From IMG/VR virus record IMGVR_UViG_3300036794_000124, positions 1 through 54,276 of that record: 54,276 nucleotides of DNA, one strand, 5' to 3'. Within the stretch, counting starts at the first letter, position 1; each line of letters opens with the position of its first letter. Shown here piece by piece: positions 1-54,276 of the stretch. The DNA is from a virus. Lineage: Duplodnaviria; Caudoviricetes. Below the pieces are notes generated by a model that saw only the letters and a program-made list of their open reading frames with translations, was not told the DNA's origin and did not search any database. The translations under genes and the position numbers were made by a program.

Positions 1-65
1 GTTGCTCGGGCGATGGGGGCGGTCACCGAGACCCCATACCCATCCTTCGCCGAGGCTGGCGGGGA

Positions 66-389
66 TCAGCGGCGGCGGGCGCGGGCGGCGGCGGTCTTGG
101 CCGAGTGATGAGAGCCGCAGAGGCACTGGCCGTTGGCCGGATCGAACTCGGCGCCGCCGTCCTTCACCTCGATCACGTGATCGGCGAAGAGGCGCGAAGG
201 AAAGGCGACCGTGCAGCGAAAGCCCTGTCGCGTCACCGCTTCGCAGCGCTGGCCGGCGCGCTCAAGCACGGCCGCGCGCCAGGCGCGGTGTTCGGGGGAG
301 AGGTAGAGAGGGTCGGCTTGCTTCGGCGGGGGGCGGACGCGGCGGGCGTCCAGGGTGGGAAGGCGGGGGCCGATCAGGGGGAGGGGCAT
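66..389 (-). CDS. HNH endonuclease (terminase-associated, HK97 gp74-like)
   Basis: ADHVIEVKDGG...N.QCLC..HH..KT HNH motif; directly upstream of terS if the ends are joined. Confidence 0.9.
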   Translation of the reverse strand: MPLPLIGPRLPTLDARRVRPPPKQADPLYLSPEHRAWRAAVLERAGQRCEAVTRQGFRCTVAFPSRLFADHVIEVKDGGAEFDPANGQCLCGSHHSAKTAAARARRR

Positions 390-424
390 GCGGTCAGGCC
401 CTCCCGATCGCGTTTCGAGCGATG

Positions 425-460
425 ATGCTTGGATGGGCTTATTCGGTCACTTCCGTCAAT
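425..460 (-). promoter_or_regulatory. Possible late promoter
   Basis: TTGACG on minus strand at 454-459 in an AT-richer gap between the putative late regulator and HNH; no clear -10. Confidence 0.3.
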
Positions 461-468
461 ACGGTTTT

Positions 469-1203
469 TTACGGCAGTCTCAGGACGTGAGCGACGGTAT
501 CCAGCGCGCGCACGAGGGCGAGCCTGTTGATGGACACCTGGTGGCCGCCGCTGCTCAAATGACGCAGGGATCGTCCCCATCCGGCGACCTGCTGGAGGAC
601 GCGCAGCTCGCGGCGGCCACGCGGGGACGAGGCCAGGGCGGCGGCCACGGCCCGCAGCACCTTGTCGCCGTCCGCGCCCACCACCAGGGCGTGTTCCTTG
701 GCGAGCTTGGCGGAGAACATGCCGCCGCCGGCGCCGTTCCAGTCCACCGCGCCGATGGAGCCCCCATCCTTGGCTTGGAAGATCGCGCGGTATTGCATGC
801 CGGCCACCCACAGGCGGCGATTGTTGAGCCTCTCGCGCGGCGAGAAGTCCGACCCATCCGCCGCGCAGCGATCGAGCAGGAACGCCAGCCCATCGGCCGT
901 GCATCGCCGGCGCCGGCCGGGCTCGGTGCGCGGCGCGTCTTCCACCACCTTGCCGCCGCGCAGCCGTTCCAGGGCATTCTCTTCGGCCAGATCGGCGGCA
1001 TTCATGGCCAGCAGGCGGCGCTTGTCGAGGTTGCGCTCGACGGCCAGGCGCGCCTCGAAGGCCAGGTCGATGGCACCCCCGCGCGCGGGATCGGCGCGCG
1101 GCAGGGAGATGGCGAGGGCGTGCTTGCGCTCCGCCTTCTCCAGCATCCGCAGGTCGTTGGAGGTGACGCCGATGTTCGTCATGACCGTAGCCCGCGCCCT
1201 CAT
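469..1203 (-). CDS. Probable late-gene transcriptional regulator (Q-position protein)
   Basis: Last gene of the early/middle operon before HNH; C-terminal HTH-like segment (VLQQVAGWGRSLRHL); ATGA overlap with initiator; function inferred from position. Confidence 0.5.
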   Translation of the reverse strand: MRARATVMTNIGVTSNDLRMLEKAERKHALAISLPRADPARGGAIDLAFEARLAVERNLDKRRLLAMNAADLAEENALERLRGGKVVEDAPRTEPGRRRRCTADGLAFLLDRCAADGSDFSPRERLNNRRLWVAGMQYRAIFQAKDGGSIGAVDWNGAGGGMFSAKLAKEHALVVGADGDKVLRAVAAALASSPRGRRELRVLQQVAGWGRSLRHLSSGGHQVSINRLALVRALDTVAHVLRLP

Positions 1204-2138
1204 GTCTCGCCCCTTACGATGCTGAGATCCCGGAATGCCGTTCGCAGCGCCTCGGTGAGGCGCTCGACGGCGAGCGACGTGCGGCAGACGATGCGCCGCT
1301 GCGCCTCGTCCCAGTGGGCCGGATCGAGCCAGGAGACTGCGAAGCCCTCGCCCTGGCCGGCGACCACGGCGGCGCGGATGTCGGCGGGCCCGGTCCAGCC
1401 GGTGGGCCGAGCAATCGCCGACGACGCCCCCTCGACGAAGGCCCGCCAGCGGCCGAAGCCCAGGAACTTCTCGATCGGCATCGGCACATAGTCGCGGCGC
1501 TTGCAGAGCGGCGAAGCGGCATAGGCGGCGGCGCAGGCGATCAGCACGCCGGACGTTTCGCCCGCCGCCAGCAGCGCCTGGAACGCCGCCCAGGCCGTCG
1601 CCCGGTCCGACACCGCCAGCCACAGCTTCGGTCCCGCCGCCTCGAGCGCCTCGAACGCTTCAAAGCGCGCGTTTCGCGTCTCGCCCGCGCGCCCGTCTTG
1701 GGCTTCTTCTTGGTAGTTTCCTTTCTCTTTGGGTGACACTGTGTCAGGGGAAGATTGACACGGTGTCACCCCTAGACCTGACACGCTGTCAGGGGACGGG
1801 TCTTCCCCTGACACGGTGTCAGGGGAAGCTCGCTCGGCCAGGAGCCGCTCGCGCGTCGAGGCGAAACCGCGCTCCAGCGGATAGCGATAGAGGGGAATGA
1901 GCTTGCCGCGATGGAGTTTGTTCTCGCCCGTGGCCTCCAGCAGCTGCGCCCCCTTCAGCCGCGCCAGGGCCCGGTAGACCGAGCGCTCGTCGATGTCGGC
2001 CTCGATGGCCAGCAGGGGCACGGACGCCCAGGCGATCCCCTCGGCATCGGCATAGGCGGCCAGGCACACCAGCACCGCCTTGGCCGAGCCGGTGGGGGCC
2101 TTCTGCGCCTTGGCCCAGGTGACGGCCTCGCCGCTCAT
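1200..2138 (-). CDS. Replication initiator, N-terminal winged HTH (lambda O-like)
   Basis: MSGEAVTWAK...AKAVLVCLAAYADAEG...SVPLLAIEADIDERSVYRALARL; internal iterons encode PDTVS repeats; start trimmed from the longer ORF to the ATG at 2138. Confidence 0.8.
   Translation of the reverse strand: MSGEAVTWAKAQKAPTGSAKAVLVCLAAYADAEGIAWASVPLLAIEADIDERSVYRALARLKGAQLLEATGENKLHRGKLIPLYRYPLERGFASTRERLLAERASPDTVSGEDPSPDSVSGLGVTPCQSSPDTVSPKEKGNYQEEAQDGRAGETRNARFEAFEALEAAGPKLWLAVSDRATAWAAFQALLAAGETSGVLIACAAAYAASPLCKRRDYVPMPIEKFLGFGRWRAFVEGASSAIARPTGWTGPADIRAAVVAGQGEGFAVSWLDPAHWDEAQRRIVCRTSLAVERLTEALRTAFRDLSIVRGET
1734..1821. repeat. Four palindromic iterons TGACAC-N-GTGTCA (probable replication origin)
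   Basis: Copies at 1734-1746, 1756-1768, 1779-1791 (one mismatch), 1809-1821; adjacent T-rich tract about 1703-1730. Confidence 0.8.
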
Positions 2139-3811
2139 GCGGCCCGCTCCAGCGTCGGCGTCGGCGACGCCGCGCCCTTGCCGTCGAGATAGCGGCGGAC
2201 CAGGCGCTTGAGCCCCTCGCCGTCGGCGGCGACGCGCTGGACGCCGAGGCTCGGATCGACGATGGCGCTCGCCTGGGCCGCCTTGAGGCCCAGCACCTCC
2301 ATCATCGGCGGATCGGAGCCGTCCTCGCAGACGAGGAAGATCGCCGTCACCGGCTCTTTCTGGCCCTCGCGATCCAGCCGGCCGATGCACTGGTGATGGA
2401 CGCCCGGCGACCAGTCGAGTTCGCCGAACACCATGGTCGAGGCGCGGTATTGCAGCCCGTCGAGCCCCGCGCCGGACCGCAGGCTCATGATCAGGAGGTT
2501 CGTCTGGCCGTTCACGAAGGCGTCGCGCGAGGCGTTCTTGCCGGCCGCCGTCTCGGAGCCGGTGTAGAGCGCCGGCTTGAGGTGGGCCAGCTCGGAGAGC
2601 CAGATGTCGTAGACGTCGCGATGCCAGCCGACGAGGACGATGGGCGTCCCGCCCTCGACGAGGATGCGGGCGATCGTCGCCACCGACTTCGCCTTGGCGA
2701 CGCCAGTGGCGTGGCGCACGCGCAGGTCGAGCATCCTCGTGGCCGCGCCGCGCTGGATGAACTCCCCGGTCGTGGCGCGATGGGCGAGATCGCGGGCCAG
2801 GTCGTCGATCGAGGCCATCTCGACGCGGTCGTAATCGATGGTGTCGACGATGCGGTTGACCGGCGGCATCTGCTGGCCGACATCGGCCTTGGTGCGGCGG
2901 ATGAAGACGTGGCTGTCGCGAAGATAGGTTCCCAGCGCCTTGGGATCGCGGATGACGCCGAAGCCCCACTCGCGGCCGAACTCGTCGAAGCCGCCCAGCG
3001 CCGCCGCGTTGAGGAAGCGCATGACGTTCCAGATCTCGGCCCCGTAGTTGTAGATCGGCGTGGCGCTGAGCCCGAGGCGGCGAACGGCGTGATCGGCGAG
3101 CCGACGGGCGGCGCGGCCCTTCTCCGTCTCCTCGCCGCGGCGCAGATCCTGGACCTCGTCGAAGGCCACGAGGCCCACGCCCATCCAGCCGATCACGTCG
3201 GCCCACCCGGCGATCTGGCTGTAGCGGAAGACCATGACGTCGCAGGCCGGCATGCCGTACGGCCGCGTCCCCTTGACCGGGTGAGCGCGCAAGGTGGTGA
3301 AGCGCTCGATGACCTCGCACCACTGGCGCTGGAGATGGGCGTGGTAGACGACGATGGCCGGCAGGGCGCCGGGCGACAGGCACGCCCCGGCGGTGATGAA
3401 GGTCTTGCCGAGGCCCACCTCGTCGCCGACCAGCAGGCCACCGGAGGCCTCGAGGAGGGCGATCGCCTGCGCCTGGTAGGGCCGGATTTCCATGCCTTCG
3501 CGCAGGCCCACGAGCGGCGGGGGCGTGTAGTCGGCGCGGAGGATCATCTCCATGGCGTCTTGCGCCGCCGCATGCTTCTCGACCGCGCCGGCCAGCCGGC
3601 CGATGTCGGATGCCGACGCGGCCAGGGGATAGCGGTGCAGGAACCAGGCGAGATCGGCGGCCCGCTCGGGCGTGTCGCGGAACTTGAACGGCGGCCCGGC
3701 GGCGATCGGGATTTGCGGGAAGAGCGCCTTGAGCCTGATGATCGCGTGCGGCTCCAGCGCCCCGATCACCCAGGCGTCGCCGACATGGGCCAGGGCGCCG
3801 TAGGTCCTCAC
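2135..3811 (-). CDS. SNF2-family (SF2) helicase
   Basis: DEVGLGKT Walker A, FDEVQ Walker B, LSATP, GAGLDGLQ, QCIGRLDREGQ motif VI; GTG start overlapping the upstream stop. Confidence 0.88.
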   Translation of the reverse strand: MRTYGALAHVGDAWVIGALEPHAIIRLKALFPQIPIAAGPPFKFRDTPERAADLAWFLHRYPLAASASDIGRLAGAVEKHAAAQDAMEMILRADYTPPPLVGLREGMEIRPYQAQAIALLEASGGLLVGDEVGLGKTFITAGACLSPGALPAIVVYHAHLQRQWCEVIERFTTLRAHPVKGTRPYGMPACDVMVFRYSQIAGWADVIGWMGVGLVAFDEVQDLRRGEETEKGRAARRLADHAVRRLGLSATPIYNYGAEIWNVMRFLNAAALGGFDEFGREWGFGVIRDPKALGTYLRDSHVFIRRTKADVGQQMPPVNRIVDTIDYDRVEMASIDDLARDLAHRATTGEFIQRGAATRMLDLRVRHATGVAKAKSVATIARILVEGGTPIVLVGWHRDVYDIWLSELAHLKPALYTGSETAAGKNASRDAFVNGQTNLLIMSLRSGAGLDGLQYRASTMVFGELDWSPGVHHQCIGRLDREGQKEPVTAIFLVCEDGSDPPMMEVLGLKAAQASAIVDPSLGVQRVAADGEGLKRLVRRYLDGKGAASPTPTLERAA

Positions 3812-4200
3812 AGCCACGCCCTCCCGAGGCCGACGACGAAGAGCGGCTTGCCGCCGACCTCGCGGGGCATGTCGAGCGCGCGGCCGGCGTAGGCGAGGAT
3901 GAGCGCCTCGACGGCGGGATACTGGGCGTAGCGCGCCAGCTGGCGAAGGGCGCTGGGACCATGGGCGCGCCGGGCCTTGCACTCGACGACGACGCATCCG
4001 GCGACGAGGAAGTCGGGCCGATCGGCCGGCCCCAGACGATGCTCGCGCGAGACGAGGTAGGGCGTGTCGGCGGCCAGCACGGCGTGAACGTCGGCCTGGC
4101 ACTCCGCCTCGGTGGAGATCGCCACCCGCGCCCGCGAGAGAGCCTCACAGACGGCGACCGCGATCGGGTGTGAACGGCGTTCGCCCCCCGGCTCGCTCAC
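3808..4200 (-). CDS. Small PD-(D/E)XK restriction-endonuclease-fold protein
   Basis: RPDFLV...VVVECK...QLARY motif. Confidence 0.65.
   Translation of the reverse strand: MSEPGGERRSHPIAVAVCEALSRARVAISTEAECQADVHAVLAADTPYLVSREHRLGPADRPDFLVAGCVVVECKARRAHGPSALRQLARYAQYPAVEALILAYAGRALDMPREVGGKPLFVVGLGRAWL
4170..4184. repeat. Dispersed 15-bp palindrome, one mismatch (GTGAACGGCGTTCGC)
   Basis: Read directly. Confidence 0.75.
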
Positions 4201-4427
4201 GGCTGACTGCCCCGCAAGACAAGCTCCAGGCGATCGCAAGGGAATATCGCCGACTGGAGGCGACGATTGCGCGCGCCGCCCATCCAGATGCAGGTGACCT
4301 CGCGCACGGTCTCGCCATCGGCGACGCCGACGAGCATCAAAGGGTTCGCGCCAGCGACGCCCTTCAGGCGCACCACGTCGCCCTCGGTGAGGCCATGGCG
4401 GCGAAGGGGAATGACCTCCGCGCTCAT
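4197..4427 (-). CDS. YodC/DUF2158-like small protein
   Basis: GDVVRLK...PLM.V...VTCIW...F....LE pattern. Confidence 0.6.
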   Translation of the reverse strand: MSAEVIPLRRHGLTEGDVVRLKGVAGANPLMLVGVADGETVREVTCIWMGGARNRRLQSAIFPCDRLELVLRGSQP

Positions 4428-4612
4428 GGCCGCACCGCCGGGATCAGGGACGCGCTGCGGTCGCAGACGTCGTGGAAGAAGCGCAGCTCCTCGTCGGTGA
4501 GGCGGCGCCAGAAGGCCACGACCACGAATCGGTCATCCTCCGCGTCCCGCCCGACGCCACGGACGGCGATCGGGTCGCGCGGGCGGCGCTCGGGGAAATC
4601 GACCACGCTCAC
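4424..4612 (-). CDS. Hypothetical protein
   Basis: GTGA/ATGA overlaps on both sides within the operon. Confidence 0.5.
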   Translation of the reverse strand: MSVVDFPERRPRDPIAVRGVGRDAEDDRFVVVAFWRRLTDEELRFFHDVCDRSASLIPAVRP

Positions 4613-4812
4613 GACGCCCTCCGCCAGGCGCAGCAGTAGGAGGCGGTTCCGACCGGGATGTTGAAGTGTGCGCAGGCGCGCGTCCTCGCCGGATCGAACC
4701 CGCCGCGGATACCGGGCGGGGGCGCGTAGGCGCCTCCATACTGGCAGTTGCCGCAACAGGCGTCGGGCTCGGCTTTGGCCAGCGCGGGCGCCAGCTTCTT
4801 GGCCGACTTCAT
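4609..4812 (-). CDS. Small Cys-rich hypothetical protein
   Basis: CCGNC...C...YCCAW; coupled overlaps. Confidence 0.55.
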   Translation of the reverse strand: MKSAKKLAPALAKAEPDACCGNCQYGGAYAPPPGIRGGFDPARTRACAHFNIPVGTASYCCAWRRAS

Positions 4813-4982
4813 GGCCCTCTCCGCAGGGGATGGCCGACAGGCGGCGTCCAGCCATTGCGCACGAGCGCTTCTTCCAGAACCGCGCACTTGTCGTTCCACG
4901 AGCCTGCCTGCGCCGCGCGCAACGCCTCGTAGATCGCCTGATCGGGGACGCCGGCGAGAGGCGTCTTTTCAGCCGCTCTCAC
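4809..4982 (-). CDS. Hypothetical protein
   Basis: GTGA/ATGA overlaps with both neighbours. Confidence 0.45.
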   Translation of the reverse strand: MRAAEKTPLAGVPDQAIYEALRAAQAGSWNDKCAVLEEALVRNGWTPPVGHPLRRGP

Positions 4983-7612
4983 GCCGCCGCCTCCTCTCTG
5001 ATCCCCATCAGATCGAACAAGCTCGGCGTGGCCATCTCGCGCGCCGTGGCCTCGACGATCTTGCAGGCGTCGAGGAAGTAGTCGCCGTTGAGTTCGCACC
5101 CCGACCCGCGCCGCCCGAGCTTGATCGCCCGCATCGGCGTGGTGCCGATCCCCATGAAGGGGTCGAAGACCATGTCGCCGGGCTCGCTGAACTGGACGAT
5201 CAGCCGGTCGGCGATGTCGAAGGGCATGGGGCAGAGGTGCATTTCGCGCCCGGCCGCCGCCTGCAAGGTGTTGGCGCTCAGCATCTGGGCGACGTCGGTC
5301 CACACGTCCGGGTGCCAGCTGAACGGCGGCAGGAGCATGAACGTCGGGGGGAGTTTCCCCATGGCGTCCAGGTCCTCGCAGATGCGCACGTGGTGCTCGA
5401 AGTCGTACCACTGGGTCAGATTGAACCGCTCCCAGAGGCGGCGCACCTCGGCGAGCTTGTCCCAGCTCGCCCAGTCGGAGGTGGTGAGCAGCCGGTCGCC
5501 GCTCGCCCGGGTCAGGTGGTGCGCGTCCAGCTGCCAGCGCCCTCGCGAATAGCCGGTCCCGACCACGGGGCGGATGTCGCTCCGCTTGGTCGAATAGGCC
5601 GCCGGCTCCCCGGCCCGGTCGACGAAATCGGGCCGGGGCTTGCCCACCGGCCGGTCCGCGTAGCCGCTCGAGGAATCGCTGGGCGGGCGGCGGAACAGGA
5701 GCACCTTTTCCGGCAGGCCCGCGCCCATCCGGGAACCGTCCTTCAACTGCTCGGACCAGCCGAGGCGATAGGTCTGGTTGTTCTCGCGGACGACGTCGGT
5801 GAGGTTGGTCTTCTCGCCCAGGTAGGCGAAGCCGTGCTTGCGGAAGCAGGCCCGGCAATCGTCGGCGAAGGGATAGACCGTCTGGAAGCCGAGGCCGGTG
5901 AGGCCCCCCGGCACGATCCGGTCCTTGACATGGATCGCCGCCACCCGCCCGGGCTCCAGGATGCGCAGCAGCTGCGGGACGAGGAAGTCCATCTGGCGCC
6001 AGAAGTGGTCGGCGTCGTCGGTATGGCCGAGGTCGTTATAGCTCGGCGAATACTCGTACTGCGTGCCGAACGGGATGCTGCTGACGATCAGCTGCACGCT
6101 CCCCTCGGCCATGGCGCGGGTCTCATAGACGCAGTCGTTCCTCGCCAGCACATAGCGCGGCGAGGGCGAGGCCTCGCTCACCTCGATCCGGTGCTCCGGC
6201 TCGAAGAGGGAGCGGGTGAGCGCGCTCGCCATCGCCGCCTCGGAAAGTCCGAACTCGCGGATGATCGCGGTCATCTTGGCCACCATGGTTTCGTGCTGCC
6301 GCCACTTGCGGCGAAGGTTCTCGACCTCCTCGCGCTGGCTCTCGGAATGGACGATGTCGATCCAGACTTCCCGCTCCTGGCCGAAGCGCAGGAGGCGATG
6401 AATGGCCTGGATGAAGTCGTGGAACTTCGACGAGACGCCGGCGAAGATCGCCCAGCGACAATGACGCTGCAGATTCGTGCCCGCGCCCAGCATCGAGGGC
6501 TTGGCCCCCAGCCGCGCGACGAAGCCGTCGGCGAAGGCCCCGACGATCTCCTCGCGAGCCTCCAGATCCTGGCTTCCGTAGACGGTGGCCATGTCCGGGC
6601 AGGCGGCCTCGAGGATGGCCCGCTCGGCCTCCAGGTCGTGCCAGACGAGGGCGTGCTCGGCCGGCCGTTCGGCCAGCAGGCCGGCGACCTTGGAGAGCCG
6701 GGCGTGGATGGTGGTGCGCTTCTCGGCCGCCGCCTCGACGACGCCGAGGGAGGCATTGCGGAACATCACGCCCTGGCCGGACTTCTCGGCCCGCGCCTCG
6801 CGATGGTCGACCTTGACCTCGTGCCAGGTGACGGTCATGGGCGGGAGGCGATAGCCCTCATCGTCGGCCTCATCGCCGGTGATGTCGCTGGGCCGGGTGA
6901 TGAAGAGCGCCCAGCTGGCCACCCACAGCCAGAACTCCGCCTCCTTGTGCGGATGCAGGGTGAGGGCGTCGGCCTTGGTGCTGTCGCGGCGGAAGAACCG
7001 CGTCTTGGCCTCGCCCACGTCCATGACGCCCAGGAAGGCGGCGTAGGCCAGCAGCTCGATGTAGTCGTTGGGCGAGGGCGTCGCGGTGGCGACGAAGCGA
7101 TAGGGCACGTCCCGCCAGCCGTCGTTCATGAAGGCCCGGAACGCCTTGGTTCCGCCCATGCCGCGCAGCACGGCCGCCTCGTCCAGGGACACGAAGCCGA
7201 AGAGCTCGGCCGGGAGCTTGTTCTCCCGCGCCGTCTCGTAGTTGGTGAGGTAGAGCCCGGGCCCGGCGCACTCGACGAGGGATCGGACGAAGGTGATCTT
7301 GATCCCCAGCTGGGCCGCGTCGCGCATGAACTCGCGCCGCACGCCCAGCGGGGCGACGATGAGGCCGCGCGCCGGGGCGGGAAGGCGCTTGAGCGTGCGA
7401 TCGCCGGCGACCAGCTGCATGGTCGTCTTGTGCAGGCCGAAGCTGGCGAACACCGCGCGCCGGCCGCCGGCCAGCATCCAGGAGATGGCGCGGGCCACGT
7501 GCGGCCTGATCCACGGATGGGAAAGCTCACCGGGGTCGACCGCGAACCCCGACGACCCCGCCAGCCGCACCTTGGCCTCGAGGAAGGCGTGATAGTCGGG
7601 CTGGACGGTCAT
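4979..7612 (-). CDS. SNF2-like helicase fused to N4/N6 DNA methyltransferase
   Basis: N-half FGLHKT, LDEAA, ATATPSPND, QAIHRLLRFGQ; C-half SVQLIVSSIPF (motif IV), HLCPM, VFDPFMGIGTT (motif I), G.ELN. Confidence 0.88.
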   Translation of the reverse strand: MTVQPDYHAFLEAKVRLAGSSGFAVDPGELSHPWIRPHVARAISWMLAGGRRAVFASFGLHKTTMQLVAGDRTLKRLPAPARGLIVAPLGVRREFMRDAAQLGIKITFVRSLVECAGPGLYLTNYETARENKLPAELFGFVSLDEAAVLRGMGGTKAFRAFMNDGWRDVPYRFVATATPSPNDYIELLAYAAFLGVMDVGEAKTRFFRRDSTKADALTLHPHKEAEFWLWVASWALFITRPSDITGDEADDEGYRLPPMTVTWHEVKVDHREARAEKSGQGVMFRNASLGVVEAAAEKRTTIHARLSKVAGLLAERPAEHALVWHDLEAERAILEAACPDMATVYGSQDLEAREEIVGAFADGFVARLGAKPSMLGAGTNLQRHCRWAIFAGVSSKFHDFIQAIHRLLRFGQEREVWIDIVHSESQREEVENLRRKWRQHETMVAKMTAIIREFGLSEAAMASALTRSLFEPEHRIEVSEASPSPRYVLARNDCVYETRAMAEGSVQLIVSSIPFGTQYEYSPSYNDLGHTDDADHFWRQMDFLVPQLLRILEPGRVAAIHVKDRIVPGGLTGLGFQTVYPFADDCRACFRKHGFAYLGEKTNLTDVVRENNQTYRLGWSEQLKDGSRMGAGLPEKVLLFRRPPSDSSSGYADRPVGKPRPDFVDRAGEPAAYSTKRSDIRPVVGTGYSRGRWQLDAHHLTRASGDRLLTTSDWASWDKLAEVRRLWERFNLTQWYDFEHHVRICEDLDAMGKLPPTFMLLPPFSWHPDVWTDVAQMLSANTLQAAAGREMHLCPMPFDIADRLIVQFSEPGDMVFDPFMGIGTTPMRAIKLGRRGSGCELNGDYFLDACKIVEATAREMATPSLFDLMGIREEAAA

Positions 7613-7806
7613 GGCCAAGTCGCCTGGGGCCGCTCGCGCGCCAGGCCCGCGAACTCCGCGAGGTCGGCGGCGAGGTCGTCCGCGTCCTGCGGCGACATCT
7701 TGAAGAGCAGCGGATCGCCATAGGTGACGCCCGCGCCGGTCCGCTCCGTCGGCCACAGATGGACGACGCCGGCATGGGCGGAGACGACCATGAGGACGCG
7801 GCTCAT
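7609..7806 (-). CDS. Hypothetical protein
   Basis: ATGA-coupled ORF. Confidence 0.5.
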   Translation of the reverse strand: MSRVLMVVSAHAGVVHLWPTERTGAGVTYGDPLLFKMSPQDADDLAADLAEFAGLARERPQATWP

Positions 7807-8054
7807 GGGTTGATCGCCCGGCGGATGTTGCCGCTGATGGCGCGAACCGCCATCCAGTAGGCGGCCATCGGCCCCTTGTTCTTGATCCAGCACGCATGGG
7901 CGCGCTTGTTCGCGTCGACCGAGATGTCGTGACAGAGCGCCCTGATCGCCGAGCGCGATTCCGGGGACAAGGTGTTGACCCGTTTCATCGCCTCCAGCGC
8001 CAGGATCGGGTTCTTCACCTCGCGCCGATTGTTGCGAACGCCGTTCGCGGTCAT
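7803..8054 (-). CDS. Hypothetical protein
   Basis: ATGA-coupled ORF, basic and helical-looking. Confidence 0.55.
   Translation of the reverse strand: MTANGVRNNRREVKNPILALEAMKRVNTLSPESRSAIRALCHDISVDANKRAHACWIKNKGPMAAYWMAVRAISGNIRRAINP
8034..8048. repeat. Dispersed palindrome GCGAACG-C-CGTTCGC
   Basis: Perfect copy, just inside the start of 7803-8054. Confidence 0.9.
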
Positions 8055-8671
8055 GCGGCGCGCTCCAGTAGGGTCCGGCGCGTCGCGAAGTCCCAGGCGA
8101 AGACGCGGCGCACATAGTCGAGCGCCTCGGCTCCCAGGGTCGGCGGATGGATTTTGCCGACCGTGGCGTTGTGTGCGCCGAGATCGAGGCCGAGCCCGCG
8201 GGCGAAGGCCGGTAGATGCTCGAAGGGATAGACCGCGGTCCCGAGGTCCGGCCGCAGGGTCAGCCACTGGCTCTTGCGGTTCTCCGGCAGAGGATGGCGG
8301 ACCGTGAACTCGGCGAAGAAGCGCCCCTGGCCAGCCCGGTCATAGGGCGAGGTGAAGACGATCTCGTTGTCGACCAGCCAGTTGTCGAACGGCTTGGCCG
8401 CGCTGGTCCGCAGCGAGGCGATGTAGGCCGGGTCGTGATCCCCGGCGAAATCGCGCATGAACTTGTAGACGCTCCACAGCCGCTCGACCGGCTCGCGCAC
8501 GAAGCCGACCTTGCGCCAGGTGTCGTAGCCGGCCGGGACGCCGTCGGCCTCCATGTGGCGATAGAGCAGCATGGAGCGCGGAAACTTCGCCGCGATCGCC
8601 CGGCGCAGCGACCCGGACCCGGTGCGCGGGACGAGGAGGAACACCGTCTTGATCTCCGGCACGAGGATCAC
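8051..8671 (-). CDS. Sulfotransferase family 2-like protein
   Basis: 5'-PSB loop FLLVPRTGSGSL and 3'-PB motif FVREPVERLWSVY. Confidence 0.75.
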   Translation of the reverse strand: MILVPEIKTVFLLVPRTGSGSLRRAIAAKFPRSMLLYRHMEADGVPAGYDTWRKVGFVREPVERLWSVYKFMRDFAGDHDPAYIASLRTSAAKPFDNWLVDNEIVFTSPYDRAGQGRFFAEFTVRHPLPENRKSQWLTLRPDLGTAVYPFEHLPAFARGLGLDLGAHNATVGKIHPPTLGAEALDYVRRVFAWDFATRRTLLERAA

Positions 8672-8994
8672 GCGGCGTCCTCCGCTGGTGCGCCGGCCAT
8701 GGCGTGCCAGGCGCGGAGGAGATCGAGCTTGCGGTGAGCGCGGGCAGCCATCCGGTCGTGGTCGAGGCCGAAGCGCTCATGAACCAGCTGGAGGTTCGCC
8801 GCGACGTCGGCGATCTCCTCCTCCAGCCACTCGCGGTTGAGCTTGCCGGTGACCGGCTCGCGCTCGTCGAGGCCCTGGATGATGCAGCGCGCCACGGCCG
8901 CCTGGCACTCACCCAACTCCTCGGCGAGCTTGCCCAGGTGCTTGAGGTCGACGGCGTCCTTGATCGGCCGCCAGGGCCCCGGGCCGGCGGTCAT
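8668..8994 (-). CDS. MazG-like all-alpha NTP pyrophosphohydrolase
   Basis: KLAEELGE...LEEEIADV (EExxE...ExxD). Confidence 0.8.
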   Translation of the reverse strand: MTAGPGPWRPIKDAVDLKHLGKLAEELGECQAAVARCIIQGLDEREPVTGKLNREWLEEEIADVAANLQLVHERFGLDHDRMAARAHRKLDLLRAWHAMAGAPAEDAA

Positions 8995-9845
8995 GCGCCG
9001 CGACCCGGCACATAGAGGGCCCGGGGCTTGCCTTCCCCGTTCAGGACGCGGAGATATTTGTCGGTTTCGCAGAGGATGTTCGGCACGTCGCTGAAGTCCA
9101 TGCCGACGCCGGTCTCAGCCTCGGCGAGGCGATAGATCGCCTTCATCTCGCCGAGCGCCTGGCCCTGCGAAAGCGCGGCAGTGACCGGGCGGCCATGCAG
9201 GCGGTTGAGCCCTCGGATCGTGCCCGGCCCTGCCGCCGCCCAGGTCTCGATGTCCGGTGCGTGATTGAGCAGAGCGGTGAACCGCATGTCGACGACGGCC
9301 TGGTAGGCCATGAACGGCCCCCAGCCGTTAGACCGGCAGATCAGCTCGTGCGTCCGACGCAGGCTTTCGAGGCGCAAAAACCGATCGCGGCGGTGCCAGA
9401 GGTCGCCGATGACCGTCTCGGCGATGTAGGCCTGCTTGTCGGCCCCCTTCTCCGACGGAGCGGAGATCATGTAGGCTCCGGTGTAGACCTTCTCGCCACG
9501 GGCCTTGCGGTCGTTCAGGACGGCCGTGATCGCGTCCGGGCGGAAGGCGGCCGACGGCCACGCGAAGGCGTCGGCCGCGATCAGCTCCGCCAGCGTGTCG
9601 GGCCAGTTGATCTGCCGGGCGATGCACAGCATCAGCCAGAGGAGAGGGTGGCCGACAAACGGCTTGCGAATATGCTCCCGGATCCAGATCGTGCCGCGAT
9701 CGTCCTCGCGGCGGACGTTGCAGAAGCGATAGGTCGCTAGGATCGGATCGTCGGTGAACGGCGGCGACTGGCCGGATTCCTTGCGGACGCGGATCGCCTC
9801 GCGCTCCCTCACCCAAGCCCACAGAGGGGTGTAATCGATGCTCAA
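8991..9845 (-). CDS. aGPT-Pplase1 / 5-hmdU DNA kinase helical-domain family protein
   Basis: ER..I...K..G..PPFTDDPILATYRFCNVRREDDR, G.GPFMAYQAVVD, GPGT.RGL, LCE.DKY.R; TTG start overlapping the C5-MTase stop. Confidence 0.8.
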   Translation of the reverse strand: MSIDYTPLWAWVREREAIRVRKESGQSPPFTDDPILATYRFCNVRREDDRGTIWIREHIRKPFVGHPLLWLMLCIARQINWPDTLAELIAADAFAWPSAAFRPDAITAVLNDRKARGEKVYTGAYMISAPSEKGADKQAYIAETVIGDLWHRRDRFLRLESLRRTHELICRSNGWGPFMAYQAVVDMRFTALLNHAPDIETWAAAGPGTIRGLNRLHGRPVTAALSQGQALGEMKAIYRLAEAETGVGMDFSDVPNILCETDKYLRVLNGEGKPRALYVPGRGA

Positions 9846-11800
9846 GCCGCCCTCCGCTCGTCGTCGGTGACTTCCCAGATCGGCGGGTTGGCGAGGGCCA
9901 CGGCGCGGACGACGCCGGGGCAGACCATGTTGCCGATCATCTCGACCTGGTGGGTGGTGTTGATCGCGCGCCCGTCGGCGTCGGTGGCGAAGTCGACCTC
10001 GCGCGGCAGGCCCATGGCGCGGGCCAGCTCGCGGGCCTTGAGCATGCGAAGGCCGATGTCGACGATGATCCACACCTGCTTGTCGCCGGCGGCGTCGGGG
10101 AGGAGCACGAGGCCGAAGCGCAGGCGCCCGCGCAGGGTGCCGGCCGGATCGGCCCACTCGGCCGGCGTCGGCGGCCCGAACTGGTCCCAGAGGAATTCCA
10201 GCACCCGGCCGCGCCGCCCTTGCGGTCCGCCCTCGACCTCCAGCCGCGCCTCCACCAGGCGCTGGGTGCAGCCCTTGCCGACGATGGTCGAGACGGGATC
10301 GCGCACGGAATGGCCGACGAGGCCGGTCGCGGCCTGTTCGAGCCATGTCGCGATCAGTGCGTGGCGATCCTCGGTCGGGACGACGCGCAAGGGATCGTGG
10401 AGCGAGGAGCCGACGCCCGTCGCGTAATAACTCGAGAGTGAGGCCGCGATTAGTTGGTCATGGCCGCCGCCCTTGCCCCCGCCAGAAAGTCCGGCCGCCA
10501 ACGGCTCGCGGATATCGCGGCCGGAAACATTGGAGCCGAACTGGCGGCCGAGGGCGGCGGCCACCAGAAGCGTCTTGCCGCCACCGCCAGCCGTAGTCGC
10601 GCCGACCGGGTCGGCGGCGTTGGAGCCCACCGACCGCCCGAACTGCCGCGACAGACACGCCGCCACCAGCGAGCCACCGTTGCCGTCCGGCACAGGTGAT
10701 GGATAGGGTTCACGAAGATCCCGCGATCTCGGCTCCTGGCCCGCGCGCTCGCTGTAGCGCGGGACCAGATAGGGGGAGACGAGGGCGAAGTCGCCGCGGC
10801 TGGCGGCCGTCAGGGTGCGCAGTGGATCGCGCGCCGAGTAAGTCCGCACGTCGGCGGAGTGGCCGGCCGGCACGAGGTAGGGGGCGACAGTCCCCTCGGG
10901 GCGGATTTGGACGATGAAGGGATCGACCATCACGTGCCGCTCGACGCCCTTGGCGATGCGCCGCAGGGTGTTAGCGACCAGGGGGCGCTTGCATTTGACG
11001 CCCGTCTCTTTGGTGTAGGCCCGCGCCTCCTCCCGGCTCATCAGGATCGATGGGCAGGGATCGGCGAAATCGATGCAGGTCCAGCCGCCGACGTAGGCCG
11101 CGAGGCCCTTGGCGGCAGCGACCTTGCGGGGCGCGTGCGTCGGCGCCGGCCAATGGATCGGCTGGCCGTCGCAGCGGGCGATCATGACGAGCCGCCGACG
11201 GGTCGTCGGGACGCCTACGTCTGCGGCCCGGATGTAGCCGATCTCCACCTTGTAGCCGACCCGCTCCAGCCTCGCGACGAAGCGGGAGCGGGTCTCGCCG
11301 CGCAGCGCCTTGATCGGCTGGCCGACATCACCCGGGACGCCATTGGCGCGGACGTCGTCCTCGCGGCGATAGACCGGGCCCCAGTCGAACCACTCCTCGA
11401 CATTCTCCAGCATGAGCACGTCCGGCCGCCGGCTCGCCACCCACGGCAGGATGGCCCAGGCGAGCCCCCGAATCCGCTCGGTCTTGGGGGCCGCTCCCTT
11501 GGCCTTGGAGTGGTCGGTGCAGTCCGGCGAGAACCAGGCGAAGCCGATCGGCTCGCCCGGGCAGACGATGGAGGGCGGCACCTCGATGATGTCGCCGAGG
11601 AAATGGCCGGTGGCCGGGAAGTGCTTGCGGTGGCTGGCGATGGCCACGTCCCAGTGGTTGAGCGCCGCGTCCGGATCGGCCCCCCAGGCGGCGCGGATGC
11701 CGAAGCACGCCCCCCCGCCGCCGGCGAAACCGACCACGATCCGCTTGCGCGGCAGGCCCAGGGCGTCGAGTTGGCCGGGGGTCAGGCCGAGCGCGCTCAT
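9842..11800 (-). CDS. C5-cytosine DNA methyltransferase, phage type with long repetitive variable region
   Basis: FAGGGG (I), SPDC (IV), ENV (VI), R.RL (VIII), LRML..RELARAMG (IX), IGNMVCP (X). Confidence 0.9.
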   Translation of the reverse strand: MSALGLTPGQLDALGLPRKRIVVGFAGGGGACFGIRAAWGADPDAALNHWDVAIASHRKHFPATGHFLGDIIEVPPSIVCPGEPIGFAWFSPDCTDHSKAKGAAPKTERIRGLAWAILPWVASRRPDVLMLENVEEWFDWGPVYRREDDVRANGVPGDVGQPIKALRGETRSRFVARLERVGYKVEIGYIRAADVGVPTTRRRLVMIARCDGQPIHWPAPTHAPRKVAAAKGLAAYVGGWTCIDFADPCPSILMSREEARAYTKETGVKCKRPLVANTLRRIAKGVERHVMVDPFIVQIRPEGTVAPYLVPAGHSADVRTYSARDPLRTLTAASRGDFALVSPYLVPRYSERAGQEPRSRDLREPYPSPVPDGNGGSLVAACLSRQFGRSVGSNAADPVGATTAGGGGKTLLVAAALGRQFGSNVSGRDIREPLAAGLSGGGKGGGHDQLIAASLSSYYATGVGSSLHDPLRVVPTEDRHALIATWLEQAATGLVGHSVRDPVSTIVGKGCTQRLVEARLEVEGGPQGRRGRVLEFLWDQFGPPTPAEWADPAGTLRGRLRFGLVLLPDAAGDKQVWIIVDIGLRMLKARELARAMGLPREVDFATDADGRAINTTHQVEMIGNMVCPGVVRAVALANPPIWEVTDDERRAA

Positions 11801-12156
11801 TGCTTCTTGGCCGTCTGGAAGGAGAAGGCGCGGGTCTCCTGGTCGACATGCAGCTCCATCATCCACGCCCCGCAGGCGTCGATCTCGGCGGCCGGGATCT
11901 CCACCGCGCCGCCCAGGCGGTTGACGAGGACGATCAGCACCTGGTTCTTCATCAGCTCGAGCATCTGGGCGATGGCCGGGTCGCCGGCGTACTGGTGGGC
12001 GCGCTGGTCGCGGGCGAACTCGCCGATCTTGGCCTGGGCCACCGCGTCGGCGGTGCACGCCGCGCAGGGGCCGGGCCCCCCGCACGGGTCCTTCGCGCCG
12101 TCGCGGTTGGGCCACACGTGGCCGTGGCCGCTGGGGGTGTGGAGGGCCGGCGTCAC
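11797..12156 (-). CDS. Hypothetical protein with GHGHV...CGGPGPC..C motif
   Basis: Coupled ORF; His/Cys cluster suggests metal binding. Confidence 0.55.
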   Translation of the reverse strand: MTPALHTPSGHGHVWPNRDGAKDPCGGPGPCAACTADAVAQAKIGEFARDQRAHQYAGDPAIAQMLELMKNQVLIVLVNRLGGAVEIPAAEIDACGAWMMELHVDQETRAFSFQTAKKQ

Positions 12157-12268
12157 AGGCGATCGCCCGGGATGGTGACGGGCGTGCCGGGCAGTTCGCG
12201 GGCGGCGATGAGGGCGATGGCCACCTCGCGCCACGCGGCGCGGATCGCGGCGTAGAGGTCCTGGAGGC

Positions 12269-12739
12269 TCATGCGGCGCTCTCCAGGGCGGCAAGGCGCG
12301 CCAGTTCGGCGTGGCCGAGCGGGGTGATGACGATATCGACGTAGCCGCTGATCAGGCGCTTGCGGCGCAAGGCGGCGCGGATCATCGAGAGGCGCGCCGG
12401 CGAGCGTTCGATGATCCGCGCGGCTTCCCGCGGGTCCGTGAAGCCGGCGGCCAGGAGGCGCAGCACGCGGTGTTCGAGCGTCCCCTTGGCGAGGACGGGG
12501 GTCGCAGCCGCCGCCGCGGCCGGCGCGGGAGGCGCCGGGGTGATGATCGCCGGCGGGGCATGGCGCTCCACGCAGCCGCGCAGGTCGGCCTCGTTGACGC
12601 CCAGCATCTTGGCCAGGGCCTGCCAGCCGACGTGCGGCCGGCGCGCGGCGGCGAACTCGATGTCGGATTTCTCGATGCGACGGCGGCCCGAGGCGCGGGG
12701 CGCCTGGCTAAATTCGGTGAGGTGGCTCATGGAGACCAT
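12269..12739 (-). CDS. Putative DNA-binding protein (two HTH-like segments)
   Basis: WQALAKMLGVNEADLR and PREAARIIERSPARLS...ITPLG. Confidence 0.55.
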   Translation of the reverse strand: MVSMSHLTEFSQAPRASGRRRIEKSDIEFAAARRPHVGWQALAKMLGVNEADLRGCVERHAPPAIITPAPPAPAAAAAATPVLAKGTLEHRVLRLLAAGFTDPREAARIIERSPARLSMIRAALRRKRLISGYVDIVITPLGHAELARLAALESAA

Positions 12740-13116
12740 CAGTCGCGCTCCCCGGTCATCCGCCGCGAGAAGGCGGCGAGCTGCTGGTCGAGCAGGGCCT
12801 CGCACTGGCGGGCGAGGGCGGCGACGCTCTCGGCGTGCCAGCCGCGCTGATCGTCATCGGCCTGGGGCCAGGTGCGCGCCAACTCCAGCAGCGACGAGGC
12901 CGCCGCCCGGGGGACCTCGCCGGAGATCGGGAACGGCGCGGCGATGGCCCCGGCCCGGGCCGCCTTCAGCGCCTCCCAGGCCCCCGGCCCATGGGTCGAG
13001 CGGCATTCGTCGCAGGCGCGGACCAGGGCGCGCCAGGCCTCGCTCGGCTGGACGACCGCGAACGACGTTCGCGCCGGCCGGTGCGAGGGCAGGTAGCGAT
13101 CGGAATAGCGGCTCAT
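12739..13116 (-). CDS. Hypothetical protein
   Basis: In-operon ORF with overlapping start/stop. Confidence 0.5.
   Translation of the reverse strand: MSRYSDRYLPSHRPARTSFAVVQPSEAWRALVRACDECRSTHGPGAWEALKAARAGAIAAPFPISGEVPRAAASSLLELARTWPQADDDQRGWHAESVAALARQCEALLDQQLAAFSRRMTGERD
13058..13072. repeat. Dispersed palindrome GCGAACG-A-CGTTCGC
   Basis: Perfect copy, intragenic. Confidence 0.9.
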
Positions 13117-13265
13117 CGCGCCGACGCCGCCGCGAGGATGACGACGAAGGCTAGGAGCGCCGCGCCGGCGGGGCCGAGCAGTACGACGGCCAGGATCAGC
13201 GCGCCGGCGGCGCCCAGCGCCAGGCCGATCAGATCGCCCGGTTCCAGGCGGCGGCGCGGGATCAC
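13113..13265 (-). CDS. Small membrane protein
   Basis: 50-aa hydrophobic ORF, GTGA/ATGA coupled. Confidence 0.45.
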   Translation of the reverse strand: MIPRRRLEPGDLIGLALGAAGALILAVVLLGPAGAALLAFVVILAAASAR

Positions 13266-13552
13266 GGGGTCGCCTCGAACGGGACTGACGGCATTCCGCC
13301 GTTGAGGTGCGGCGGGTAGAAGTCGGCGGGGCGGATTTCCCCGTCCGTGAACGTCACGATCCGTTCCAGCAGCTCCGCCGTCGGCACGCGACGGCGACGA
13401 TCAGCGAAGGGCAGGCAGATCAGGCGCACCTGCTCGTGCGAGCAGCCGATCTCGGCGGCCACCGCCTTCAGCTCCAGCGAACGCTCCCACATCCAGCGCG
13501 CGAAGGCCGGCCGGGGGACGGGTCGGGGCGGATGCGAATCGACGCGGCTCAT
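13262..13552 (-). CDS. cro: Cro-like HTH regulator
   Basis: LKAVAAEIGCSHEQVR...RVP......I...TDGEI.PADF; divergent from CI. Confidence 0.75.
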   Translation of the reverse strand: MSRVDSHPPRPVPRPAFARWMWERSLELKAVAAEIGCSHEQVRLICLPFADRRRRVPTAELLERIVTFTDGEIRPADFYPPHLNGGMPSVPFEATP

Positions 13553-13559
13553 GGTGACG

Positions 13560-13660
13560 TTGATTGCGGGGCTGATTTGTGGTTTAGGTCAACGGCCATT
13601 TTGGCGGGGGCCGCAATTTTGCTTCAACTGGCGGCCAACAGCCAAGCGCGGCCATATCGG
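13560..13660. promoter_or_regulatory. cro/cI divergent promoter-operator region
   Basis: TTGACC on minus strand at 13587-13592; TGATTTGTGGTTTAG (13573-13587) matches 14976-14990 at 14/15. Confidence 0.55.
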
Positions 13661-13663
13661 CGC

Positions 13664-14329
13664 ATGGCGTCGACCGTCAGTCCCGAACAGGCCGAGCGCG
13701 AACTCACCGGCCGCGCCCTTCGCCGGATGCGCGAGGACCGCGGCCTCTTTCAGGGCCACGTGGCCAAGAAGATGGGAATGACCAGCCAGGCCTGGCAGAA
13801 ATACGAGGCCGGCGAGCGCCGGTTCGGCGACAAGCTGCCGCGCATCCTGGAAGCCATCGGGGCCACCGAGGAGGACCTGCGCGACATGCGCGCCGCCCTA
13901 TTGGGCGGCGGCGTCAGGCTTCATTCACGTGGCGTTCAGGAAGAGCGGCGACCATTTACGATCGACGTCTACGGCCGCGCCCGCGCCGGCCCCCAGGGCG
14001 TGCAGAGTTACGATGTGGGGGAGCCGTTGCGTACCATCGACATCAGCCAGATCCTCGGCCCCTCGACCAACGCCCTGGAGATCGCCGGCGACAGCATGGT
14101 GCCGTGGGGCGATCCAGGCGAGATCGTGCTCTTCGACCGCGACCGCTATCCCAAGCGGGGGACCGGCTGCGTCATCGAGACCCTGGCCGGCGAGTATTAC
14201 GTCAAGCTCTACGAGCGCTCGGACGGCTCGACCCTCTTCGCCCGCGAGCTATCTCCGGAGGACCGGATCGTCACCTTCGCCTTGAAGGACCTGCGCGGCG
14301 TCTACGCCATCCGCCTGCGCGGCGATTAG
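13664..14329 (+). CDS. cI: CI-like repressor (XRE HTH plus S24 peptidase)
   Basis: LRRMREDRGLFQGHVAKKMGMTSQAWQKYEAGER; AG cleavage site; GDSM.P catalytic Ser; YVK catalytic Lys. Confidence 0.9.
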   Translation: MASTVSPEQAERELTGRALRRMREDRGLFQGHVAKKMGMTSQAWQKYEAGERRFGDKLPRILEAIGATEEDLRDMRAALLGGGVRLHSRGVQEERRPFTIDVYGRARAGPQGVQSYDVGEPLRTIDISQILGPSTNALEIAGDSMVPWGDPGEIVLFDRDRYPKRGTGCVIETLAGEYYVKLYERSDGSTLFARELSPEDRIVTFALKDLRGVYAIRLRGD

Positions 14330-14898
14330 TTCCACACGAGCGGGCGGGGCGTCGCGAACACCATCGCCTGATCGCCGCCCTGGTAGAAGGTCGCCTCGAG
14401 CGTCACTTTCGAGGCCTTGCGGCCCCCGGCGATCAGCCCCTTGGCCCCTTCGATGAACAGCACCCCGGTATTGCCGTCGCCGGCTTCGTTCCCGGCGAAT
14501 CGCCGCGACTTCCCGTCACCGAACCGCACGGTCACCGAACAGTCGGAGATGCAGGCGAACTGGCCGTCGCCGACAATCTGGAGATAGGCGTCGGGCGCCC
14601 GGCCGCCCCGGCGGCGCACGCATAGCCTGACGTAGGGATCGCCGTAGGGCGGCTGCAAGCTCACCGGCTCGGCCGAGACCACGCAGGCCAGGCGAGTCGC
14701 GCCTCGGCCGAGGGGATCGGGATCGGTGGAATAGAACCAGCTGGTGGGAACGCCGGCGGCGACCTCGCCGGGCGCATCCACCGGCCCGGCCGCGATCGGG
14801 CCGCGCCGCGCGCCGATCACGGCCAGCCAGACGAGCGCGATGGCCGCCGCGAGCCCCGCGACCAGGACGATCAGCACCCGTCTCGCCCCCTTCTCCAT
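14326..14898 (-). CDS. Membrane-anchored extracytoplasmic hypothetical protein
   Basis: N-terminal TM VLIVLVAGLAAAIALVWLAVIG, Cys-containing beta domain; convergent with cI. Confidence 0.65.
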   Translation of the reverse strand: MEKGARRVLIVLVAGLAAAIALVWLAVIGARRGPIAAGPVDAPGEVAAGVPTSWFYSTDPDPLGRGATRLACVVSAEPVSLQPPYGDPYVRLCVRRRGGRAPDAYLQIVGDGQFACISDCSVTVRFGDGKSRRFAGNEAGDGNTGVLFIEGAKGLIAGGRKASKVTLEATFYQGGDQAMVFATPRPLVWN

Positions 14899-14973
14899 CG
14901 TCCCGGTCCTCCCAGCCGACAGGAATTCACGCCCCGCCGACTCGCGCAAGCCGTCCCGCGCGGTGACCCCCAC

Positions 14974-15040
14974 GTTGATTTTTGGTTTAGTCCGTTGACC
15001 GGATCAATTTTCCGGGGTTTAGTGTGCAAATCACCCCGCG
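14974..15040 (+). promoter_or_regulatory. Early (pL-like) promoter/operator
   Basis: TTGACC 14995-15000, 17-nt spacer, TTTAGT; GGTTTAG boxes shared with the cro promoter. Confidence 0.5.
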
Positions 15041-15079
15041 CCGAACCAACGGCGCGAAGGAACGGGAGAGGCGCACAAA

Positions 15080-15319
15080 ATGATCGCGGTTTTCGGAGGT
15101 AAGAGGGTGCGGGTCGGCTCGCTGGCCGAGGCGTCGCGCACCTATTGCACCTACTGGGACGACCTGGCCCGCCGAACCGGCCGCGTCGTTCGCGGCGGGA
15201 CCGTCGTCGATGATCAAGGCCGTGAAGTCGGTCGTATCTCCCAGAACGGCCGGGTGTGGGCGCCCAGCGAGACATGGTCCCCCGACACCCCGCTCCTCTG
15301 CGAAGCCCAGCGGTCATGA
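15080..15319 (+). CDS. Hypothetical early protein (ISxNGRVW motif)
   Basis: First ORF after the promoter; purine-rich GGAGAGG leader. Confidence 0.65.
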   Translation: MIAVFGGKRVRVGSLAEASRTYCTYWDDLARRTGRVVRGGTVVDDQGREVGRISQNGRVWAPSETWSPDTPLLCEAQRS

Positions 15320-15504
15320 ACCCGCTCGACCTGCATTCGATCATCCTCGCCGGCGAGCGCCTGGCCTGGATCGCGCCGGCCGTCGCCGGCGGCGTCTGGT
15401 TGTGGCGCTCCGTCGCGAGCCTGCGCCGGGCCGGCCACGGCCGCCGCTGCCAGCACCTGAAATCGCGGCCCTACGTCTTCCCGCCGGAGTTCCACGATGA
15501 ATAG
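15316..15504 (+). CDS. Hypothetical small membrane protein
   Basis: ATGA-coupled, hydrophobic stretch. Confidence 0.45.
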   Translation: MNPLDLHSIILAGERLAWIAPAVAGGVWLWRSVASLRRAGHGRRCQHLKSRPYVFPPEFHDE

Positions 15505-15751
15505 CGCCCGCGTCATTCCCCTGCGCGCCGGGGCCGTGACCTTCCCGACCCCGCGCCTCCCGATCGCGGCCAGCGCCATCGCCGCCTTCCGGCTCGGCCT
15601 GCTGGCCGCCCGCACGCCGGGACCGGCCGCCGCGCCGCCCTTCGTCAACGGCGAGGCCTTCCGGCGCGGACTGCATCTCGGCCGCCAGCTCGTCGCCAAG
15701 CCCATCGTCTTCTTCGAGCCCCCGCGGCGGCCTCGCCGGCGGTGGTTCTGA
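15497..15751 (+). CDS. Hypothetical protein
   Basis: In-operon ORF. Confidence 0.45.
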   Translation: MNSARVIPLRAGAVTFPTPRLPIAASAIAAFRLGLLAARTPGPAAAPPFVNGEAFRRGLHLGRQLVAKPIVFFEPPRRPRRRWF

Positions 15752-15753
15752 CC

Positions 15754-16125
15754 ATGGCGTGGATCCTCGCCACCCGTTGCACCGCGCCGGACCTCGGCTT
15801 CCTGACGGCGGCCGACCTCGCCGGCGACATCCTCGCGCGTCGAGACGCCCTGCCTGGGCGCCCGGCGATCACCGTCACCCGGGCGGTGACCACGCGCGGC
15901 CACGAGCGGCCGGGCGGGGTCTGCCTCGCCGTTCGCGCCGGGACTGTCTTCCTCGGCTACGCCTTCGGGCCCCAGCGCGAGGGCGGCGTCTACGCCCGCG
16001 ATCCGCTGGAGCGCCTGCGCTTCGCCCTGCGCCTCGCCGAGATGAGCCGTCAGGCGAAGAGCCACGAAGAGACTTTCGCGAACGCCGTTCGCCAACCCCT
16101 CGATGAGGAGCAGGCCGTTGCCTGA
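15754..16125 (+). CDS. Hypothetical protein
   Basis: In-operon ORF. Confidence 0.5.
   Translation: MAWILATRCTAPDLGFLTAADLAGDILARRDALPGRPAITVTRAVTTRGHERPGGVCLAVRAGTVFLGYAFGPQREGGVYARDPLERLRFALRLAEMSRQAKSHEETFANAVRQPLDEEQAVA
16078..16092. repeat. Dispersed palindrome GCGAACG-C-CGTTCGC
   Basis: Perfect copy, about 310 bp upstream of the ParB gene. Confidence 0.9.
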
Positions 16126-16408
16126 GAGCCGTCAAGTCCGCCGCTGGGCCGAGCGCAAGCGCGCCAAGGCCATCGCCCGCGCCGAACGCAAGGTCGCGAC
16201 CCGCAAGGCGCTGGAGGACGATCGCGCCGCCTTCCCCCGCCCCAAGGCGCCGAAGGACGGTCGAGCCGACTTCGACCTGGACGCCTATCGCGCCGCCTGC
16301 CGTCGCCGCGTCCCAGACAAGTTCCTCAACAGCCACGCCCGGACCGTCCGCGCCTTCCGCGTCATGGCCGAGGCGCTGCAACCCTTCACCCAGGAGCCCG
16401 TCCTTTGA
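16118..16408 (+). CDS. Hypothetical basic protein
   Basis: TTG start after GAGGAG; overlaps ParB start. Confidence 0.5.
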   Translation: MPESRQVRRWAERKRAKAIARAERKVATRKALEDDRAAFPRPKAPKDGRADFDLDAYRAACRRRVPDKFLNSHARTVRAFRVMAEALQPFTQEPVL

Positions 16409-18453
16409 CCCAGCTCAGCATCCTCGCCCTGCAGAATCTTCCCCTCCTGCGCGAGCTCAATCGGCACGTCCGGCCGGCCACCGTCGCGGCGCTCGCCGAG
16501 GCGGCCGGGCGCGACGTCGCCAACACCCGCAAGTCCCTCGCCAAGCTTGCCGAGGAGGGCTTCGTCGCCATGCCGCTGCTCGTCCTCACCCCGGAGGGCG
16601 TCGAGCAGCTGGCCGCCATCGGCCGGGCCGAGCACGGCCGCGACCACATTCTTCCCAAGGGCTGGGCGCTCGTGGCGCATGGCCACCTCGCGCCATCGCC
16701 GGACAATCCGCGCACGGCCATGGACCCCGCGGAACTGGCCGACCTCGCCTACTCGATCAGTCGCCGGGGCCTGTTGCAGAACCTTGTTGTCTCGCCGCAC
16801 CCGGTCGAGGCCGGCGGCTACGTGATCCGCGCCGGCGCCCGGCGCTGGGCCGCCATCGAAATCCTCATCGCCCGCGGCGACTGGCCGGCCGAGCGGCCGA
16901 TCCTCTGCCAGGTGCGCGAGGGCGAGGGGGCCGACGCCCTGGTCGAAGCCCTGGTCGAGAACCTCCAGCGCGCCGATCTCAACCCCATGGACGAGGCCGA
17001 GGGCTACCTCGCCCTCCACACCGGCGGGATGAGCTTCGCGGCCATCGCCGGCGAGGTCGGCGAGCGGCGCGGCAAGCGCTCCATCGAGCAATACGTCAAG
17101 GTCGCCCGCGAGGCCTCGGCGGCGCAGAAGGCCGCCGTCCGCGACGGCTCGGCCGGGATCAACCAGGTGCTCCGCGATCTCCAGGAGCACAAGCCCGAGA
17201 CCCCGCTCCTCCAGCTCACCGCGCGCCAGGGCCTCGCCCTGGTGGAGATCGCCCATTCCGCGATGCTGGAGCCGCACGCCGTGGGCCTCGAGCCCGGCTA
17301 CGCGCGCCTGTGGACGGCGCCCACCGGCGGCCCGATCGCCAGCCTCGCCGACAAGAAGCTGATCAACCTGCGGGTCGGCCACGACGGCGGGGTGTTCGCC
17401 AAGGTCCTCGCCGCCTCCTCCGAGGCCGGGGCGTGGCTGAAGGCCGCCGGGTTCGAGGCCAACCCCGACATCGCCGTCCACCAGGCGCGGGTGAAGGCGC
17501 TGGGCGAACTGGAGGCGGCGCGCATCCCGGCCCAGGGCGGCGAGGGCCCGCTGCGCTGGGCGACGGACGAACTGAACCGCCCCGAGCACGACGAGGACGA
17601 GCGGCCGGGCGCCATTCAGCTCCCGCCCACCGTCGCCGCCGAGCCGGAACACCCCGACCTCGTCACCGACGCCCGGCTCCTGATGATCGAGATCGGCCAC
17701 AAGCTCTACGACGCCGGCGTCGGCACGCCGTCGGGCTGCGCCGGGGCCCACGTCGGCGCGTTCCGCGACGACCCGCTCGCGAAGCTGCTCATCGTCGAGA
17801 AGCGCCTCCTGATGGTCATCCCCGGCCCCGCCGGCAAGATGGTCGCGGCCCTGACGCCGTCGGGGATCAAGTGGTTCCGGGACGAGGGCTTCGAGGTCGA
17901 CGCCAAGGGCGTCCCCACCGTCGACTACAGCCACGTCGAGGAAGCCCAGGCCGCCGTCGCCCGCGACATCGAGGAGGGCACCTACTACGCCACCCCCTGG
18001 CTGAACGACGCCTCGGCGCCGATCACCCCGGCCGAGCCCGCGCCCATCGCGGCGGCCGATGCTGGGTTCATAACGCCGGCCGAGGCTCGGAAAGCGCTCG
18101 GCTTGAAGCCGCCGGGGGCGGACGGCGAAGCTCCACTCCAAGTCACGGAGGCCGAGCCGGTCATCTACATCGAGGGCGACAAAGAGGCCCAACCGATCGT
18201 CTTCTTCGACCACGCCCCTCCCGCCCCGGCTCCGGAGCCGACCCACGTCTCCGACCTCGGCCGCCAGATCCTCGCCCTCTCGGCCGAGACGCGCGCCCTG
18301 GCCTACGCCGACAAGGCCCTGGCCCACCTCGACGGTCTCCTCGCCGCCCTCGCCTCGCGCAAGCTCACCTCGATCGAACTCACCCAGGGCCGCCGCTACA
18401 TCGAACTCGCCCGCGAAACCCTCGCCCCCCACCTGACGGAGGAAGCGGCGTGA
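16405..18453 (+). CDS. ParB/RepB/Spo0J-family protein with N-terminal wHTH and long C-terminal extension
   Basis: L.PSPDNPR...LADLAYSI..RGLLQNLVV...IRAGARRWAA...ALVENLQRADLNPMDEAEGY then HTH. Confidence 0.88.
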   Translation: MTQLSILALQNLPLLRELNRHVRPATVAALAEAAGRDVANTRKSLAKLAEEGFVAMPLLVLTPEGVEQLAAIGRAEHGRDHILPKGWALVAHGHLAPSPDNPRTAMDPAELADLAYSISRRGLLQNLVVSPHPVEAGGYVIRAGARRWAAIEILIARGDWPAERPILCQVREGEGADALVEALVENLQRADLNPMDEAEGYLALHTGGMSFAAIAGEVGERRGKRSIEQYVKVAREASAAQKAAVRDGSAGINQVLRDLQEHKPETPLLQLTARQGLALVEIAHSAMLEPHAVGLEPGYARLWTAPTGGPIASLADKKLINLRVGHDGGVFAKVLAASSEAGAWLKAAGFEANPDIAVHQARVKALGELEAARIPAQGGEGPLRWATDELNRPEHDEDERPGAIQLPPTVAAEPEHPDLVTDARLLMIEIGHKLYDAGVGTPSGCAGAHVGAFRDDPLAKLLIVEKRLLMVIPGPAGKMVAALTPSGIKWFRDEGFEVDAKGVPTVDYSHVEEAQAAVARDIEEGTYYATPWLNDASAPITPAEPAPIAAADAGFITPAEARKALGLKPPGADGEAPLQVTEAEPVIYIEGDKEAQPIVFFDHAPPAPAPEPTHVSDLGRQILALSAETRALAYADKALAHLDGLLAALASRKLTSIELTQGRRYIELARETLAPHLTEEAA

Positions 18454-18602
18454 GACAGCAGCCGTTGCGGCCGAAGATCGACGGCATCACCCAGCCGACG
18501 ATCTGGCGCTGCCCCGTCTGCCGCCGCCCCTGCCGCTCCCGCTACGAACTCAAGGTCCACGCCTGCGCCGAGCGCGCCGCCGAGGCGAGGGGCATCGACT
18601 GA
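18450..18602 (+). CDS. Small zinc-finger-like protein
   Basis: WRCPVCRRPCRSRYELKVHAC; GTGA coupled. Confidence 0.5.
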   Translation: MRQQPLRPKIDGITQPTIWRCPVCRRPCRSRYELKVHACAERAAEARGID

Positions 18603-18757
18603 TGGCCGACGACCAGACGATCCCCGACGACTGGGCCGACGGCCGCCGCCGCGCGACAGAGGTCTATCGGCGCTACTGGCGCCAAGCCGTCGGGTTGCCG
18701 GCCCTGGCCAGCGCGCGGACTGAACCTCTCACCGAACCCGACGACCTGGACGACTAG
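18602..18757 (+). CDS. Hypothetical protein
   Basis: TGATG overlap, 51 aa. Confidence 0.4.
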   Translation: MADDQTIPDDWADGRRRATEVYRRYWRQAVGLPALASARTEPLTEPDDLDD

Positions 18758-18776
18758 CAAAGAGGGAAAGCCTTCC

Positions 18777-19534
<758 letters not shown>

Positions 19535-19538
<4 letters not shown>

Positions 19539-19735
19539 TGCGCGACGTCGCCTTCACCCTGACGCCCGCCCTGACGCCGCCCGAGCCGCCATTCGGCCAC
19601 GCTCCACTGCCCAGGCCGCCCTGGATATGGATCGTCAGCGACGGGCTCGGCCGGGAGGTGGCCACCGCGCCCACCCGCGCCGGCGCCAGGGCGGCCGTCC
19701 GGGCGCTCTATTCTCGCCTCCAGATCGCGGCCTGA
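19535..19735 (+). CDS. Hypothetical protein
   Basis: GTGA-coupled ORF. Confidence 0.45.
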
Positions 19736-19738
19736 GCC

Positions 19739-19876
19739 ATGTCGGCGCGGGCCGCCAGTACCGAACGCGACCGCCCCGCGCCCTCGCCGGCGATCCTGGC
19801 CCTCGCGCGGGGCCTTGCGCGAAAGCTCGAGGCGGAGTTGAACCGTCAGACCGCACGAACGGAGACCCGGGAATGA
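19739..19876 (+). CDS. 45-aa helical protein, possible recombination directionality factor
   Basis: AILALARGLARKLEAE amphipathic helix; ATGA coupled to the next gene; function is inference. Confidence 0.35.
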   Translation: MSARAASTERDRPAPSPAILALARGLARKLEAELNRQTARTETRE

Positions 19877-20121
19877 GTGATGGCACATACGAAGTGTGGA
19901 GACCGGAGGACGTTCCCGGCGGCATCGGCGACGGCACAATCGAGATCAAGGGCCTGCCCATGCCGCGCGGGGCGCGCGCGCTCTTCGGGAAATATGCGCC
20001 GGGCATGAAGCTCGTTGGCATCGCTCTGTGGGACACGAGGTTCGATCTCACCTTTGAGGCCGGCGACCTCGTCAAGACCGTGACTTTCACCGCCACAGAG
20101 CGGACCGGGGCACGGCGATGA
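19873..20121 (+). CDS. Hypothetical protein
   Basis: GGAG RBS, ATGA coupling. Confidence 0.5.
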   Translation: MSDGTYEVWRPEDVPGGIGDGTIEIKGLPMPRGARALFGKYAPGMKLVGIALWDTRFDLTFEAGDLVKTVTFTATERTGARR

Positions 20122-20315
20122 CCGTCGGAGAACTGATCGAACGCCTGACCGCCTTTCCCCGCGACCGAGAGGTGTTCGCCTTCGCGCCCGCCCCGCTGCG
20201 CATCCATGCTGAGGCCGTCGACGTGATCGAACTCGGCTCCCACCCGTTCTTCGGCCCTCGCTACTCGCCCTCGGGTGCCACGTCGCCCGGCCTCGTGATC
20301 GAGCCGCAATCATGA
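20118..20315 (+). CDS. Hypothetical protein (MTVxELIExL type)
   Basis: N-terminus common among small phage proteins; coupled. Confidence 0.6.
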   Translation: MTVGELIERLTAFPRDREVFAFAPAPLRIHAEAVDVIELGSHPFFGPRYSPSGATSPGLVIEPQS

Positions 20316-20617
20316 GCGACACGACGGCAGACAAGGACACCGAACTGGCGCTCGCTACGGCCGATCTCGACATTCTCGGCATCGGGTTCCTAATCGACGG
20401 CCGTCGCATCGATCCCACCCGCGTCTCGGTCCTTACAGCCGGGCGCATGGTCCGACTTTCCAAGCCAGAGGCGGAGGTGATCATGGACGCCTTTACGACC
20501 GCCGAAAGCGAAGGCTGGCACATGCACGGCCGATTTGAGAAGGCCGTCATTCTCTCGGCAATTAAGAAGATCAGCGTCGCGGCTGAAGAAGACTTCGACC
20601 CCGCCCTCTGGCTCTAA
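20312..20617 (+). CDS. Hypothetical protein
   Basis: ATGA-coupled ORF. Confidence 0.55.
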   Translation: MSDTTADKDTELALATADLDILGIGFLIDGRRIDPTRVSVLTAGRMVRLSKPEAEVIMDAFTTAESEGWHMHGRFEKAVILSAIKKISVAAEEDFDPALWL

Positions 20618-20627
20618 GGAACCGCCG

Positions 20628-22280
20628 ATGATGCGCGCCGCGCTCTACGGGCGGTTCAGTTCCGACCTGCAGAATCCGGGCTCGATCGCCGACCAGGCGC
20701 GGGTGTGCCGGGCTCACGCGGCCAGGATCGGGGCGAGCGTGGTGGCCGAATACTCCGACGCGGCGATCAGCGGGGCGGCGGCGGTCAATCGGCCCGGGCT
20801 CCAGCAGCTCCTGGCCGACGCGGCGGCGGGGGGCTTCGACGTGGTGATCGCCGAGGCGCTCGATCGCCTGTCGCGATCGCTGGCGGACATGGCGGCGATC
20901 CATGACGACCTGGTCGCCGCCGGCGTGGCCATCTCCACCGTCGCCGAGGCCGACGTCGGCCTCCTCCACATCGGCCTGAAGGGAACGATGAACGCCCTCT
21001 TCCTCGAGGAGCTCGGGCGCAAGACGCGGCGGGGCATCGAGGGGGCGCTGATGGCCGGCCGCCTTCCCGGGCAGCCGCCCTACGGCTATGCCGCCGATCC
21101 TGGCGTCGTCGACGGGGCGGTGGTCAAGGGCCGCTGGCGGACCGTCCCGGCCGAGGCCGCGATCGTGCGGCGCATCTTCGCCGACTACCTCGCCGGCGCG
21201 AGCCCCGGCCAGATCGCCGCCGCCCTCAACGCGCAGGGCGTCCCCTCGCCGCGCGGCACCCTTTGGGCCGCCCAGACCATCCGCGGCTGCCCCGCGCGGG
21301 CCACCGGAATCCTCAACACCGCCGCCTATAACGGCGAGATCGTCTGGGGGCGGACCGTCGGCGCGAAGGATCGGCGCTCAGGGACCGTCCGTAGCCGGAT
21401 CGCCGATCCGGCCAGGATGCGCCGTGTGCCGCGCGAAGACCTGCGGCTCGTCGACGCCGCGACCTGGGCCGCCGTCAAGGCCCGCCAGGACGTCCTCGCC
21501 CACGGCCGGCCCGAGGCGGCGCGGACGCCCCGCCATCTCCTGCAAGGCCTCCTCCGCTGCGCCGGCTGCGGCCGGCCGATGCGGGCCACGGGCCTTCGCC
21601 AGGATCACGGCAAGCGCGCCCGGCGCTTCGTCTGCGCCACCAAGTGGAGCCGGGGCGAGGCGGCCTGCCCCAACCGGCGCACCGCGCTGGCCATCGGCGT
21701 CGAGACCCGGGTCCTCGCCGCCGTCGCCGGCGAGCTGACGCACCCGGCCGCCGTCGAGGCCTTCGTGCGCGAGTTTCACGCCGCCGCCGCCGAGCGGGCC
21801 CGCGGCGGCGGCCGCGAGCGGGCCGAGGCGGCGAAGGAACTGGCCGAGGTCGAACGCCGCGCCGGCCGCCTCGTCGACCAGGTCGCCGAGGGCGCGATCG
21901 CCGGCCGGGCCGTCGCCGAGCGCCTGGCGGGCCTGGAGGCGCGACGCGCGGCCCTGGAGGCGCGCCTGGACGCCCTCGCCGCCCCCGCGCCCATCACCCT
22001 GCACCCGGACGCCCCGCGCCGCTTCGCGCAGGCCGTGGCCGCCCTCCAGACGACCCTGGCGCGCGGCGACACCCGCGAGGACATCGCCGCGCGAGCCCTG
22101 CTGCGCGAGGTCGTCCGCACCGTCTGGTTTCACCCCGGCGAGGCGAAGGGCGAATATCACCTCGTCGTCGAAAGCGACCTCGCCCCCCTGCTCGACGAGC
22201 GACCCACGCCGACGGCAAAGGCCAGTTCAGGCCTCATCCGTTCGCATAGGCCCGAAATCCTGGTGAGGCTGGCCGGATGA
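20628..22280 (+). CDS. Large serine recombinase (integrase)
   Basis: MRAALYGRFSSDLQ (catalytic Ser), DAAISG, RPGL, DRLSR, PYGY, zinc ribbon LLQGLLRCAGCG...C...C, coiled coil; AAGGA RBS. Confidence 0.93.
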   Translation: MMRAALYGRFSSDLQNPGSIADQARVCRAHAARIGASVVAEYSDAAISGAAAVNRPGLQQLLADAAAGGFDVVIAEALDRLSRSLADMAAIHDDLVAAGVAISTVAEADVGLLHIGLKGTMNALFLEELGRKTRRGIEGALMAGRLPGQPPYGYAADPGVVDGAVVKGRWRTVPAEAAIVRRIFADYLAGASPGQIAAALNAQGVPSPRGTLWAAQTIRGCPARATGILNTAAYNGEIVWGRTVGAKDRRSGTVRSRIADPARMRRVPREDLRLVDAATWAAVKARQDVLAHGRPEAARTPRHLLQGLLRCAGCGRPMRATGLRQDHGKRARRFVCATKWSRGEAACPNRRTALAIGVETRVLAAVAGELTHPAAVEAFVREFHAAAAERARGGGRERAEAAKELAEVERRAGRLVDQVAEGAIAGRAVAERLAGLEARRAALEARLDALAAPAPITLHPDAPRRFAQAVAALQTTLARGDTREDIAARALLREVVRTVWFHPGEAKGEYHLVVESDLAPLLDERPTPTAKASSGLIRSHRPEILVRLAG

Positions 22281-22468
22281 TCCGCCCGCGCCGCTCCCTC
22301 GTCCTGCCGATCGCGACGCTGATCCTGGCGGCGCTGGCGGTGAGCCTGTGTCACCGGCCAGCGGCGGTGGGCTACGCCCGGGCGATCAGCGAGGGGCAGC
22401 GCGCGGCGGCGCAGGCTATCGCCGACGACGCGGCGAATCGCGACGACGGCCACGGGGCTAATCCCTGA
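22277..22468 (+). CDS. Small membrane/secreted protein
   Basis: Hydrophobic N-terminus; ATGA overlap with integrase. Confidence 0.45.
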   Translation: MIRPRRSLVLPIATLILAALAVSLCHRPAAVGYARAISEGQRAAAQAIADDAANRDDGHGANP

Positions 22469-22531
22469 GCGCCGGTGGCCCCGGCCGCGCCGGCGTGCTA
22501 GGCCACGGCGTCTGACGAGGGGGAAATCGCC

Positions 22532-22765
22532 ATGGCCGGCATGCTTCAGATCCTGACCTATCTGCTCGCCTTCTACCTGGTGGTGAAGGGGGTGGAGATT
22601 CTGCAGATCGGCCTGGCGTCGAACCGCGAGAACCGCAGCGGCGTCATCGCGATCGGCGTCGTCATGGTCTTCGCCTGCGTCGTCGCCGCCGGCGGCTTCT
22701 GCCTGATGCAGGACGCCCAGGCCCGGACCGTCCAGTCCGCGGTCAGCCATCCGTTCGGAACCTGA
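22532..22765 (+). CDS. Small two-TM membrane protein
   Basis: GAGGGG RBS; two hydrophobic helices. Confidence 0.65.
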   Translation: MAGMLQILTYLLAFYLVVKGVEILQIGLASNRENRSGVIAIGVVMVFACVVAAGGFCLMQDAQARTVQSAVSHPFGT

Positions 22766-22991
22766 TCCCCTCGCGCCCGGCCAACCCCGCGATGTTCGCC
22801 CGGCGTTTCTAGCCGGATGGTCCGCCGACGTCGCCGCTGCCGCCGGCGGACGACTGGTGGACCCTCCCGAGCGTCAACGGCCTGCGCTCGCCGGCGATCG
22901 TCGCCTTCCGCCGCCACGATCGCTGCTGGGAAGTCGGCTGGAACGGCTGCTGGGTGAAGGTCGCCGGCGCGGTGCTCAAGCCCTGAAAACG

Positions 22992-23023
22992 AAAAAAGGC
23001 CCCCGGCATCGCTGCCGAGGGCC
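22992..23023 (-). terminator. Rho-independent terminator closing the late operon
   Basis: Minus strand GGCCCTCGGCA-GCGA-TGCCGGGGGCC followed by TTTTTT. Confidence 0.8.
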
Positions 23024-23064
23024 AGGTGGGGGATGGCTCTGCAGCCACTCCCTGGGAGGGAGGC

Positions 23065-23274
23065 TCAGCAGCGGGCGTGGAAGCCCGCGTTGAACGCCGG
23101 TAGCGCATAGGCCGCCCAGACGATCAAGCCGATCAGCGCGATGAGGGCGCAGATCAGATTGGCGAAGGGGGGCGGAATAGGAGCCGGCGAGAGCATGCAC
23201 ACGATGTAGATCGCGGCCGCGACGATGATCAGGATGATCACGGCGAGGATGAGAAGTCCGGCAAGAGCGGACAT
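23065..23274 (-). CDS. Small two-TM membrane protein
   Basis: AAGGAGGA RBS; two TM helices around a PIPPP linker. Confidence 0.7.
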   Translation of the reverse strand: MSALAGLLILAVIILIIVAAAIYIVCMLSPAPIPPPFANLICALIALIGLIVWAAYALPAFNAGFHARC

Positions 23275-23305
23275 GGCGGTCCTCCTTTGAGCCCCCCGGC
23301 TGAAG

Positions 23306-23680
23306 TCAGGGCGCGCGCTTGCGGCGGCCGAGGCGCTTCCACCACGGCGGCGGATCGAGGGCGGCGGCCACGGCGGCCTGGCGCGTCTGGCAGGTCGCGG
23401 CCAGGTCGATCAGGTCGCCGACCCGGCCGTTGGCCCGGTCGAGGGCGCCGATCGCGGCGTCATACCGGGTGGCCAGGGCCCCGGCCGTCTCAGTCGGGGC
23501 CAGGAGGCCCGCGCCCGGCACCGGCGTCCGGAAGCTCGGCGGGATGAGTTTCGAGCAGTCCAGCGCAGCCAGGATCGGCGGCGAAAGCCTGGTAACGGCA
23601 CAGCCCGCGATTAACGGCGCCGACAAGGCCAGGATCGAGAGGCCGGTCCGCGCCCGGCGCGGAAGCGATGGCTTGGGCAT
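23306..23680 (-). CDS. o-spanin (Rz1-like lipoprotein)
   Basis: Lipobox LIAG-C, Pro-rich, overlaps i-spanin in another frame. Confidence 0.75.
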   Translation of the reverse strand: MPKPSLPRRARTGLSILALSAPLIAGCAVTRLSPPILAALDCSKLIPPSFRTPVPGAGLLAPTETAGALATRYDAAIGALDRANGRVGDLIDLAATCQTRQAAVAAALDPPPWWKRLGRRKRAP

Positions 23681-23912
23681 TGGATTGATGCACCTGGATG
23701 TCGAGATGGTCGTGGGCCTCGCCGGCGACGATGATCCGCTGCGCGGCCGTCTCGGCCTGGGCCTGGCCGGCCGCGACGCTCGCCGTCCCGGCCTGGATCT
23801 GGGCCCTCGCCAGGGCCTTCTTGGCCCCGACCTGGTTAAGGACGAACCACAGCAGGCCGCCGAGCACCGCCAGGGCGACGACGCTCCCCAGGATGCTGGC
23901 GACCCACTTCAT
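23490..23912 (-). CDS. i-spanin (Rz-like)
   Basis: N-terminal TM, Ala-rich helix, C-terminal Cys pair; AAGG leader. Confidence 0.75.
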   Translation of the reverse strand: MKWVASILGSVVALAVLGGLLWFVLNQVGAKKALARAQIQAGTASVAAGQAQAETAAQRIIVAGEAHDHLDIQVHQSNAQAIASAPGADRPLDPGLVGAVNRGLCRYQAFAADPGCAGLLETHPAELPDAGAGRGPPGPD

Positions 23913-23916
23913 GGCG

Positions 23917-24255
23917 TCAGCCGCCTTCGGGCGTGGGGGCCTTGATCAGGCCGCCGCTGATGTTGGCCAGCTCGGCCTCGAGGACGGTCTCCAGGCGCTG
24001 GAGCAGGCCGGGCACGTAGGCGCTAGCGATCTGCCCCGCCTCCGGGTTGACCTTGGTGGCCGCCTCGACGAGCAGGTCGCCGACCATGGAGCCGACGGCG
24101 GTGATCGCCAGATCGGGCGCCGCGGGGATGGCGGCCGTGGCCGCGCCGACGGCGGTGGCGATAGTCGTCGGGTTGGGATCCTTCTCGGCCGCCTCGATGG
24201 CGTCGAGAACGCCGCCGAGATTGGCCTTGCGAAGGAAGACGGTAAGCCAGGACAT
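23917..24255 (-). CDS. Hypothetical protein in lysis cassette
   Basis: AAGGAG RBS; Ala-rich. Confidence 0.65.
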   Translation of the reverse strand: MSWLTVFLRKANLGGVLDAIEAAEKDPNPTTIATAVGAATAAIPAAPDLAITAVGSMVGDLLVEAATKVNPEAGQIASAYVPGLLQRLETVLEAELANISGGLIKAPTPEGG

Positions 24256-24260
24256 GTCGG

Positions 24261-24512
24261 TTACTCCTTTGTGGGCGGCTGGGGGTTTTGGGGGGCGTCC
24301 GGCTGCACAGCCGCGATCGGGCCGGTCGAGTTGGTGACGGCGAGCTTGGCGGCGCCGGTCACGGTGACCGCGCCGGCCAAGGCGCCGAGAATGAAGTTGA
24401 GGGGCCCGGCGTTCACGGCCGGGATCGGCACGAACATCATCGCGCCGGCGAGCAGGCCCAGGATGACCATGGCCGCGCCGGAGAGGACCGTCTGAGCGGT
24501 GGGGGTGTTCAT
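24261..24512 (-). CDS. Two-TM holin-like protein
   Basis: VILGLLAGAMMFVPIPAVN...FILGALAG; between endolysin and spanins. Confidence 0.6.
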   Translation of the reverse strand: MNTPTAQTVLSGAAMVILGLLAGAMMFVPIPAVNAGPLNFILGALAGAVTVTGAAKLAVTNSTGPIAAVQPDAPQNPQPPTKE

Positions 24513-24646
24513 TCGTCGTCTCCGTCGGGTCTGAAGGTCTGCGGCCAGAGGCGGGACGCGGCGTAGGCGGCCGCCAGGCTCACGGCGACGCAAAAGCCGG
24601 CCCAGGCCGCAATGGCGATGAAGTCGGCGAAGGTCAGGGCGCTCAT
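24509..24646 (-). CDS. 45-aa single-TM protein
   Basis: ATGA coupled on both sides; hydrophobic. Confidence 0.45.
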   Translation of the reverse strand: MSALTFADFIAIAAWAGFCVAVSLAAAYAASRLWPQTFRPDGDDE

Positions 24647-24759
24647 TCGCCCAGCGCCCATTTGCGGTAGACGTAGATCGCGAAGGCCACGGCCACCGCC
24701 ATGCCGACGCCCAAGGCCGCAAGGGCGTAGACGGCGATCTCGCCGAGGAGCCTGAGCAC
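24643..24759 (-). CDS. 38-aa single-TM protein
   Basis: GTG 2 nt after endolysin stop; IAVYALAALGVGMAVAVAFAIYVY then RK. Confidence 0.45.
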   Translation of the reverse strand: MLRLLGEIAVYALAALGVGMAVAVAFAIYVYRKWALGE

Positions 24760-24761
24760 GG

Positions 24762-25229
24762 TCAGGCGCGATAGAAGGTGTGGTTCCAGATGGTCGCCAC
24801 GCGGGCCCCGGGCGTCGCCCAGGCCGGCCGGCTGACCTCCGTGTTGCAGTAGAGCAGCGCGCGCGGTTCGGCCGCCAGCAGGCGTCCCTCGGGCCCCCAG
24901 GCGAAGGGCGAGCCCAGCCGGCCGGCGCGGACGGCCCGCTCGCAGTCCGGCCACGCCGCCGAGGCCTTGGCCAGCGGCAGGAGGGCCTCGGCCTGGGCCT
25001 GCGCCTCGGCGAGGGCGTGGGAGACGCGGACGTATTGCCCGCCCTCCATCTTGAACCAGAAGGCGCTGAACTGGTCGTAGCGGAGCACCGTCCCGGCCAC
25101 CGTGCCGTCGCTGAAGTAGAGCGCGGCCATGCGGTTGTAGATCACCCGGGCCACGGCGGCCTTGCCCTCGAAGGGCTCCCCGCGGGCCTCGGTCCACACG
25201 GTCAGGGCGAAGAGATCGGCGTCGGTCAT
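24762..25229 (-). CDS. Endolysin, SleB/Hydrolase_2 cell wall hydrolase
   Basis: LA.TVW.EARGE..EGKAAVA.VI.NR...QFS...PAW...I.NHTFY. Confidence 0.9.
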   Translation of the reverse strand: MTDADLFALTVWTEARGEPFEGKAAVARVIYNRMAALYFSDGTVAGTVLRYDQFSAFWFKMEGGQYVRVSHALAEAQAQAEALLPLAKASAAWPDCERAVRAGRLGSPFAWGPEGRLLAAEPRALLYCNTEVSRPAWATPGARVATIWNHTFYRA

Positions 25230-25972
25230 GCGGGTGTCCCTTTGGGTTTGGCTTTCGGCTTGGCGCGGTGCGGGCGGCGGCGTTGCGGCTGGGGCGGAGG
25301 CGGCGCTACGGCGGTGGCCGGGGCGGCGGCGGGGTCGACGCTGGCGGTGCCGATCCACATCAGCACCGTGTCGTCATCGCCGACCGGGGTGGCCATCAGG
25401 GTCACGGCCTCGTGGATCAGGCCGCCCTTGGTCTGGCACCGGCAGGTCACCTTGAAGCGGTGGCCGTGCTCGAGGGCTTCCTTCCACGCCTCGAGCACCC
25501 AGGTGCGGTCGCGGTGATGGATGACGACCAGCCAGCCCCAGCCGGCCAGCTCGGCGGTAGTGTAGCCGGTGAGCGCGGCCAGGCCGCTGTTGGCCCACAC
25601 CTGCTTGCCGTCGACATCGCTCTCCCAGGCCAGGATGCTGGCCCGCTCCAGCAGCACCTCCACCAGGCCCACGACGCGCCAGTGGGTGCGCGCCATCCGG
25701 GCCTGGATGGAGCCCTGGGCGGCCTGGCCGAGCGTCAGCTTGTCGACCTTGTCGATCAGGCTTTCGCCGCCGTCGGGCCGCAGCTGGCGCAGCATCTCGG
25801 CGACCTGCGCCTCGATCCGTTTGGAGCGCTGCTCGTTGCGATAAAAGGGCGAGAGGCCGCACAGGGCCCGCCAGGCGCGCGCGAGCCCGGCGCGCGCCGC
25901 CCACACCCCGCCCATGAAGGTGCCGAGCGCCCCCAGCGCCCCCACCGCGACCGGCCAGTCGACGAGCTTCAT
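25226..25972 (-). CDS. Membrane-anchored PAS-domain protein in holin position
   Basis: N-terminal TM; LRPDGGESLIDKVD motif; PAS signature WESDVDG..VWAN...LTGY...EL.GWGW..VIH.RD...W..A; ATGA overlap with endolysin; GGAGGG RBS. Confidence 0.8.
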   Translation of the reverse strand: MKLVDWPVAVGALGALGTFMGGVWAARAGLARAWRALCGLSPFYRNEQRSKRIEAQVAEMLRQLRPDGGESLIDKVDKLTLGQAAQGSIQARMARTHWRVVGLVEVLLERASILAWESDVDGKQVWANSGLAALTGYTTAELAGWGWLVVIHHRDRTWVLEAWKEALEHGHRFKVTCRCQTKGGLIHEAVTLMATPVGDDDTVLMWIGTASVDPAAAPATAVAPPPPQPQRRRPHRAKPKAKPKGTPA

Positions 25973-25998
25973 CGGCCCTCCGATCGGGGGGAAGTGGA

Positions 25999-26013
25999 GC
26001 GAACGGCGTTCGC
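25999..26013. repeat. Dispersed palindrome GCGAACG-G-CGTTCGC
   Basis: Perfect copy, intergenic, just upstream of the lysis cassette. Confidence 0.9.
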
Positions 26014-26078
26014 GTCAGGGGATGACGGAGGGCGAGGCCAGCGGCCAGGGCCCGACCACTCGGCCGGGACGGCTCAAA

Positions 26079-26828
26079 TTATTGGAAGAACAGGCGCCGC
26101 CAGAGCCGGGGGGTGTTGGAAATTCGCCTGAAGGGATTCACCAGCTCGTTGAGCAGCGCCGTCCGGGTTTCCCGAGAGGACAGCAGGTCGCTTCGAACCC
26201 AGACGTCGTTAGGCACTAACACCTTCCATAAGCGGTATCCACGCTCGCGCATGAACACGTGATAGACGCTCTCGAAGAGCAGATTTTCTATGATCAGCAC
26301 TTTGGGGCGGTATTTGCCGAACGATAGACCGGTGAGAACCTCGAGTTCCCATCCCTCCACGTCGACACACACGAGGTCTATTTCGTTCACTTCCGGGAAA
26401 TGCTCAGCAAGGATGGTGTCCAGCCGCCGCTGGTTCACGCGGATGATCTTTTTGTCCAGGTTACGCTTCAGCTTTGCGTAGCCCGGTTTGATGGCCAGCG
26501 ACGAAAAGCTCTCGAAGGTGACATTGCCGCCGCCGTATGGAGCCCCGTGGGAATCGACGACGGTGAACCCAACGTCATCCTTGTCCCGGTCGGAGCACGC
26601 ATATGGAAGTACCGAGATGCCCCGCGCCTCGTATTCCGCCGCGTAGGCCGGGTTGGGCTCGGTGGCGATGACGTGCCATCCCCGGGATCGAAAGAGCGCG
26701 CTGATCGACAGGAATTCCGGGTGCGCGGTCCCCACCTCGACCATCACGCCCGGCCGGTCGCCGGGAAAGAACCGGTCCATCACTAGGTGGTCGACGTTGC
26801 CCTCGGCGCTGCCGGTCCTCTCTGCCAT
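26079..26828 (-). CDS. FkbM-family SAM-dependent methyltransferase
   Basis: MVEVG...GWHVIATEPNP...IDLVCVDVEGWELEVL.G...RPKVLIIE; visibly lower GC than flanks. Confidence 0.85.
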   Translation of the reverse strand: MAERTGSAEGNVDHLVMDRFFPGDRPGVMVEVGTAHPEFLSISALFRSRGWHVIATEPNPAYAAEYEARGISVLPYACSDRDKDDVGFTVVDSHGAPYGGGNVTFESFSSLAIKPGYAKLKRNLDKKIIRVNQRRLDTILAEHFPEVNEIDLVCVDVEGWELEVLTGLSFGKYRPKVLIIENLLFESVYHVFMRERGYRLWKVLVPNDVWVRSDLLSSRETRTALLNELVNPFRRISNTPRLWRRLFFQ

Positions 26829-26870
26829 GCTGCCCTGTATCACATATGCTGGAGAAGCGGCATCGCCGGT

Positions 26871-27620
26871 TCACGGCGTCACCGATTCCGCCTCGAGGTG
26901 CGAGCCGTCGACGGAGCACGAGCCGCTGCAGCTAAACGTCGCCGTAATGCCGGCTCCGGTGTTACTCAACCGCCCGGTCTCTCCGCCGCTGGCGCCGCCG
27001 GCCCCGGGCGAGGAGCCCGGCGAGAGCACGGTGTCGGCCTCGAGGCCGGTGAGCGCGGTCACCGTGATGGAGCCCGTGGTCGAGGAGACGAACCCTGCCG
27101 TGGCCACCACGAGCGCAGAGCCGCTGACGGAAACCGAGACACCAAGGGCACCCGTGCTGCCGGACGCCGAGGTATTTGGCCCGGCAGCGATGTGCGAGGC
27201 ACACGTCCCTCCGATCGGCCCCTGAATGTCGAAAGCCGTGTTAGCGCTTGCGGATCCGAACGCCGTCTGCGTCGCGGGCTCGCTGGCCCCGGCCCATTTG
27301 CAGGCCAGCGCCATGCCGTGAATGTTCGAGACGCCGAAGGTGCGGTGATAGACCAGCGTCCATCCGGCGACGACGGCCGGATTGCTCGCCCCGCCGCCCT
27401 CCTGAGTAGCCATGTCGATTAGGAGATCGCCGTTGGCCGGACCTGCGCCGAACGGGCAACTTGCGCCCAAGGCCGCGCAGATCGGCTGCGCCTTCGTCGG
27501 ACCGCCGTAGGGCGCAGGCGCCGCACCGTAGCCGATGGAGCCGGGGAGATTGACGCCGCCCGCGTGAGCCACGAGGGGAACGACGAGAAAGGCACCGGCG
27601 AGAAGGCCGGCGCGCATCAT
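26871..27620 (-). CDS. Gly/Ser/Thr-rich beta protein with signal-peptide-like N-terminus (tail-associated region)
   Basis: MMRAGLLAGAFLVVPLVAHA; ATGA coupled to the tail fibre. Confidence 0.65.
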   Translation of the reverse strand: MMRAGLLAGAFLVVPLVAHAGGVNLPGSIGYGAAPAPYGGPTKAQPICAALGASCPFGAGPANGDLLIDMATQEGGGASNPAVVAGWTLVYHRTFGVSNIHGMALACKWAGASEPATQTAFGSASANTAFDIQGPIGGTCASHIAAGPNTSASGSTGALGVSVSVSGSALVVATAGFVSSTTGSITVTALTGLEADTVLSPGSSPGAGGASGGETGRLSNTGAGITATFSCSGSCSVDGSHLEAESVTP

Positions 27621-29530
27621 TGGCACGTCTCGACCACGATCTTGGAGGTCGTGGTCCAATTGCCCGCGTTAAGGGTGAAGTCCATCCGCGTGATCGCGGC
27701 GGTGTTCTTCCAAAACGAGCGGTTTTCCTGGAGAAACACCGTCGTGGTTCCGACGGCGCCGTTCAAAATAAGGCCGTGCGCGATGACCGCTTTGAACAGG
27801 CCGCTTCCGGCATAGTCGGCGATCACGACATCACTGTCGCCAGGGAAACTGGTGGTGGAGCTCGCGGCGGTGACGTCCATGACGTAGGCAAACGCATCGG
27901 CCAGGGTAGTCGCAGGGGAAGATACTGCGGCGTTGTTGGCGTTCACCCGTTGGTTCACATAGTTGCCGCCGCTGTCGCTGTTGAGCGTCAAGTGGAGCGG
28001 GGTCGATCCCGCCGCCGTATCGCTGCGGCCGTCGATGACCGCATGGATATATTGGAAGCCGGCCGGAATGGACGTCACCGAAATCGTGCCGCTGGCGCCC
28101 GTGCCGGCGAAGGGGCTCCCGGCGACCGGCGTGCAATTCCCCGACGGGTTCACCACGTCCCAATCGTCGGTTCCCATCATCTGGAACTTGACGCGCGAGC
28201 GGATGCCGGCGGGGATAGAGATATTGCCCGCGACCCCAGAGCCTTCCTGGGTGATCGTCGCCGGGCTCGTGGTGGTGACGGTCCAGGCTGCCGTTCCCTT
28301 GTTCACCACATCGAAGATGGTCCGGTCCGCGTAGGCGACGGTGGCGTGCTTATCGATGGTGAGAGTGTGGGCGCTCGACGAATTGAGAACGATGGTCTCG
28401 CCGTTGATCGTGCAGGGAACGGTCGTGTCGGTCGTGTAATCCGCCGGTGAGGGGGAGCCCGCGTAGCCGATGGCGTTGGTGTCGGGGCAATTCGCTGAGG
28501 TGATGTCGCCGCCGTTGGGCAGGTTGGCAGCGCCGCTGTCCTTGATCAGCTTACCGCTCGTCCCGTCGTAGAGGGCCACGTCGCCGGCGGTAGCCGAGCC
28601 GGGGCCAACGACGCAGGTCGCGCACGCGCCGATCGCCACGTTTGACACCGCCGAGGTCCGGCCTTGGGCGTCCGTTGATATCTGGGGGACGTGGGTGGCG
28701 TCGCCGTAGGTCCCCGCCGTGCCGACCGCGCACAACGCCGGCGCGCCGTCGGAGCGTAGGAAGTGGGCCGAGGAGCCGTTGACGGCGGACGAGCAGGCCG
28801 TACCGGTTGGATTCGCCCCCGTTGGGGCGGCGGCCGTGGCCGAGGCGTCGGCGTAGGCGGTTGTCGCGATCTTGGTGGAATTGTCGGCCGGGCTCTGCGT
28901 CGTGGTCGTCGGCGAACCGGGAAGGGCGAGGTTGCTCTTGACGGCCGTGGGGAACGAGCCGGTCCCGCTGCCGATGACGTCGCCGGTGAGGGTGATGGTC
29001 TGGTCGCCGGTGTTGGTCCCGCTCACCGTGGCGGCGGCGGCGACGGTCAGGTCGCCGCTCAGCGAGACGGCGCGGGCGGCGTTGTTGAGGGTGAGAGTGA
29101 GGGTGCGGTTGGCGCTCGCCGTAGCGTCGCCGTTGATGATCGAGTCCCACCAGCCGGCCGTGCTGTTCCAGAGCCTAAGCGAGTGCGCGAGGAACTCAGG
29201 GCCGACGGCGGAGAAGGTCGTCCCGGTGAAAAGCTGGCTCTGCACCCACTCGGTGGTGGCGATCTCGGTGGTGTTGTCGAGATTGCTGGCCGGGTTGGGG
29301 GCCGTGGGGACGCCGGTGAGGGCGACGCTGGGCTTGATCGTCGTGACCAGGGAGCCGGACGTCGTCACGTCGCCCGTCTGGTCCCCCGTCGTGACGCTCT
29401 GCGGGCCGCTGGCCTTGACGATCGCGCCGGTGACCGGCGAGCCGGTGACGTAGGCCGGCTGGGGCGGCGCGGCGATCGCAGCGGCCACCAGGCCGCCCCA
29501 CAGGGTGAGGGGGGCGAGAAGACGCCTCAT
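27617..29530 (-). CDS. Tail fibre / receptor-binding protein
   Basis: PTAP...DNTTEIATTEWV and PT..Q...DNSTKIATTAY fibre repeats, TYG....PQI.TDAQGR motif; ATGA coupling at 29527-29530. Confidence 0.75.
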   Translation of the reverse strand: MRRLLAPLTLWGGLVAAAIAAPPQPAYVTGSPVTGAIVKASGPQSVTTGDQTGDVTTSGSLVTTIKPSVALTGVPTAPNPASNLDNTTEIATTEWVQSQLFTGTTFSAVGPEFLAHSLRLWNSTAGWWDSIINGDATASANRTLTLTLNNAARAVSLSGDLTVAAAATVSGTNTGDQTITLTGDVIGSGTGSFPTAVKSNLALPGSPTTTTQSPADNSTKIATTAYADASATAAAPTGANPTGTACSSAVNGSSAHFLRSDGAPALCAVGTAGTYGDATHVPQISTDAQGRTSAVSNVAIGACATCVVGPGSATAGDVALYDGTSGKLIKDSGAANLPNGGDITSANCPDTNAIGYAGSPSPADYTTDTTVPCTINGETIVLNSSSAHTLTIDKHATVAYADRTIFDVVNKGTAAWTVTTTSPATITQEGSGVAGNISIPAGIRSRVKFQMMGTDDWDVVNPSGNCTPVAGSPFAGTGASGTISVTSIPAGFQYIHAVIDGRSDTAAGSTPLHLTLNSDSGGNYVNQRVNANNAAVSSPATTLADAFAYVMDVTAASSTTSFPGDSDVVIADYAGSGLFKAVIAHGLILNGAVGTTTVFLQENRSFWKNTAAITRMDFTLNAGNWTTTSKIVVETCQ

Positions 29531-32151
29531 TGCAGCAGCCATTGTGTCCCGTCCCAGATGAGGCGCGCGTGGCCGAAGTTGATCTCGATGAAGCTGGCGA
29601 GGGTCGCCGAGCCGGCGATCGTGTTGCCGTTGCCGTCGAAGCTGATCGGGTTGGCCCCGGCGTGGCCGGTGGAGTCCCACACCTCGACGACCTCGTCGGC
29701 CGCCGGCGTGGCGTTGAGGGTGACCGTGTAGGCCCCGCCGACCGTGTCGAGGTAATAGGTGTTGTGGGCGCTGTCGGTCGTGAAGCTGGCGCTCTTGACG
29801 GCCGAGACGATCCCGCCGCCCCCGCCGCTGGCGGAGCCGGCCGTGGCGTTGGCCCCGGCCGAGGGCGAGGACGCTCCCACCAGGTTCCGGGCCTTCAGGA
29901 AATAGGTGTAGGCCGCGCCGGCGGTGAGGCCGTTGTCGGTCCAGCCGAGGCCGGTGACCGTCTGGACGAGGCTCGCCGAGCCGAACGACGCGCCCGACCC
30001 GGCCGCGCGCCAGACTTCATAGGCGGAGACGTTGTCCGTGGCGGGGTTGGCCGACCAGGAGAGCCCGACGGCCTCGGGATTGATCGTCGAGGTCGTCGGC
30101 GCGGCCGGCGTCGTGGGAACCCCGCCCGAGCCGCCGCCGTAGCCGATCCCGGCGGGGGTGTAGGTGTAGACCGTGCAGGTCGAGAGGTCCTCGAGGGCGT
30201 TGCCGAAGACGTTCATCGACTGGAGCTTGATCTTCAGCGCCACCCCGACATAGGCCGGCGGCAAGGGGAAGATGAAGGCCGCGGCGTCGAGGCGGCCGTA
30301 GAGCGCCCCGCTGGAGTGGCTCCCGGCCGTGGTGCCGAAGAGGCCGCGATAGAGGTTGGTGAGGGCGTAGGCGTGGCCGGCCGTCACCGTCGCCGTCTCG
30401 GGACCGATCAGCTCGTACGACGTCGAGCACACCCCGTCCTGGACGATGCCGAGGGTGACGCCGGCGGCGGCGTCGGTGGCCGTGGAGGCGCTGACGAGGA
30501 CGCCGGCCGATTCGGTGAGGTCGACGGCCAGGGTGTGGCCGGTGTCCGGGTTCGTCCCGCCGTAGCTGGCCAGCGACGCGGTGAGGACGCCCTGGTTGGC
30601 GGGCGCCTCCATGGTGCCGATCGGCCCGTAGGTCGTGCCCCCGTCCGTGGAGGCGTTGACGATGTAGCCGCCCCAGCCCGGGTTGTTGACGCCGGCCGCG
30701 CCGCCGCTGGCCAGGATGACCAGGAGCGGCGTCGTCGAGCCCTTGTTGAGCCAGGCGGCGGCGGCGCTGTTGGGCTCGAAGATGATCGGATCGTTCACCG
30801 GGCCCGGGTCGACGAGGGCGTTGTTGTAGGCCCGGATGCCGCCCTGGGTGGTCGCCCCGCTGGGCGAGCCGGTCGTCCCCGGGAACTCCTCGAGGGTGAA
30901 GGCGAAGGAGCCGTCGTCCTGCTCCTCCATGATGCGGATGCGGGTCGGCGCGGCGGCGAGACCAAGCGCGGCCTCGGTGAACTCGCCGCAGTCCATGGGC
31001 TCGAGCAGGGACCATTCGGGGCCGGCCTTCACCTGGTGGGTCTCCAGGATGTTGGTCATCCGCTGGCCGATCAGGCTGACGACCTGGAAGCCCATGGCCG
31101 TCTCGCAGATCTCATGGGCCTGGACCGTGGAAGCGTAGCGGCGGCCGATCAGTTCGTTCTCGGACTGGCCGATCCAGTCGATGGGGACGGTGTTGTAGGA
31201 ATTGGCCCGGTCGCGGCATTCCAGGGCCACGGCGTTGGAGGCGTCGAACCAGTCGGCGATGGCGCACTCGTCGGGATCGGCGTCGCCGGCCTGGATCACC
31301 TCGGCGTCGCCGAAGCTGAAGACGCTGGCCGTCGGCGGCAGGTAGGTGACGCCGTTGGCCGTGACGGTGGCGTCGCCGAACGGAACCCACTTGAGGCTGA
31401 AGCCCGTCCACACCGGGGCGGTGTTGGTCAGCTGGCACCAGCGGGCCAGCACATCGAGGGCGATCTCCTGGTTCTGCATGAACGGGGAAATCCCCCAGCC
31501 CATGGCGCGGCAATAGGTCTGGTAGGCGGAATCGCCCGCCCCGGTCGCCGCGCCCGAGGAGAGGAGGCTGTCGGTGTCGATCCACTCGGCCGGGAAGAGG
31601 GCGCCGTATTCCGGATTGGTCAGGAAGTCCTGGGCCACCAGGGCGCAGTCGGCGTCGCCGCCGCCGGTGTAGCCGGTGTTGTAGAGCGGAGCCTCGACCT
31701 CGAAGGACTGCTGCGGGATCGTCTCGCTCTCGCCGAGGTCGTAGTTGGCGGCGGCGACGTAGGCGATCCCCTGGTAGCCGAAGGCGTCGTTGGGGTGGTT
31801 CGTGGTCAGGTAGGACCACGGCGCCTGGGGGATCGTGCCGGTGAAGAGGACGAAGCCCTTGGCGCTGAAGCCGGCGATGACGCCGTTGTTGACCCAGGTC
31901 TGGGTGATGGAGGTGATCGGCCCCTCGCAGATGGCGAGGATGATGGTCGCGGTGTAGTCGTAGACGTTGACCTTGCCGCCCTTGCCGCCCTTCTGGCTGT
32001 GCTTATGGACGGTGAAGTCGGTGTAGTAGATGAGGTTCGGCGAGCCGCGCGACTTGCCCCACGCCAGGGGCACCGGCAGGCTCATCGACGAGGTCTGGAG
32101 GTTCAGGCCCGTGTAGTCCGGCACCTGCTGCGGCTGGGCGTGGGCGCCCAT
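29527..32151 (-). CDS. Central tail/host-specificity (tip attachment) protein with FN3-like domain
   Basis: PVPLAWG, ICEGPI, AFGYQGIAYV, L.RG.FGT, WSANP...Y.VWR...WTD.GLT.G..YTY. Confidence 0.8.
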   Translation of the reverse strand: MGAHAQPQQVPDYTGLNLQTSSMSLPVPLAWGKSRGSPNLIYYTDFTVHKHSQKGGKGGKVNVYDYTATIILAICEGPITSITQTWVNNGVIAGFSAKGFVLFTGTIPQAPWSYLTTNHPNDAFGYQGIAYVAAANYDLGESETIPQQSFEVEAPLYNTGYTGGGDADCALVAQDFLTNPEYGALFPAEWIDTDSLLSSGAATGAGDSAYQTYCRAMGWGISPFMQNQEIALDVLARWCQLTNTAPVWTGFSLKWVPFGDATVTANGVTYLPPTASVFSFGDAEVIQAGDADPDECAIADWFDASNAVALECRDRANSYNTVPIDWIGQSENELIGRRYASTVQAHEICETAMGFQVVSLIGQRMTNILETHQVKAGPEWSLLEPMDCGEFTEAALGLAAAPTRIRIMEEQDDGSFAFTLEEFPGTTGSPSGATTQGGIRAYNNALVDPGPVNDPIIFEPNSAAAAWLNKGSTTPLLVILASGGAAGVNNPGWGGYIVNASTDGGTTYGPIGTMEAPANQGVLTASLASYGGTNPDTGHTLAVDLTESAGVLVSASTATDAAAGVTLGIVQDGVCSTSYELIGPETATVTAGHAYALTNLYRGLFGTTAGSHSSGALYGRLDAAAFIFPLPPAYVGVALKIKLQSMNVFGNALEDLSTCTVYTYTPAGIGYGGGSGGVPTTPAAPTTSTINPEAVGLSWSANPATDNVSAYEVWRAAGSGASFGSASLVQTVTGLGWTDNGLTAGAAYTYFLKARNLVGASSPSAGANATAGSASGGGGGIVSAVKSASFTTDSAHNTYYLDTVGGAYTVTLNATPAADEVVEVWDSTGHAGANPISFDGNGNTIAGSATLASFIEINFGHARLIWDGTQWLLQ

Positions 32152-32152
32152 C

Positions 32153-32635
32153 TCAGAGCCCCTTCAAGCGGAAGGCGCGCATCGGGCGGGGAGATCCGTC
32201 ATTGAGCAGGGTGAGCTGCGAGGGCCGGCTCGTGTCGCTCTCGTCGACCATGGCGTAGGGCGCGTAGGCGTGGACGACGCGCGGCCAGGCGGTGACGATG
32301 CCGCTGTGGCTGTAGGTGCGGCCGAACCGCCAGACGACGACGTCGCCGGGCTCCGGATCCTGGCCGGCCGGGTCGAACTCGTCGGCGAAGCGCTCGATGA
32401 ACCCGACGTAGCGCTCCTCGCCCTGGTGCATCATCCAGTCGTGCGGGTAGCGGCCGGTGGAGAACCACGCGATGACGCCGGCGGCGGCGTAGACCTCGAC
32501 CAGGATCTGGGCGCAGTCGACGGCGACGCCCTTGAGCCTGCGCCCGGCGATCTGCTCGCCCCCGCCCATGTGGCGATAGGGCGTCCCGACCCAGCTCCGC
32601 GCCTCGGCCACCACGGCCTCGCGGACGTCGCTCAA
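32153..32635 (-). CDS. NlpC/P60 tail-tip protein
   Basis: EARSWVGTPYRH...VDCAQ...PGDVV...SHSGI...VHAY; TTG start chosen. Confidence 0.85.
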   Translation of the reverse strand: MSDVREAVVAEARSWVGTPYRHMGGGEQIAGRRLKGVAVDCAQILVEVYAAAGVIAWFSTGRYPHDWMMHQGEERYVGFIERFADEFDPAGQDPEPGDVVVWRFGRTYSHSGIVTAWPRVVHAYAPYAMVDESDTSRPSQLTLLNDGSPRPMRAFRLKGL

Positions 32636-32639
32636 GAAA

Positions 32640-32784
32640 CCCTCTCCCATAGGGAGAGGAAGGGGCCCGTCCGGGTGAGCCCGTAAGGGCGAAGGCGGAT
32701 GGGAAGGAGAGGGGTTACGGGATCGGCGGCGTAACCCCTCACCCGGACGGCTTCGCCGTCTCGACCTCTCCCTATGGGAGAGGG
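32640..32784. repeat. 145-bp MITE/REP-like palindromic element with 20-bp terminal inverted repeats
   Basis: CCCTCTCCCATAGGGAGAGG (32640-32659) is the exact reverse complement of 32765-32784; internal IRs at 32667-32679/32738-32750 and 32709-32719/32730-32740. Confidence 0.85.
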
Positions 32785-32825
32785 GTCTATGAGCGTCGAG
32801 GCGTGGTAGTCGTAGCGGGAGGCGG

Positions 32826-33809
32826 TCATACCCCGAGCTCGTTCTGCGGGGTGCGGGGGGCGGCGCGGTAGGCGCCCTGGCGGGAGAAGAAGATGCAGTC
32901 GCTCGTCGAGCCGGCGGCGAGCGGATCGGCGCGGTTGCAGCCGGGATAGGCGGCGAATTGGTCGCCGGCGAGGGGTGGCACGGTGAGGGGATACTGGAGG
33001 TAGAGGTTGGTCCCGTCGTAGGCGCGGATGGTGCGCGTCTGGTTGATCGCCGGGCCGGTCTCGAAGAAGACCTCGCCGTTGGCGAAGGGGATGGAGCCCG
33101 GCACCCCGCCGGACCAGGGGATCACCGACCGCGACGGCGAGGAGCCGACCACGCCGTGCTGCACGAAGCTCGACTTCACCGCCCCGCAGCCGTGGGTGCT
33201 GTCGCCGGAGTAGACGGTGTAGACGCAGTTCGGCTGATAGAGGTTGCGCGGCATCTGGATGTTGAGCAGCACCGTGGCCGCCTTGACCTTCAGAGACGCC
33301 TGGGTGCGCGAGAGCTTGTCGATGCTCGAGGCGTAGCCGTAGAACATCTTGGCCCCGCCGACCGGGTTGTAGTCGGCGTCGAAGAACCAGCGGTCGCGCT
33401 GGATGATCGCCCCGGTAAGGGCCCGGCTGCGGATGGCGGCCAGCAGCGGCACGCCGTCGATCAGCGACGGCGTGGGGCCGAGGTTCGGGGTCAGGGTCAG
33501 CGTCTGCTCGTCGACGGCGATCGAGGTGGTCGGATCGTTGCCGCCCCCGGACTGACCGGAGGAGAGTTTCAGTTTCAGGCCGTCGACGCCGACATCGCCG
33601 GCGATGTAGGTCGTGGTCCCCGTGCCGTCGCAGGCCGGGGCGGTGAAGTCCTGCTGGGCCGAGGTGTAGAAGAGATCGATCCCGGCCCATTGCTGGCTCT
33701 TCAGGCGGATGGTGATGGCCTCGGCGATCGGCGTCTGGAACGGCCGCGCGGCCAAGAGGGCGTCGAGATCGGCGCGCAGGAAGCCCGGCGCCAGGGTGAC
33801 CGGCCGCAC
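32826..33809 (-). CDS. DUF2163/BR0599-family tail hub protein
   Basis: MPRNLYQPNCVYTVY...CG...GD.F.AYPGC.R...C...Y.AAP.TP. Confidence 0.85.
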   Translation of the reverse strand: MRPVTLAPGFLRADLDALLAARPFQTPIAEAITIRLKSQQWAGIDLFYTSAQQDFTAPACDGTGTTTYIAGDVGVDGLKLKLSSGQSGGGNDPTTSIAVDEQTLTLTPNLGPTPSLIDGVPLLAAIRSRALTGAIIQRDRWFFDADYNPVGGAKMFYGYASSIDKLSRTQASLKVKAATVLLNIQMPRNLYQPNCVYTVYSGDSTHGCGAVKSSFVQHGVVGSSPSRSVIPWSGGVPGSIPFANGEVFFETGPAINQTRTIRAYDGTNLYLQYPLTVPPLAGDQFAAYPGCNRADPLAAGSTSDCIFFSRQGAYRAAPRTPQNELGV

Positions 33810-34913
33810 CTACTGGATCTCGCTCTGGAAGGTGAGCTTCTTGAGGTCCCAGAGTTTCGACATGAACTGGTCGAACTCGTAGGTTTCCTCGGTGAAGCGG
33901 CAGACGAACCAGAAGTCGAAATCGGCGGTGATGGCGTGGCCGGCCGTGGGGGCCGAGGCGAAGACGATCTGGTTGGGCAGGCTGAGCGACCAGGCGGTCG
34001 GGCCCTGGAGCGTCCCGTTGTCGTAGACCGCGACGCCCTTGGTGAGGCTGTCGGTTCCCGAGCCAGCGCCGGTGAGGCTGATCGGCGTCGCCGCCAGGGC
34101 GTTGGCGAGGGAGGACGCCAGCTGGAAGTGGTCGGCGTCGACGGCGATCGCCCAGTAGGCGGTGTCGGCGACGAGGCCGGTGGGGAGCGCCCCGCCGGTG
34201 TTGGCGATCCACAGCGGGCCTTGGCCGGTCGTCAGGCCATGGCCGACGACGTGGATGGCGCTCGTGCCGGTGTTCACCGCCGAGGCCGGGAAGCTCGCCA
34301 GCTGCGAGAGGTCGACCTGGCCGATCGGCTCGACGAAGCCGCCGAAGTCGCGCACGAACGGGAACTGTAGGGTGGTCCCGTCGGCGATCGCCTGGGCCTC
34401 GGCCAGGGCGTGGAAGTCGTCCGGGTCCTGGTAGAGGAAGGTCTTGGCCCGCGCCTGGCATTGCAGGAAGAAGCCTTGGACGGTGCGCAGGGCAGTGTAG
34501 CCGCTGGAGCCCGGGTCGATGTCGTCGAGCACCGAGTAGTTCAGCTCGAAGTTCCACCACGGGAACTGCATGTAGGCCGTCACCGACTTGCGGCCGGACG
34601 CCGTCTTGCGCAGGGCGTCGTTGAACTGCGGCGACTTCTGGCGCTCCCAGGTGAGGCCGCGAAGGCCAGCCGTCGGGAAGACCAGTGTGGCCATGAACGG
34701 CTCCTCGGGATCGGGGGTCAGGGTCTCGACGCAGAGGAGCGCCTCGCGCAGTTTCGGCCGGCCCTCGCTCAGCGGCTCGACGGCCAGCAGGGCCTCGCGC
34801 AGCTTCGGCGCGCCCTCGCTGAGCGGCTCGGAGACGACGAGGGGGACGCGGAGCTTCGGAGAGCCCTCGCTCAGCGGCTCGCTGACGACGAGGTCGACAC
34901 GCAGGATCGCCAT
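33810..34913 (-). CDS. DUF2460-family distal tail protein with N-terminal 17-aa repeats and an inserted domain
   Basis: KSPQF......SGR....Y..FP.W.FEL.Y, F.YQDPDD, ADG.T.QF..VR, P.AG.AITADF.F...CRF; second in-frame ATG at 34694 with GAGGAG. Confidence 0.8.
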   Translation of the reverse strand: MAILRVDLVVSEPLSEGSPKLRVPLVVSEPLSEGAPKLREALLAVEPLSEGRPKLREALLCVETLTPDPEEPFMATLVFPTAGLRGLTWERQKSPQFNDALRKTASGRKSVTAYMQFPWWNFELNYSVLDDIDPGSSGYTALRTVQGFFLQCQARAKTFLYQDPDDFHALAEAQAIADGTTLQFPFVRDFGGFVEPIGQVDLSQLASFPASAVNTGTSAIHVVGHGLTTGQGPLWIANTGGALPTGLVADTAYWAIAVDADHFQLASSLANALAATPISLTGAGSGTDSLTKGVAVYDNGTLQGPTAWSLSLPNQIVFASAPTAGHAITADFDFWFVCRFTEETYEFDQFMSKLWDLKKLTFQSEIQ

Positions 34914-34914
34914 G

Positions 34915-36018
34915 TCAGGCGATCGCTTCGACCTTGGGCCCGACCTGGATGGCGTTGACCTCGGTCCCGGTCCAGCCGAGGCCGGTGTCCGGATCGAGCT
35001 CCCAGATGTCGAAGTAGTACTGGTAGCTTTCGTTGGTCAGGTGATCGGCGCCGGTGACCTGGGTCGAGCCGGCCTTGAGCACCTGGCGGGCGGTGATCTG
35101 GGTCGCGTCGTCCTGGCGCATCGCCCCGCGCACCTGCACGCCGTGGACGATCGAGGCGTTGACGACGGCCTGGACGGTGTAGGTGTCCAGGTCCCCGACC
35201 ACGCCGTCAGAGACGTAGGTCGTATCGTCGAGGCCGAAGTTGGAGGCCGCCTGCCAGTTGGTCCCGGCCCCGTTGGGCGTGAAATCCGTCGTCGCCCCGG
35301 CCCCGGCCATGAACTGGGTGCGGACCTGGACCGCGCCCAGGAAGTCGTTGTTCACGCTGCCGGTGAGGTCGCAGACGTAGAGGTCGTCCAAGGCGAAGGC
35401 GGCCTGGGCGTTGCCGACGATCTGGCAGCCGACGCTGACGGCGTCGAAGCCGGCGACGCCGGTGGCCTGGGTGTTCGTCGAGACGACATGGATGACCGAG
35501 CCGGTGTTGACGCGCACCTCGGCCTCGCCGGTCGAGGTGTTGATCGTGGCCTTGAGTTCGACGGTCATCCACCGATCGTCGTCGAAGGCCCCGGCGTCGC
35601 TGGCCGCCAGGAGCGTCCCGCCGATGTCGCCGCGCCACAGGCGGATGATCCCCATGGCGTCGAGGGAGACGGTGAGCTGCGGGGCGTTGGTGACGGCGTC
35701 GTAGAGGCGAAGACACGGGCTGGCGATCGTGCCCGATCCCCGGAACATCCGCGCCCCGACGACGCCGCTGGCGGTGGCCGAGACGCCGAGCGGGAGCACC
35801 ATGTTGGGATTGGTGTAGGTCGGGCCGGCGCCGAAGACCGCGTCGACGAAGAGGGCATGGCCCCAGCCGAAGACGCCGGCGATGATCGCCGGGCGGTAGT
35901 AGTCCTGCAACGCGCCCGGCTGGAAGCGCCAGCCGCCGCCGGTGAGATGGCTGGCCGTCAGGGCGTTCTGCGCCGAGGCGAGCGGGATGTAGTCGAAGCC
36001 GTCGACGCGCAGGAGCAT
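34915..36018 (-). CDS. Virion structural protein downstream of tape measure
   Basis: MLLRVDGFD start, LDDLYVCD.TG.VNNDFLG, W...P.TG..WT..EVNA; position. Confidence 0.7.
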   Translation of the reverse strand: MLLRVDGFDYIPLASAQNALTASHLTGGGWRFQPGALQDYYRPAIIAGVFGWGHALFVDAVFGAGPTYTNPNMVLPLGVSATASGVVGARMFRGSGTIASPCLRLYDAVTNAPQLTVSLDAMGIIRLWRGDIGGTLLAASDAGAFDDDRWMTVELKATINTSTGEAEVRVNTGSVIHVVSTNTQATGVAGFDAVSVGCQIVGNAQAAFALDDLYVCDLTGSVNNDFLGAVQVRTQFMAGAGATTDFTPNGAGTNWQAASNFGLDDTTYVSDGVVGDLDTYTVQAVVNASIVHGVQVRGAMRQDDATQITARQVLKAGSTQVTGADHLTNESYQYYFDIWELDPDTGLGWTGTEVNAIQVGPKVEAIA

Positions 36019-36020
36019 CT

Positions 36021-38768
36021 TTAGCCCCTCGCGAAGTTGAAGTGGCCGCCGCGGTGCATGCCCTTGAGCAGCTTGGCGAAGTGGCCCTGGCTCGATTCCA
36101 GGGCGCGGACGATCTGGCGGCCGTCGAGCCCACCGTGGCCGGCGTTGACGGTGACCCCGAAGTTCCCGTGGAAATCCCCGCCGCGAACGCCATTCGCGCC
36201 CGCGCCGCCGGCGACGGCGGCAATGAGGGCGGCGTTGTCGGCGGCCGGGATGATCCGCTCGCCGGCGTGGATCTGGGCGAGCATGTCGGTCGGGACGACA
36301 TTGGTCCCGACGGCGAGACTGGCGAGGCCGGCGAAACCCAGCGCCGCGGCGCTCATCGACGCCCCGAAGGCCGGCGCGCCGAGGTCGAGGGGGAACGGGG
36401 CCCCGGCCATGGACGCCACGCCCGCCGCCCCGGCGACGCCGGCGTAGCTGGCCACCTGGGCGACGGCGGTCGAACTCTGGGCCGCCTTGCCCACGATCAT
36501 GTTGACGATCCACTGCTCGATCATCCGCTCGATGGCTTCGATAACGAGGTTCAGCGCCTCCTCGCCGATGTTGCGCAGCGCCTGGCCCCAGGTCTCGGTG
36601 CCCTCGATCAGGCCCTTGATCTGCGTTCCGGTCGTCGAGACCATGGGATCGACGACGCTGTGCCAGGCGCTCCTGATCTTCTGCTGGTCTGCGATCTCCT
36701 GGTTGACCATCTGGTTTTCCAGGACCGCGTGCTGGTTGTAGAAGGCCGCGTCGGCGGCCTTCTTGGCGTTCATCGCCGCCGCGTATTGGGCGCTCTGCTC
36801 GCCGAAGGCGCGGGCGGTGTTGGCCACGTCGGCCTCGCGCAGGGTGTTCTCGGCGGCGTAGGTGGCGTTGAGGTCGGCCACCTCCTGCTGGGCGAGTTGC
36901 TTGTGGAGCGCAGCGACCTGGAGGGCGGCGCGGATGTCGCCGAACGCCCCTCCGGCCTTGCCACGCTCGTTGATCAGGGACTCGGCGGTCCGCGCGTCTT
37001 CCTGGCGGATCGTCCGCTGGGTGGCCAGGGACCCCTTCAGCTCGTCGAGGCGCTCCTTGTCGGCGTCCTTGGCGATCTGGGCCATGACGTGCTGGTGCTC
37101 GCGCTGGGCGGCCTCGAACTCGCGGTAGGCGCTCAGATACTCCTTGGACTCGGCCCCGTAGTGGTCCTTGATGAAGGCGAGCTTGGCGTTCCAGTCGGCC
37201 TGTTCCTTGGCCCAGTTGTCCTTGTCGGCGGCCAGCTGGACGGCGAGGACGGCCAGGTGCTCGTCATAGGCGTCGTGGGCGAGCTTCTTCTGGGCCTCGT
37301 AGATCTTCGACTGGACGTCCAGCCACTCCTTGGACCCGGCCTTGGTGAGGGCGAGCTTGCCCTGCCAGAACGCCAGTTCGCGGGCGGTGTTGTCGGCGAA
37401 GAAGTCGTTGGAGGCGATCTCCTGGGCGTGGAGCTGCTCCTCCCATTCGGACATGATCGAGGCCCCGCCGCCGCCCTTCTTGTGCTTGGCGACCTTCGGA
37501 GCGGCCAGATCCTGCGGCTTGGCGGCGGGCGCCGTCATGGCGTTGATGCCCTCGCGGATGGCGTTGAGCCGGTCGGCCGAGGCCGTGTCCGCCGCGCCGA
37601 TCTGCTGCATCAGGCCGACGAATTCCCGCATCGGCCCAAGACCCGGGATCATCGCCGAGAGCATCTCGCCGATGCTGACCTTGAGGCCGGTGACGCCGCG
37701 GGCGGCGTCGTTGGCGGCGGTGAAGAACTGGCCGATCGGGCCCAGGACGTGCTCGACGCCCTTCAGGAAGTCGGCGAAGCCCTTGGCCCCCTCGGCCACG
37801 GCCTGGGCCATGCCGACGATGGCCGGGGCCAGCTGGATGAAGGCGACGCGCAGCTCGCCGTCGATGACGGCCTTCCACTCGCGCATCTTGCCGGCCGACT
37901 CGGAAGACTTGGCGATGACGTCGGCGGAGATGATGACCCCAAAGCGGTGCGCCTCGTCGATGAGGTCGCTCATGCGGCCGCGCGCCTCGATCATCGAGGT
38001 CATCACCTCGGGATCGATCTTCAGGCGCTGCGAGAGGGCCGCCCGCTCCTCGGGGTCGAGCTTGGCCATCGCGTCGAGGATGTGCGGCAGCTGCTCCTCG
38101 AGCGTGCCCCAGCCGCGCAGATCCTCCGGGCTGATCTTCAGGCCGTCGGTGAAGGCCTTGACCGACATCGAGCGGGCGAGGCCGCTCTCGACCAGGCCGA
38201 TGGTCTTCTCCAGGCCCGACAGGGCCTCGCGGCCCTTGGCGACATCGATCCCCATGGCGTTGAGGGCGAAGTCGAACTCCTGGAGCTGGGTGGTGGTGAG
38301 GCCCAGCGTCGTGGAGGCCCGCTTCAGCTCCTCGGCCCACTCGGCGGCCTTCGTGGCCTTCTCGGCGGCGAACGCCATGGCGGCGAGGCCCGCGGCGGCG
38401 GCGATGCCGGCCGGCCCCAGGGCGGCGACGGCCGAGCCGAAGATCGGGATCTTGGCCCCGGCCTCCTGGATCACGCCCAGGCGCGAGCGGTCGAGAATGT
38501 TGAAGAGCGCGTTCTGGCCGCCGCCGTGCGAGCCCAGCCCCTTCATCTCGCCGTCGAGCAGCTTGATCTGGGCGCGGGTCTTGGCCACCGAGTCGGCGGC
38601 CTTCAACATATCGGCGGAGACCGCCTTGCCGGCGCTGTTCTCGTTGGCCGCCTTGGCGAAGGAGTTGAGGTCGCTCGTCGCCGCCTTCAGCTCCGACGAC
38701 AGGATCGCCCGCTTGGCCGTCAGGTCGGCGACGTCGGCGGTGATCTTGACGGCGATGTTGTTGGCCAT
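36021..38768 (-). CDS. Tape measure protein
   Basis: 915 aa, Ala-rich helical, NIAVKITAD start, GTNVVPTDMLAQIHAGERIIPA C-terminal motif. Confidence 0.9.
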   Translation of the reverse strand: MANNIAVKITADVADLTAKRAILSSELKAATSDLNSFAKAANENSAGKAVSADMLKAADSVAKTRAQIKLLDGEMKGLGSHGGGQNALFNILDRSRLGVIQEAGAKIPIFGSAVAALGPAGIAAAAGLAAMAFAAEKATKAAEWAEELKRASTTLGLTTTQLQEFDFALNAMGIDVAKGREALSGLEKTIGLVESGLARSMSVKAFTDGLKISPEDLRGWGTLEEQLPHILDAMAKLDPEERAALSQRLKIDPEVMTSMIEARGRMSDLIDEAHRFGVIISADVIAKSSESAGKMREWKAVIDGELRVAFIQLAPAIVGMAQAVAEGAKGFADFLKGVEHVLGPIGQFFTAANDAARGVTGLKVSIGEMLSAMIPGLGPMREFVGLMQQIGAADTASADRLNAIREGINAMTAPAAKPQDLAAPKVAKHKKGGGGASIMSEWEEQLHAQEIASNDFFADNTARELAFWQGKLALTKAGSKEWLDVQSKIYEAQKKLAHDAYDEHLAVLAVQLAADKDNWAKEQADWNAKLAFIKDHYGAESKEYLSAYREFEAAQREHQHVMAQIAKDADKERLDELKGSLATQRTIRQEDARTAESLINERGKAGGAFGDIRAALQVAALHKQLAQQEVADLNATYAAENTLREADVANTARAFGEQSAQYAAAMNAKKAADAAFYNQHAVLENQMVNQEIADQQKIRSAWHSVVDPMVSTTGTQIKGLIEGTETWGQALRNIGEEALNLVIEAIERMIEQWIVNMIVGKAAQSSTAVAQVASYAGVAGAAGVASMAGAPFPLDLGAPAFGASMSAAALGFAGLASLAVGTNVVPTDMLAQIHAGERIIPAADNAALIAAVAGGAGANGVRGGDFHGNFGVTVNAGHGGLDGRQIVRALESSQGHFAKLLKGMHRGGHFNFARG
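36183..36197. repeat. Dispersed palindrome, one mismatch (GCGAACGCCATTCGC)
   Basis: Near the 3' end of the TMP gene. Confidence 0.75.
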
Positions 38769-38775
38769 GGCGGCG

Positions 38776-39080
38776 TTACTCCGTCACGTCCGGATAGGGG
38801 CTGACCCACTCGGCGGCTTCGTCAGTTTCGGCGTCGCCGGTGCCCTCGAACGGCGTTCGCTCGGACGGCGGGGCCCACCAGCCCTGGCGCATGAAGTAGA
38901 GGGCCAGGAAGTGATCGGCCGGCGGCCGCTCAGTGAGATCACGCTCCATATCGGCGTAGAGCGGCCAGGTGAGGGTGCTCCACCAATATTCGCGGGTGTG
39001 GCCGTAGTGGCGGCAGGCGCGGAAGACGACGCCTTCCCAGTCCGGATCGGGGGCTACGGCGCCCCCTCGCCCTCCCCCGG
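38776..39080 (-). CDS. Tail assembly chaperone gpT part, reached by -1 frameshift
   Basis: Open in the -1 frame relative to 39054-39515; candidate slippery CCGGGGGAG at 39072-39080; directly before the TMP. Confidence 0.65.
38846..38860. repeat. Dispersed palindrome, one mismatch (TCGAACGGCGTTCGC)
   Basis: About 80 bp upstream of the TMP start. Confidence 0.75.
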
Positions 39081-39515
39081 CTCGTCGCCCGCCCCCGCCT
39101 CGCCGCCGAAGAGGAAGAGGCCGCTCTGGCGGCGCACGGTGAGCCAGGCCATCTGGCGCTCCGCCTCGGCCGAGGGCCACGCCTCGAACTCCTCGCGCTT
39201 CAGGTCCGGATGGGCGGCCTGGAGGGCGGCCAAGATCGGGCCCATGACCAGGCGGTCGAAATCCTCGTTGGTCAGATCGGCGAAGAGCGCGCCCATGGCG
39301 ACGAAGTGGCGGCCGCGGCGGCCGTCTTCGCTCTCGCCCTCGGGCGCCTCGGCCTCGCTGGCGGCGACGGCGGCGTTGATCCGGCCGTTCATCTCCAACA
39401 GCTCGCGGCGGCACTTGCGCAGATCCCTCCAGGCGAGCTCGGGGATCGGCCAGTCCTTGCCGGCCAGGGTGATCGTAGTGGTGGTGGCCGGATCGAAGGG
39501 GGCCGGTTCGGTCAT
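39054..39515 (-). CDS. Tail assembly chaperone gpG
   Basis: ITLAGKDWPIPEL start, ends ...PGEGEGAP; position; GAGGA RBS. Confidence 0.75.
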   Translation of the reverse strand: MTEPAPFDPATTTTITLAGKDWPIPELAWRDLRKCRRELLEMNGRINAAVAASEAEAPEGESEDGRRGRHFVAMGALFADLTNEDFDRLVMGPILAALQAAHPDLKREEFEAWPSAEAERQMAWLTVRRQSGLFLFGGEAGAGDEPGEGEGAP

Positions 39516-39549
39516 GTCGGTTTCCTCGCCCTGTCGGGGGCTTTGTTCT

Positions 39550-39933
39550 TCAGCTTGGCGGCGGCGGGTAGCGGGCCTCGCCCATGCGGCGGCTCACGCC
39601 CTGGAGCATCTCGGGATGGTCGAGGCGCTGGATGGTGATCTTGCCGAGGATGAGGTCGGTGGAGAGGTCGAGGTCGCCGAGCCTCGCCAGGAGGATCAGC
39701 AGCCGCTTGCGGTTGCGCAGGATGGCCGAGATGCAGTCGCAGGCGATCGGCGGCTGGCGGCGCAGCACCAGGTGCTGGGTGAGCTTCCTGGCCACGAACG
39801 CCACCGCCTGCTCGACCTCGAGCTGCGAGAGCTTGAGGTCGGCCTGGACCCGCTCCATGGGCAGGCCCCGGGCGATGTTCTCGAAAGCCAGGCGCCGGGT
39901 CAATCCCAGCGCCCGGCGCTCGCCGTCGGTCAT
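39550..39933 (-). CDS. Hypothetical protein between tail tube and chaperone
   Basis: GGAGA RBS; HTH-like LPMERVQADLKLSQLEVEQAV. Confidence 0.6.
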   Translation of the reverse strand: MTDGERRALGLTRRLAFENIARGLPMERVQADLKLSQLEVEQAVAFVARKLTQHLVLRRQPPIACDCISAILRNRKRLLILLARLGDLDLSTDLILGKITIQRLDHPEMLQGVSRRMGEARYPPPPS

Positions 39934-39977
39934 CGGCGCTTCTCCAGCGAACAACGCGGCGGGTGCGCTGGCGGCAG

Positions 39978-40119
39978 CGGGTTGATCAACGCGTCATCCC
40001 CGGCCTCGTGCCGGGGACCCATACGCGCCGCTGGTCATCGTGATCATGGGTGGCCGGGACAAGCCCGGCCATGACGCGTTGGTCGCTGGATGAGCGCCGG
40101 CGCTGCCGCCGCGTTGATC
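39978..40119. repeat. 142-bp structured REP-like direct repeat, copy 1
   Basis: 15 mismatches to 40900-41041; GTCAT...ATGAC ends around two GC hairpins. Confidence 0.92.
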
Positions 40120-40126
40120 TCGCGGC

Positions 40127-40885
40127 TTACGCCGCCTCAGCGAAGGTGGCCGTCCCCAGGCTGTCGGTGCCGTCGGTGGCGGCCATGTATTCCAGGGTGT
40201 AGGTCCCGAAGCCGGACTTCTTCACCGCCAGGGCCGCGCCCTGGGAGATGCACTTGTTGAAGACGAAGATGTCCTGCTCGGCGCCCCACGGCAGCACGTG
40301 GACGGCGGTGAAGGCGCCGGTCGCGCCTTGAAGCTGGTTCTTCATCGCCATGCTCTCGCCCGCCGTCGAGTTCGAGTAGAGGTAGGAGAGCTTGACGTTG
40401 GCCCCGGCGTCGGAGCTGTGAAAGGTATAGACGCCGGCGGTGGGCCCGGAATAGGAGACGCCGGCCGCCGGCGAGACGGCGCGGCTGTAGATCGCCCCAG
40501 TGTCGGCATTGACGACGCCCAGGTCGCTGACGATCGAGCCGTGGTTGGCGACGGTGACCGTGAAGGTCGAGGCGGTCGGGACGACGCCGGCCTCGCCGTC
40601 GGCCTCGAGGTATTGGCCCACCGTGCCGGCGTCGCCGAACACGATGTCGGTCATGAAGCGGGCCTGGGTCTTGGCGTATTCGACCTTGCCGGTGACCTCC
40701 ATCTCGCCGGCCCCCACTTCGACGGGAAGCTGGCCTTCGCCGAACAGGGACTCGACCTTGCGTTTGAAATCGACCGACTGGCCTTGCGGCACGAGAGCGC
40801 GGGCCGGGGTCGGGTTGGAGACGTTGGCGGTGGCGAAGACGCGGCCGGCGCCGAAGGTCGGCTTGCCGTCGAGAACGGTGGTCAT
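40127..40885 (-). CDS. Major tail (tube) protein
   Basis: FGAG......NPTP....Q..SVDF....ESLFG.GQLP..VG.G...VTGK; position; AAAGGA RBS. Confidence 0.8.
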   Translation of the reverse strand: MTTVLDGKPTFGAGRVFATANVSNPTPARALVPQGQSVDFKRKVESLFGEGQLPVEVGAGEMEVTGKVEYAKTQARFMTDIVFGDAGTVGQYLEADGEAGVVPTASTFTVTVANHGSIVSDLGVVNADTGAIYSRAVSPAAGVSYSGPTAGVYTFHSSDAGANVKLSYLYSNSTAGESMAMKNQLQGATGAFTAVHVLPWGAEQDIFVFNKCISQGAALAVKKSGFGTYTLEYMAATDGTDSLGTATFAEAA

Positions 40886-40899
40886 GTGCGTTGTCCTTT

Positions 40900-41041
40900 C
40901 GGGTTGATCAACGCGTCATCCCCGGGCTTGTCCCGGGGACCTATGCGCGCTGACGGTTACGGTGATCATGGGTGGCCGGGACAGGCCCGGCCATGACGCG
41001 TTGTTCGCTGGATGAGCGCCGGCGTGGCCGCCGCGTTGATC
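40900..41041. repeat. 142-bp structured REP-like direct repeat, copy 2
   Basis: Same length and orientation as 39978-40119. Confidence 0.92.
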
Positions 41042-41240
41042 AGCCCTCGCTCTCAGCGCTTTCGGCTGGCGGGGGCGACTTGGCGACGATCTTCGCCGTC
41101 GGCGACAGACGGTCGATCAGGTCCGGCAGGGCCTCGAAGACCTGGTTGTAGGCCGGGGTGTTGCGGGCGATCTCGCCGGTGGCGATGCGCTCCTGAAACC
41201 AGGCGGTGACGGTGTCGGCGGCGGAGGGGTTGGCGGCCAT
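41040..41240 (-). CDS. Hypothetical protein
   Basis: GGAGA RBS, 66 aa. Confidence 0.6.
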   Translation of the reverse strand: MAANPSAADTVTAWFQERIATGEIARNTPAYNQVFEALPDLIDRLSPTAKIVAKSPPPAESAESEG

Positions 41241-41255
41241 GAGGATTTCTCCGTG

Positions 41256-41891
41256 TCAGGGAAGCGTGATGCGCAAGGGGATGCGCGAGACGGCCCGGCC
41301 GGCCTGGTCGCCCGGCCATGAATCGGCGCGCCCTTCGATGCGGGCCCAGTAGACGGTTCCGGCGAGGGTGCAGCGCGGATCGCCGTAGTCGGTGTCGGGG
41401 GCCAAGGCGGCGCCGGCGACGAGCTGCTCCAGGGCGGCGAGGCCGACGTCGGGGGCGAGATCAGGGTCCTCTCCGGCGTCGCAGTAAATCCACACCTCGG
41501 CTTCGACCGTCGTGACGGGCAGCAGCTCGTCGTAGGCGACCTCGAAGCCGATACGGCGCAGGAAACCGGCCGGGGCGGGCACGCCCTGCCCCCAGTGCTG
41601 GAGGCGGCGGCTCCACGACAGGAACCCGGCCGTGAAGGCCTGGGCCGTCCCGCTCGTCTCGGCCGGATCCGTGAGGGTGACGGTCCGCGCGCCCGGGTCG
41701 AGGGCGGCGATCGTCGCACCCCGCGCCGCGCCCGGCCCGGTGACCGGCAGGCCGACGAAGAGGCCGGTGAAGCTGGAGACGTTGGCGAGCACCGGCGAGG
41801 TCGCCGTGGCGTCGGCCGTGAAGGCGAGGACCGTCGCGGCCTGGAACCTGGCGAGCAGGGCGGCCATGACCGGCTCGAAATCGGCGTTCAT
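41256..41891 (-). CDS. Probable tail terminator/completion protein with inserted beta domain
   Basis: SRRLQHW..V..PA, TLAGTVYWARIEG....PGD..G.A...IP; position. Confidence 0.65.
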   Translation of the reverse strand: MNADFEPVMAALLARFQAATVLAFTADATATSPVLANVSSFTGLFVGLPVTGPGAARGATIAALDPGARTVTLTDPAETSGTAQAFTAGFLSWSRRLQHWGQGVPAPAGFLRRIGFEVAYDELLPVTTVEAEVWIYCDAGEDPDLAPDVGLAALEQLVAGAALAPDTDYGDPRCTLAGTVYWARIEGRADSWPGDQAGRAVSRIPLRITLP

Positions 41892-42391
41892 GCGCCGGCC
41901 TTGGCGGCGGCCTTGTCGACCACGGCCCCGAGCCGGGTGAAGATTTCGCCCTGCATCGCCGCGAGCGGCCCGCGCTCGAAAGCGTGCTCGGCGATGTCCG
42001 GCGTGCGGGTGTAGGCGTCGACCAGCACGGTCATCGGGGCGTTGAGCGCCGCGCCCCAGGCGTGGTCGAGGCGCATCTTGTGGGCCTTGACCTTGGTCGG
42101 GCGATGGGCGCCGTATTCCAGGGCCGAGGCCTTGCCGAAATCCCGCGAGCCCTTCTCGCCGGCGATGTCGACGACGCCGGCTATCCGGTTCTTGTCGTCG
42201 AACATGCGAGCGCGCTCCTGCGACCGCAGCCGGCCGGTCCGGCTCGGCGTCGCGGCTTCGACGCGGGCCAGCAATTCCTCGGCGAGGGCGTGGATTTCCG
42301 AGTAGAGCGCGCCATGGAGGTCGTCCGGGAACCGCTCGAACAGGATCTCGACGTTGCGGGCGCCGGTGATCTCGGCGTGGATATGATCCAT
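41888..42391 (-). CDS. HK97 gp10-like neck protein
   Basis: TPSRTGRLRS, ALEYG, VDAYTR; position. Confidence 0.7.
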   Translation of the reverse strand: MDHIHAEITGARNVEILFERFPDDLHGALYSEIHALAEELLARVEAATPSRTGRLRSQERARMFDDKNRIAGVVDIAGEKGSRDFGKASALEYGAHRPTKVKAHKMRLDHAWGAALNAPMTVLVDAYTRTPDIAEHAFERGPLAAMQGEIFTRLGAVVDKAAAKAGA

Positions 42392-43305
42392 CAGGTGGCC
42401 GCCACGGGGACGCGGTAGGTGTCGAGGACGGCCTGGATGTCGGGCGTGAACGCCCCCTTCTGGCCTGGCGCGCCGCCGAACCAGAAGCGCTCGGTGCCGA
42501 CGGAGGGCGTGTCGCGCTGGATGAGGGCCGGATCGCGGCCGCGGGCGCGGAACCGGCCGGCGACCAGGCGCAGGGCGACGTCGACCAGGTCGAGCGGGAT
42601 GGCGGCCGTGGCGTAGGCGAAGGTCAGATCCTGGCCGACGTCGGCGAGGCTGAAGGTGTAGACGCCGGCCGCGACGCTGTATTGGCCGGCTCCGGGCGTC
42701 CCGGTGACGCGGGCCAGGGCCACGCCGGTGTTGTAGCTCACCGACTGGTCGCAGGAGAACGTCGAGGCCTGGGAGACCGTCACCTGGAACGGCGTGGCCG
42801 GGACGACGTGGGTTTCGGTGACGGCCGCGCCGTAACCGGCGACGTAGGCGACGGTGAGCGGCAGAGGCTCCCAAGGCGTCGGGATGTCGGTGGTGGCATC
42901 GAGGCGCAGCAGTTGGCCGACAGCATAATCGACCCGGAAATCGGTTCCCTCGACGAGGGTCGACGTCACGCCCTCGGCCGAGGTCTGGACGACGCTGGCG
43001 ACCACGATGATCGGCCAGCGGGCGAGCTGGAGGCGCTGGGAGTTGCTGGGAACCTGGTAGCGGCCGCGCGGCAGGTCGAAGAGGTCCTGGACCAGCTCGG
43101 GAGCGAAGACGCGGTTGGTGGCGCTCATCACCAGGCGCGAGACCTGGCCGATCGCCCTGCCGAGCCATGTGTCGTCGGAGGTCTTCGACGCCGGGATCGA
43201 CAGCTCGTCGTGGACGGTGGCGAGGTCGGTGAGGTCGTAGGTCTTGGCCGCCGCCAGGACGGTCGTGACGACCTCGATCCCGTCATTGAGGAGCCCGGTG
43301 GTCAT
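42391..43305 (-). CDS. Head-tail adaptor/connector with inserted beta domain
   Basis: YDLTDLATV..EL...DD..L...I...S......R.F, L.L.RWP, Y.AGY, IP.DL, LD.YR. Confidence 0.75.
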   Translation of the reverse strand: MTTGLLNDGIEVVTTVLAAAKTYDLTDLATVHDELSIPASKTSDDTWLGRAIGQVSRLVMSATNRVFAPELVQDLFDLPRGRYQVPSNSQRLQLARWPIIVVASVVQTSAEGVTSTLVEGTDFRVDYAVGQLLRLDATTDIPTPWEPLPLTVAYVAGYGAAVTETHVVPATPFQVTVSQASTFSCDQSVSYNTGVALARVTGTPGAGQYSVAAGVYTFSLADVGQDLTFAYATAAIPLDLVDVALRLVAGRFRARGRDPALIQRDTPSVGTERFWFGGAPGQKGAFTPDIQAVLDTYRVPVAAT

Positions 43306-44483
43306 CGCCAGATCCCCTCGGGCTTGCCGCGCGAACGCCATTCGCCGATCGGCTGCATGACCGGCGTCGTCTCCGGGCCGCGCTCGGCGGGCCAGAGCAC
43401 GGTCAGCTCCATGTGGCCGATGGGGACGCGGTTGGCGAGGTAGAGGCTTGCGTCCGCCTGCGCCCACTTCTTCCAGAAGGCGATGTCGGCGTCGGAGCGG
43501 CCCTCGTTCCACGAACCGTCCGGGGCCGGAACATCGGCGAACCACGGCTTGGGCAGGCCCCTAAGTTTGTCGGCCCGCAGCAGGGTGAGGCCGAAATGGG
43601 CGGTGGCCACCTCGGTCAGGTCGGCGTCGAAAACCTCGGCCGGGACGCCGGACGCATTGCGCCCGTCCGGGCCCAGGATTGTGAAGAGCCGACCGATGGC
43701 GGCGCCGCGGCCGGCCTGGACGGCGGCGATCGCGTCGGCCTCCGGATGGCAGCACATCAGCTGCAGCAGCATGGCCGCGTCACCTCGGTTGAAGACCGAG
43801 TCGTAGTCGAGGCAGAGGATGGCGTCGGGCTCGTCTTCCCTCAGTGCCTCCTCGATCACCCGCTCCAAGCACTGGTGCCAGTAGGCCCCGGTGTAGCGGC
43901 GCAGTTTGACGTTGAGCGAGGGCAGCGCCTCGATCGCCGCGAACATGTTGTCCATGAACGCCAGGCGCGGGGTCGACATCACCGCCGAGACCGAGATCTC
44001 CGCCAGGTGCGGCTTCACGCCCTCGAGGTTGAGGGAGATCGGCAGGGACGCGCAGTCGGCCAGTTCGCTCTCCCACGGCCGGATGAGCATCAGCCCGGCC
44101 TGGGCCATGAGGGTCTGGAGATGGGCCCTGTCGAAGAGGGCCCTGTGGAAATCATCGGCCGCCGTCTGGCCGCCCATCAGGAAAGCCTCGGTCGGCTGGC
44201 GAGCGCCGGCCATGTAGCGCTCGGCGATGCGCGCGAAGTCCGGCACCGCGATCTTCAGCTTGCCGCCAGGCCGCAGCGCCCGGGACCAATCGGCGAGGAC
44301 GGCGGAGACCTGGCCCGACGGGAAGTGCTCGAGCACGTGGCTGGCGCGGATGATGTCGGCGCTGGCGTCAGCGACCGGCAGGGGGAAGATGGCGCTCCCG
44401 TGGGCGTTGCCCATCGGGATGTAGCCGGGGGGCGAGGTTTCGGCCGCGCCGAGGTCGAGGCAGACGAGCGGACGCATGTCCAT
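43302..44483 (-). CDS. Class I SAM-methyltransferase fused to GT-A (GT2-like) glycosyltransferase
   Basis: LDLGA...LP..DASADII.ASHVLEHF....W.RAL.PGG.L.I.VPD; C-half LCLDYDSVF (DxD), FGLTLLR...KPWF...DIAF...IGH. Confidence 0.8.
   Translation of the reverse strand: MDMRPLVCLDLGAAETSPPGYIPMGNAHGSAIFPLPVADASADIIRASHVLEHFPSGQVSAVLADWSRALRPGGKLKIAVPDFARIAERYMAGARQPTEAFLMGGQTAADDFHRALFDRAHLQTLMAQAGLMLIRPWESELADCASLPISLNLEGVKPHLAEISVSAVMSTPRLAFMDNMFAAIEALPSLNVKLRRYTGAYWHQCLERVIEEALREDEPDAILCLDYDSVFNRGDAAMLLQLMCCHPEADAIAAVQAGRGAAIGRLFTILGPDGRNASGVPAEVFDADLTEVATAHFGLTLLRADKLRGLPKPWFADVPAPDGSWNEGRSDADIAFWKKWAQADASLYLANRVPIGHMELTVLWPAERGPETTPVMQPIGEWRSRGKPEGIWR
43331..43345. repeat. Dispersed palindrome, one mismatch (GCGAACGCCATTCGC)
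   Basis: 25 bp upstream of the adaptor start. Confidence 0.75.
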
Positions 44484-45766
44484 CAGGCGGCCGCCGCGTG
44501 GGCCAGGGCCGGGTGATCGTCGGCCGGATCGTAGGCGCGAGTGTTGAGGCCGACGAGGATGCTTCCGGCCTTGAGGAGGAACCAGTGCGGGGTGCCGGCG
44601 CGGACGCGGTAGATGCGGCCGATCACCATAGGCGCGCCGACGCTGTCGGCGGCGAAGGCGATACGGCCCTCGCCCTCGCTGAGGATGAATATTTCGTCCT
44701 TGCGCGTGTGAAAGTGGCCACCGATCTCGCAGTCTTCCTTGACCGTGATCAGTTTGGCGTCGGGGAAGCTCTCCAGAACTCGGCGGGCGTCGCTGTGGAC
44801 CGCGCGCGGCGGGGCGAGCTTGGCCATCTCGGCGTCGACCATGATCGCCACCAGCTCGGCGAACTTGACCCTCGGCTCGAAGCCGAGGACGCGCCGGCTC
44901 TTGGCCGCGTCGCCGCACAGGAGGTCGACCTCGGCCGGGCGGGTGAGGTCCTCGTCATAGTCGACGTGAGCGCGCCAGTCGGCGATCCCGACATGGGCGA
45001 AGGCGGCGGCGACGAATTCCTCCACCGAGTGGGTCTCGCCGGTGGCGATGACGAAGTCGTCGGCCGTCTCGTGCTGGAGGATGCGCCAGATCCACTCGAC
45101 GTATTCCGGGGCGTAGCCCCAGTCGCGCTTGGCGGCGAGGTTGCCGAGGATGAGCTTGTCGCGCCGGCCGGCGGCGATCTCGGCTACCGCCTGGCAGACC
45201 TTGCGGGAAAGGAACGCCGGGCCCCGGCGGGGGCTCTCGTGGTTGAAGAGGATGCCGCAGGAGACGCGGGCCCCGTAGGCCTCGCGCCACACCCGGGCCA
45301 GCTCGAACGCCGCGACCTTCGAGGCCCCGTAGGGGCTGCGGGGATAGAAGGCCGTGGTCTCCGTCTGCGGCGTCTCGCGCACGCGGCCGAACATCTCGGA
45401 CGAACAGGCCTGGTAGACGCGCGGCTCCAGCCGCAGCGTCCGGCAGGTCTCCAGGATGCGCAGCAGGCCGCCGGCGTTGACGTCGAGGGTGACCTCGGGA
45501 TGGTCGTAGCTGTCGCGCACCTGGCTCATGCCGGCGAGGTTGTAGATCTCGTCCGGCCGCACCTTGTCGAGGATGCGCGCCAGGCTGAGACCGTCGGTCA
45601 TGTCGCCGGTGTGCAGGGTGATCTGGCCCAGCACGGCGGCGAGGTTGGAGGTGTTCGGCTGGGAGACGCGGCGGATGAGGCCGTGCACCTCGTAGCCCTT
45701 GGCGATCAGCAGCTCGGCCAGGTAGGACCCGTCCTGGCCGGTGATGCCGGTGATGAAAGCGCGCAT
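44483..45766 (-). CDS. gmd: GDP-mannose 4,6-dehydratase with C-terminal cupin domain
   Basis: FITGITGQDGSYLAELL, YQACSSEMFG, FYPRSPYGASK, GILFNHESPRRG, LGNL.AKRDWG; cupin GGHFHTRKDE...AGTPH. Confidence 0.93.
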   Translation of the reverse strand: MRAFITGITGQDGSYLAELLIAKGYEVHGLIRRVSQPNTSNLAAVLGQITLHTGDMTDGLSLARILDKVRPDEIYNLAGMSQVRDSYDHPEVTLDVNAGGLLRILETCRTLRLEPRVYQACSSEMFGRVRETPQTETTAFYPRSPYGASKVAAFELARVWREAYGARVSCGILFNHESPRRGPAFLSRKVCQAVAEIAAGRRDKLILGNLAAKRDWGYAPEYVEWIWRILQHETADDFVIATGETHSVEEFVAAAFAHVGIADWRAHVDYDEDLTRPAEVDLLCGDAAKSRRVLGFEPRVKFAELVAIMVDAEMAKLAPPRAVHSDARRVLESFPDAKLITVKEDCEIGGHFHTRKDEIFILSEGEGRIAFAADSVGAPMVIGRIYRVRAGTPHWFLLKAGSILVGLNTRAYDPADDHPALAHAAAA

Positions 45767-45822
45767 GGCGGTGTCCTCTGTCGGGAGGGATCGGCCCGGG
45801 TGTCGGCCCGGAGCGGAGTGGC

Positions 45823-46020
45823 TCAGGCCTTGGTTTCGGCCTCGGCCGCCGGTTCTTCGGCGGCGGCTTCCTCGCGGGGCGCGGCGGCCTCGTCGAGGAT
45901 GTTGTGCGCGGCGGCGACGGCGCCTTTGATGTGGTGCGGTTCGGCGTCGTGACGCCCGGCGAGCAGGGTCGCGGCGATCACGGCGACGGCGGCGGGGTCG
46001 TGGTCGGCTTTCTTGGCCAT
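45823..46020 (-). CDS. Small acidic hypothetical protein
   Basis: AAGGA RBS, 65 aa. Confidence 0.6.
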   Translation of the reverse strand: MAKKADHDPAAVAVIAATLLAGRHDAEPHHIKGAVAAAHNILDEAAAPREEAAAEEPAAEAETKA

Positions 46021-46138
46021 GGCGGGGTTTCCTTGAGGCGAGAGGGCGATGGGACCGGACCGACATCCGGCCCCATCTGATCAGCGCTGACTGGCAGTCC
46101 GGGTGCCGGCCCGGATGGGGAGGCCTGGCGGGAGGGCG

Positions 46139-46576
46139 TCAGCCCTCGGTCAGGACCATGGCGTTGGCCTTGGCCGCCGTGTAGGGGGCCTGCTCGCCGC
46201 GACCCAGGTTCGCCAGGATGGTGACGGTCTGGGTCGTCGCCGGGCTGTAGACTGGCTGGAGGTAGCGCTTGCGGCCGCGGCAATCGACGTTGAACTTGAA
46301 GTTGTTCTGGAGGACCGCGGTGGCCGCCGTGTTGGCGGCCGGGACGCTCGCCGGGGTGGCGAAAGCGGTGATGTCGGCGAAGGAGGACGAGTTGGTGACG
46401 TCGGCCTCCTGGAGCTTCACGACGGTGGGGGAGTTGGACACGACGTCCGCCGTGGTGGCGATGATGTCGATGGTCGCCCAGTCGTAGCCGAGGGTGTCGA
46501 TGATGCCCGAGGCCGTGGCCCCGTTGGTCTTGGAGACGCCGTTCACGGCGACGATGGTCTTGAGCTGCGGGGTCAT
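46139..46576 (-). CDS. Probable capsid decoration/cement protein
   Basis: Follows MCP, AAGGAG RBS, IIDTLGYD...KLQEAD...RKRYL. Confidence 0.65.
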   Translation of the reverse strand: MTPQLKTIVAVNGVSKTNGATASGIIDTLGYDWATIDIIATTADVVSNSPTVVKLQEADVTNSSSFADITAFATPASVPAANTAATAVLQNNFKFNVDCRGRKRYLQPVYSPATTQTVTILANLGRGEQAPYTAAKANAMVLTEG

Positions 46577-46634
46577 AAGAAGCTTCTCCTTTCAGAGAAT
46601 GGGATGGCGGAAGGGATGGCTCAGCCGGCGAGGG

Positions 46635-46663
46635 AGCGGGGGCGAACGGCGTTCGCCCCCGCT
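46635..46663. repeat. Dispersed palindrome extended to a 14-1-14 inverted repeat
   Basis: AGCGGGGGCGAACG-G-CGTTCGCCCCCGCT, 4 bp downstream of the MCP stop. Confidence 0.9.
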
Positions 46664-46667
46664 ACGA

Positions 46668-47984
46668 TCACGGGGACTTGGCGGCGACGAGCGGCCCGGC
46701 GGTGACGGTGTCGCCGAGGTCGTGGCAGTTGATGTCGAACCGCTCGGTGCCCAGCAGGCCGATCTGGTCGTTCTCGAAGTAGCGGTGATCGGACCGGCGG
46801 ATGGTGACCCCGCGGCGTTCGCCCAGGGCGGCGGCCTTGGAGAGGTCGCCGAACAGGAACTGCACCTTGCCGGAGCCGGGGGCGGCGATCGGCAGCTTCT
46901 GGGCGATGACCACCGGGAAGCCCAGCAGGCGAGGCTGCAAGGGATCGGTGGCCAGGGTGGCGATGGTGTTGCCGCCCGCCTTGGCCAGGACGGTGCCGGC
47001 CGCCGAGTAGAACATCTGCTGGCTCATGTACCACTTGGCGCGCTGGAGCGCGTATTGCGGCAGGACGCCCATGACGCCGGTGAAGTCGGCCGCGACGAGC
47101 GCGGTCAGGGTCGCCGAGGAGGTCGTGTATTGGCCGGCGGTGTGGCTGCCGTCGGCGAAGATCTGGGTGATCCCGCGCATGCCGCCGTAGGTCGAGGTGC
47201 CATCGCCGTTGAAGCCGCAGTCGTCTTCCTTGGCCGCGAAGGCGTAGGCGATTTCACCGACCAGCCAGTCGGCGACGGAGACCACGGCGTCCTCGGCTAT
47301 CTCGTTGGACATCCGGGTGAGGGCGCCCAGTTTCTTGGCCGTGAGGTTGATGTTGTCCCACTGGGCCTGGCTCTCGGTGATCGCCGTGTTCTCGCCGGTG
47401 AAGTAGGCGGTGAGGCCCCCCACGCGGCGCGGCCAGTTGAGGGTGTCGGAGCCCATCGGGACGACCTGGCATTCCTTGCGGAAGACGCCGAACTCTTCGC
47501 GAAGGACGATGATGTTGGCGAGCAGTTCCTCCGGCACCAGGAAGCCGCCGGCGGAATCGACGCCTTCGCCCTGGGCCTTGGTCACCGCCATGCCGTGCGA
47601 CTTGCACCAGTCGACGGCGGCGTCGTCGCCGAAGATGGTGGCCTTGAACCACATGCCGGCGGCGTAGGCCTGGTCGACGGCGCGCACCGTCCGGCCGTCG
47701 ATCTCACGGTCCTGGAAGTGCTTGAGCTTGCCGTAGAGCTTGTGGGCGCTGGGCGGCGCCGTCGGGGTCGTGCGGTCCTGGCCGGCGACGGGCGTCGCCA
47801 GGGCGGCGGCGATCTTCTCGGCTTCCTCGACGCGGGCCAGTTGGTCCTTGAGGTCGATGATCGTCTGCTTGAGGGCGTCGTAGACCTCCTGCTTGAAGCC
47901 TTCGGCTTCGGACTTTGCGCCCAGCGCCGAGAGTTCGTCGGCGGCCTTGGCCAGCTGCTGGCGCAGCTCGTGCTTCTTCGCCAT
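46668..47984 (-). CDS. Major capsid protein, HK97 fold, with N-terminal coiled-coil delta domain
   Basis: AGGFLVPEE, LTAKKLGAL...S.E..ED, F.GDG, FGDL, F..DQ.....TERFD; AGGAG RBS. Confidence 0.93.
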   Translation of the reverse strand: MAKKHELRQQLAKAADELSALGAKSEAEGFKQEVYDALKQTIIDLKDQLARVEEAEKIAAALATPVAGQDRTTPTAPPSAHKLYGKLKHFQDREIDGRTVRAVDQAYAAGMWFKATIFGDDAAVDWCKSHGMAVTKAQGEGVDSAGGFLVPEELLANIIVLREEFGVFRKECQVVPMGSDTLNWPRRVGGLTAYFTGENTAITESQAQWDNINLTAKKLGALTRMSNEIAEDAVVSVADWLVGEIAYAFAAKEDDCGFNGDGTSTYGGMRGITQIFADGSHTAGQYTTSSATLTALVAADFTGVMGVLPQYALQRAKWYMSQQMFYSAAGTVLAKAGGNTIATLATDPLQPRLLGFPVVIAQKLPIAAPGSGKVQFLFGDLSKAAALGERRGVTIRRSDHRYFENDQIGLLGTERFDINCHDLGDTVTAGPLVAAKSP

Positions 47985-48083
47985 GTCATGGCTCCTGTTT
48001 CAAAAGGGTTGGGTGGGTGTCGGTAAGGCGGCGCCTATCGCCGCCCGCCGCGGGGCGCTCTTCAGGTGTCGGCTCGGAGCGCC

Positions 48084-49493
48084 CTAGTCGATTGCGGGAA
48101 GATCGGCCCGGATCGCCGCGACCTCTTCGAGGCGGCGTTCTTCGGGCGAGAGGGCGGCGAGGCGCCTTTCCTCGTCGTCGTTCGGCTCTTCGACGGGCTC
48201 TTCTTCGGGCTCGCCATCCGGCTCCTCGTCACCGTCCATCAGGGCCTTGATGCACTTGGCCGTCTCGGCGTGGTGGCCCATCGCCTCCTCGAGCGTGGCG
48301 CGGGTGGCGGCGGAGATACGGCGTCCGGACTTGGCCGCGACGATGAGGATCGGCGCCGTCTTGGCGTCGGCGATGGCCGCCTCGTAGTGGTCGAGGACGG
48401 CCTTGGCGCTCTCCTTGACAGCGTCGGGGATGTCGGTCTGGGGCAGGCGCGCGGCGGCGGCGTGGATCCCGGAGGCGGCGGCCTTTAGTTCCCCGCCGAC
48501 GACGCGGGCGAAGGGCAGCTTGTAGGAACCGCGCAGCTTGGGCGCGCCGGCGTCGTAGGCGAGGAAGCCCTTGCGGGCGATGGCCGGGTCGAATTCGTCG
48601 CCGCCGGCGTGATCGAAGATCGAGGCCTCGGCGGCGGGGCCGTCCCAGTCGCCTTCCTCGTCGATCGGAAGGTCGCGGGCCGCGCCGCAGGTCCATTCCT
48701 CGGCGGCGCGAAGGGTCAGGCCCTTGGGGAGCACCAGGGTCGCCGAGGGATCGGCCTCCCAGCGGCGCATGGCGTCACGGGCCGTCTTGGCCAGGTCGGG
48801 GCTTACCGCCCGGTCGGCCTGGAGGTAGTAGCGGCGCGGACCGGCCTCCTTGGACTGGGCGCGCAGCCCCTCCAGCTCGTGGCGCGGCAGGAAGACGGTG
48901 TCGCCGCTGTCGAGCACCTTCTCGGCCCATTCGGCGAGGGGCCGGATGTCGACGCCGAGGCTGCGGGCCTCGCCCAGGGCGTTGGGGTTGCACGGCACCG
49001 GGCAGACGCTGATCTCGAGGAGCGTCTGCTTGGTGAAATCGATGCCGTACGGCCGATCCTTGTCGGAACTCCACGACCACTCCTTGGGCATGAAGCCGAC
49101 GGAGACGGCCTTGAGGTAGCCGCCGTCGACCAGGCGGAAGATGGTGTCGGCGAAATCGTAGGTCTCGGGCGGGGCGAACTCGATCTCGCCGACCAGCTCG
49201 GCCCCGACGACCTTGACGTTGGAGGCGCGGCCGATCGGCGGGTCCCAGCTCATGTGGCTGAAGAGGGCGACCGGGTTGCGGTTGAAGACCGCGAGGTCCC
49301 AGCCCTTGGGATCGATGGTGTCGCCGCTGTGGTCGACGGTGGCGTCGGAGAAGACGAAGCGCTTGGTGCGCTGGGCGCCCTCGACGGTCACCGGGTCGCC
49401 GGCGGCGTAGCGGAAGACGGTCCCTTCCGGGTGCGCGTCGCCGCCCTTGGCGGCGGCGCGGAAGGCGTCGGCCGACAGAAGCTTCATGGGCAT
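48084..49493 (-). CDS. HK97-family prohead protease with extra C-terminal domain
   Basis: DHSGD.I...GW....F.RNPV.LF.H...PIG...GYLKAVSVGF...LLEISVC.VPCNPNAL. Confidence 0.9.
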   Translation of the reverse strand: MPMKLLSADAFRAAAKGGDAHPEGTVFRYAAGDPVTVEGAQRTKRFVFSDATVDHSGDTIDPKGWDLAVFNRNPVALFSHMSWDPPIGRASNVKVVGAELVGEIEFAPPETYDFADTIFRLVDGGYLKAVSVGFMPKEWSWSSDKDRPYGIDFTKQTLLEISVCPVPCNPNALGEARSLGVDIRPLAEWAEKVLDSGDTVFLPRHELEGLRAQSKEAGPRRYYLQADRAVSPDLAKTARDAMRRWEADPSATLVLPKGLTLRAAEEWTCGAARDLPIDEEGDWDGPAAEASIFDHAGGDEFDPAIARKGFLAYDAGAPKLRGSYKLPFARVVGGELKAAASGIHAAAARLPQTDIPDAVKESAKAVLDHYEAAIADAKTAPILIVAAKSGRRISAATRATLEEAMGHHAETAKCIKALMDGDEEPDGEPEEEPVEEPNDDEERRLAALSPEERRLEEVAAIRADLPAID

Positions 49494-49507
49494 GAGAGCG
49501 GCTCCCT

Positions 49508-50551
49508 TTATGGCGCGACGAGGACGGCGATGCTGCCGGCCACGTTGTTGTCGCCCATGTCGTGGACCACGGCGGCGAAGCGCTCGGTGGCGAGGATGGC
49601 GATCTGGTCGGTGTCCAGGTAGCGATGGTCGGATCGCGCGATCGTCAGGCCGCGGCGCTGGCCGAGCACGGCGCCGGCGTAGAGATCGCCGAAGGCCATC
49701 ATCGCCTTGCCGGTGACCGAGGTGTTCACCAGCGGGAACTTCTGGCTGAAGACGACCGGGAAGCCGTTGTAGAACGGCGTCGAGATGCCATCCTCGAGGC
49801 GCGTCTCGAGGTAGCCGCCGGTCTCGGCCCGGGCCAGGGTCAGGGCGAAGCCCGAGACGCTGACGAACCATGCGGCCCGCTCCAGCGCCGAGGCGCGGAC
49901 GCCGGCGACGAGGTTGCCGAGGTCGGTGCTGTCCAGCAGCCCGTAGGTGTTGTGACCGGTGGCGGCGACGACCTTGGCCAAGCCGTGGACGCCATCGAGG
50001 GCGATCGTGGTGATCCCGCGCATGCCGCCGTAGGTCGCCGTGCCGTCGCCGTAGAAGCCGCAGTCGTCCTCCTTGGACGCCAGGGCCCAGGCCATCTCGT
50101 TGGCGACGTAGTCGACCATGTCGACGATGGCGTCTTCGGCCAGTTCGCTGGAGAGGGTGACGAGGGCGCCCAGCTTCTTGGCCGTTAGCTGCACGCCGTC
50201 CAGGTTGGTCGTGGACGCCCCGGCCGCCGCGCCCTCGCCGATGAAGGCGGCGGTGGACGAGCCGGTGCGGCGCGGGAAGAGCGAGGTGTCCGAGCCCATC
50301 GGCCAGACGCAGGCGCGGCGGCGGAAGGCCCCGAAGCTGTCGCGCAGATCGAGGATGGCGTTTTCCAGCTCGGTGGGGACGAGGAAGCCGCCGGCCGAGC
50401 CGATGCCCTCGCCGGTCGCCTTGCGGATTTGAACGCCCTTGCGGTCGCACCAGTCGCGCGAGACGGAGCGGCCATAGACCGTGGCCAGCAGCCAGTGGCC
50501 GGCGCGCTCATAGCGGTCGGCCTTGTCGGGGCCGGTAAAAGCTCGCTTCAT
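49508..50551 (-). CDS. Second major-capsid-protein paralogue lacking the N-terminal coiled coil
   Basis: SAGGFLVP, PMGSDT, LTAKKLGAL, KEDDCGF.GDGT.TYGGMRGIT, RSDHRY, TERF shared with 46668-47984; AAGGAG RBS. Confidence 0.9.
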   Translation of the reverse strand: MKRAFTGPDKADRYERAGHWLLATVYGRSVSRDWCDRKGVQIRKATGEGIGSAGGFLVPTELENAILDLRDSFGAFRRRACVWPMGSDTSLFPRRTGSSTAAFIGEGAAAGASTTNLDGVQLTAKKLGALVTLSSELAEDAIVDMVDYVANEMAWALASKEDDCGFYGDGTATYGGMRGITTIALDGVHGLAKVVAATGHNTYGLLDSTDLGNLVAGVRASALERAAWFVSVSGFALTLARAETGGYLETRLEDGISTPFYNGFPVVFSQKFPLVNTSVTGKAMMAFGDLYAGAVLGQRRGLTIARSDHRYLDTDQIAILATERFAAVVHDMGDNNVAGSIAVLVAP

Positions 50552-50578
50552 CGGCGCTCCTTCATGGGGCTGGCGACC

Positions 50579-50593
50579 GCGAACGCCGTTCGC
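50579..50593. repeat. Dispersed palindrome GCGAACG-C-CGTTCGC
   Basis: Perfect copy, intergenic between portal and second capsid gene. Confidence 0.9.
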
Positions 50594-50604
50594 GGAGCGG
50601 GTCT

Positions 50605-51933
50605 TCAGTCTTCGGCCGACTGGTCGTCGGCGGGGGCGGCCGGCGCGGCGGGATCGCCCGAGCCGCCGGGCGCCGGGGCGCCGGTGATGTCGCTGCCGGG
50701 GCCGGTTTCCTTGCCGGTCGGCTCGAAGCCGATCGGGGCGACGTTGGTCGGCTGGTAGAGGGTGTCGCCCTCGGGATGGTCGGGGAGGCCCTCGGCGCGG
50801 CGCGCCTCGTTGGGGGTGAGGAACATGCCGACGATGCCGGTGCGGTAGGCGGTGTAGCGCGTCTGCAGGGAGGCGCGGAGGATCCCCGAGACGTCGAACT
50901 CGACGAAGACGCCATCGGCGGCCAGGCCGAAGGTGACGGCGAGCTTGTCTTCCCAGCGGCCGAGGTCGGAGGAGACGACGCTGTTCATGTAGTCCTGGTC
51001 GAGCTGCTCCAGGCTCGCGCCCATGCCGCGCTCGACGATGCCGAGCTTGTGCGGCGGCAGGCGCCACAGCCGGGCGATCTCTTCGACCTGCATGCGGCGG
51101 CCGGCGATGAGCTCGGCGTCCTTGGCGGTCATGCCGAGCGCCTGCCACTTCACCCCCTGCTCGAGGACGGCGGTGGCCCCGGCGTTCTTCAGACCTTGCT
51201 TGCTCTCCTTCCAGGACTTTGCCAGGCGCTGGGAGGCCGGCTCGGAGAGCTTCTGGTCGGTCGTCAGCACCCCGCCGAGGTTGGTGGAGTTGGCCGACAG
51301 GCGTCCGGCCAGTTCCTGCTGCGAAAGCGCCAGGCCGATCACCTCTCGGGAAAGGCCGATGCGCGAGGCGCCGTAGAGGACGTTGTCGAACCCGATCCAG
51401 CGGACATGGAGAATGTCTTCCGCCGGGATCATCAAGGGGAAGGCGGCGAGGACCGCCGTCTCGTGCAGGCCGCGGCGGGCGACCTGGTAGAAGACCGCGC
51501 CGCCGGGGGCCTCGAATATCCACACCCGATCGGGGTTGACGGGCCACAGGCCGGTGATTCGGCCCCGGCCGTCGCGCAGGATGACGGCGTAGGCGTTGCC
51601 GCGCAGGAGGAGCGCGACCATCATCATCTCGACGAACTCGAAGCGGCCCTGGTCGCCGTTCGGCTGCTGGAGCACGCGCTCCAGGGGGTGATCGGCAGCG
51701 ATCGCCTTGCCGCCGCCGGGCAGCGGGCGATAGACGTGGACCGGCAGCTTGGCGACATCCTCGGCGCGGATGGAGACGCAGGCCTGGACGGTGGAGACCT
51801 GCATCGCCGAGAGCTGGGTCACGGCCATGCCGCCGGCGCTGACCGAGGTGGGCCCGAACTCGGCCCACCAGTCGTCGATCGACATCGCCGACTTGTTCGT
51901 AACCGCGTCCCAGACGCGCGACCAGATGCTCAT
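50605..51933 (-). CDS. Portal protein, HK97 family
   Basis: V.ACV....EDVAKLP, HPL..VL..PN, LLLRGNAY, EDILH.R, NAG..VLEQG, EIAR.WR.PPH, LTPNEAR..EGLP. Confidence 0.95.
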   Translation of the reverse strand: MSIWSRVWDAVTNKSAMSIDDWWAEFGPTSVSAGGMAVTQLSAMQVSTVQACVSIRAEDVAKLPVHVYRPLPGGGKAIAADHPLERVLQQPNGDQGRFEFVEMMMVALLLRGNAYAVILRDGRGRITGLWPVNPDRVWIFEAPGGAVFYQVARRGLHETAVLAAFPLMIPAEDILHVRWIGFDNVLYGASRIGLSREVIGLALSQQELAGRLSANSTNLGGVLTTDQKLSEPASQRLAKSWKESKQGLKNAGATAVLEQGVKWQALGMTAKDAELIAGRRMQVEEIARLWRLPPHKLGIVERGMGASLEQLDQDYMNSVVSSDLGRWEDKLAVTFGLAADGVFVEFDVSGILRASLQTRYTAYRTGIVGMFLTPNEARRAEGLPDHPEGDTLYQPTNVAPIGFEPTGKETGPGSDITGAPAPGGSGDPAAPAAPADDQSAED

Positions 51934-51951
51934 CGCGTCGGGGCCCTCCGG

Positions 51952-53742
51952 TCAGATCACCAGCAGGCCGCGCTCCTCGTAGACCGAGCGGGGCGAGGGC
52001 GGATTGGTCGACATCACCGTCGCGGCGTTGAAGAGGGCCATGGCCGGGTCGATCTTGGCGTCGCCGGCGTTCTGCTTGGTGGCGCGGATCGCCGTCGCGG
52101 TCGGCTCGATCTTCAGGTTGGCGACACACCAGTCCATGAGCGCCTGGTCGGCGTGGACGAGGGTGCCGTTGGCCAGCTTGCGTTCCGCCGTCTTGATGGC
52201 GTTCATGAGGGCGTAGCCCTGCTGGACGCCGATGACGTAGTTGGCCTCGCGCTCGCGGTTCTCGGCGACGATGTCTTCCTCGGCCAGGGCGTCGACGAGT
52301 TCGCCCAGGCCCGCCGGGTCGACGGCGACGCAGATGAGGAGGCCGGCGTCGCGGATGCGGACCACGATCTCGACCAGCTGGGCGATGTCGACCGGGCGAC
52401 CGGCCTCGGTGAGGGCGTCGTCGGCGAGGATGGTCAGTTCGCCGGCCTTCTCCAGGTCGAGGAGCTTTGAGGCGATGGATCGGCGCCGTTCCAGGACGAT
52501 TTCGTGCGCCCACGCATGGCTCCAGGAGAGCCAGCGCTTGGCGCGGCGGGGCGTATCGTCCGCGTCCGTCTCGTCGGGGGCCGGGACCGTGGTGGCCGTG
52601 GCCTCGCGGCCGAGGAGCGTCAGGCCGAAGAGATCGTCCATGCCCCCGCCGTCGACGCCGACGACGATCCCCTCGCAGCGGGCGAGGAGGGTCTCGACGG
52701 TGATCAGCGGATCGGCCCGCTTCTCCCACTTCTCGGCGCCCGCCCAGTTGTCCGACCGCGCCCCCATGCCCGGCTCGACATTGAGGTGCTTGGCGAAGAA
52801 GCCGACCAGCGACTTCTGCCCCTCGCGCTGGGCCTTGGCGTACTCGTCGAGGAGGAACTGGCGATCGACCGAGGCCCCGAGGTTGGGGTTGGGGATGTGG
52901 AAGCTGTCGGTGTCCTTGTAGGCCCCCGAGCGGATCATCTCCTCGGGGAACTCGTAGAGGAAGCCCATGGACCGCGGGGCCTCGAGGAGGCCGTCGCGGA
53001 TGTCGCGGAATCGCCGCAGCCAGTCCAGGAACACGCCTTCGGGCGGCTCGTCGGACTGGGTGGAGAGGGCGATCACGAAGCCCTCGGGCCGGCTGGCCAG
53101 GCCCCCGTAGGCCTCGCGCAGCATGTTCTTGGCCTTCCAGCGCTTGCCGAACTGCCACAGCTCGTCGATCAGAACGCCGGTCGACTTGACGCCGGCGACG
53201 GTCTCCGAATCGGCCGCCAGGATCTTCAGCTGCGCGCCGGTGACCCGGTGCTCGATCATCCGCTGGTGGGCGATCGGGCGAAGGATCTTCTTCAGGACCG
53301 GGTGCTCGGCGACCATGTCCATGGCCGGCTCGGCGGAGTTCTTGGCGACCTCCAGGGTCGGCGCGAGGATGGTGTATTCGGCCGAATGGCGTTCGTTGCG
53401 CACCAGCTCGGTGATCATGATCCCGGCGGCGCGGGTGGACTTGGCGTTCTTCTTGCCGATCAGCTCGAAGAACTCATTGATCATGCGCCGGCCGGTGACC
53501 GGGTTGAAGGCCCCGAAGACGGCGGACGGCAGGTCGAACACCCAGGGGCGGCTGATCTCGCCGAAGGTCGGCTTGCCCAGCACGTCGACGATGGGCAGCT
53601 CGCGGAACACCGCCAGCGCCGCCTCGGCCTCTTCTGGAAAGAGCGGCGGGCAGGGCAGGAGAGAACGGCCTTCGGCGATGCGGGACTTCCAGTCCGGGCA
53701 GGCTGTCGACCACCAGGCCTCGTCAGTCGTCTCGTCGGTCAT
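51952..53742 (-). CDS. terL: Terminase large subunit
   Basis: WSTACPDW, IGKKNAKST Walker A, VLIDELW Walker B, GVDGGG.DDL and KIDP..A nuclease acidic motifs. Confidence 0.95.
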   Translation of the reverse strand: MTDETTDEAWWSTACPDWKSRIAEGRSLLPCPPLFPEEAEAALAVFRELPIVDVLGKPTFGEISRPWVFDLPSAVFGAFNPVTGRRMINEFFELIGKKNAKSTRAAGIMITELVRNERHSAEYTILAPTLEVAKNSAEPAMDMVAEHPVLKKILRPIAHQRMIEHRVTGAQLKILAADSETVAGVKSTGVLIDELWQFGKRWKAKNMLREAYGGLASRPEGFVIALSTQSDEPPEGVFLDWLRRFRDIRDGLLEAPRSMGFLYEFPEEMIRSGAYKDTDSFHIPNPNLGASVDRQFLLDEYAKAQREGQKSLVGFFAKHLNVEPGMGARSDNWAGAEKWEKRADPLITVETLLARCEGIVVGVDGGGMDDLFGLTLLGREATATTVPAPDETDADDTPRRAKRWLSWSHAWAHEIVLERRRSIASKLLDLEKAGELTILADDALTEAGRPVDIAQLVEIVVRIRDAGLLICVAVDPAGLGELVDALAEEDIVAENREREANYVIGVQQGYALMNAIKTAERKLANGTLVHADQALMDWCVANLKIEPTATAIRATKQNAGDAKIDPAMALFNAATVMSTNPPSPRSVYEERGLLVI

Positions 53743-54254
53743 CGCGGGTCGGCGTCGACCGCCTGGCCGTGCGCCGCGGCGAGTCGCAGGCCCCCGCGCG
53801 GGGCGAACTTGCCTTCGGCGGCGACGGCCGCGTCGGCGTCGGCCTTCGCCTGGGCCTTCTTGCCTTCCGGCGCGCTGGCCGCCGGCGTGGCCTTCTCGCG
53901 GCGAGCGATCGCCTCGTTGGCCAGGCGCGCGTCGCCCTTACCGAGTTCGGCCAAGATGACCCGGGCCGCCGAGACGTTGCCGGACTTGGCCTTGCCCCAC
54001 AGCCCCTCGATCAGGACCGCGCGGGCGAGAGCCGGCCCCTTGGCCAGCTCGCGGGAATAATACTTGCGCAGCGTCTTGCCGTCGAGGAGGACGCGCGCTG
54101 CGATCTCTTCCTCGGTCGCCCCGGAGGCTCGCAAAACCGCAATGGTCTCCGAGACTTGCTTGGACCGCTTGTGCCGCTTGCGCCCGCGCGGGTCCTTCGC
54201 CTCTGTCCACGGATCGCCCAGCAGATCGACCGTCGGCCCGTTTTCATCGGTCAT
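53739..54254 (-). CDS. terS: Terminase small subunit
   Basis: EIA..V..D.KTLRKYY.REL HTH, AK.GNVSA, GKK motif; ATGA overlap with terL. Confidence 0.85.
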   Translation of the reverse strand: MTDENGPTVDLLGDPWTEAKDPRGRKRHKRSKQVSETIAVLRASGATEEEIAARVLLDGKTLRKYYSRELAKGPALARAVLIEGLWGKAKSGNVSAARVILAELGKGDARLANEAIARREKATPAASAPEGKKAQAKADADAAVAAEGKFAPRGGLRLAAAHGQAVDADPR

Positions 54255-54276
54255 CAGGAAAAAATCTCTGGGTGCG

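Follow-up and report, generated by a model that had tools for sequence, protein, structure and literature searches.

A deoxysugar-enzyme gene and a sugar-transfer gene between the capsid and connector genes of a soil phage: a candidate system for glycosylating the phage head

Why should a soil phage place a gene for an activated-deoxysugar enzyme and a gene for sugar transfer in the interval that separates its capsid genes from the head-tail connector gene? Both genes lie in IMG/VR record IMGVR_UViG_3300036794_000124, whose 54,276 nucleotides are the stretch analysed here (the window), and a preliminary description of the DNA had proposed that they serve virion glycosylation. We consider the most probable answer to be glycosylation of a head protein by a system expressed late, with a GDP-6-deoxyhexose made from host GDP-mannose (probability roughly 0.55); beyond the domain assignments, the basis of this reading is gene position. 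The features concerned are as follows.

46668..47984, minus strand: major capsid protein, HK97 type (PF05065, E 5.6e-49)
46139..46576, minus strand: p145, small Ser/Thr-rich protein of 145 aa (phrog_5707, unknown function, E 2e-9)
45823..46020, minus strand: p65, a 65-aa ORF in the 372-nt gap before Gmd (GC3 0.86)
44483-45766, minus strand: P0001, Gmd-cupin protein, 427 aa
44807..45766, minus strand: Gmd domain, P0001 residues 1 to about 320 (PF16363, E 1.8e-116)
44483..44806, minus strand: cupin domain, metal-type, P0001 residues about 321-427 and stop codon
43302-44483, minus strand: P0002, methyltransferase-fold and GT-A protein, 393 aa
44004..44483, minus strand: methyltransferase-fold domain, P0002 residues 1 to about 160
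43302..44003, minus strand: predicted GT-A domain, P0002 residues about 161-393 and stop codon, DYD at 226-228
42391..43305, minus strand: head-tail adaptor (phrog_442, E 2.7e-16)
26079..26843, minus strand: FkbM-family methyltransferase in a low-GC island (PF05050, E 1.7e-18)

All four domains of the preliminary description were found at their coordinates and in the gene order it gave, and both of its overlaps can be read in the sequence: the TGA of P0001 and the ATG of P0002 have one base in common (TGATG), while the ATG of the adaptor runs into the TGA of P0002 over four bases (ATGA). Its placing of the pair in the head module also stands. Co-orientation, the stop/start overlaps, a GC3 (0.87-0.96) that matches that of the structural genes (0.91-0.97), and the lack of any promoter or terminator consensus between the genes support the membership of both genes in the head operon. 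A gap of 372 nt with small hairpins lies ahead of Gmd and may allow it a regulation of its own; the ORF in this gap, p65, had no Pfam or PHROG family match, and tblastn matches only in two relatives' loci (L007 and L039).

The N-terminal part of P0001 is, as judged by homology, predicted to be an intact GDP-mannose 4,6-dehydratase (Gmd). PF16363 (GDP_Man_Dehyd) covers residues 4-309 (E 1.8e-116; 389.7 bits against a cut-off of 27, which is passed), the NCBIfam equivalog TIGR01472 reaches 375.5 bits, below its cut-off of 415, and solved Gmds match at about 50% identity (E 3.5e-95 to 5.9e-86, the first value being that of 1n7g). SDR proteins carry a GxxGxxG cofactor motif and the catalytic motifs Ser/Thr-x-Glu and YxxxK. 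All are present (G7xxG10xxG13, S122-S123-E124, Y146xxxK150) and align with their counterparts in 1n7g and 6gpj, which bears out the impression of an intact-looking Gmd.

The C-terminal domain of P0001 is a metal-type cupin that most resembles CapF, WbuC and small metal cupins. An AF2 model of its approximately 105 residues is a cupin barrel (pLDDT 89.8), against which 663 of 998 aligned chains reach Z >= 8; among the matches listed, the top 50 are cupins. Metal cupins are defined by HxH(x)4E and a distal His, and the corresponding H351, H353, E358 and H394 are unchanged in 26 of 26 aligned sequences. The CapF cupin leads the structural ranking (Z 13.5, rmsd 3.0 Å, 111 residues; Foldseek E 1.8e-7), but it is nearly tied with KdgF (Z 12.3), DddK (12.1), phosphomannose isomerase (12.0) and QdtA (11.0). 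In sequence-profile ranking, quercetinase and phosphomannose isomerase come ahead of QdtA (E 1.5e-4, 79 of 115 profile positions) and CapF (only E 0.11). Cupin_2 gives 18.0 bits against a gathering score of 27.2, which relatives in L003 (30.2) and L039 (28.2) pass; it matches 20 of 26 cupin relatives at E up to 0.05, and PF05523 matches four of the 26, the window protein not among them. Of the FdtA/QdtA and CapF types named in the preliminary description, CapF is the closer in structure and FdtA/QdtA the weaker match. Membership of the CapF/WbjC family was ruled out: P0001 has 17 NCBIfam matches at E up to 0.01 and NF047837 (CapF family, cut-off 500) is not one of them, and the SDR part is a Gmd-type dehydratase. 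Stand-alone cupin relatives score about 18-24 bits on the C-terminal part of NF047837. Though outside that family, P0001 may by analogy work like CapF, and we infer that its cupin epimerises or isomerises the 4-keto sugar.

The same matches bear on another reading, in which the cupin is a phosphomannose isomerase-type booster of GDP-mannose. Cupin phosphomannose isomerases of archaea rank second by sequence (7zvy, 1.3e-6), their structural score is the 12.0 given above, and Lyx_isomer matches 14 of 26 relatives; however, neither phosphomannomutase nor guanylyltransferase lies alongside, and a cupin fused to Gmd would be expected to act on what Gmd makes. Even pooled with the idea that P0002 has no catalytic activity and serves in assembly or decoration, to which we return below, this reading is very improbable.

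The C-terminal half of P0002 is predicted from its model (pLDDT 87.2, pTM 0.88) to be a GT-A glycosyltransferase. The preliminary description had made its case depend on this half modelling as GT-A, and residues 163-385 do so, with STIV A197 as best match (Z 18.7, rmsd 2.6 Å, 178 residues aligned), followed by LH3 (Z 15.8), mimivirus R699 (15.4), TarP (13.9), RmlT (13.6), SpsA (13.5) and WrtF (12.9); COLGALT1 is matched at a Foldseek E of 2.9e-9. No curated family among the Pfam, NCBIfam and PHROG glycosyltransferases matches P0002, and a PDB sequence search with residues 160-393 found none either. PF13632 occurs solely as a precomputed match on three among 120 relatives listed, and GenBank phage records contained no match to the transferase domain or to p145. 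D226-Y227-D228, which sits after the model strand 221-225, does not vary among the transferase sequences (32 of 32, at 55-75% identity), and neither do some 80 further columns. This conservation fits an active enzyme and argues against a dead P0002, a reading favoured by the match of its methyltransferase domain to half of a Pfam profile only.

That N-terminal domain (residues 3-161) has a class-I methyltransferase fold, with CgnL at Z 13.7 and 3dli and Trm9 at 13.0, and the ESM Atlas structure rows are class-I methyltransferases of compact size from viruses and bacteria (TM 0.79-0.95). Methyltransf_11 scores 29.2 bits against a cut-off of 21.2, over profile positions 51-93 of 95 only, its second half. 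SAM-binding motifs are defined by GxGxG in motif I and an acidic residue after strand 2. Motif I reads LDLGAA in P0002 and LDLGAG in most relatives, and most of the 32 sequences have P-[LM]-G-N/R after strand 2 in place of Asp/Glu, so by our reading the domain appears to be a methyltransferase fold without the usual acidic SAM-binding residues. Of the SAM-methyltransferase and methylated glycan proposed earlier, the class-I fold therefore survives; methylation of a glycan by P0002 is doubtful, because those acidic residues appear to be absent and because relatives add separate FkbM methyltransferases.

Relatives of the transferase are encoded by at least 593 IMG/VR contigs (593 of 599 pattern matches), and gene order was read in the best-scoring 80 of these 593 loci, a non-random sample. 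Loci from these best 80 of 593 with at least 2.5 kb upstream number 66, in 59 clusters at 90% identity; the capsid gene is upstream on the same strand in 66/66 loci and 59/59 clusters, and p145 lies between the two in 62/66 loci (56/59 clusters), the gap having a median of 150 nt; it was undetected in 4/66. Across the same best 80 of 593, capsid identity to the window drops to 24% and the GC of phages with the conserved order runs from 0.45 to 0.72. Exceptions are L066, where a connector gene sits between capsid gene and transferase, and L025 and L039, where Gmd is placed after the transferase. Of the 71 loci that extend at least 1.5 kb downstream, 27 have an adaptor homologue there, and a gp6-like connector (PF05135) is the recognisable neighbour in 24 further loci (best 80 of 593). 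A neighbourhood search for gmd plus a glycosyltransferase, suggested in the preliminary description, has a divided outcome: the transferase follows the capsid gene in all 59 clusters with enough upstream DNA, but Gmd-cupin is present in only 8 of 71 clusters and absent from 63 (best 80 of 593). The constant core, new here, is the transferase with the capsid gene and p145, and Gmd-cupin is an optional add-on.

The conserved order of capsid gene, p145 and transferase makes virion glycosylation more plausible, and a transferase in this head-module position in hundreds of uncultured phages most likely sugar-coats the phage head. Ser and Thr make up 20% of p145, the highest value among 17 head and tail proteins (family median 22.4%), and its family of 46 sequences has no Pfam and no PDB sequence match; p145 is a candidate decoration protein and a candidate glycan acceptor.

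The slot between p145 and the connector varies among the relatives' loci. Besides Gmd-cupin it can hold Gmd with a GDP-fucose synthase, sulfotransferases (L043, L076, L084), a GT-B transferase (L053), or FkbM and other methyltransferases (L023, L040, L078, L085); in P0030 and P0085 FkbM is fused to the transferase. The slot of L023, with a Gmd of 540.8 bits (cut-off 415) and a GDP-L-fucose synthase of 496.5 bits (cut-off 500), appears to encode a complete GDP-L-fucose pathway, which renders glycosylation of the virion more plausible. In the 63 of 71 clusters that lack Gmd-cupin, the sugar donor has to be supplied by the host or by different genes. The preliminary description had the host finish the sugar in the window phage, and there is indeed no reductase in the window cassette; a host enzyme is not required, however, as the GMD of PBCV-1 also reduces its own product (PMC5408694). 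The host genome encodes its own Gmd and a homologue of mannose-1-phosphate guanylyltransferase (294.6 bits, below the cut-off of 372.95 and matching the guanylyltransferase part of the profile only). The window's FkbM gene (TIGR01444 47.5 bits, cut-off 37.7; GC 0.60, GC3 0.78) is a possible accessory of the cassette. Its likeness to the relatives' transferase-adjacent FkbM genes is only distant, with 35% identity over 71 aa to the FkbM of L023.

Could the sugar be meant for the host surface instead? The soluble GT-A, supplied by Gmd-cupin, would then put a deoxysugar on a lipid-linked unit of O-antigen, capsule or exopolysaccharide. It might do so in lysogens, for serotype conversion or superinfection exclusion, or else late in infection, keeping progeny off cell debris. 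Phage-encoded O-antigen-modifying enzymes are established, and this phage is temperate, with a serine recombinase (20535-22280) and a CI-like HTH and S24 repressor (13307-14329); the wall-polymer enzymes TarP, RmlT and WrtF are among the structural matches (Z as above), and the hairpin-bearing gap before Gmd could permit separate expression. Conversion genes, however, typically lie near the attachment site and integrase, whereas the recombinase is about 21 kb from the cassette, which contains no visible flippase, GtrA/GtrB-like or membrane protein and whose GC3 is the same as in the structural genes, in contrast to the low-GC FkbM island. Host-surface modification also leaves unexplained the order after the capsid gene (59/59 clusters) and p145 (56/59) in the best 80 of 593, and we regard it as unlikely.

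A further possibility is that the GT-A domain puts sugar on a hypermodified phage base around the time of packaging. GT-A-fold phage enzymes that glycosylate 5hmC in DNA are described in a preprint (bioRxiv 10.1101/2023.12.21.572611), and the window phage encodes a homologue of 5-hmdU DNA kinase (PF18723, 6e-47) along with a C5 DNA methylase domain and ParB. Yet DNA-modifying transferases, according to the same preprint, are found grouped with genes for C5 methyltransferase, 5mYOX, ThyS and replication (10.1101/2023.12.21.572611), and in the window the genes for DNA modification are located at about 5-12 kb, some 31 kb or more from the cassette. The transferase instead accompanies the capsid gene at all loci inspected (best 80 of 593), and its top structural matches are a viral transferase and enzymes that act on proteins or wall glycans; T4 beta-GT and JGT are not among these top matches. 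We regard DNA glycosylation as extremely improbable.

Under head-protein glycosylation, the Gmd domain would first convert host GDP-mannose to GDP-4-keto-6-deoxy-D-mannose, as its homology indicates. The fused metal cupin would then enolise the 4-keto sugar, leading to C3 epimerisation (CapF-like) or a keto shift (QdtA-like), and reduction could be carried out by the Gmd domain itself, as by PBCV-1 GMD, or by a host reductase. The GT-A domain, whose fold comes from the model and whose substrates are presumed, would use a metal bound at DYD to move the GDP-6-deoxyhexose onto a head protein. The likeliest acceptor is p145, which is rich in Ser and Thr and whose gene directly follows the capsid gene, or else the capsid protein. 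The methyltransferase-fold domain would methylate the sugar or act as a docking domain. If this is true, exchangeable sugar-supply genes would give different phages different head glycans.

Parts of this system resemble known ones. QdtA and FdtA are small cupins, as is the P0001 cupin, and act on NDP-4-keto-6-deoxyhexoses. These 3,4-ketoisomerases are metal-independent, whereas the P0001 cupin retains every residue of the HxH..E..H metal motif and has about 30 residues fewer. STIV A197 (PDB 2c0n), the best structure for the P0002 transferase (178 of 191 residues), is a minimal viral GT-A proposed to glycosylate the STIV capsid protein; it differs in being a stand-alone domain of an archaeal virus, at 13% sequence identity. 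CapF (Cap5F of Staphylococcus aureus, PDB 3st7) joins, like P0001, an N-terminal SDR to a C-terminal metal cupin; its Zn-cupin epimerises a nucleotide-4-keto-6-deoxy sugar, which its SDR then reduces (PMC5393024). Its SDR is a UDP-sugar reductase, that of P0001 a Gmd-family 4,6-dehydratase predicted to act on a GDP sugar, and its cupin is the top structure for the P0001 cupin with other small cupins within about 1.2 Z units.

Among tailed phages, the mycobacteriophages Che8, Corndog and Myrna likewise have their own glycosyltransferase genes, whose products glycosylate capsid and tail tube (Freeman et al. 2023, as cited in PMC12363180 and PMC11256854). Their hosts are Actinobacteria, and glycosylation is proven there while in the window phage it is deduced from genes. 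In F1 mycobacteriophages the glycosyltransferase genes are found close to the 3' terminus of the genome rather than between capsid gene and connector (PMC12363180). The parallel in domain content is the chlorovirus PBCV-1, whose capsid glycosylation involves GMD, GMER and A064R and which shares with the window a virus-encoded Gmd and a multidomain protein joining GT-A and methyltransferase: its A064R is soluble, combines a DxD-bearing GT-A with a methyltransferase domain and acts on glycans of the major capsid protein (PMC5408694). PBCV-1 is a eukaryotic giant virus with N-linked glycans, no cupin fusion is described for it, and its genes are dispersed and expressed early; the domain order of A064R is glycosyltransferase, unknown domain, methyltransferase, whereas in P0002 the methyltransferase fold comes first and the glycosyltransferase follows.

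On its gene content the phage reads as a temperate siphophage. Its 54,276 bp (GC ~70%) lie within a 3.07-Mb genome bin of 315 contigs, and a circularity check of the contig found no terminal overlap. The head genes comprise large terminase, portal, prohead protease and HK97-type capsid (Pfam), and are accompanied by GTA-like tail genes, a serine recombinase, a CI-like HTH and S24 repressor, ParB and DNA-modification genes. A preliminary description had placed a Gmd-cupin gene and a methyltransferase/GT-A gene with overlapping ends inside the head operon, and the domain matches and overlaps confirm this arrangement, listed here in gene order:

46668–47984, minus strand: major capsid gene, upstream of the cassette
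46139–46576, minus strand: p145, a small Ser/Thr-rich protein of 145 aa, upstream of the cassette
between p145 and Gmd, minus strand: 65-aa ORF, upstream of the cassette
44483–45766, minus strand: P0001, GDP-mannose 4,6-dehydratase (Gmd) with a C-terminal cupin, 427 aa, starting 8 nt past a GAGGA motif
43302–44483, minus strand: P0002 (the transferase), putative methyltransferase fold plus GT-A, 393 aa, with a start codon that begins on the A of the P0001 stop TGA, and a stop codon (TGA) that in turn overlaps the ATG of the gene that follows
directly after P0002, minus strand: head-tail adaptor (phrog_442, E 2.7e-16)

The Gmd assignment is borne out by PF16363 (E 1.8e-116) and by solved Gmds (E 3.5e-95 for 1n7g to 5.9e-86 for 1db3); the cofactor motif, S122-S123-E124 and Y146/K150 align with 1n7g and 6gpj in two alignments. 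The NCBIfam equivalog score of 375.5 falls below the cut-off of 415, and P0001 therefore represents a divergent Gmd lineage. The genome bin has a further Gmd, 44% identical and without a cupin. P0001 matches 240 records among GenBank phages (INPHARED), with the cupin covered in none.

The cupin was modelled over residues 312–427 from an alignment of 25 full-length relatives (pLDDT 89.8). Foldseek ranked the cupin at the C terminus of CapF from S. aureus best (E 1.8e-7), and this aligned by VIA-align at Z 13.5 (rmsd 3.0 Å, 111 residues), with KdgF (12.3), DddK (12.1), an archaeal phosphomannose isomerase (12.0) and QdtA (11.0) close behind. A seven-sequence profile instead ranks quercetinase (5.5e-7) and phosphomannose isomerase (1.3e-6) above QdtA (1.5e-4) and CapF (0.11). 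All 26 of 26 sequences share H351, H353, E358 and H394, which fit the canonical metal-cupin motif. The cupin fold and metal site are well supported, while the reaction is a candidate only. A word search found that all 27 other proteins sharing the cupin also carry Gmd. An exhaustive profile search (E up to 0.001) gave 322 cupin representatives, mostly stand-alone and of 100–115 aa, some of which show a weak similarity, below cut-off, to WbuC and to the C-terminal part of the NCBIfam model equivalent to CapF/WbjC. Stand-alone relatives were absent from the 87 loci of related phages described below; whenever the cupin is present there (9 loci), it is part of a fusion.

The C-terminal part of P0002 had been proposed to be a DxD GT-A domain following a methyltransferase fold, and it does model as GT-A (full-length pLDDT 87.2, pTM 0.88). 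Residues 163–385 align with STIV A197 at Z 18.7 (rmsd 2.6 Å, 178 residues), followed by the second GT-like domain of LH3 (15.8), mimivirus R699 (15.4) and COLGALT1 (14.1); further structural matches, with Foldseek also run, include TarP, RmlT, SpsA and the WrtF fucosyltransferase. All 32 of 32 sequences keep D226-Y-D228, which comes directly after a core strand. The domain is recognised by no sequence library searched (Pfam, NCBIfam, PHROG, PDB sequences). Residues 3–161 are predicted to form a methyltransferase fold, putative as an enzyme: Methyltransf_11 scores 29.2 bits over profile positions 51–93 only, class-I methyltransferases match the model at Z 13.0–13.7, and ESM Atlas matches to compact methyltransferases of viruses and bacteria reach TM 0.79–0.95. 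Motif I is LDLGAA (LDLGAG in most relatives), and inspection of the alignment showed no acidic residue closing strand 2 in most of the family. The same compact fold is fused to GT41 (O-GlcNAc-transferase-like) in cyanobacterial proteins of 978 aa (ESM Atlas), Methyltransf_11 being found on 86% of that cluster, and such methyltransferase-glycosyltransferase fusions are thus not confined to phages.

The P0002 family numbers 1405 proteins at E ≤ 0.001 among 8000 candidates scored. The 120 relatives listed are nearly all full length, share 54–75% identity, and are named 'hypothetical' or 'methyltransferase' at source. A profile scan of IMG/VR found at least 593 contigs encoding a relative (593 of 599 pattern matches confirmed), and species-representative genomes hold six loci only (one Bradyrhizobium bin, four Planctomycetota, one Chitinophagales). 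Against 50,697 GenBank phage records (INPHARED, tblastn) there was no match at 1e-5; at E up to 1, matches were to the methyltransferase domain, plus one at chance level (E 0.8, residues 29–214). The strong sequence conservation of the transferase argues against a dead enzyme, as fusion to Gmd argues against a phosphomannose-isomerase role for the cupin, and we regard either account as improbable.

The position of the transferase was followed by searching 87 loci with the window's proteins (tblastn), namely the best-scoring 80 of at least 593 IMG/VR loci, plus 6 and 1, a sample weighted towards this phage's relatives. Wherever at least 2.5 kb of upstream sequence is present (66 of 66 loci), the transferase is preceded by a capsid homologue in the same orientation, and a p145 homologue lies between the two genes in 62 of these loci (undetected by tblastn in the other 4), at a median distance of 150 nt from the transferase. 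When loci are merged at 90% transferase identity into 71 clusters, the capsid gene is upstream in 59 of 59 and p145 between in 56 of 59. The loci span a GC of 0.45–0.72, with capsid identity to the window as low as 24%. Downstream, a homologue of the window's adaptor is found in 27 of 71 loci with at least 1.5 kb of downstream sequence, and a gp6-like connector (PF05135) is the recognisable neighbour in a further 24. The connector precedes the transferase in one locus (L066), another (L061) has two transferase copies, and in four (L010–L013) the GT domain has no fused methyltransferase domain.

We consider it somewhat more probable than even (roughly 0.55) that the cassette glycosylates a head protein. 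The virion glycosylation first proposed is supported in part and sharpened, through the head-operon position and conserved synteny, with a donor and acceptor that we infer. Modification of the host surface would suit both a temperate lifestyle and the GT-A fold matches to wall-polymer transferases, but it does not account for why the transferase is so constantly linked with the capsid gene and p145, and seems to us unlikely.

Other head genes have features of their own. A second HK97-type capsid paralogue (49508–50620, minus strand; PF05065 1.9e-33, ~45% identical to the main capsid protein) sits between portal and protease, and recurs there in L002–L007, L014, L019–L020 and L028–L035, among others; it may serve at vertices or as a penton protein, in the way of T4 gp24. 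In L026 an extra capsid-family gene (6327–7391; PF05065 1.4e-27) lies between p145 and the transferase. The prohead protease (48084–49466, minus strand; 460 aa) has an S78 protease domain at residues 42–163 only; the long, acidic remainder on the C-terminal side may represent a scaffold fused to the protease, and in several relatives tblastn matched the protein in two separate pieces.

As the most constant neighbour of the transferase, p145 is a concrete acceptor candidate that can be tested. Its Ser+Thr content of 20% is the highest of 17 head and tail proteins (family median 22.4%). Its 46-member family matched no Pfam family, the best matches being scattered and at chance level; a PDB profile search returned Fab chains only (E 0.17), and GenBank phages (INPHARED, tblastn) gave no match at 0.01. 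Pfam did not confirm a resemblance to Bbp16 suggested by the ESM Atlas, where PF21190 is assigned to 15% of a single cluster (score 0.92). Complex prediction for the transferase and p145 families scored 0.00 in both runs with controls unfolded, and speaks neither for nor against binding.

The stretch from p145 to the connector, or slot, is variable. Its survey covered 116 ORFs against Pfam, with 9 near-duplicate loci left out, and then NCBIfam. Gmd-cupin occurs in only 11 of 87 loci (8 of 71 clusters); it follows the transferase in L025 and L039, and is missing from L007 and L014 (72–73% transferase identity). Other slots contain:

L023: Gmd (540.8 bits, cut-off 415), GDP-L-fucose synthase (496.5 bits, cut-off 500) and an FkbM methyltransferase
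L043 (2962–4010), L076 (2474–3609) and L084 (6681–7986): sulfotransferases (PF00685); L084 also a nucleotidyltransferase
L053: GT-B transferase
L078 and L085: other methyltransferases
L040: FkbM
L020: GH16 domain

The complete GDP-fucose pathway in the L023 slot is the best pointer to a GDP-6-deoxyhexose donor, and the sulfotransferases hint at sulfated head glycans. In L043 and L076 a dATP/dGTP diphosphohydrolase N-domain protein precedes the sulfotransferase, and in L084 the nucleotidyltransferase comes after it. Two relatives of P0002 (P0030 and P0085) have FkbM fused to the transferase N-terminus. The window also has an FkbM-family methyltransferase gene (26079–26843, minus strand) in a low-GC island beside the tail-fibre region (GC 0.60 and GC3 0.78, vs ~0.70 and ~0.93 elsewhere), which looks like a recent import; the FkbM genes beside or fused to the transferase in relatives belong to another lineage.

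Both cassette genes had been taken for late genes. Their GC3 (0.87–0.96) matches that of structural genes (0.91–0.97; 0.78 in the 26079–26843 FkbM gene). A sigma-70 promoter and terminator scan of 42800–48200, a method that may not suit a 70% GC host, found 0 promoters and 4 terminator-like sites vs 2.8 expected; none of these sites lies between genes on the coding strand. Matching GC3 and the lack of promoter or terminator consensus between genes make late co-expression with the structural genes the simplest reading. The gene overlaps also favour this reading; against it stands a 372-nt gap before Gmd, in which a 16-nt hairpin occurs in two exact copies. This palindromic 16-mer, CCGGGCCGRCACCCGG (minus strand), is exact at 45796–45811 and 46099–46114, flanking the 65-aa ORF, and a third copy with 2 mismatches lies at 46055–46070; 5 matches at up to 2 mismatches were found vs 1.2 expected. 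The copies may be RNA hairpins that set transcript levels. Sequencing runs searched with 43302–46576 yielded one DNA run (a soil metagenome, possibly the source) and no RNA run.

By homology, the Gmd domain of P0001 should make GDP-4-keto-6-deoxymannose, and the cupin may act on this keto sugar via an enolate. In CapF, a Zn-cupin is reported to epimerise such a sugar, which an SDR domain then reduces (PMC5393024). Reduction could be intrinsic to P0001, because the PBCV-1 GMD reportedly also reduces its own product, to GDP-D-rhamnose (PMC5408694), or would otherwise fall to a host enzyme. GDP-mannose is probably available, since the bin encodes a mannose-1-phosphate guanylyltransferase homologue (294.6 bits against a cut-off of 372.95, the match being confined to the guanylyltransferase portion of the profile). 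The DxD GT-A of P0002, so assigned by homology, would perform the transfer, presumably to a head protein, among which p145 is the most constant neighbour and the richest in Ser+Thr. Glycosylation of DNA by GT-A enzymes is real in other phages, where the genes are reported to cluster with base-modification and replication genes (bioRxiv 10.1101/2023.12.21.572611); the window's base-modification genes lie roughly 31 kb or more from the cassette, and such a role here is very improbable. The DNA-modification block itself (2135–12115, minus strand) encodes an SNF2 helicase and a 972-aa protein bearing an N6/N4 DNA methylase domain, together with a homologue of 5-hmdU DNA kinase (PF18723 6e-47) and a C5-cytosine methylase domain. 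The block suggests hypermodified thymidine in the phage DNA.

A wider reading is offered tentatively. Capsid gene, p145 and transferase, with the adjoining hypervariable glycan island, may form a widespread, undescribed head-glycosylation system in which Gmd-cupin would be a new bifunctional enzyme. It would belong to tailed phages of soil and water, on contigs binned with Alphaproteobacteria, Planctomycetota and Bacteroidota, and counts at least 593 contigs in IMG/VR against none among GenBank phage genomes. The island (GDP-fucose synthesis, Gmd-cupin, sulfotransferases, FkbM, extra transferases) would diversify the capsid surface, and one polypeptide would yield an unusual GDP-6-deoxyhexose, either a C3-epimer or a 3-keto isomer; we know of no dedicated GDP-sugar isomerase for the latter. 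If this is true, glycosylated heads would be a common trait of uncultured phages that infect environmental bacteria, both Gram-negative and other, their glycans made by an enzyme family without curated annotation and tuned by exchangeable sugar, methyl and sulfate genes. This would bear on phage adsorption to mucus, soil matrices or biofilms, on particle stability, on recognition by grazers or immune systems, and on the annotation of transferase genes now labelled 'methyltransferase' or 'hypothetical', while the fusion would offer glycobiology a compact route to a modified GDP-deoxysugar.

In agreement with the preliminary description, which did not recognise Gmd-cupin in a head operon as a described arrangement, a literature search of titles and abstract openings gave no description of Gmd-cupin or of this transferase beside a capsid gene, a scope that leaves absence from print unproven. 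The closest known systems are alike in kind. Virion glycosylation encoded by the phage itself is to date documented in a few mycobacteriophages, in which it is reported to shield particles from antibodies (PMC12363180, PMC11256854). Chloroviruses are reported to glycosylate their capsid with their own GMD and a GT-A/methyltransferase protein, A064R (PMC5408694), and STIV A197 is likewise a relative in kind. The window differs from these in its enzyme family, which is unannotated and unmatched in 50,697 GenBank phage records (tblastn), in the set place of the transferase behind the capsid gene and p145, in tailoring genes that can be exchanged, and in the Gmd-cupin architecture.
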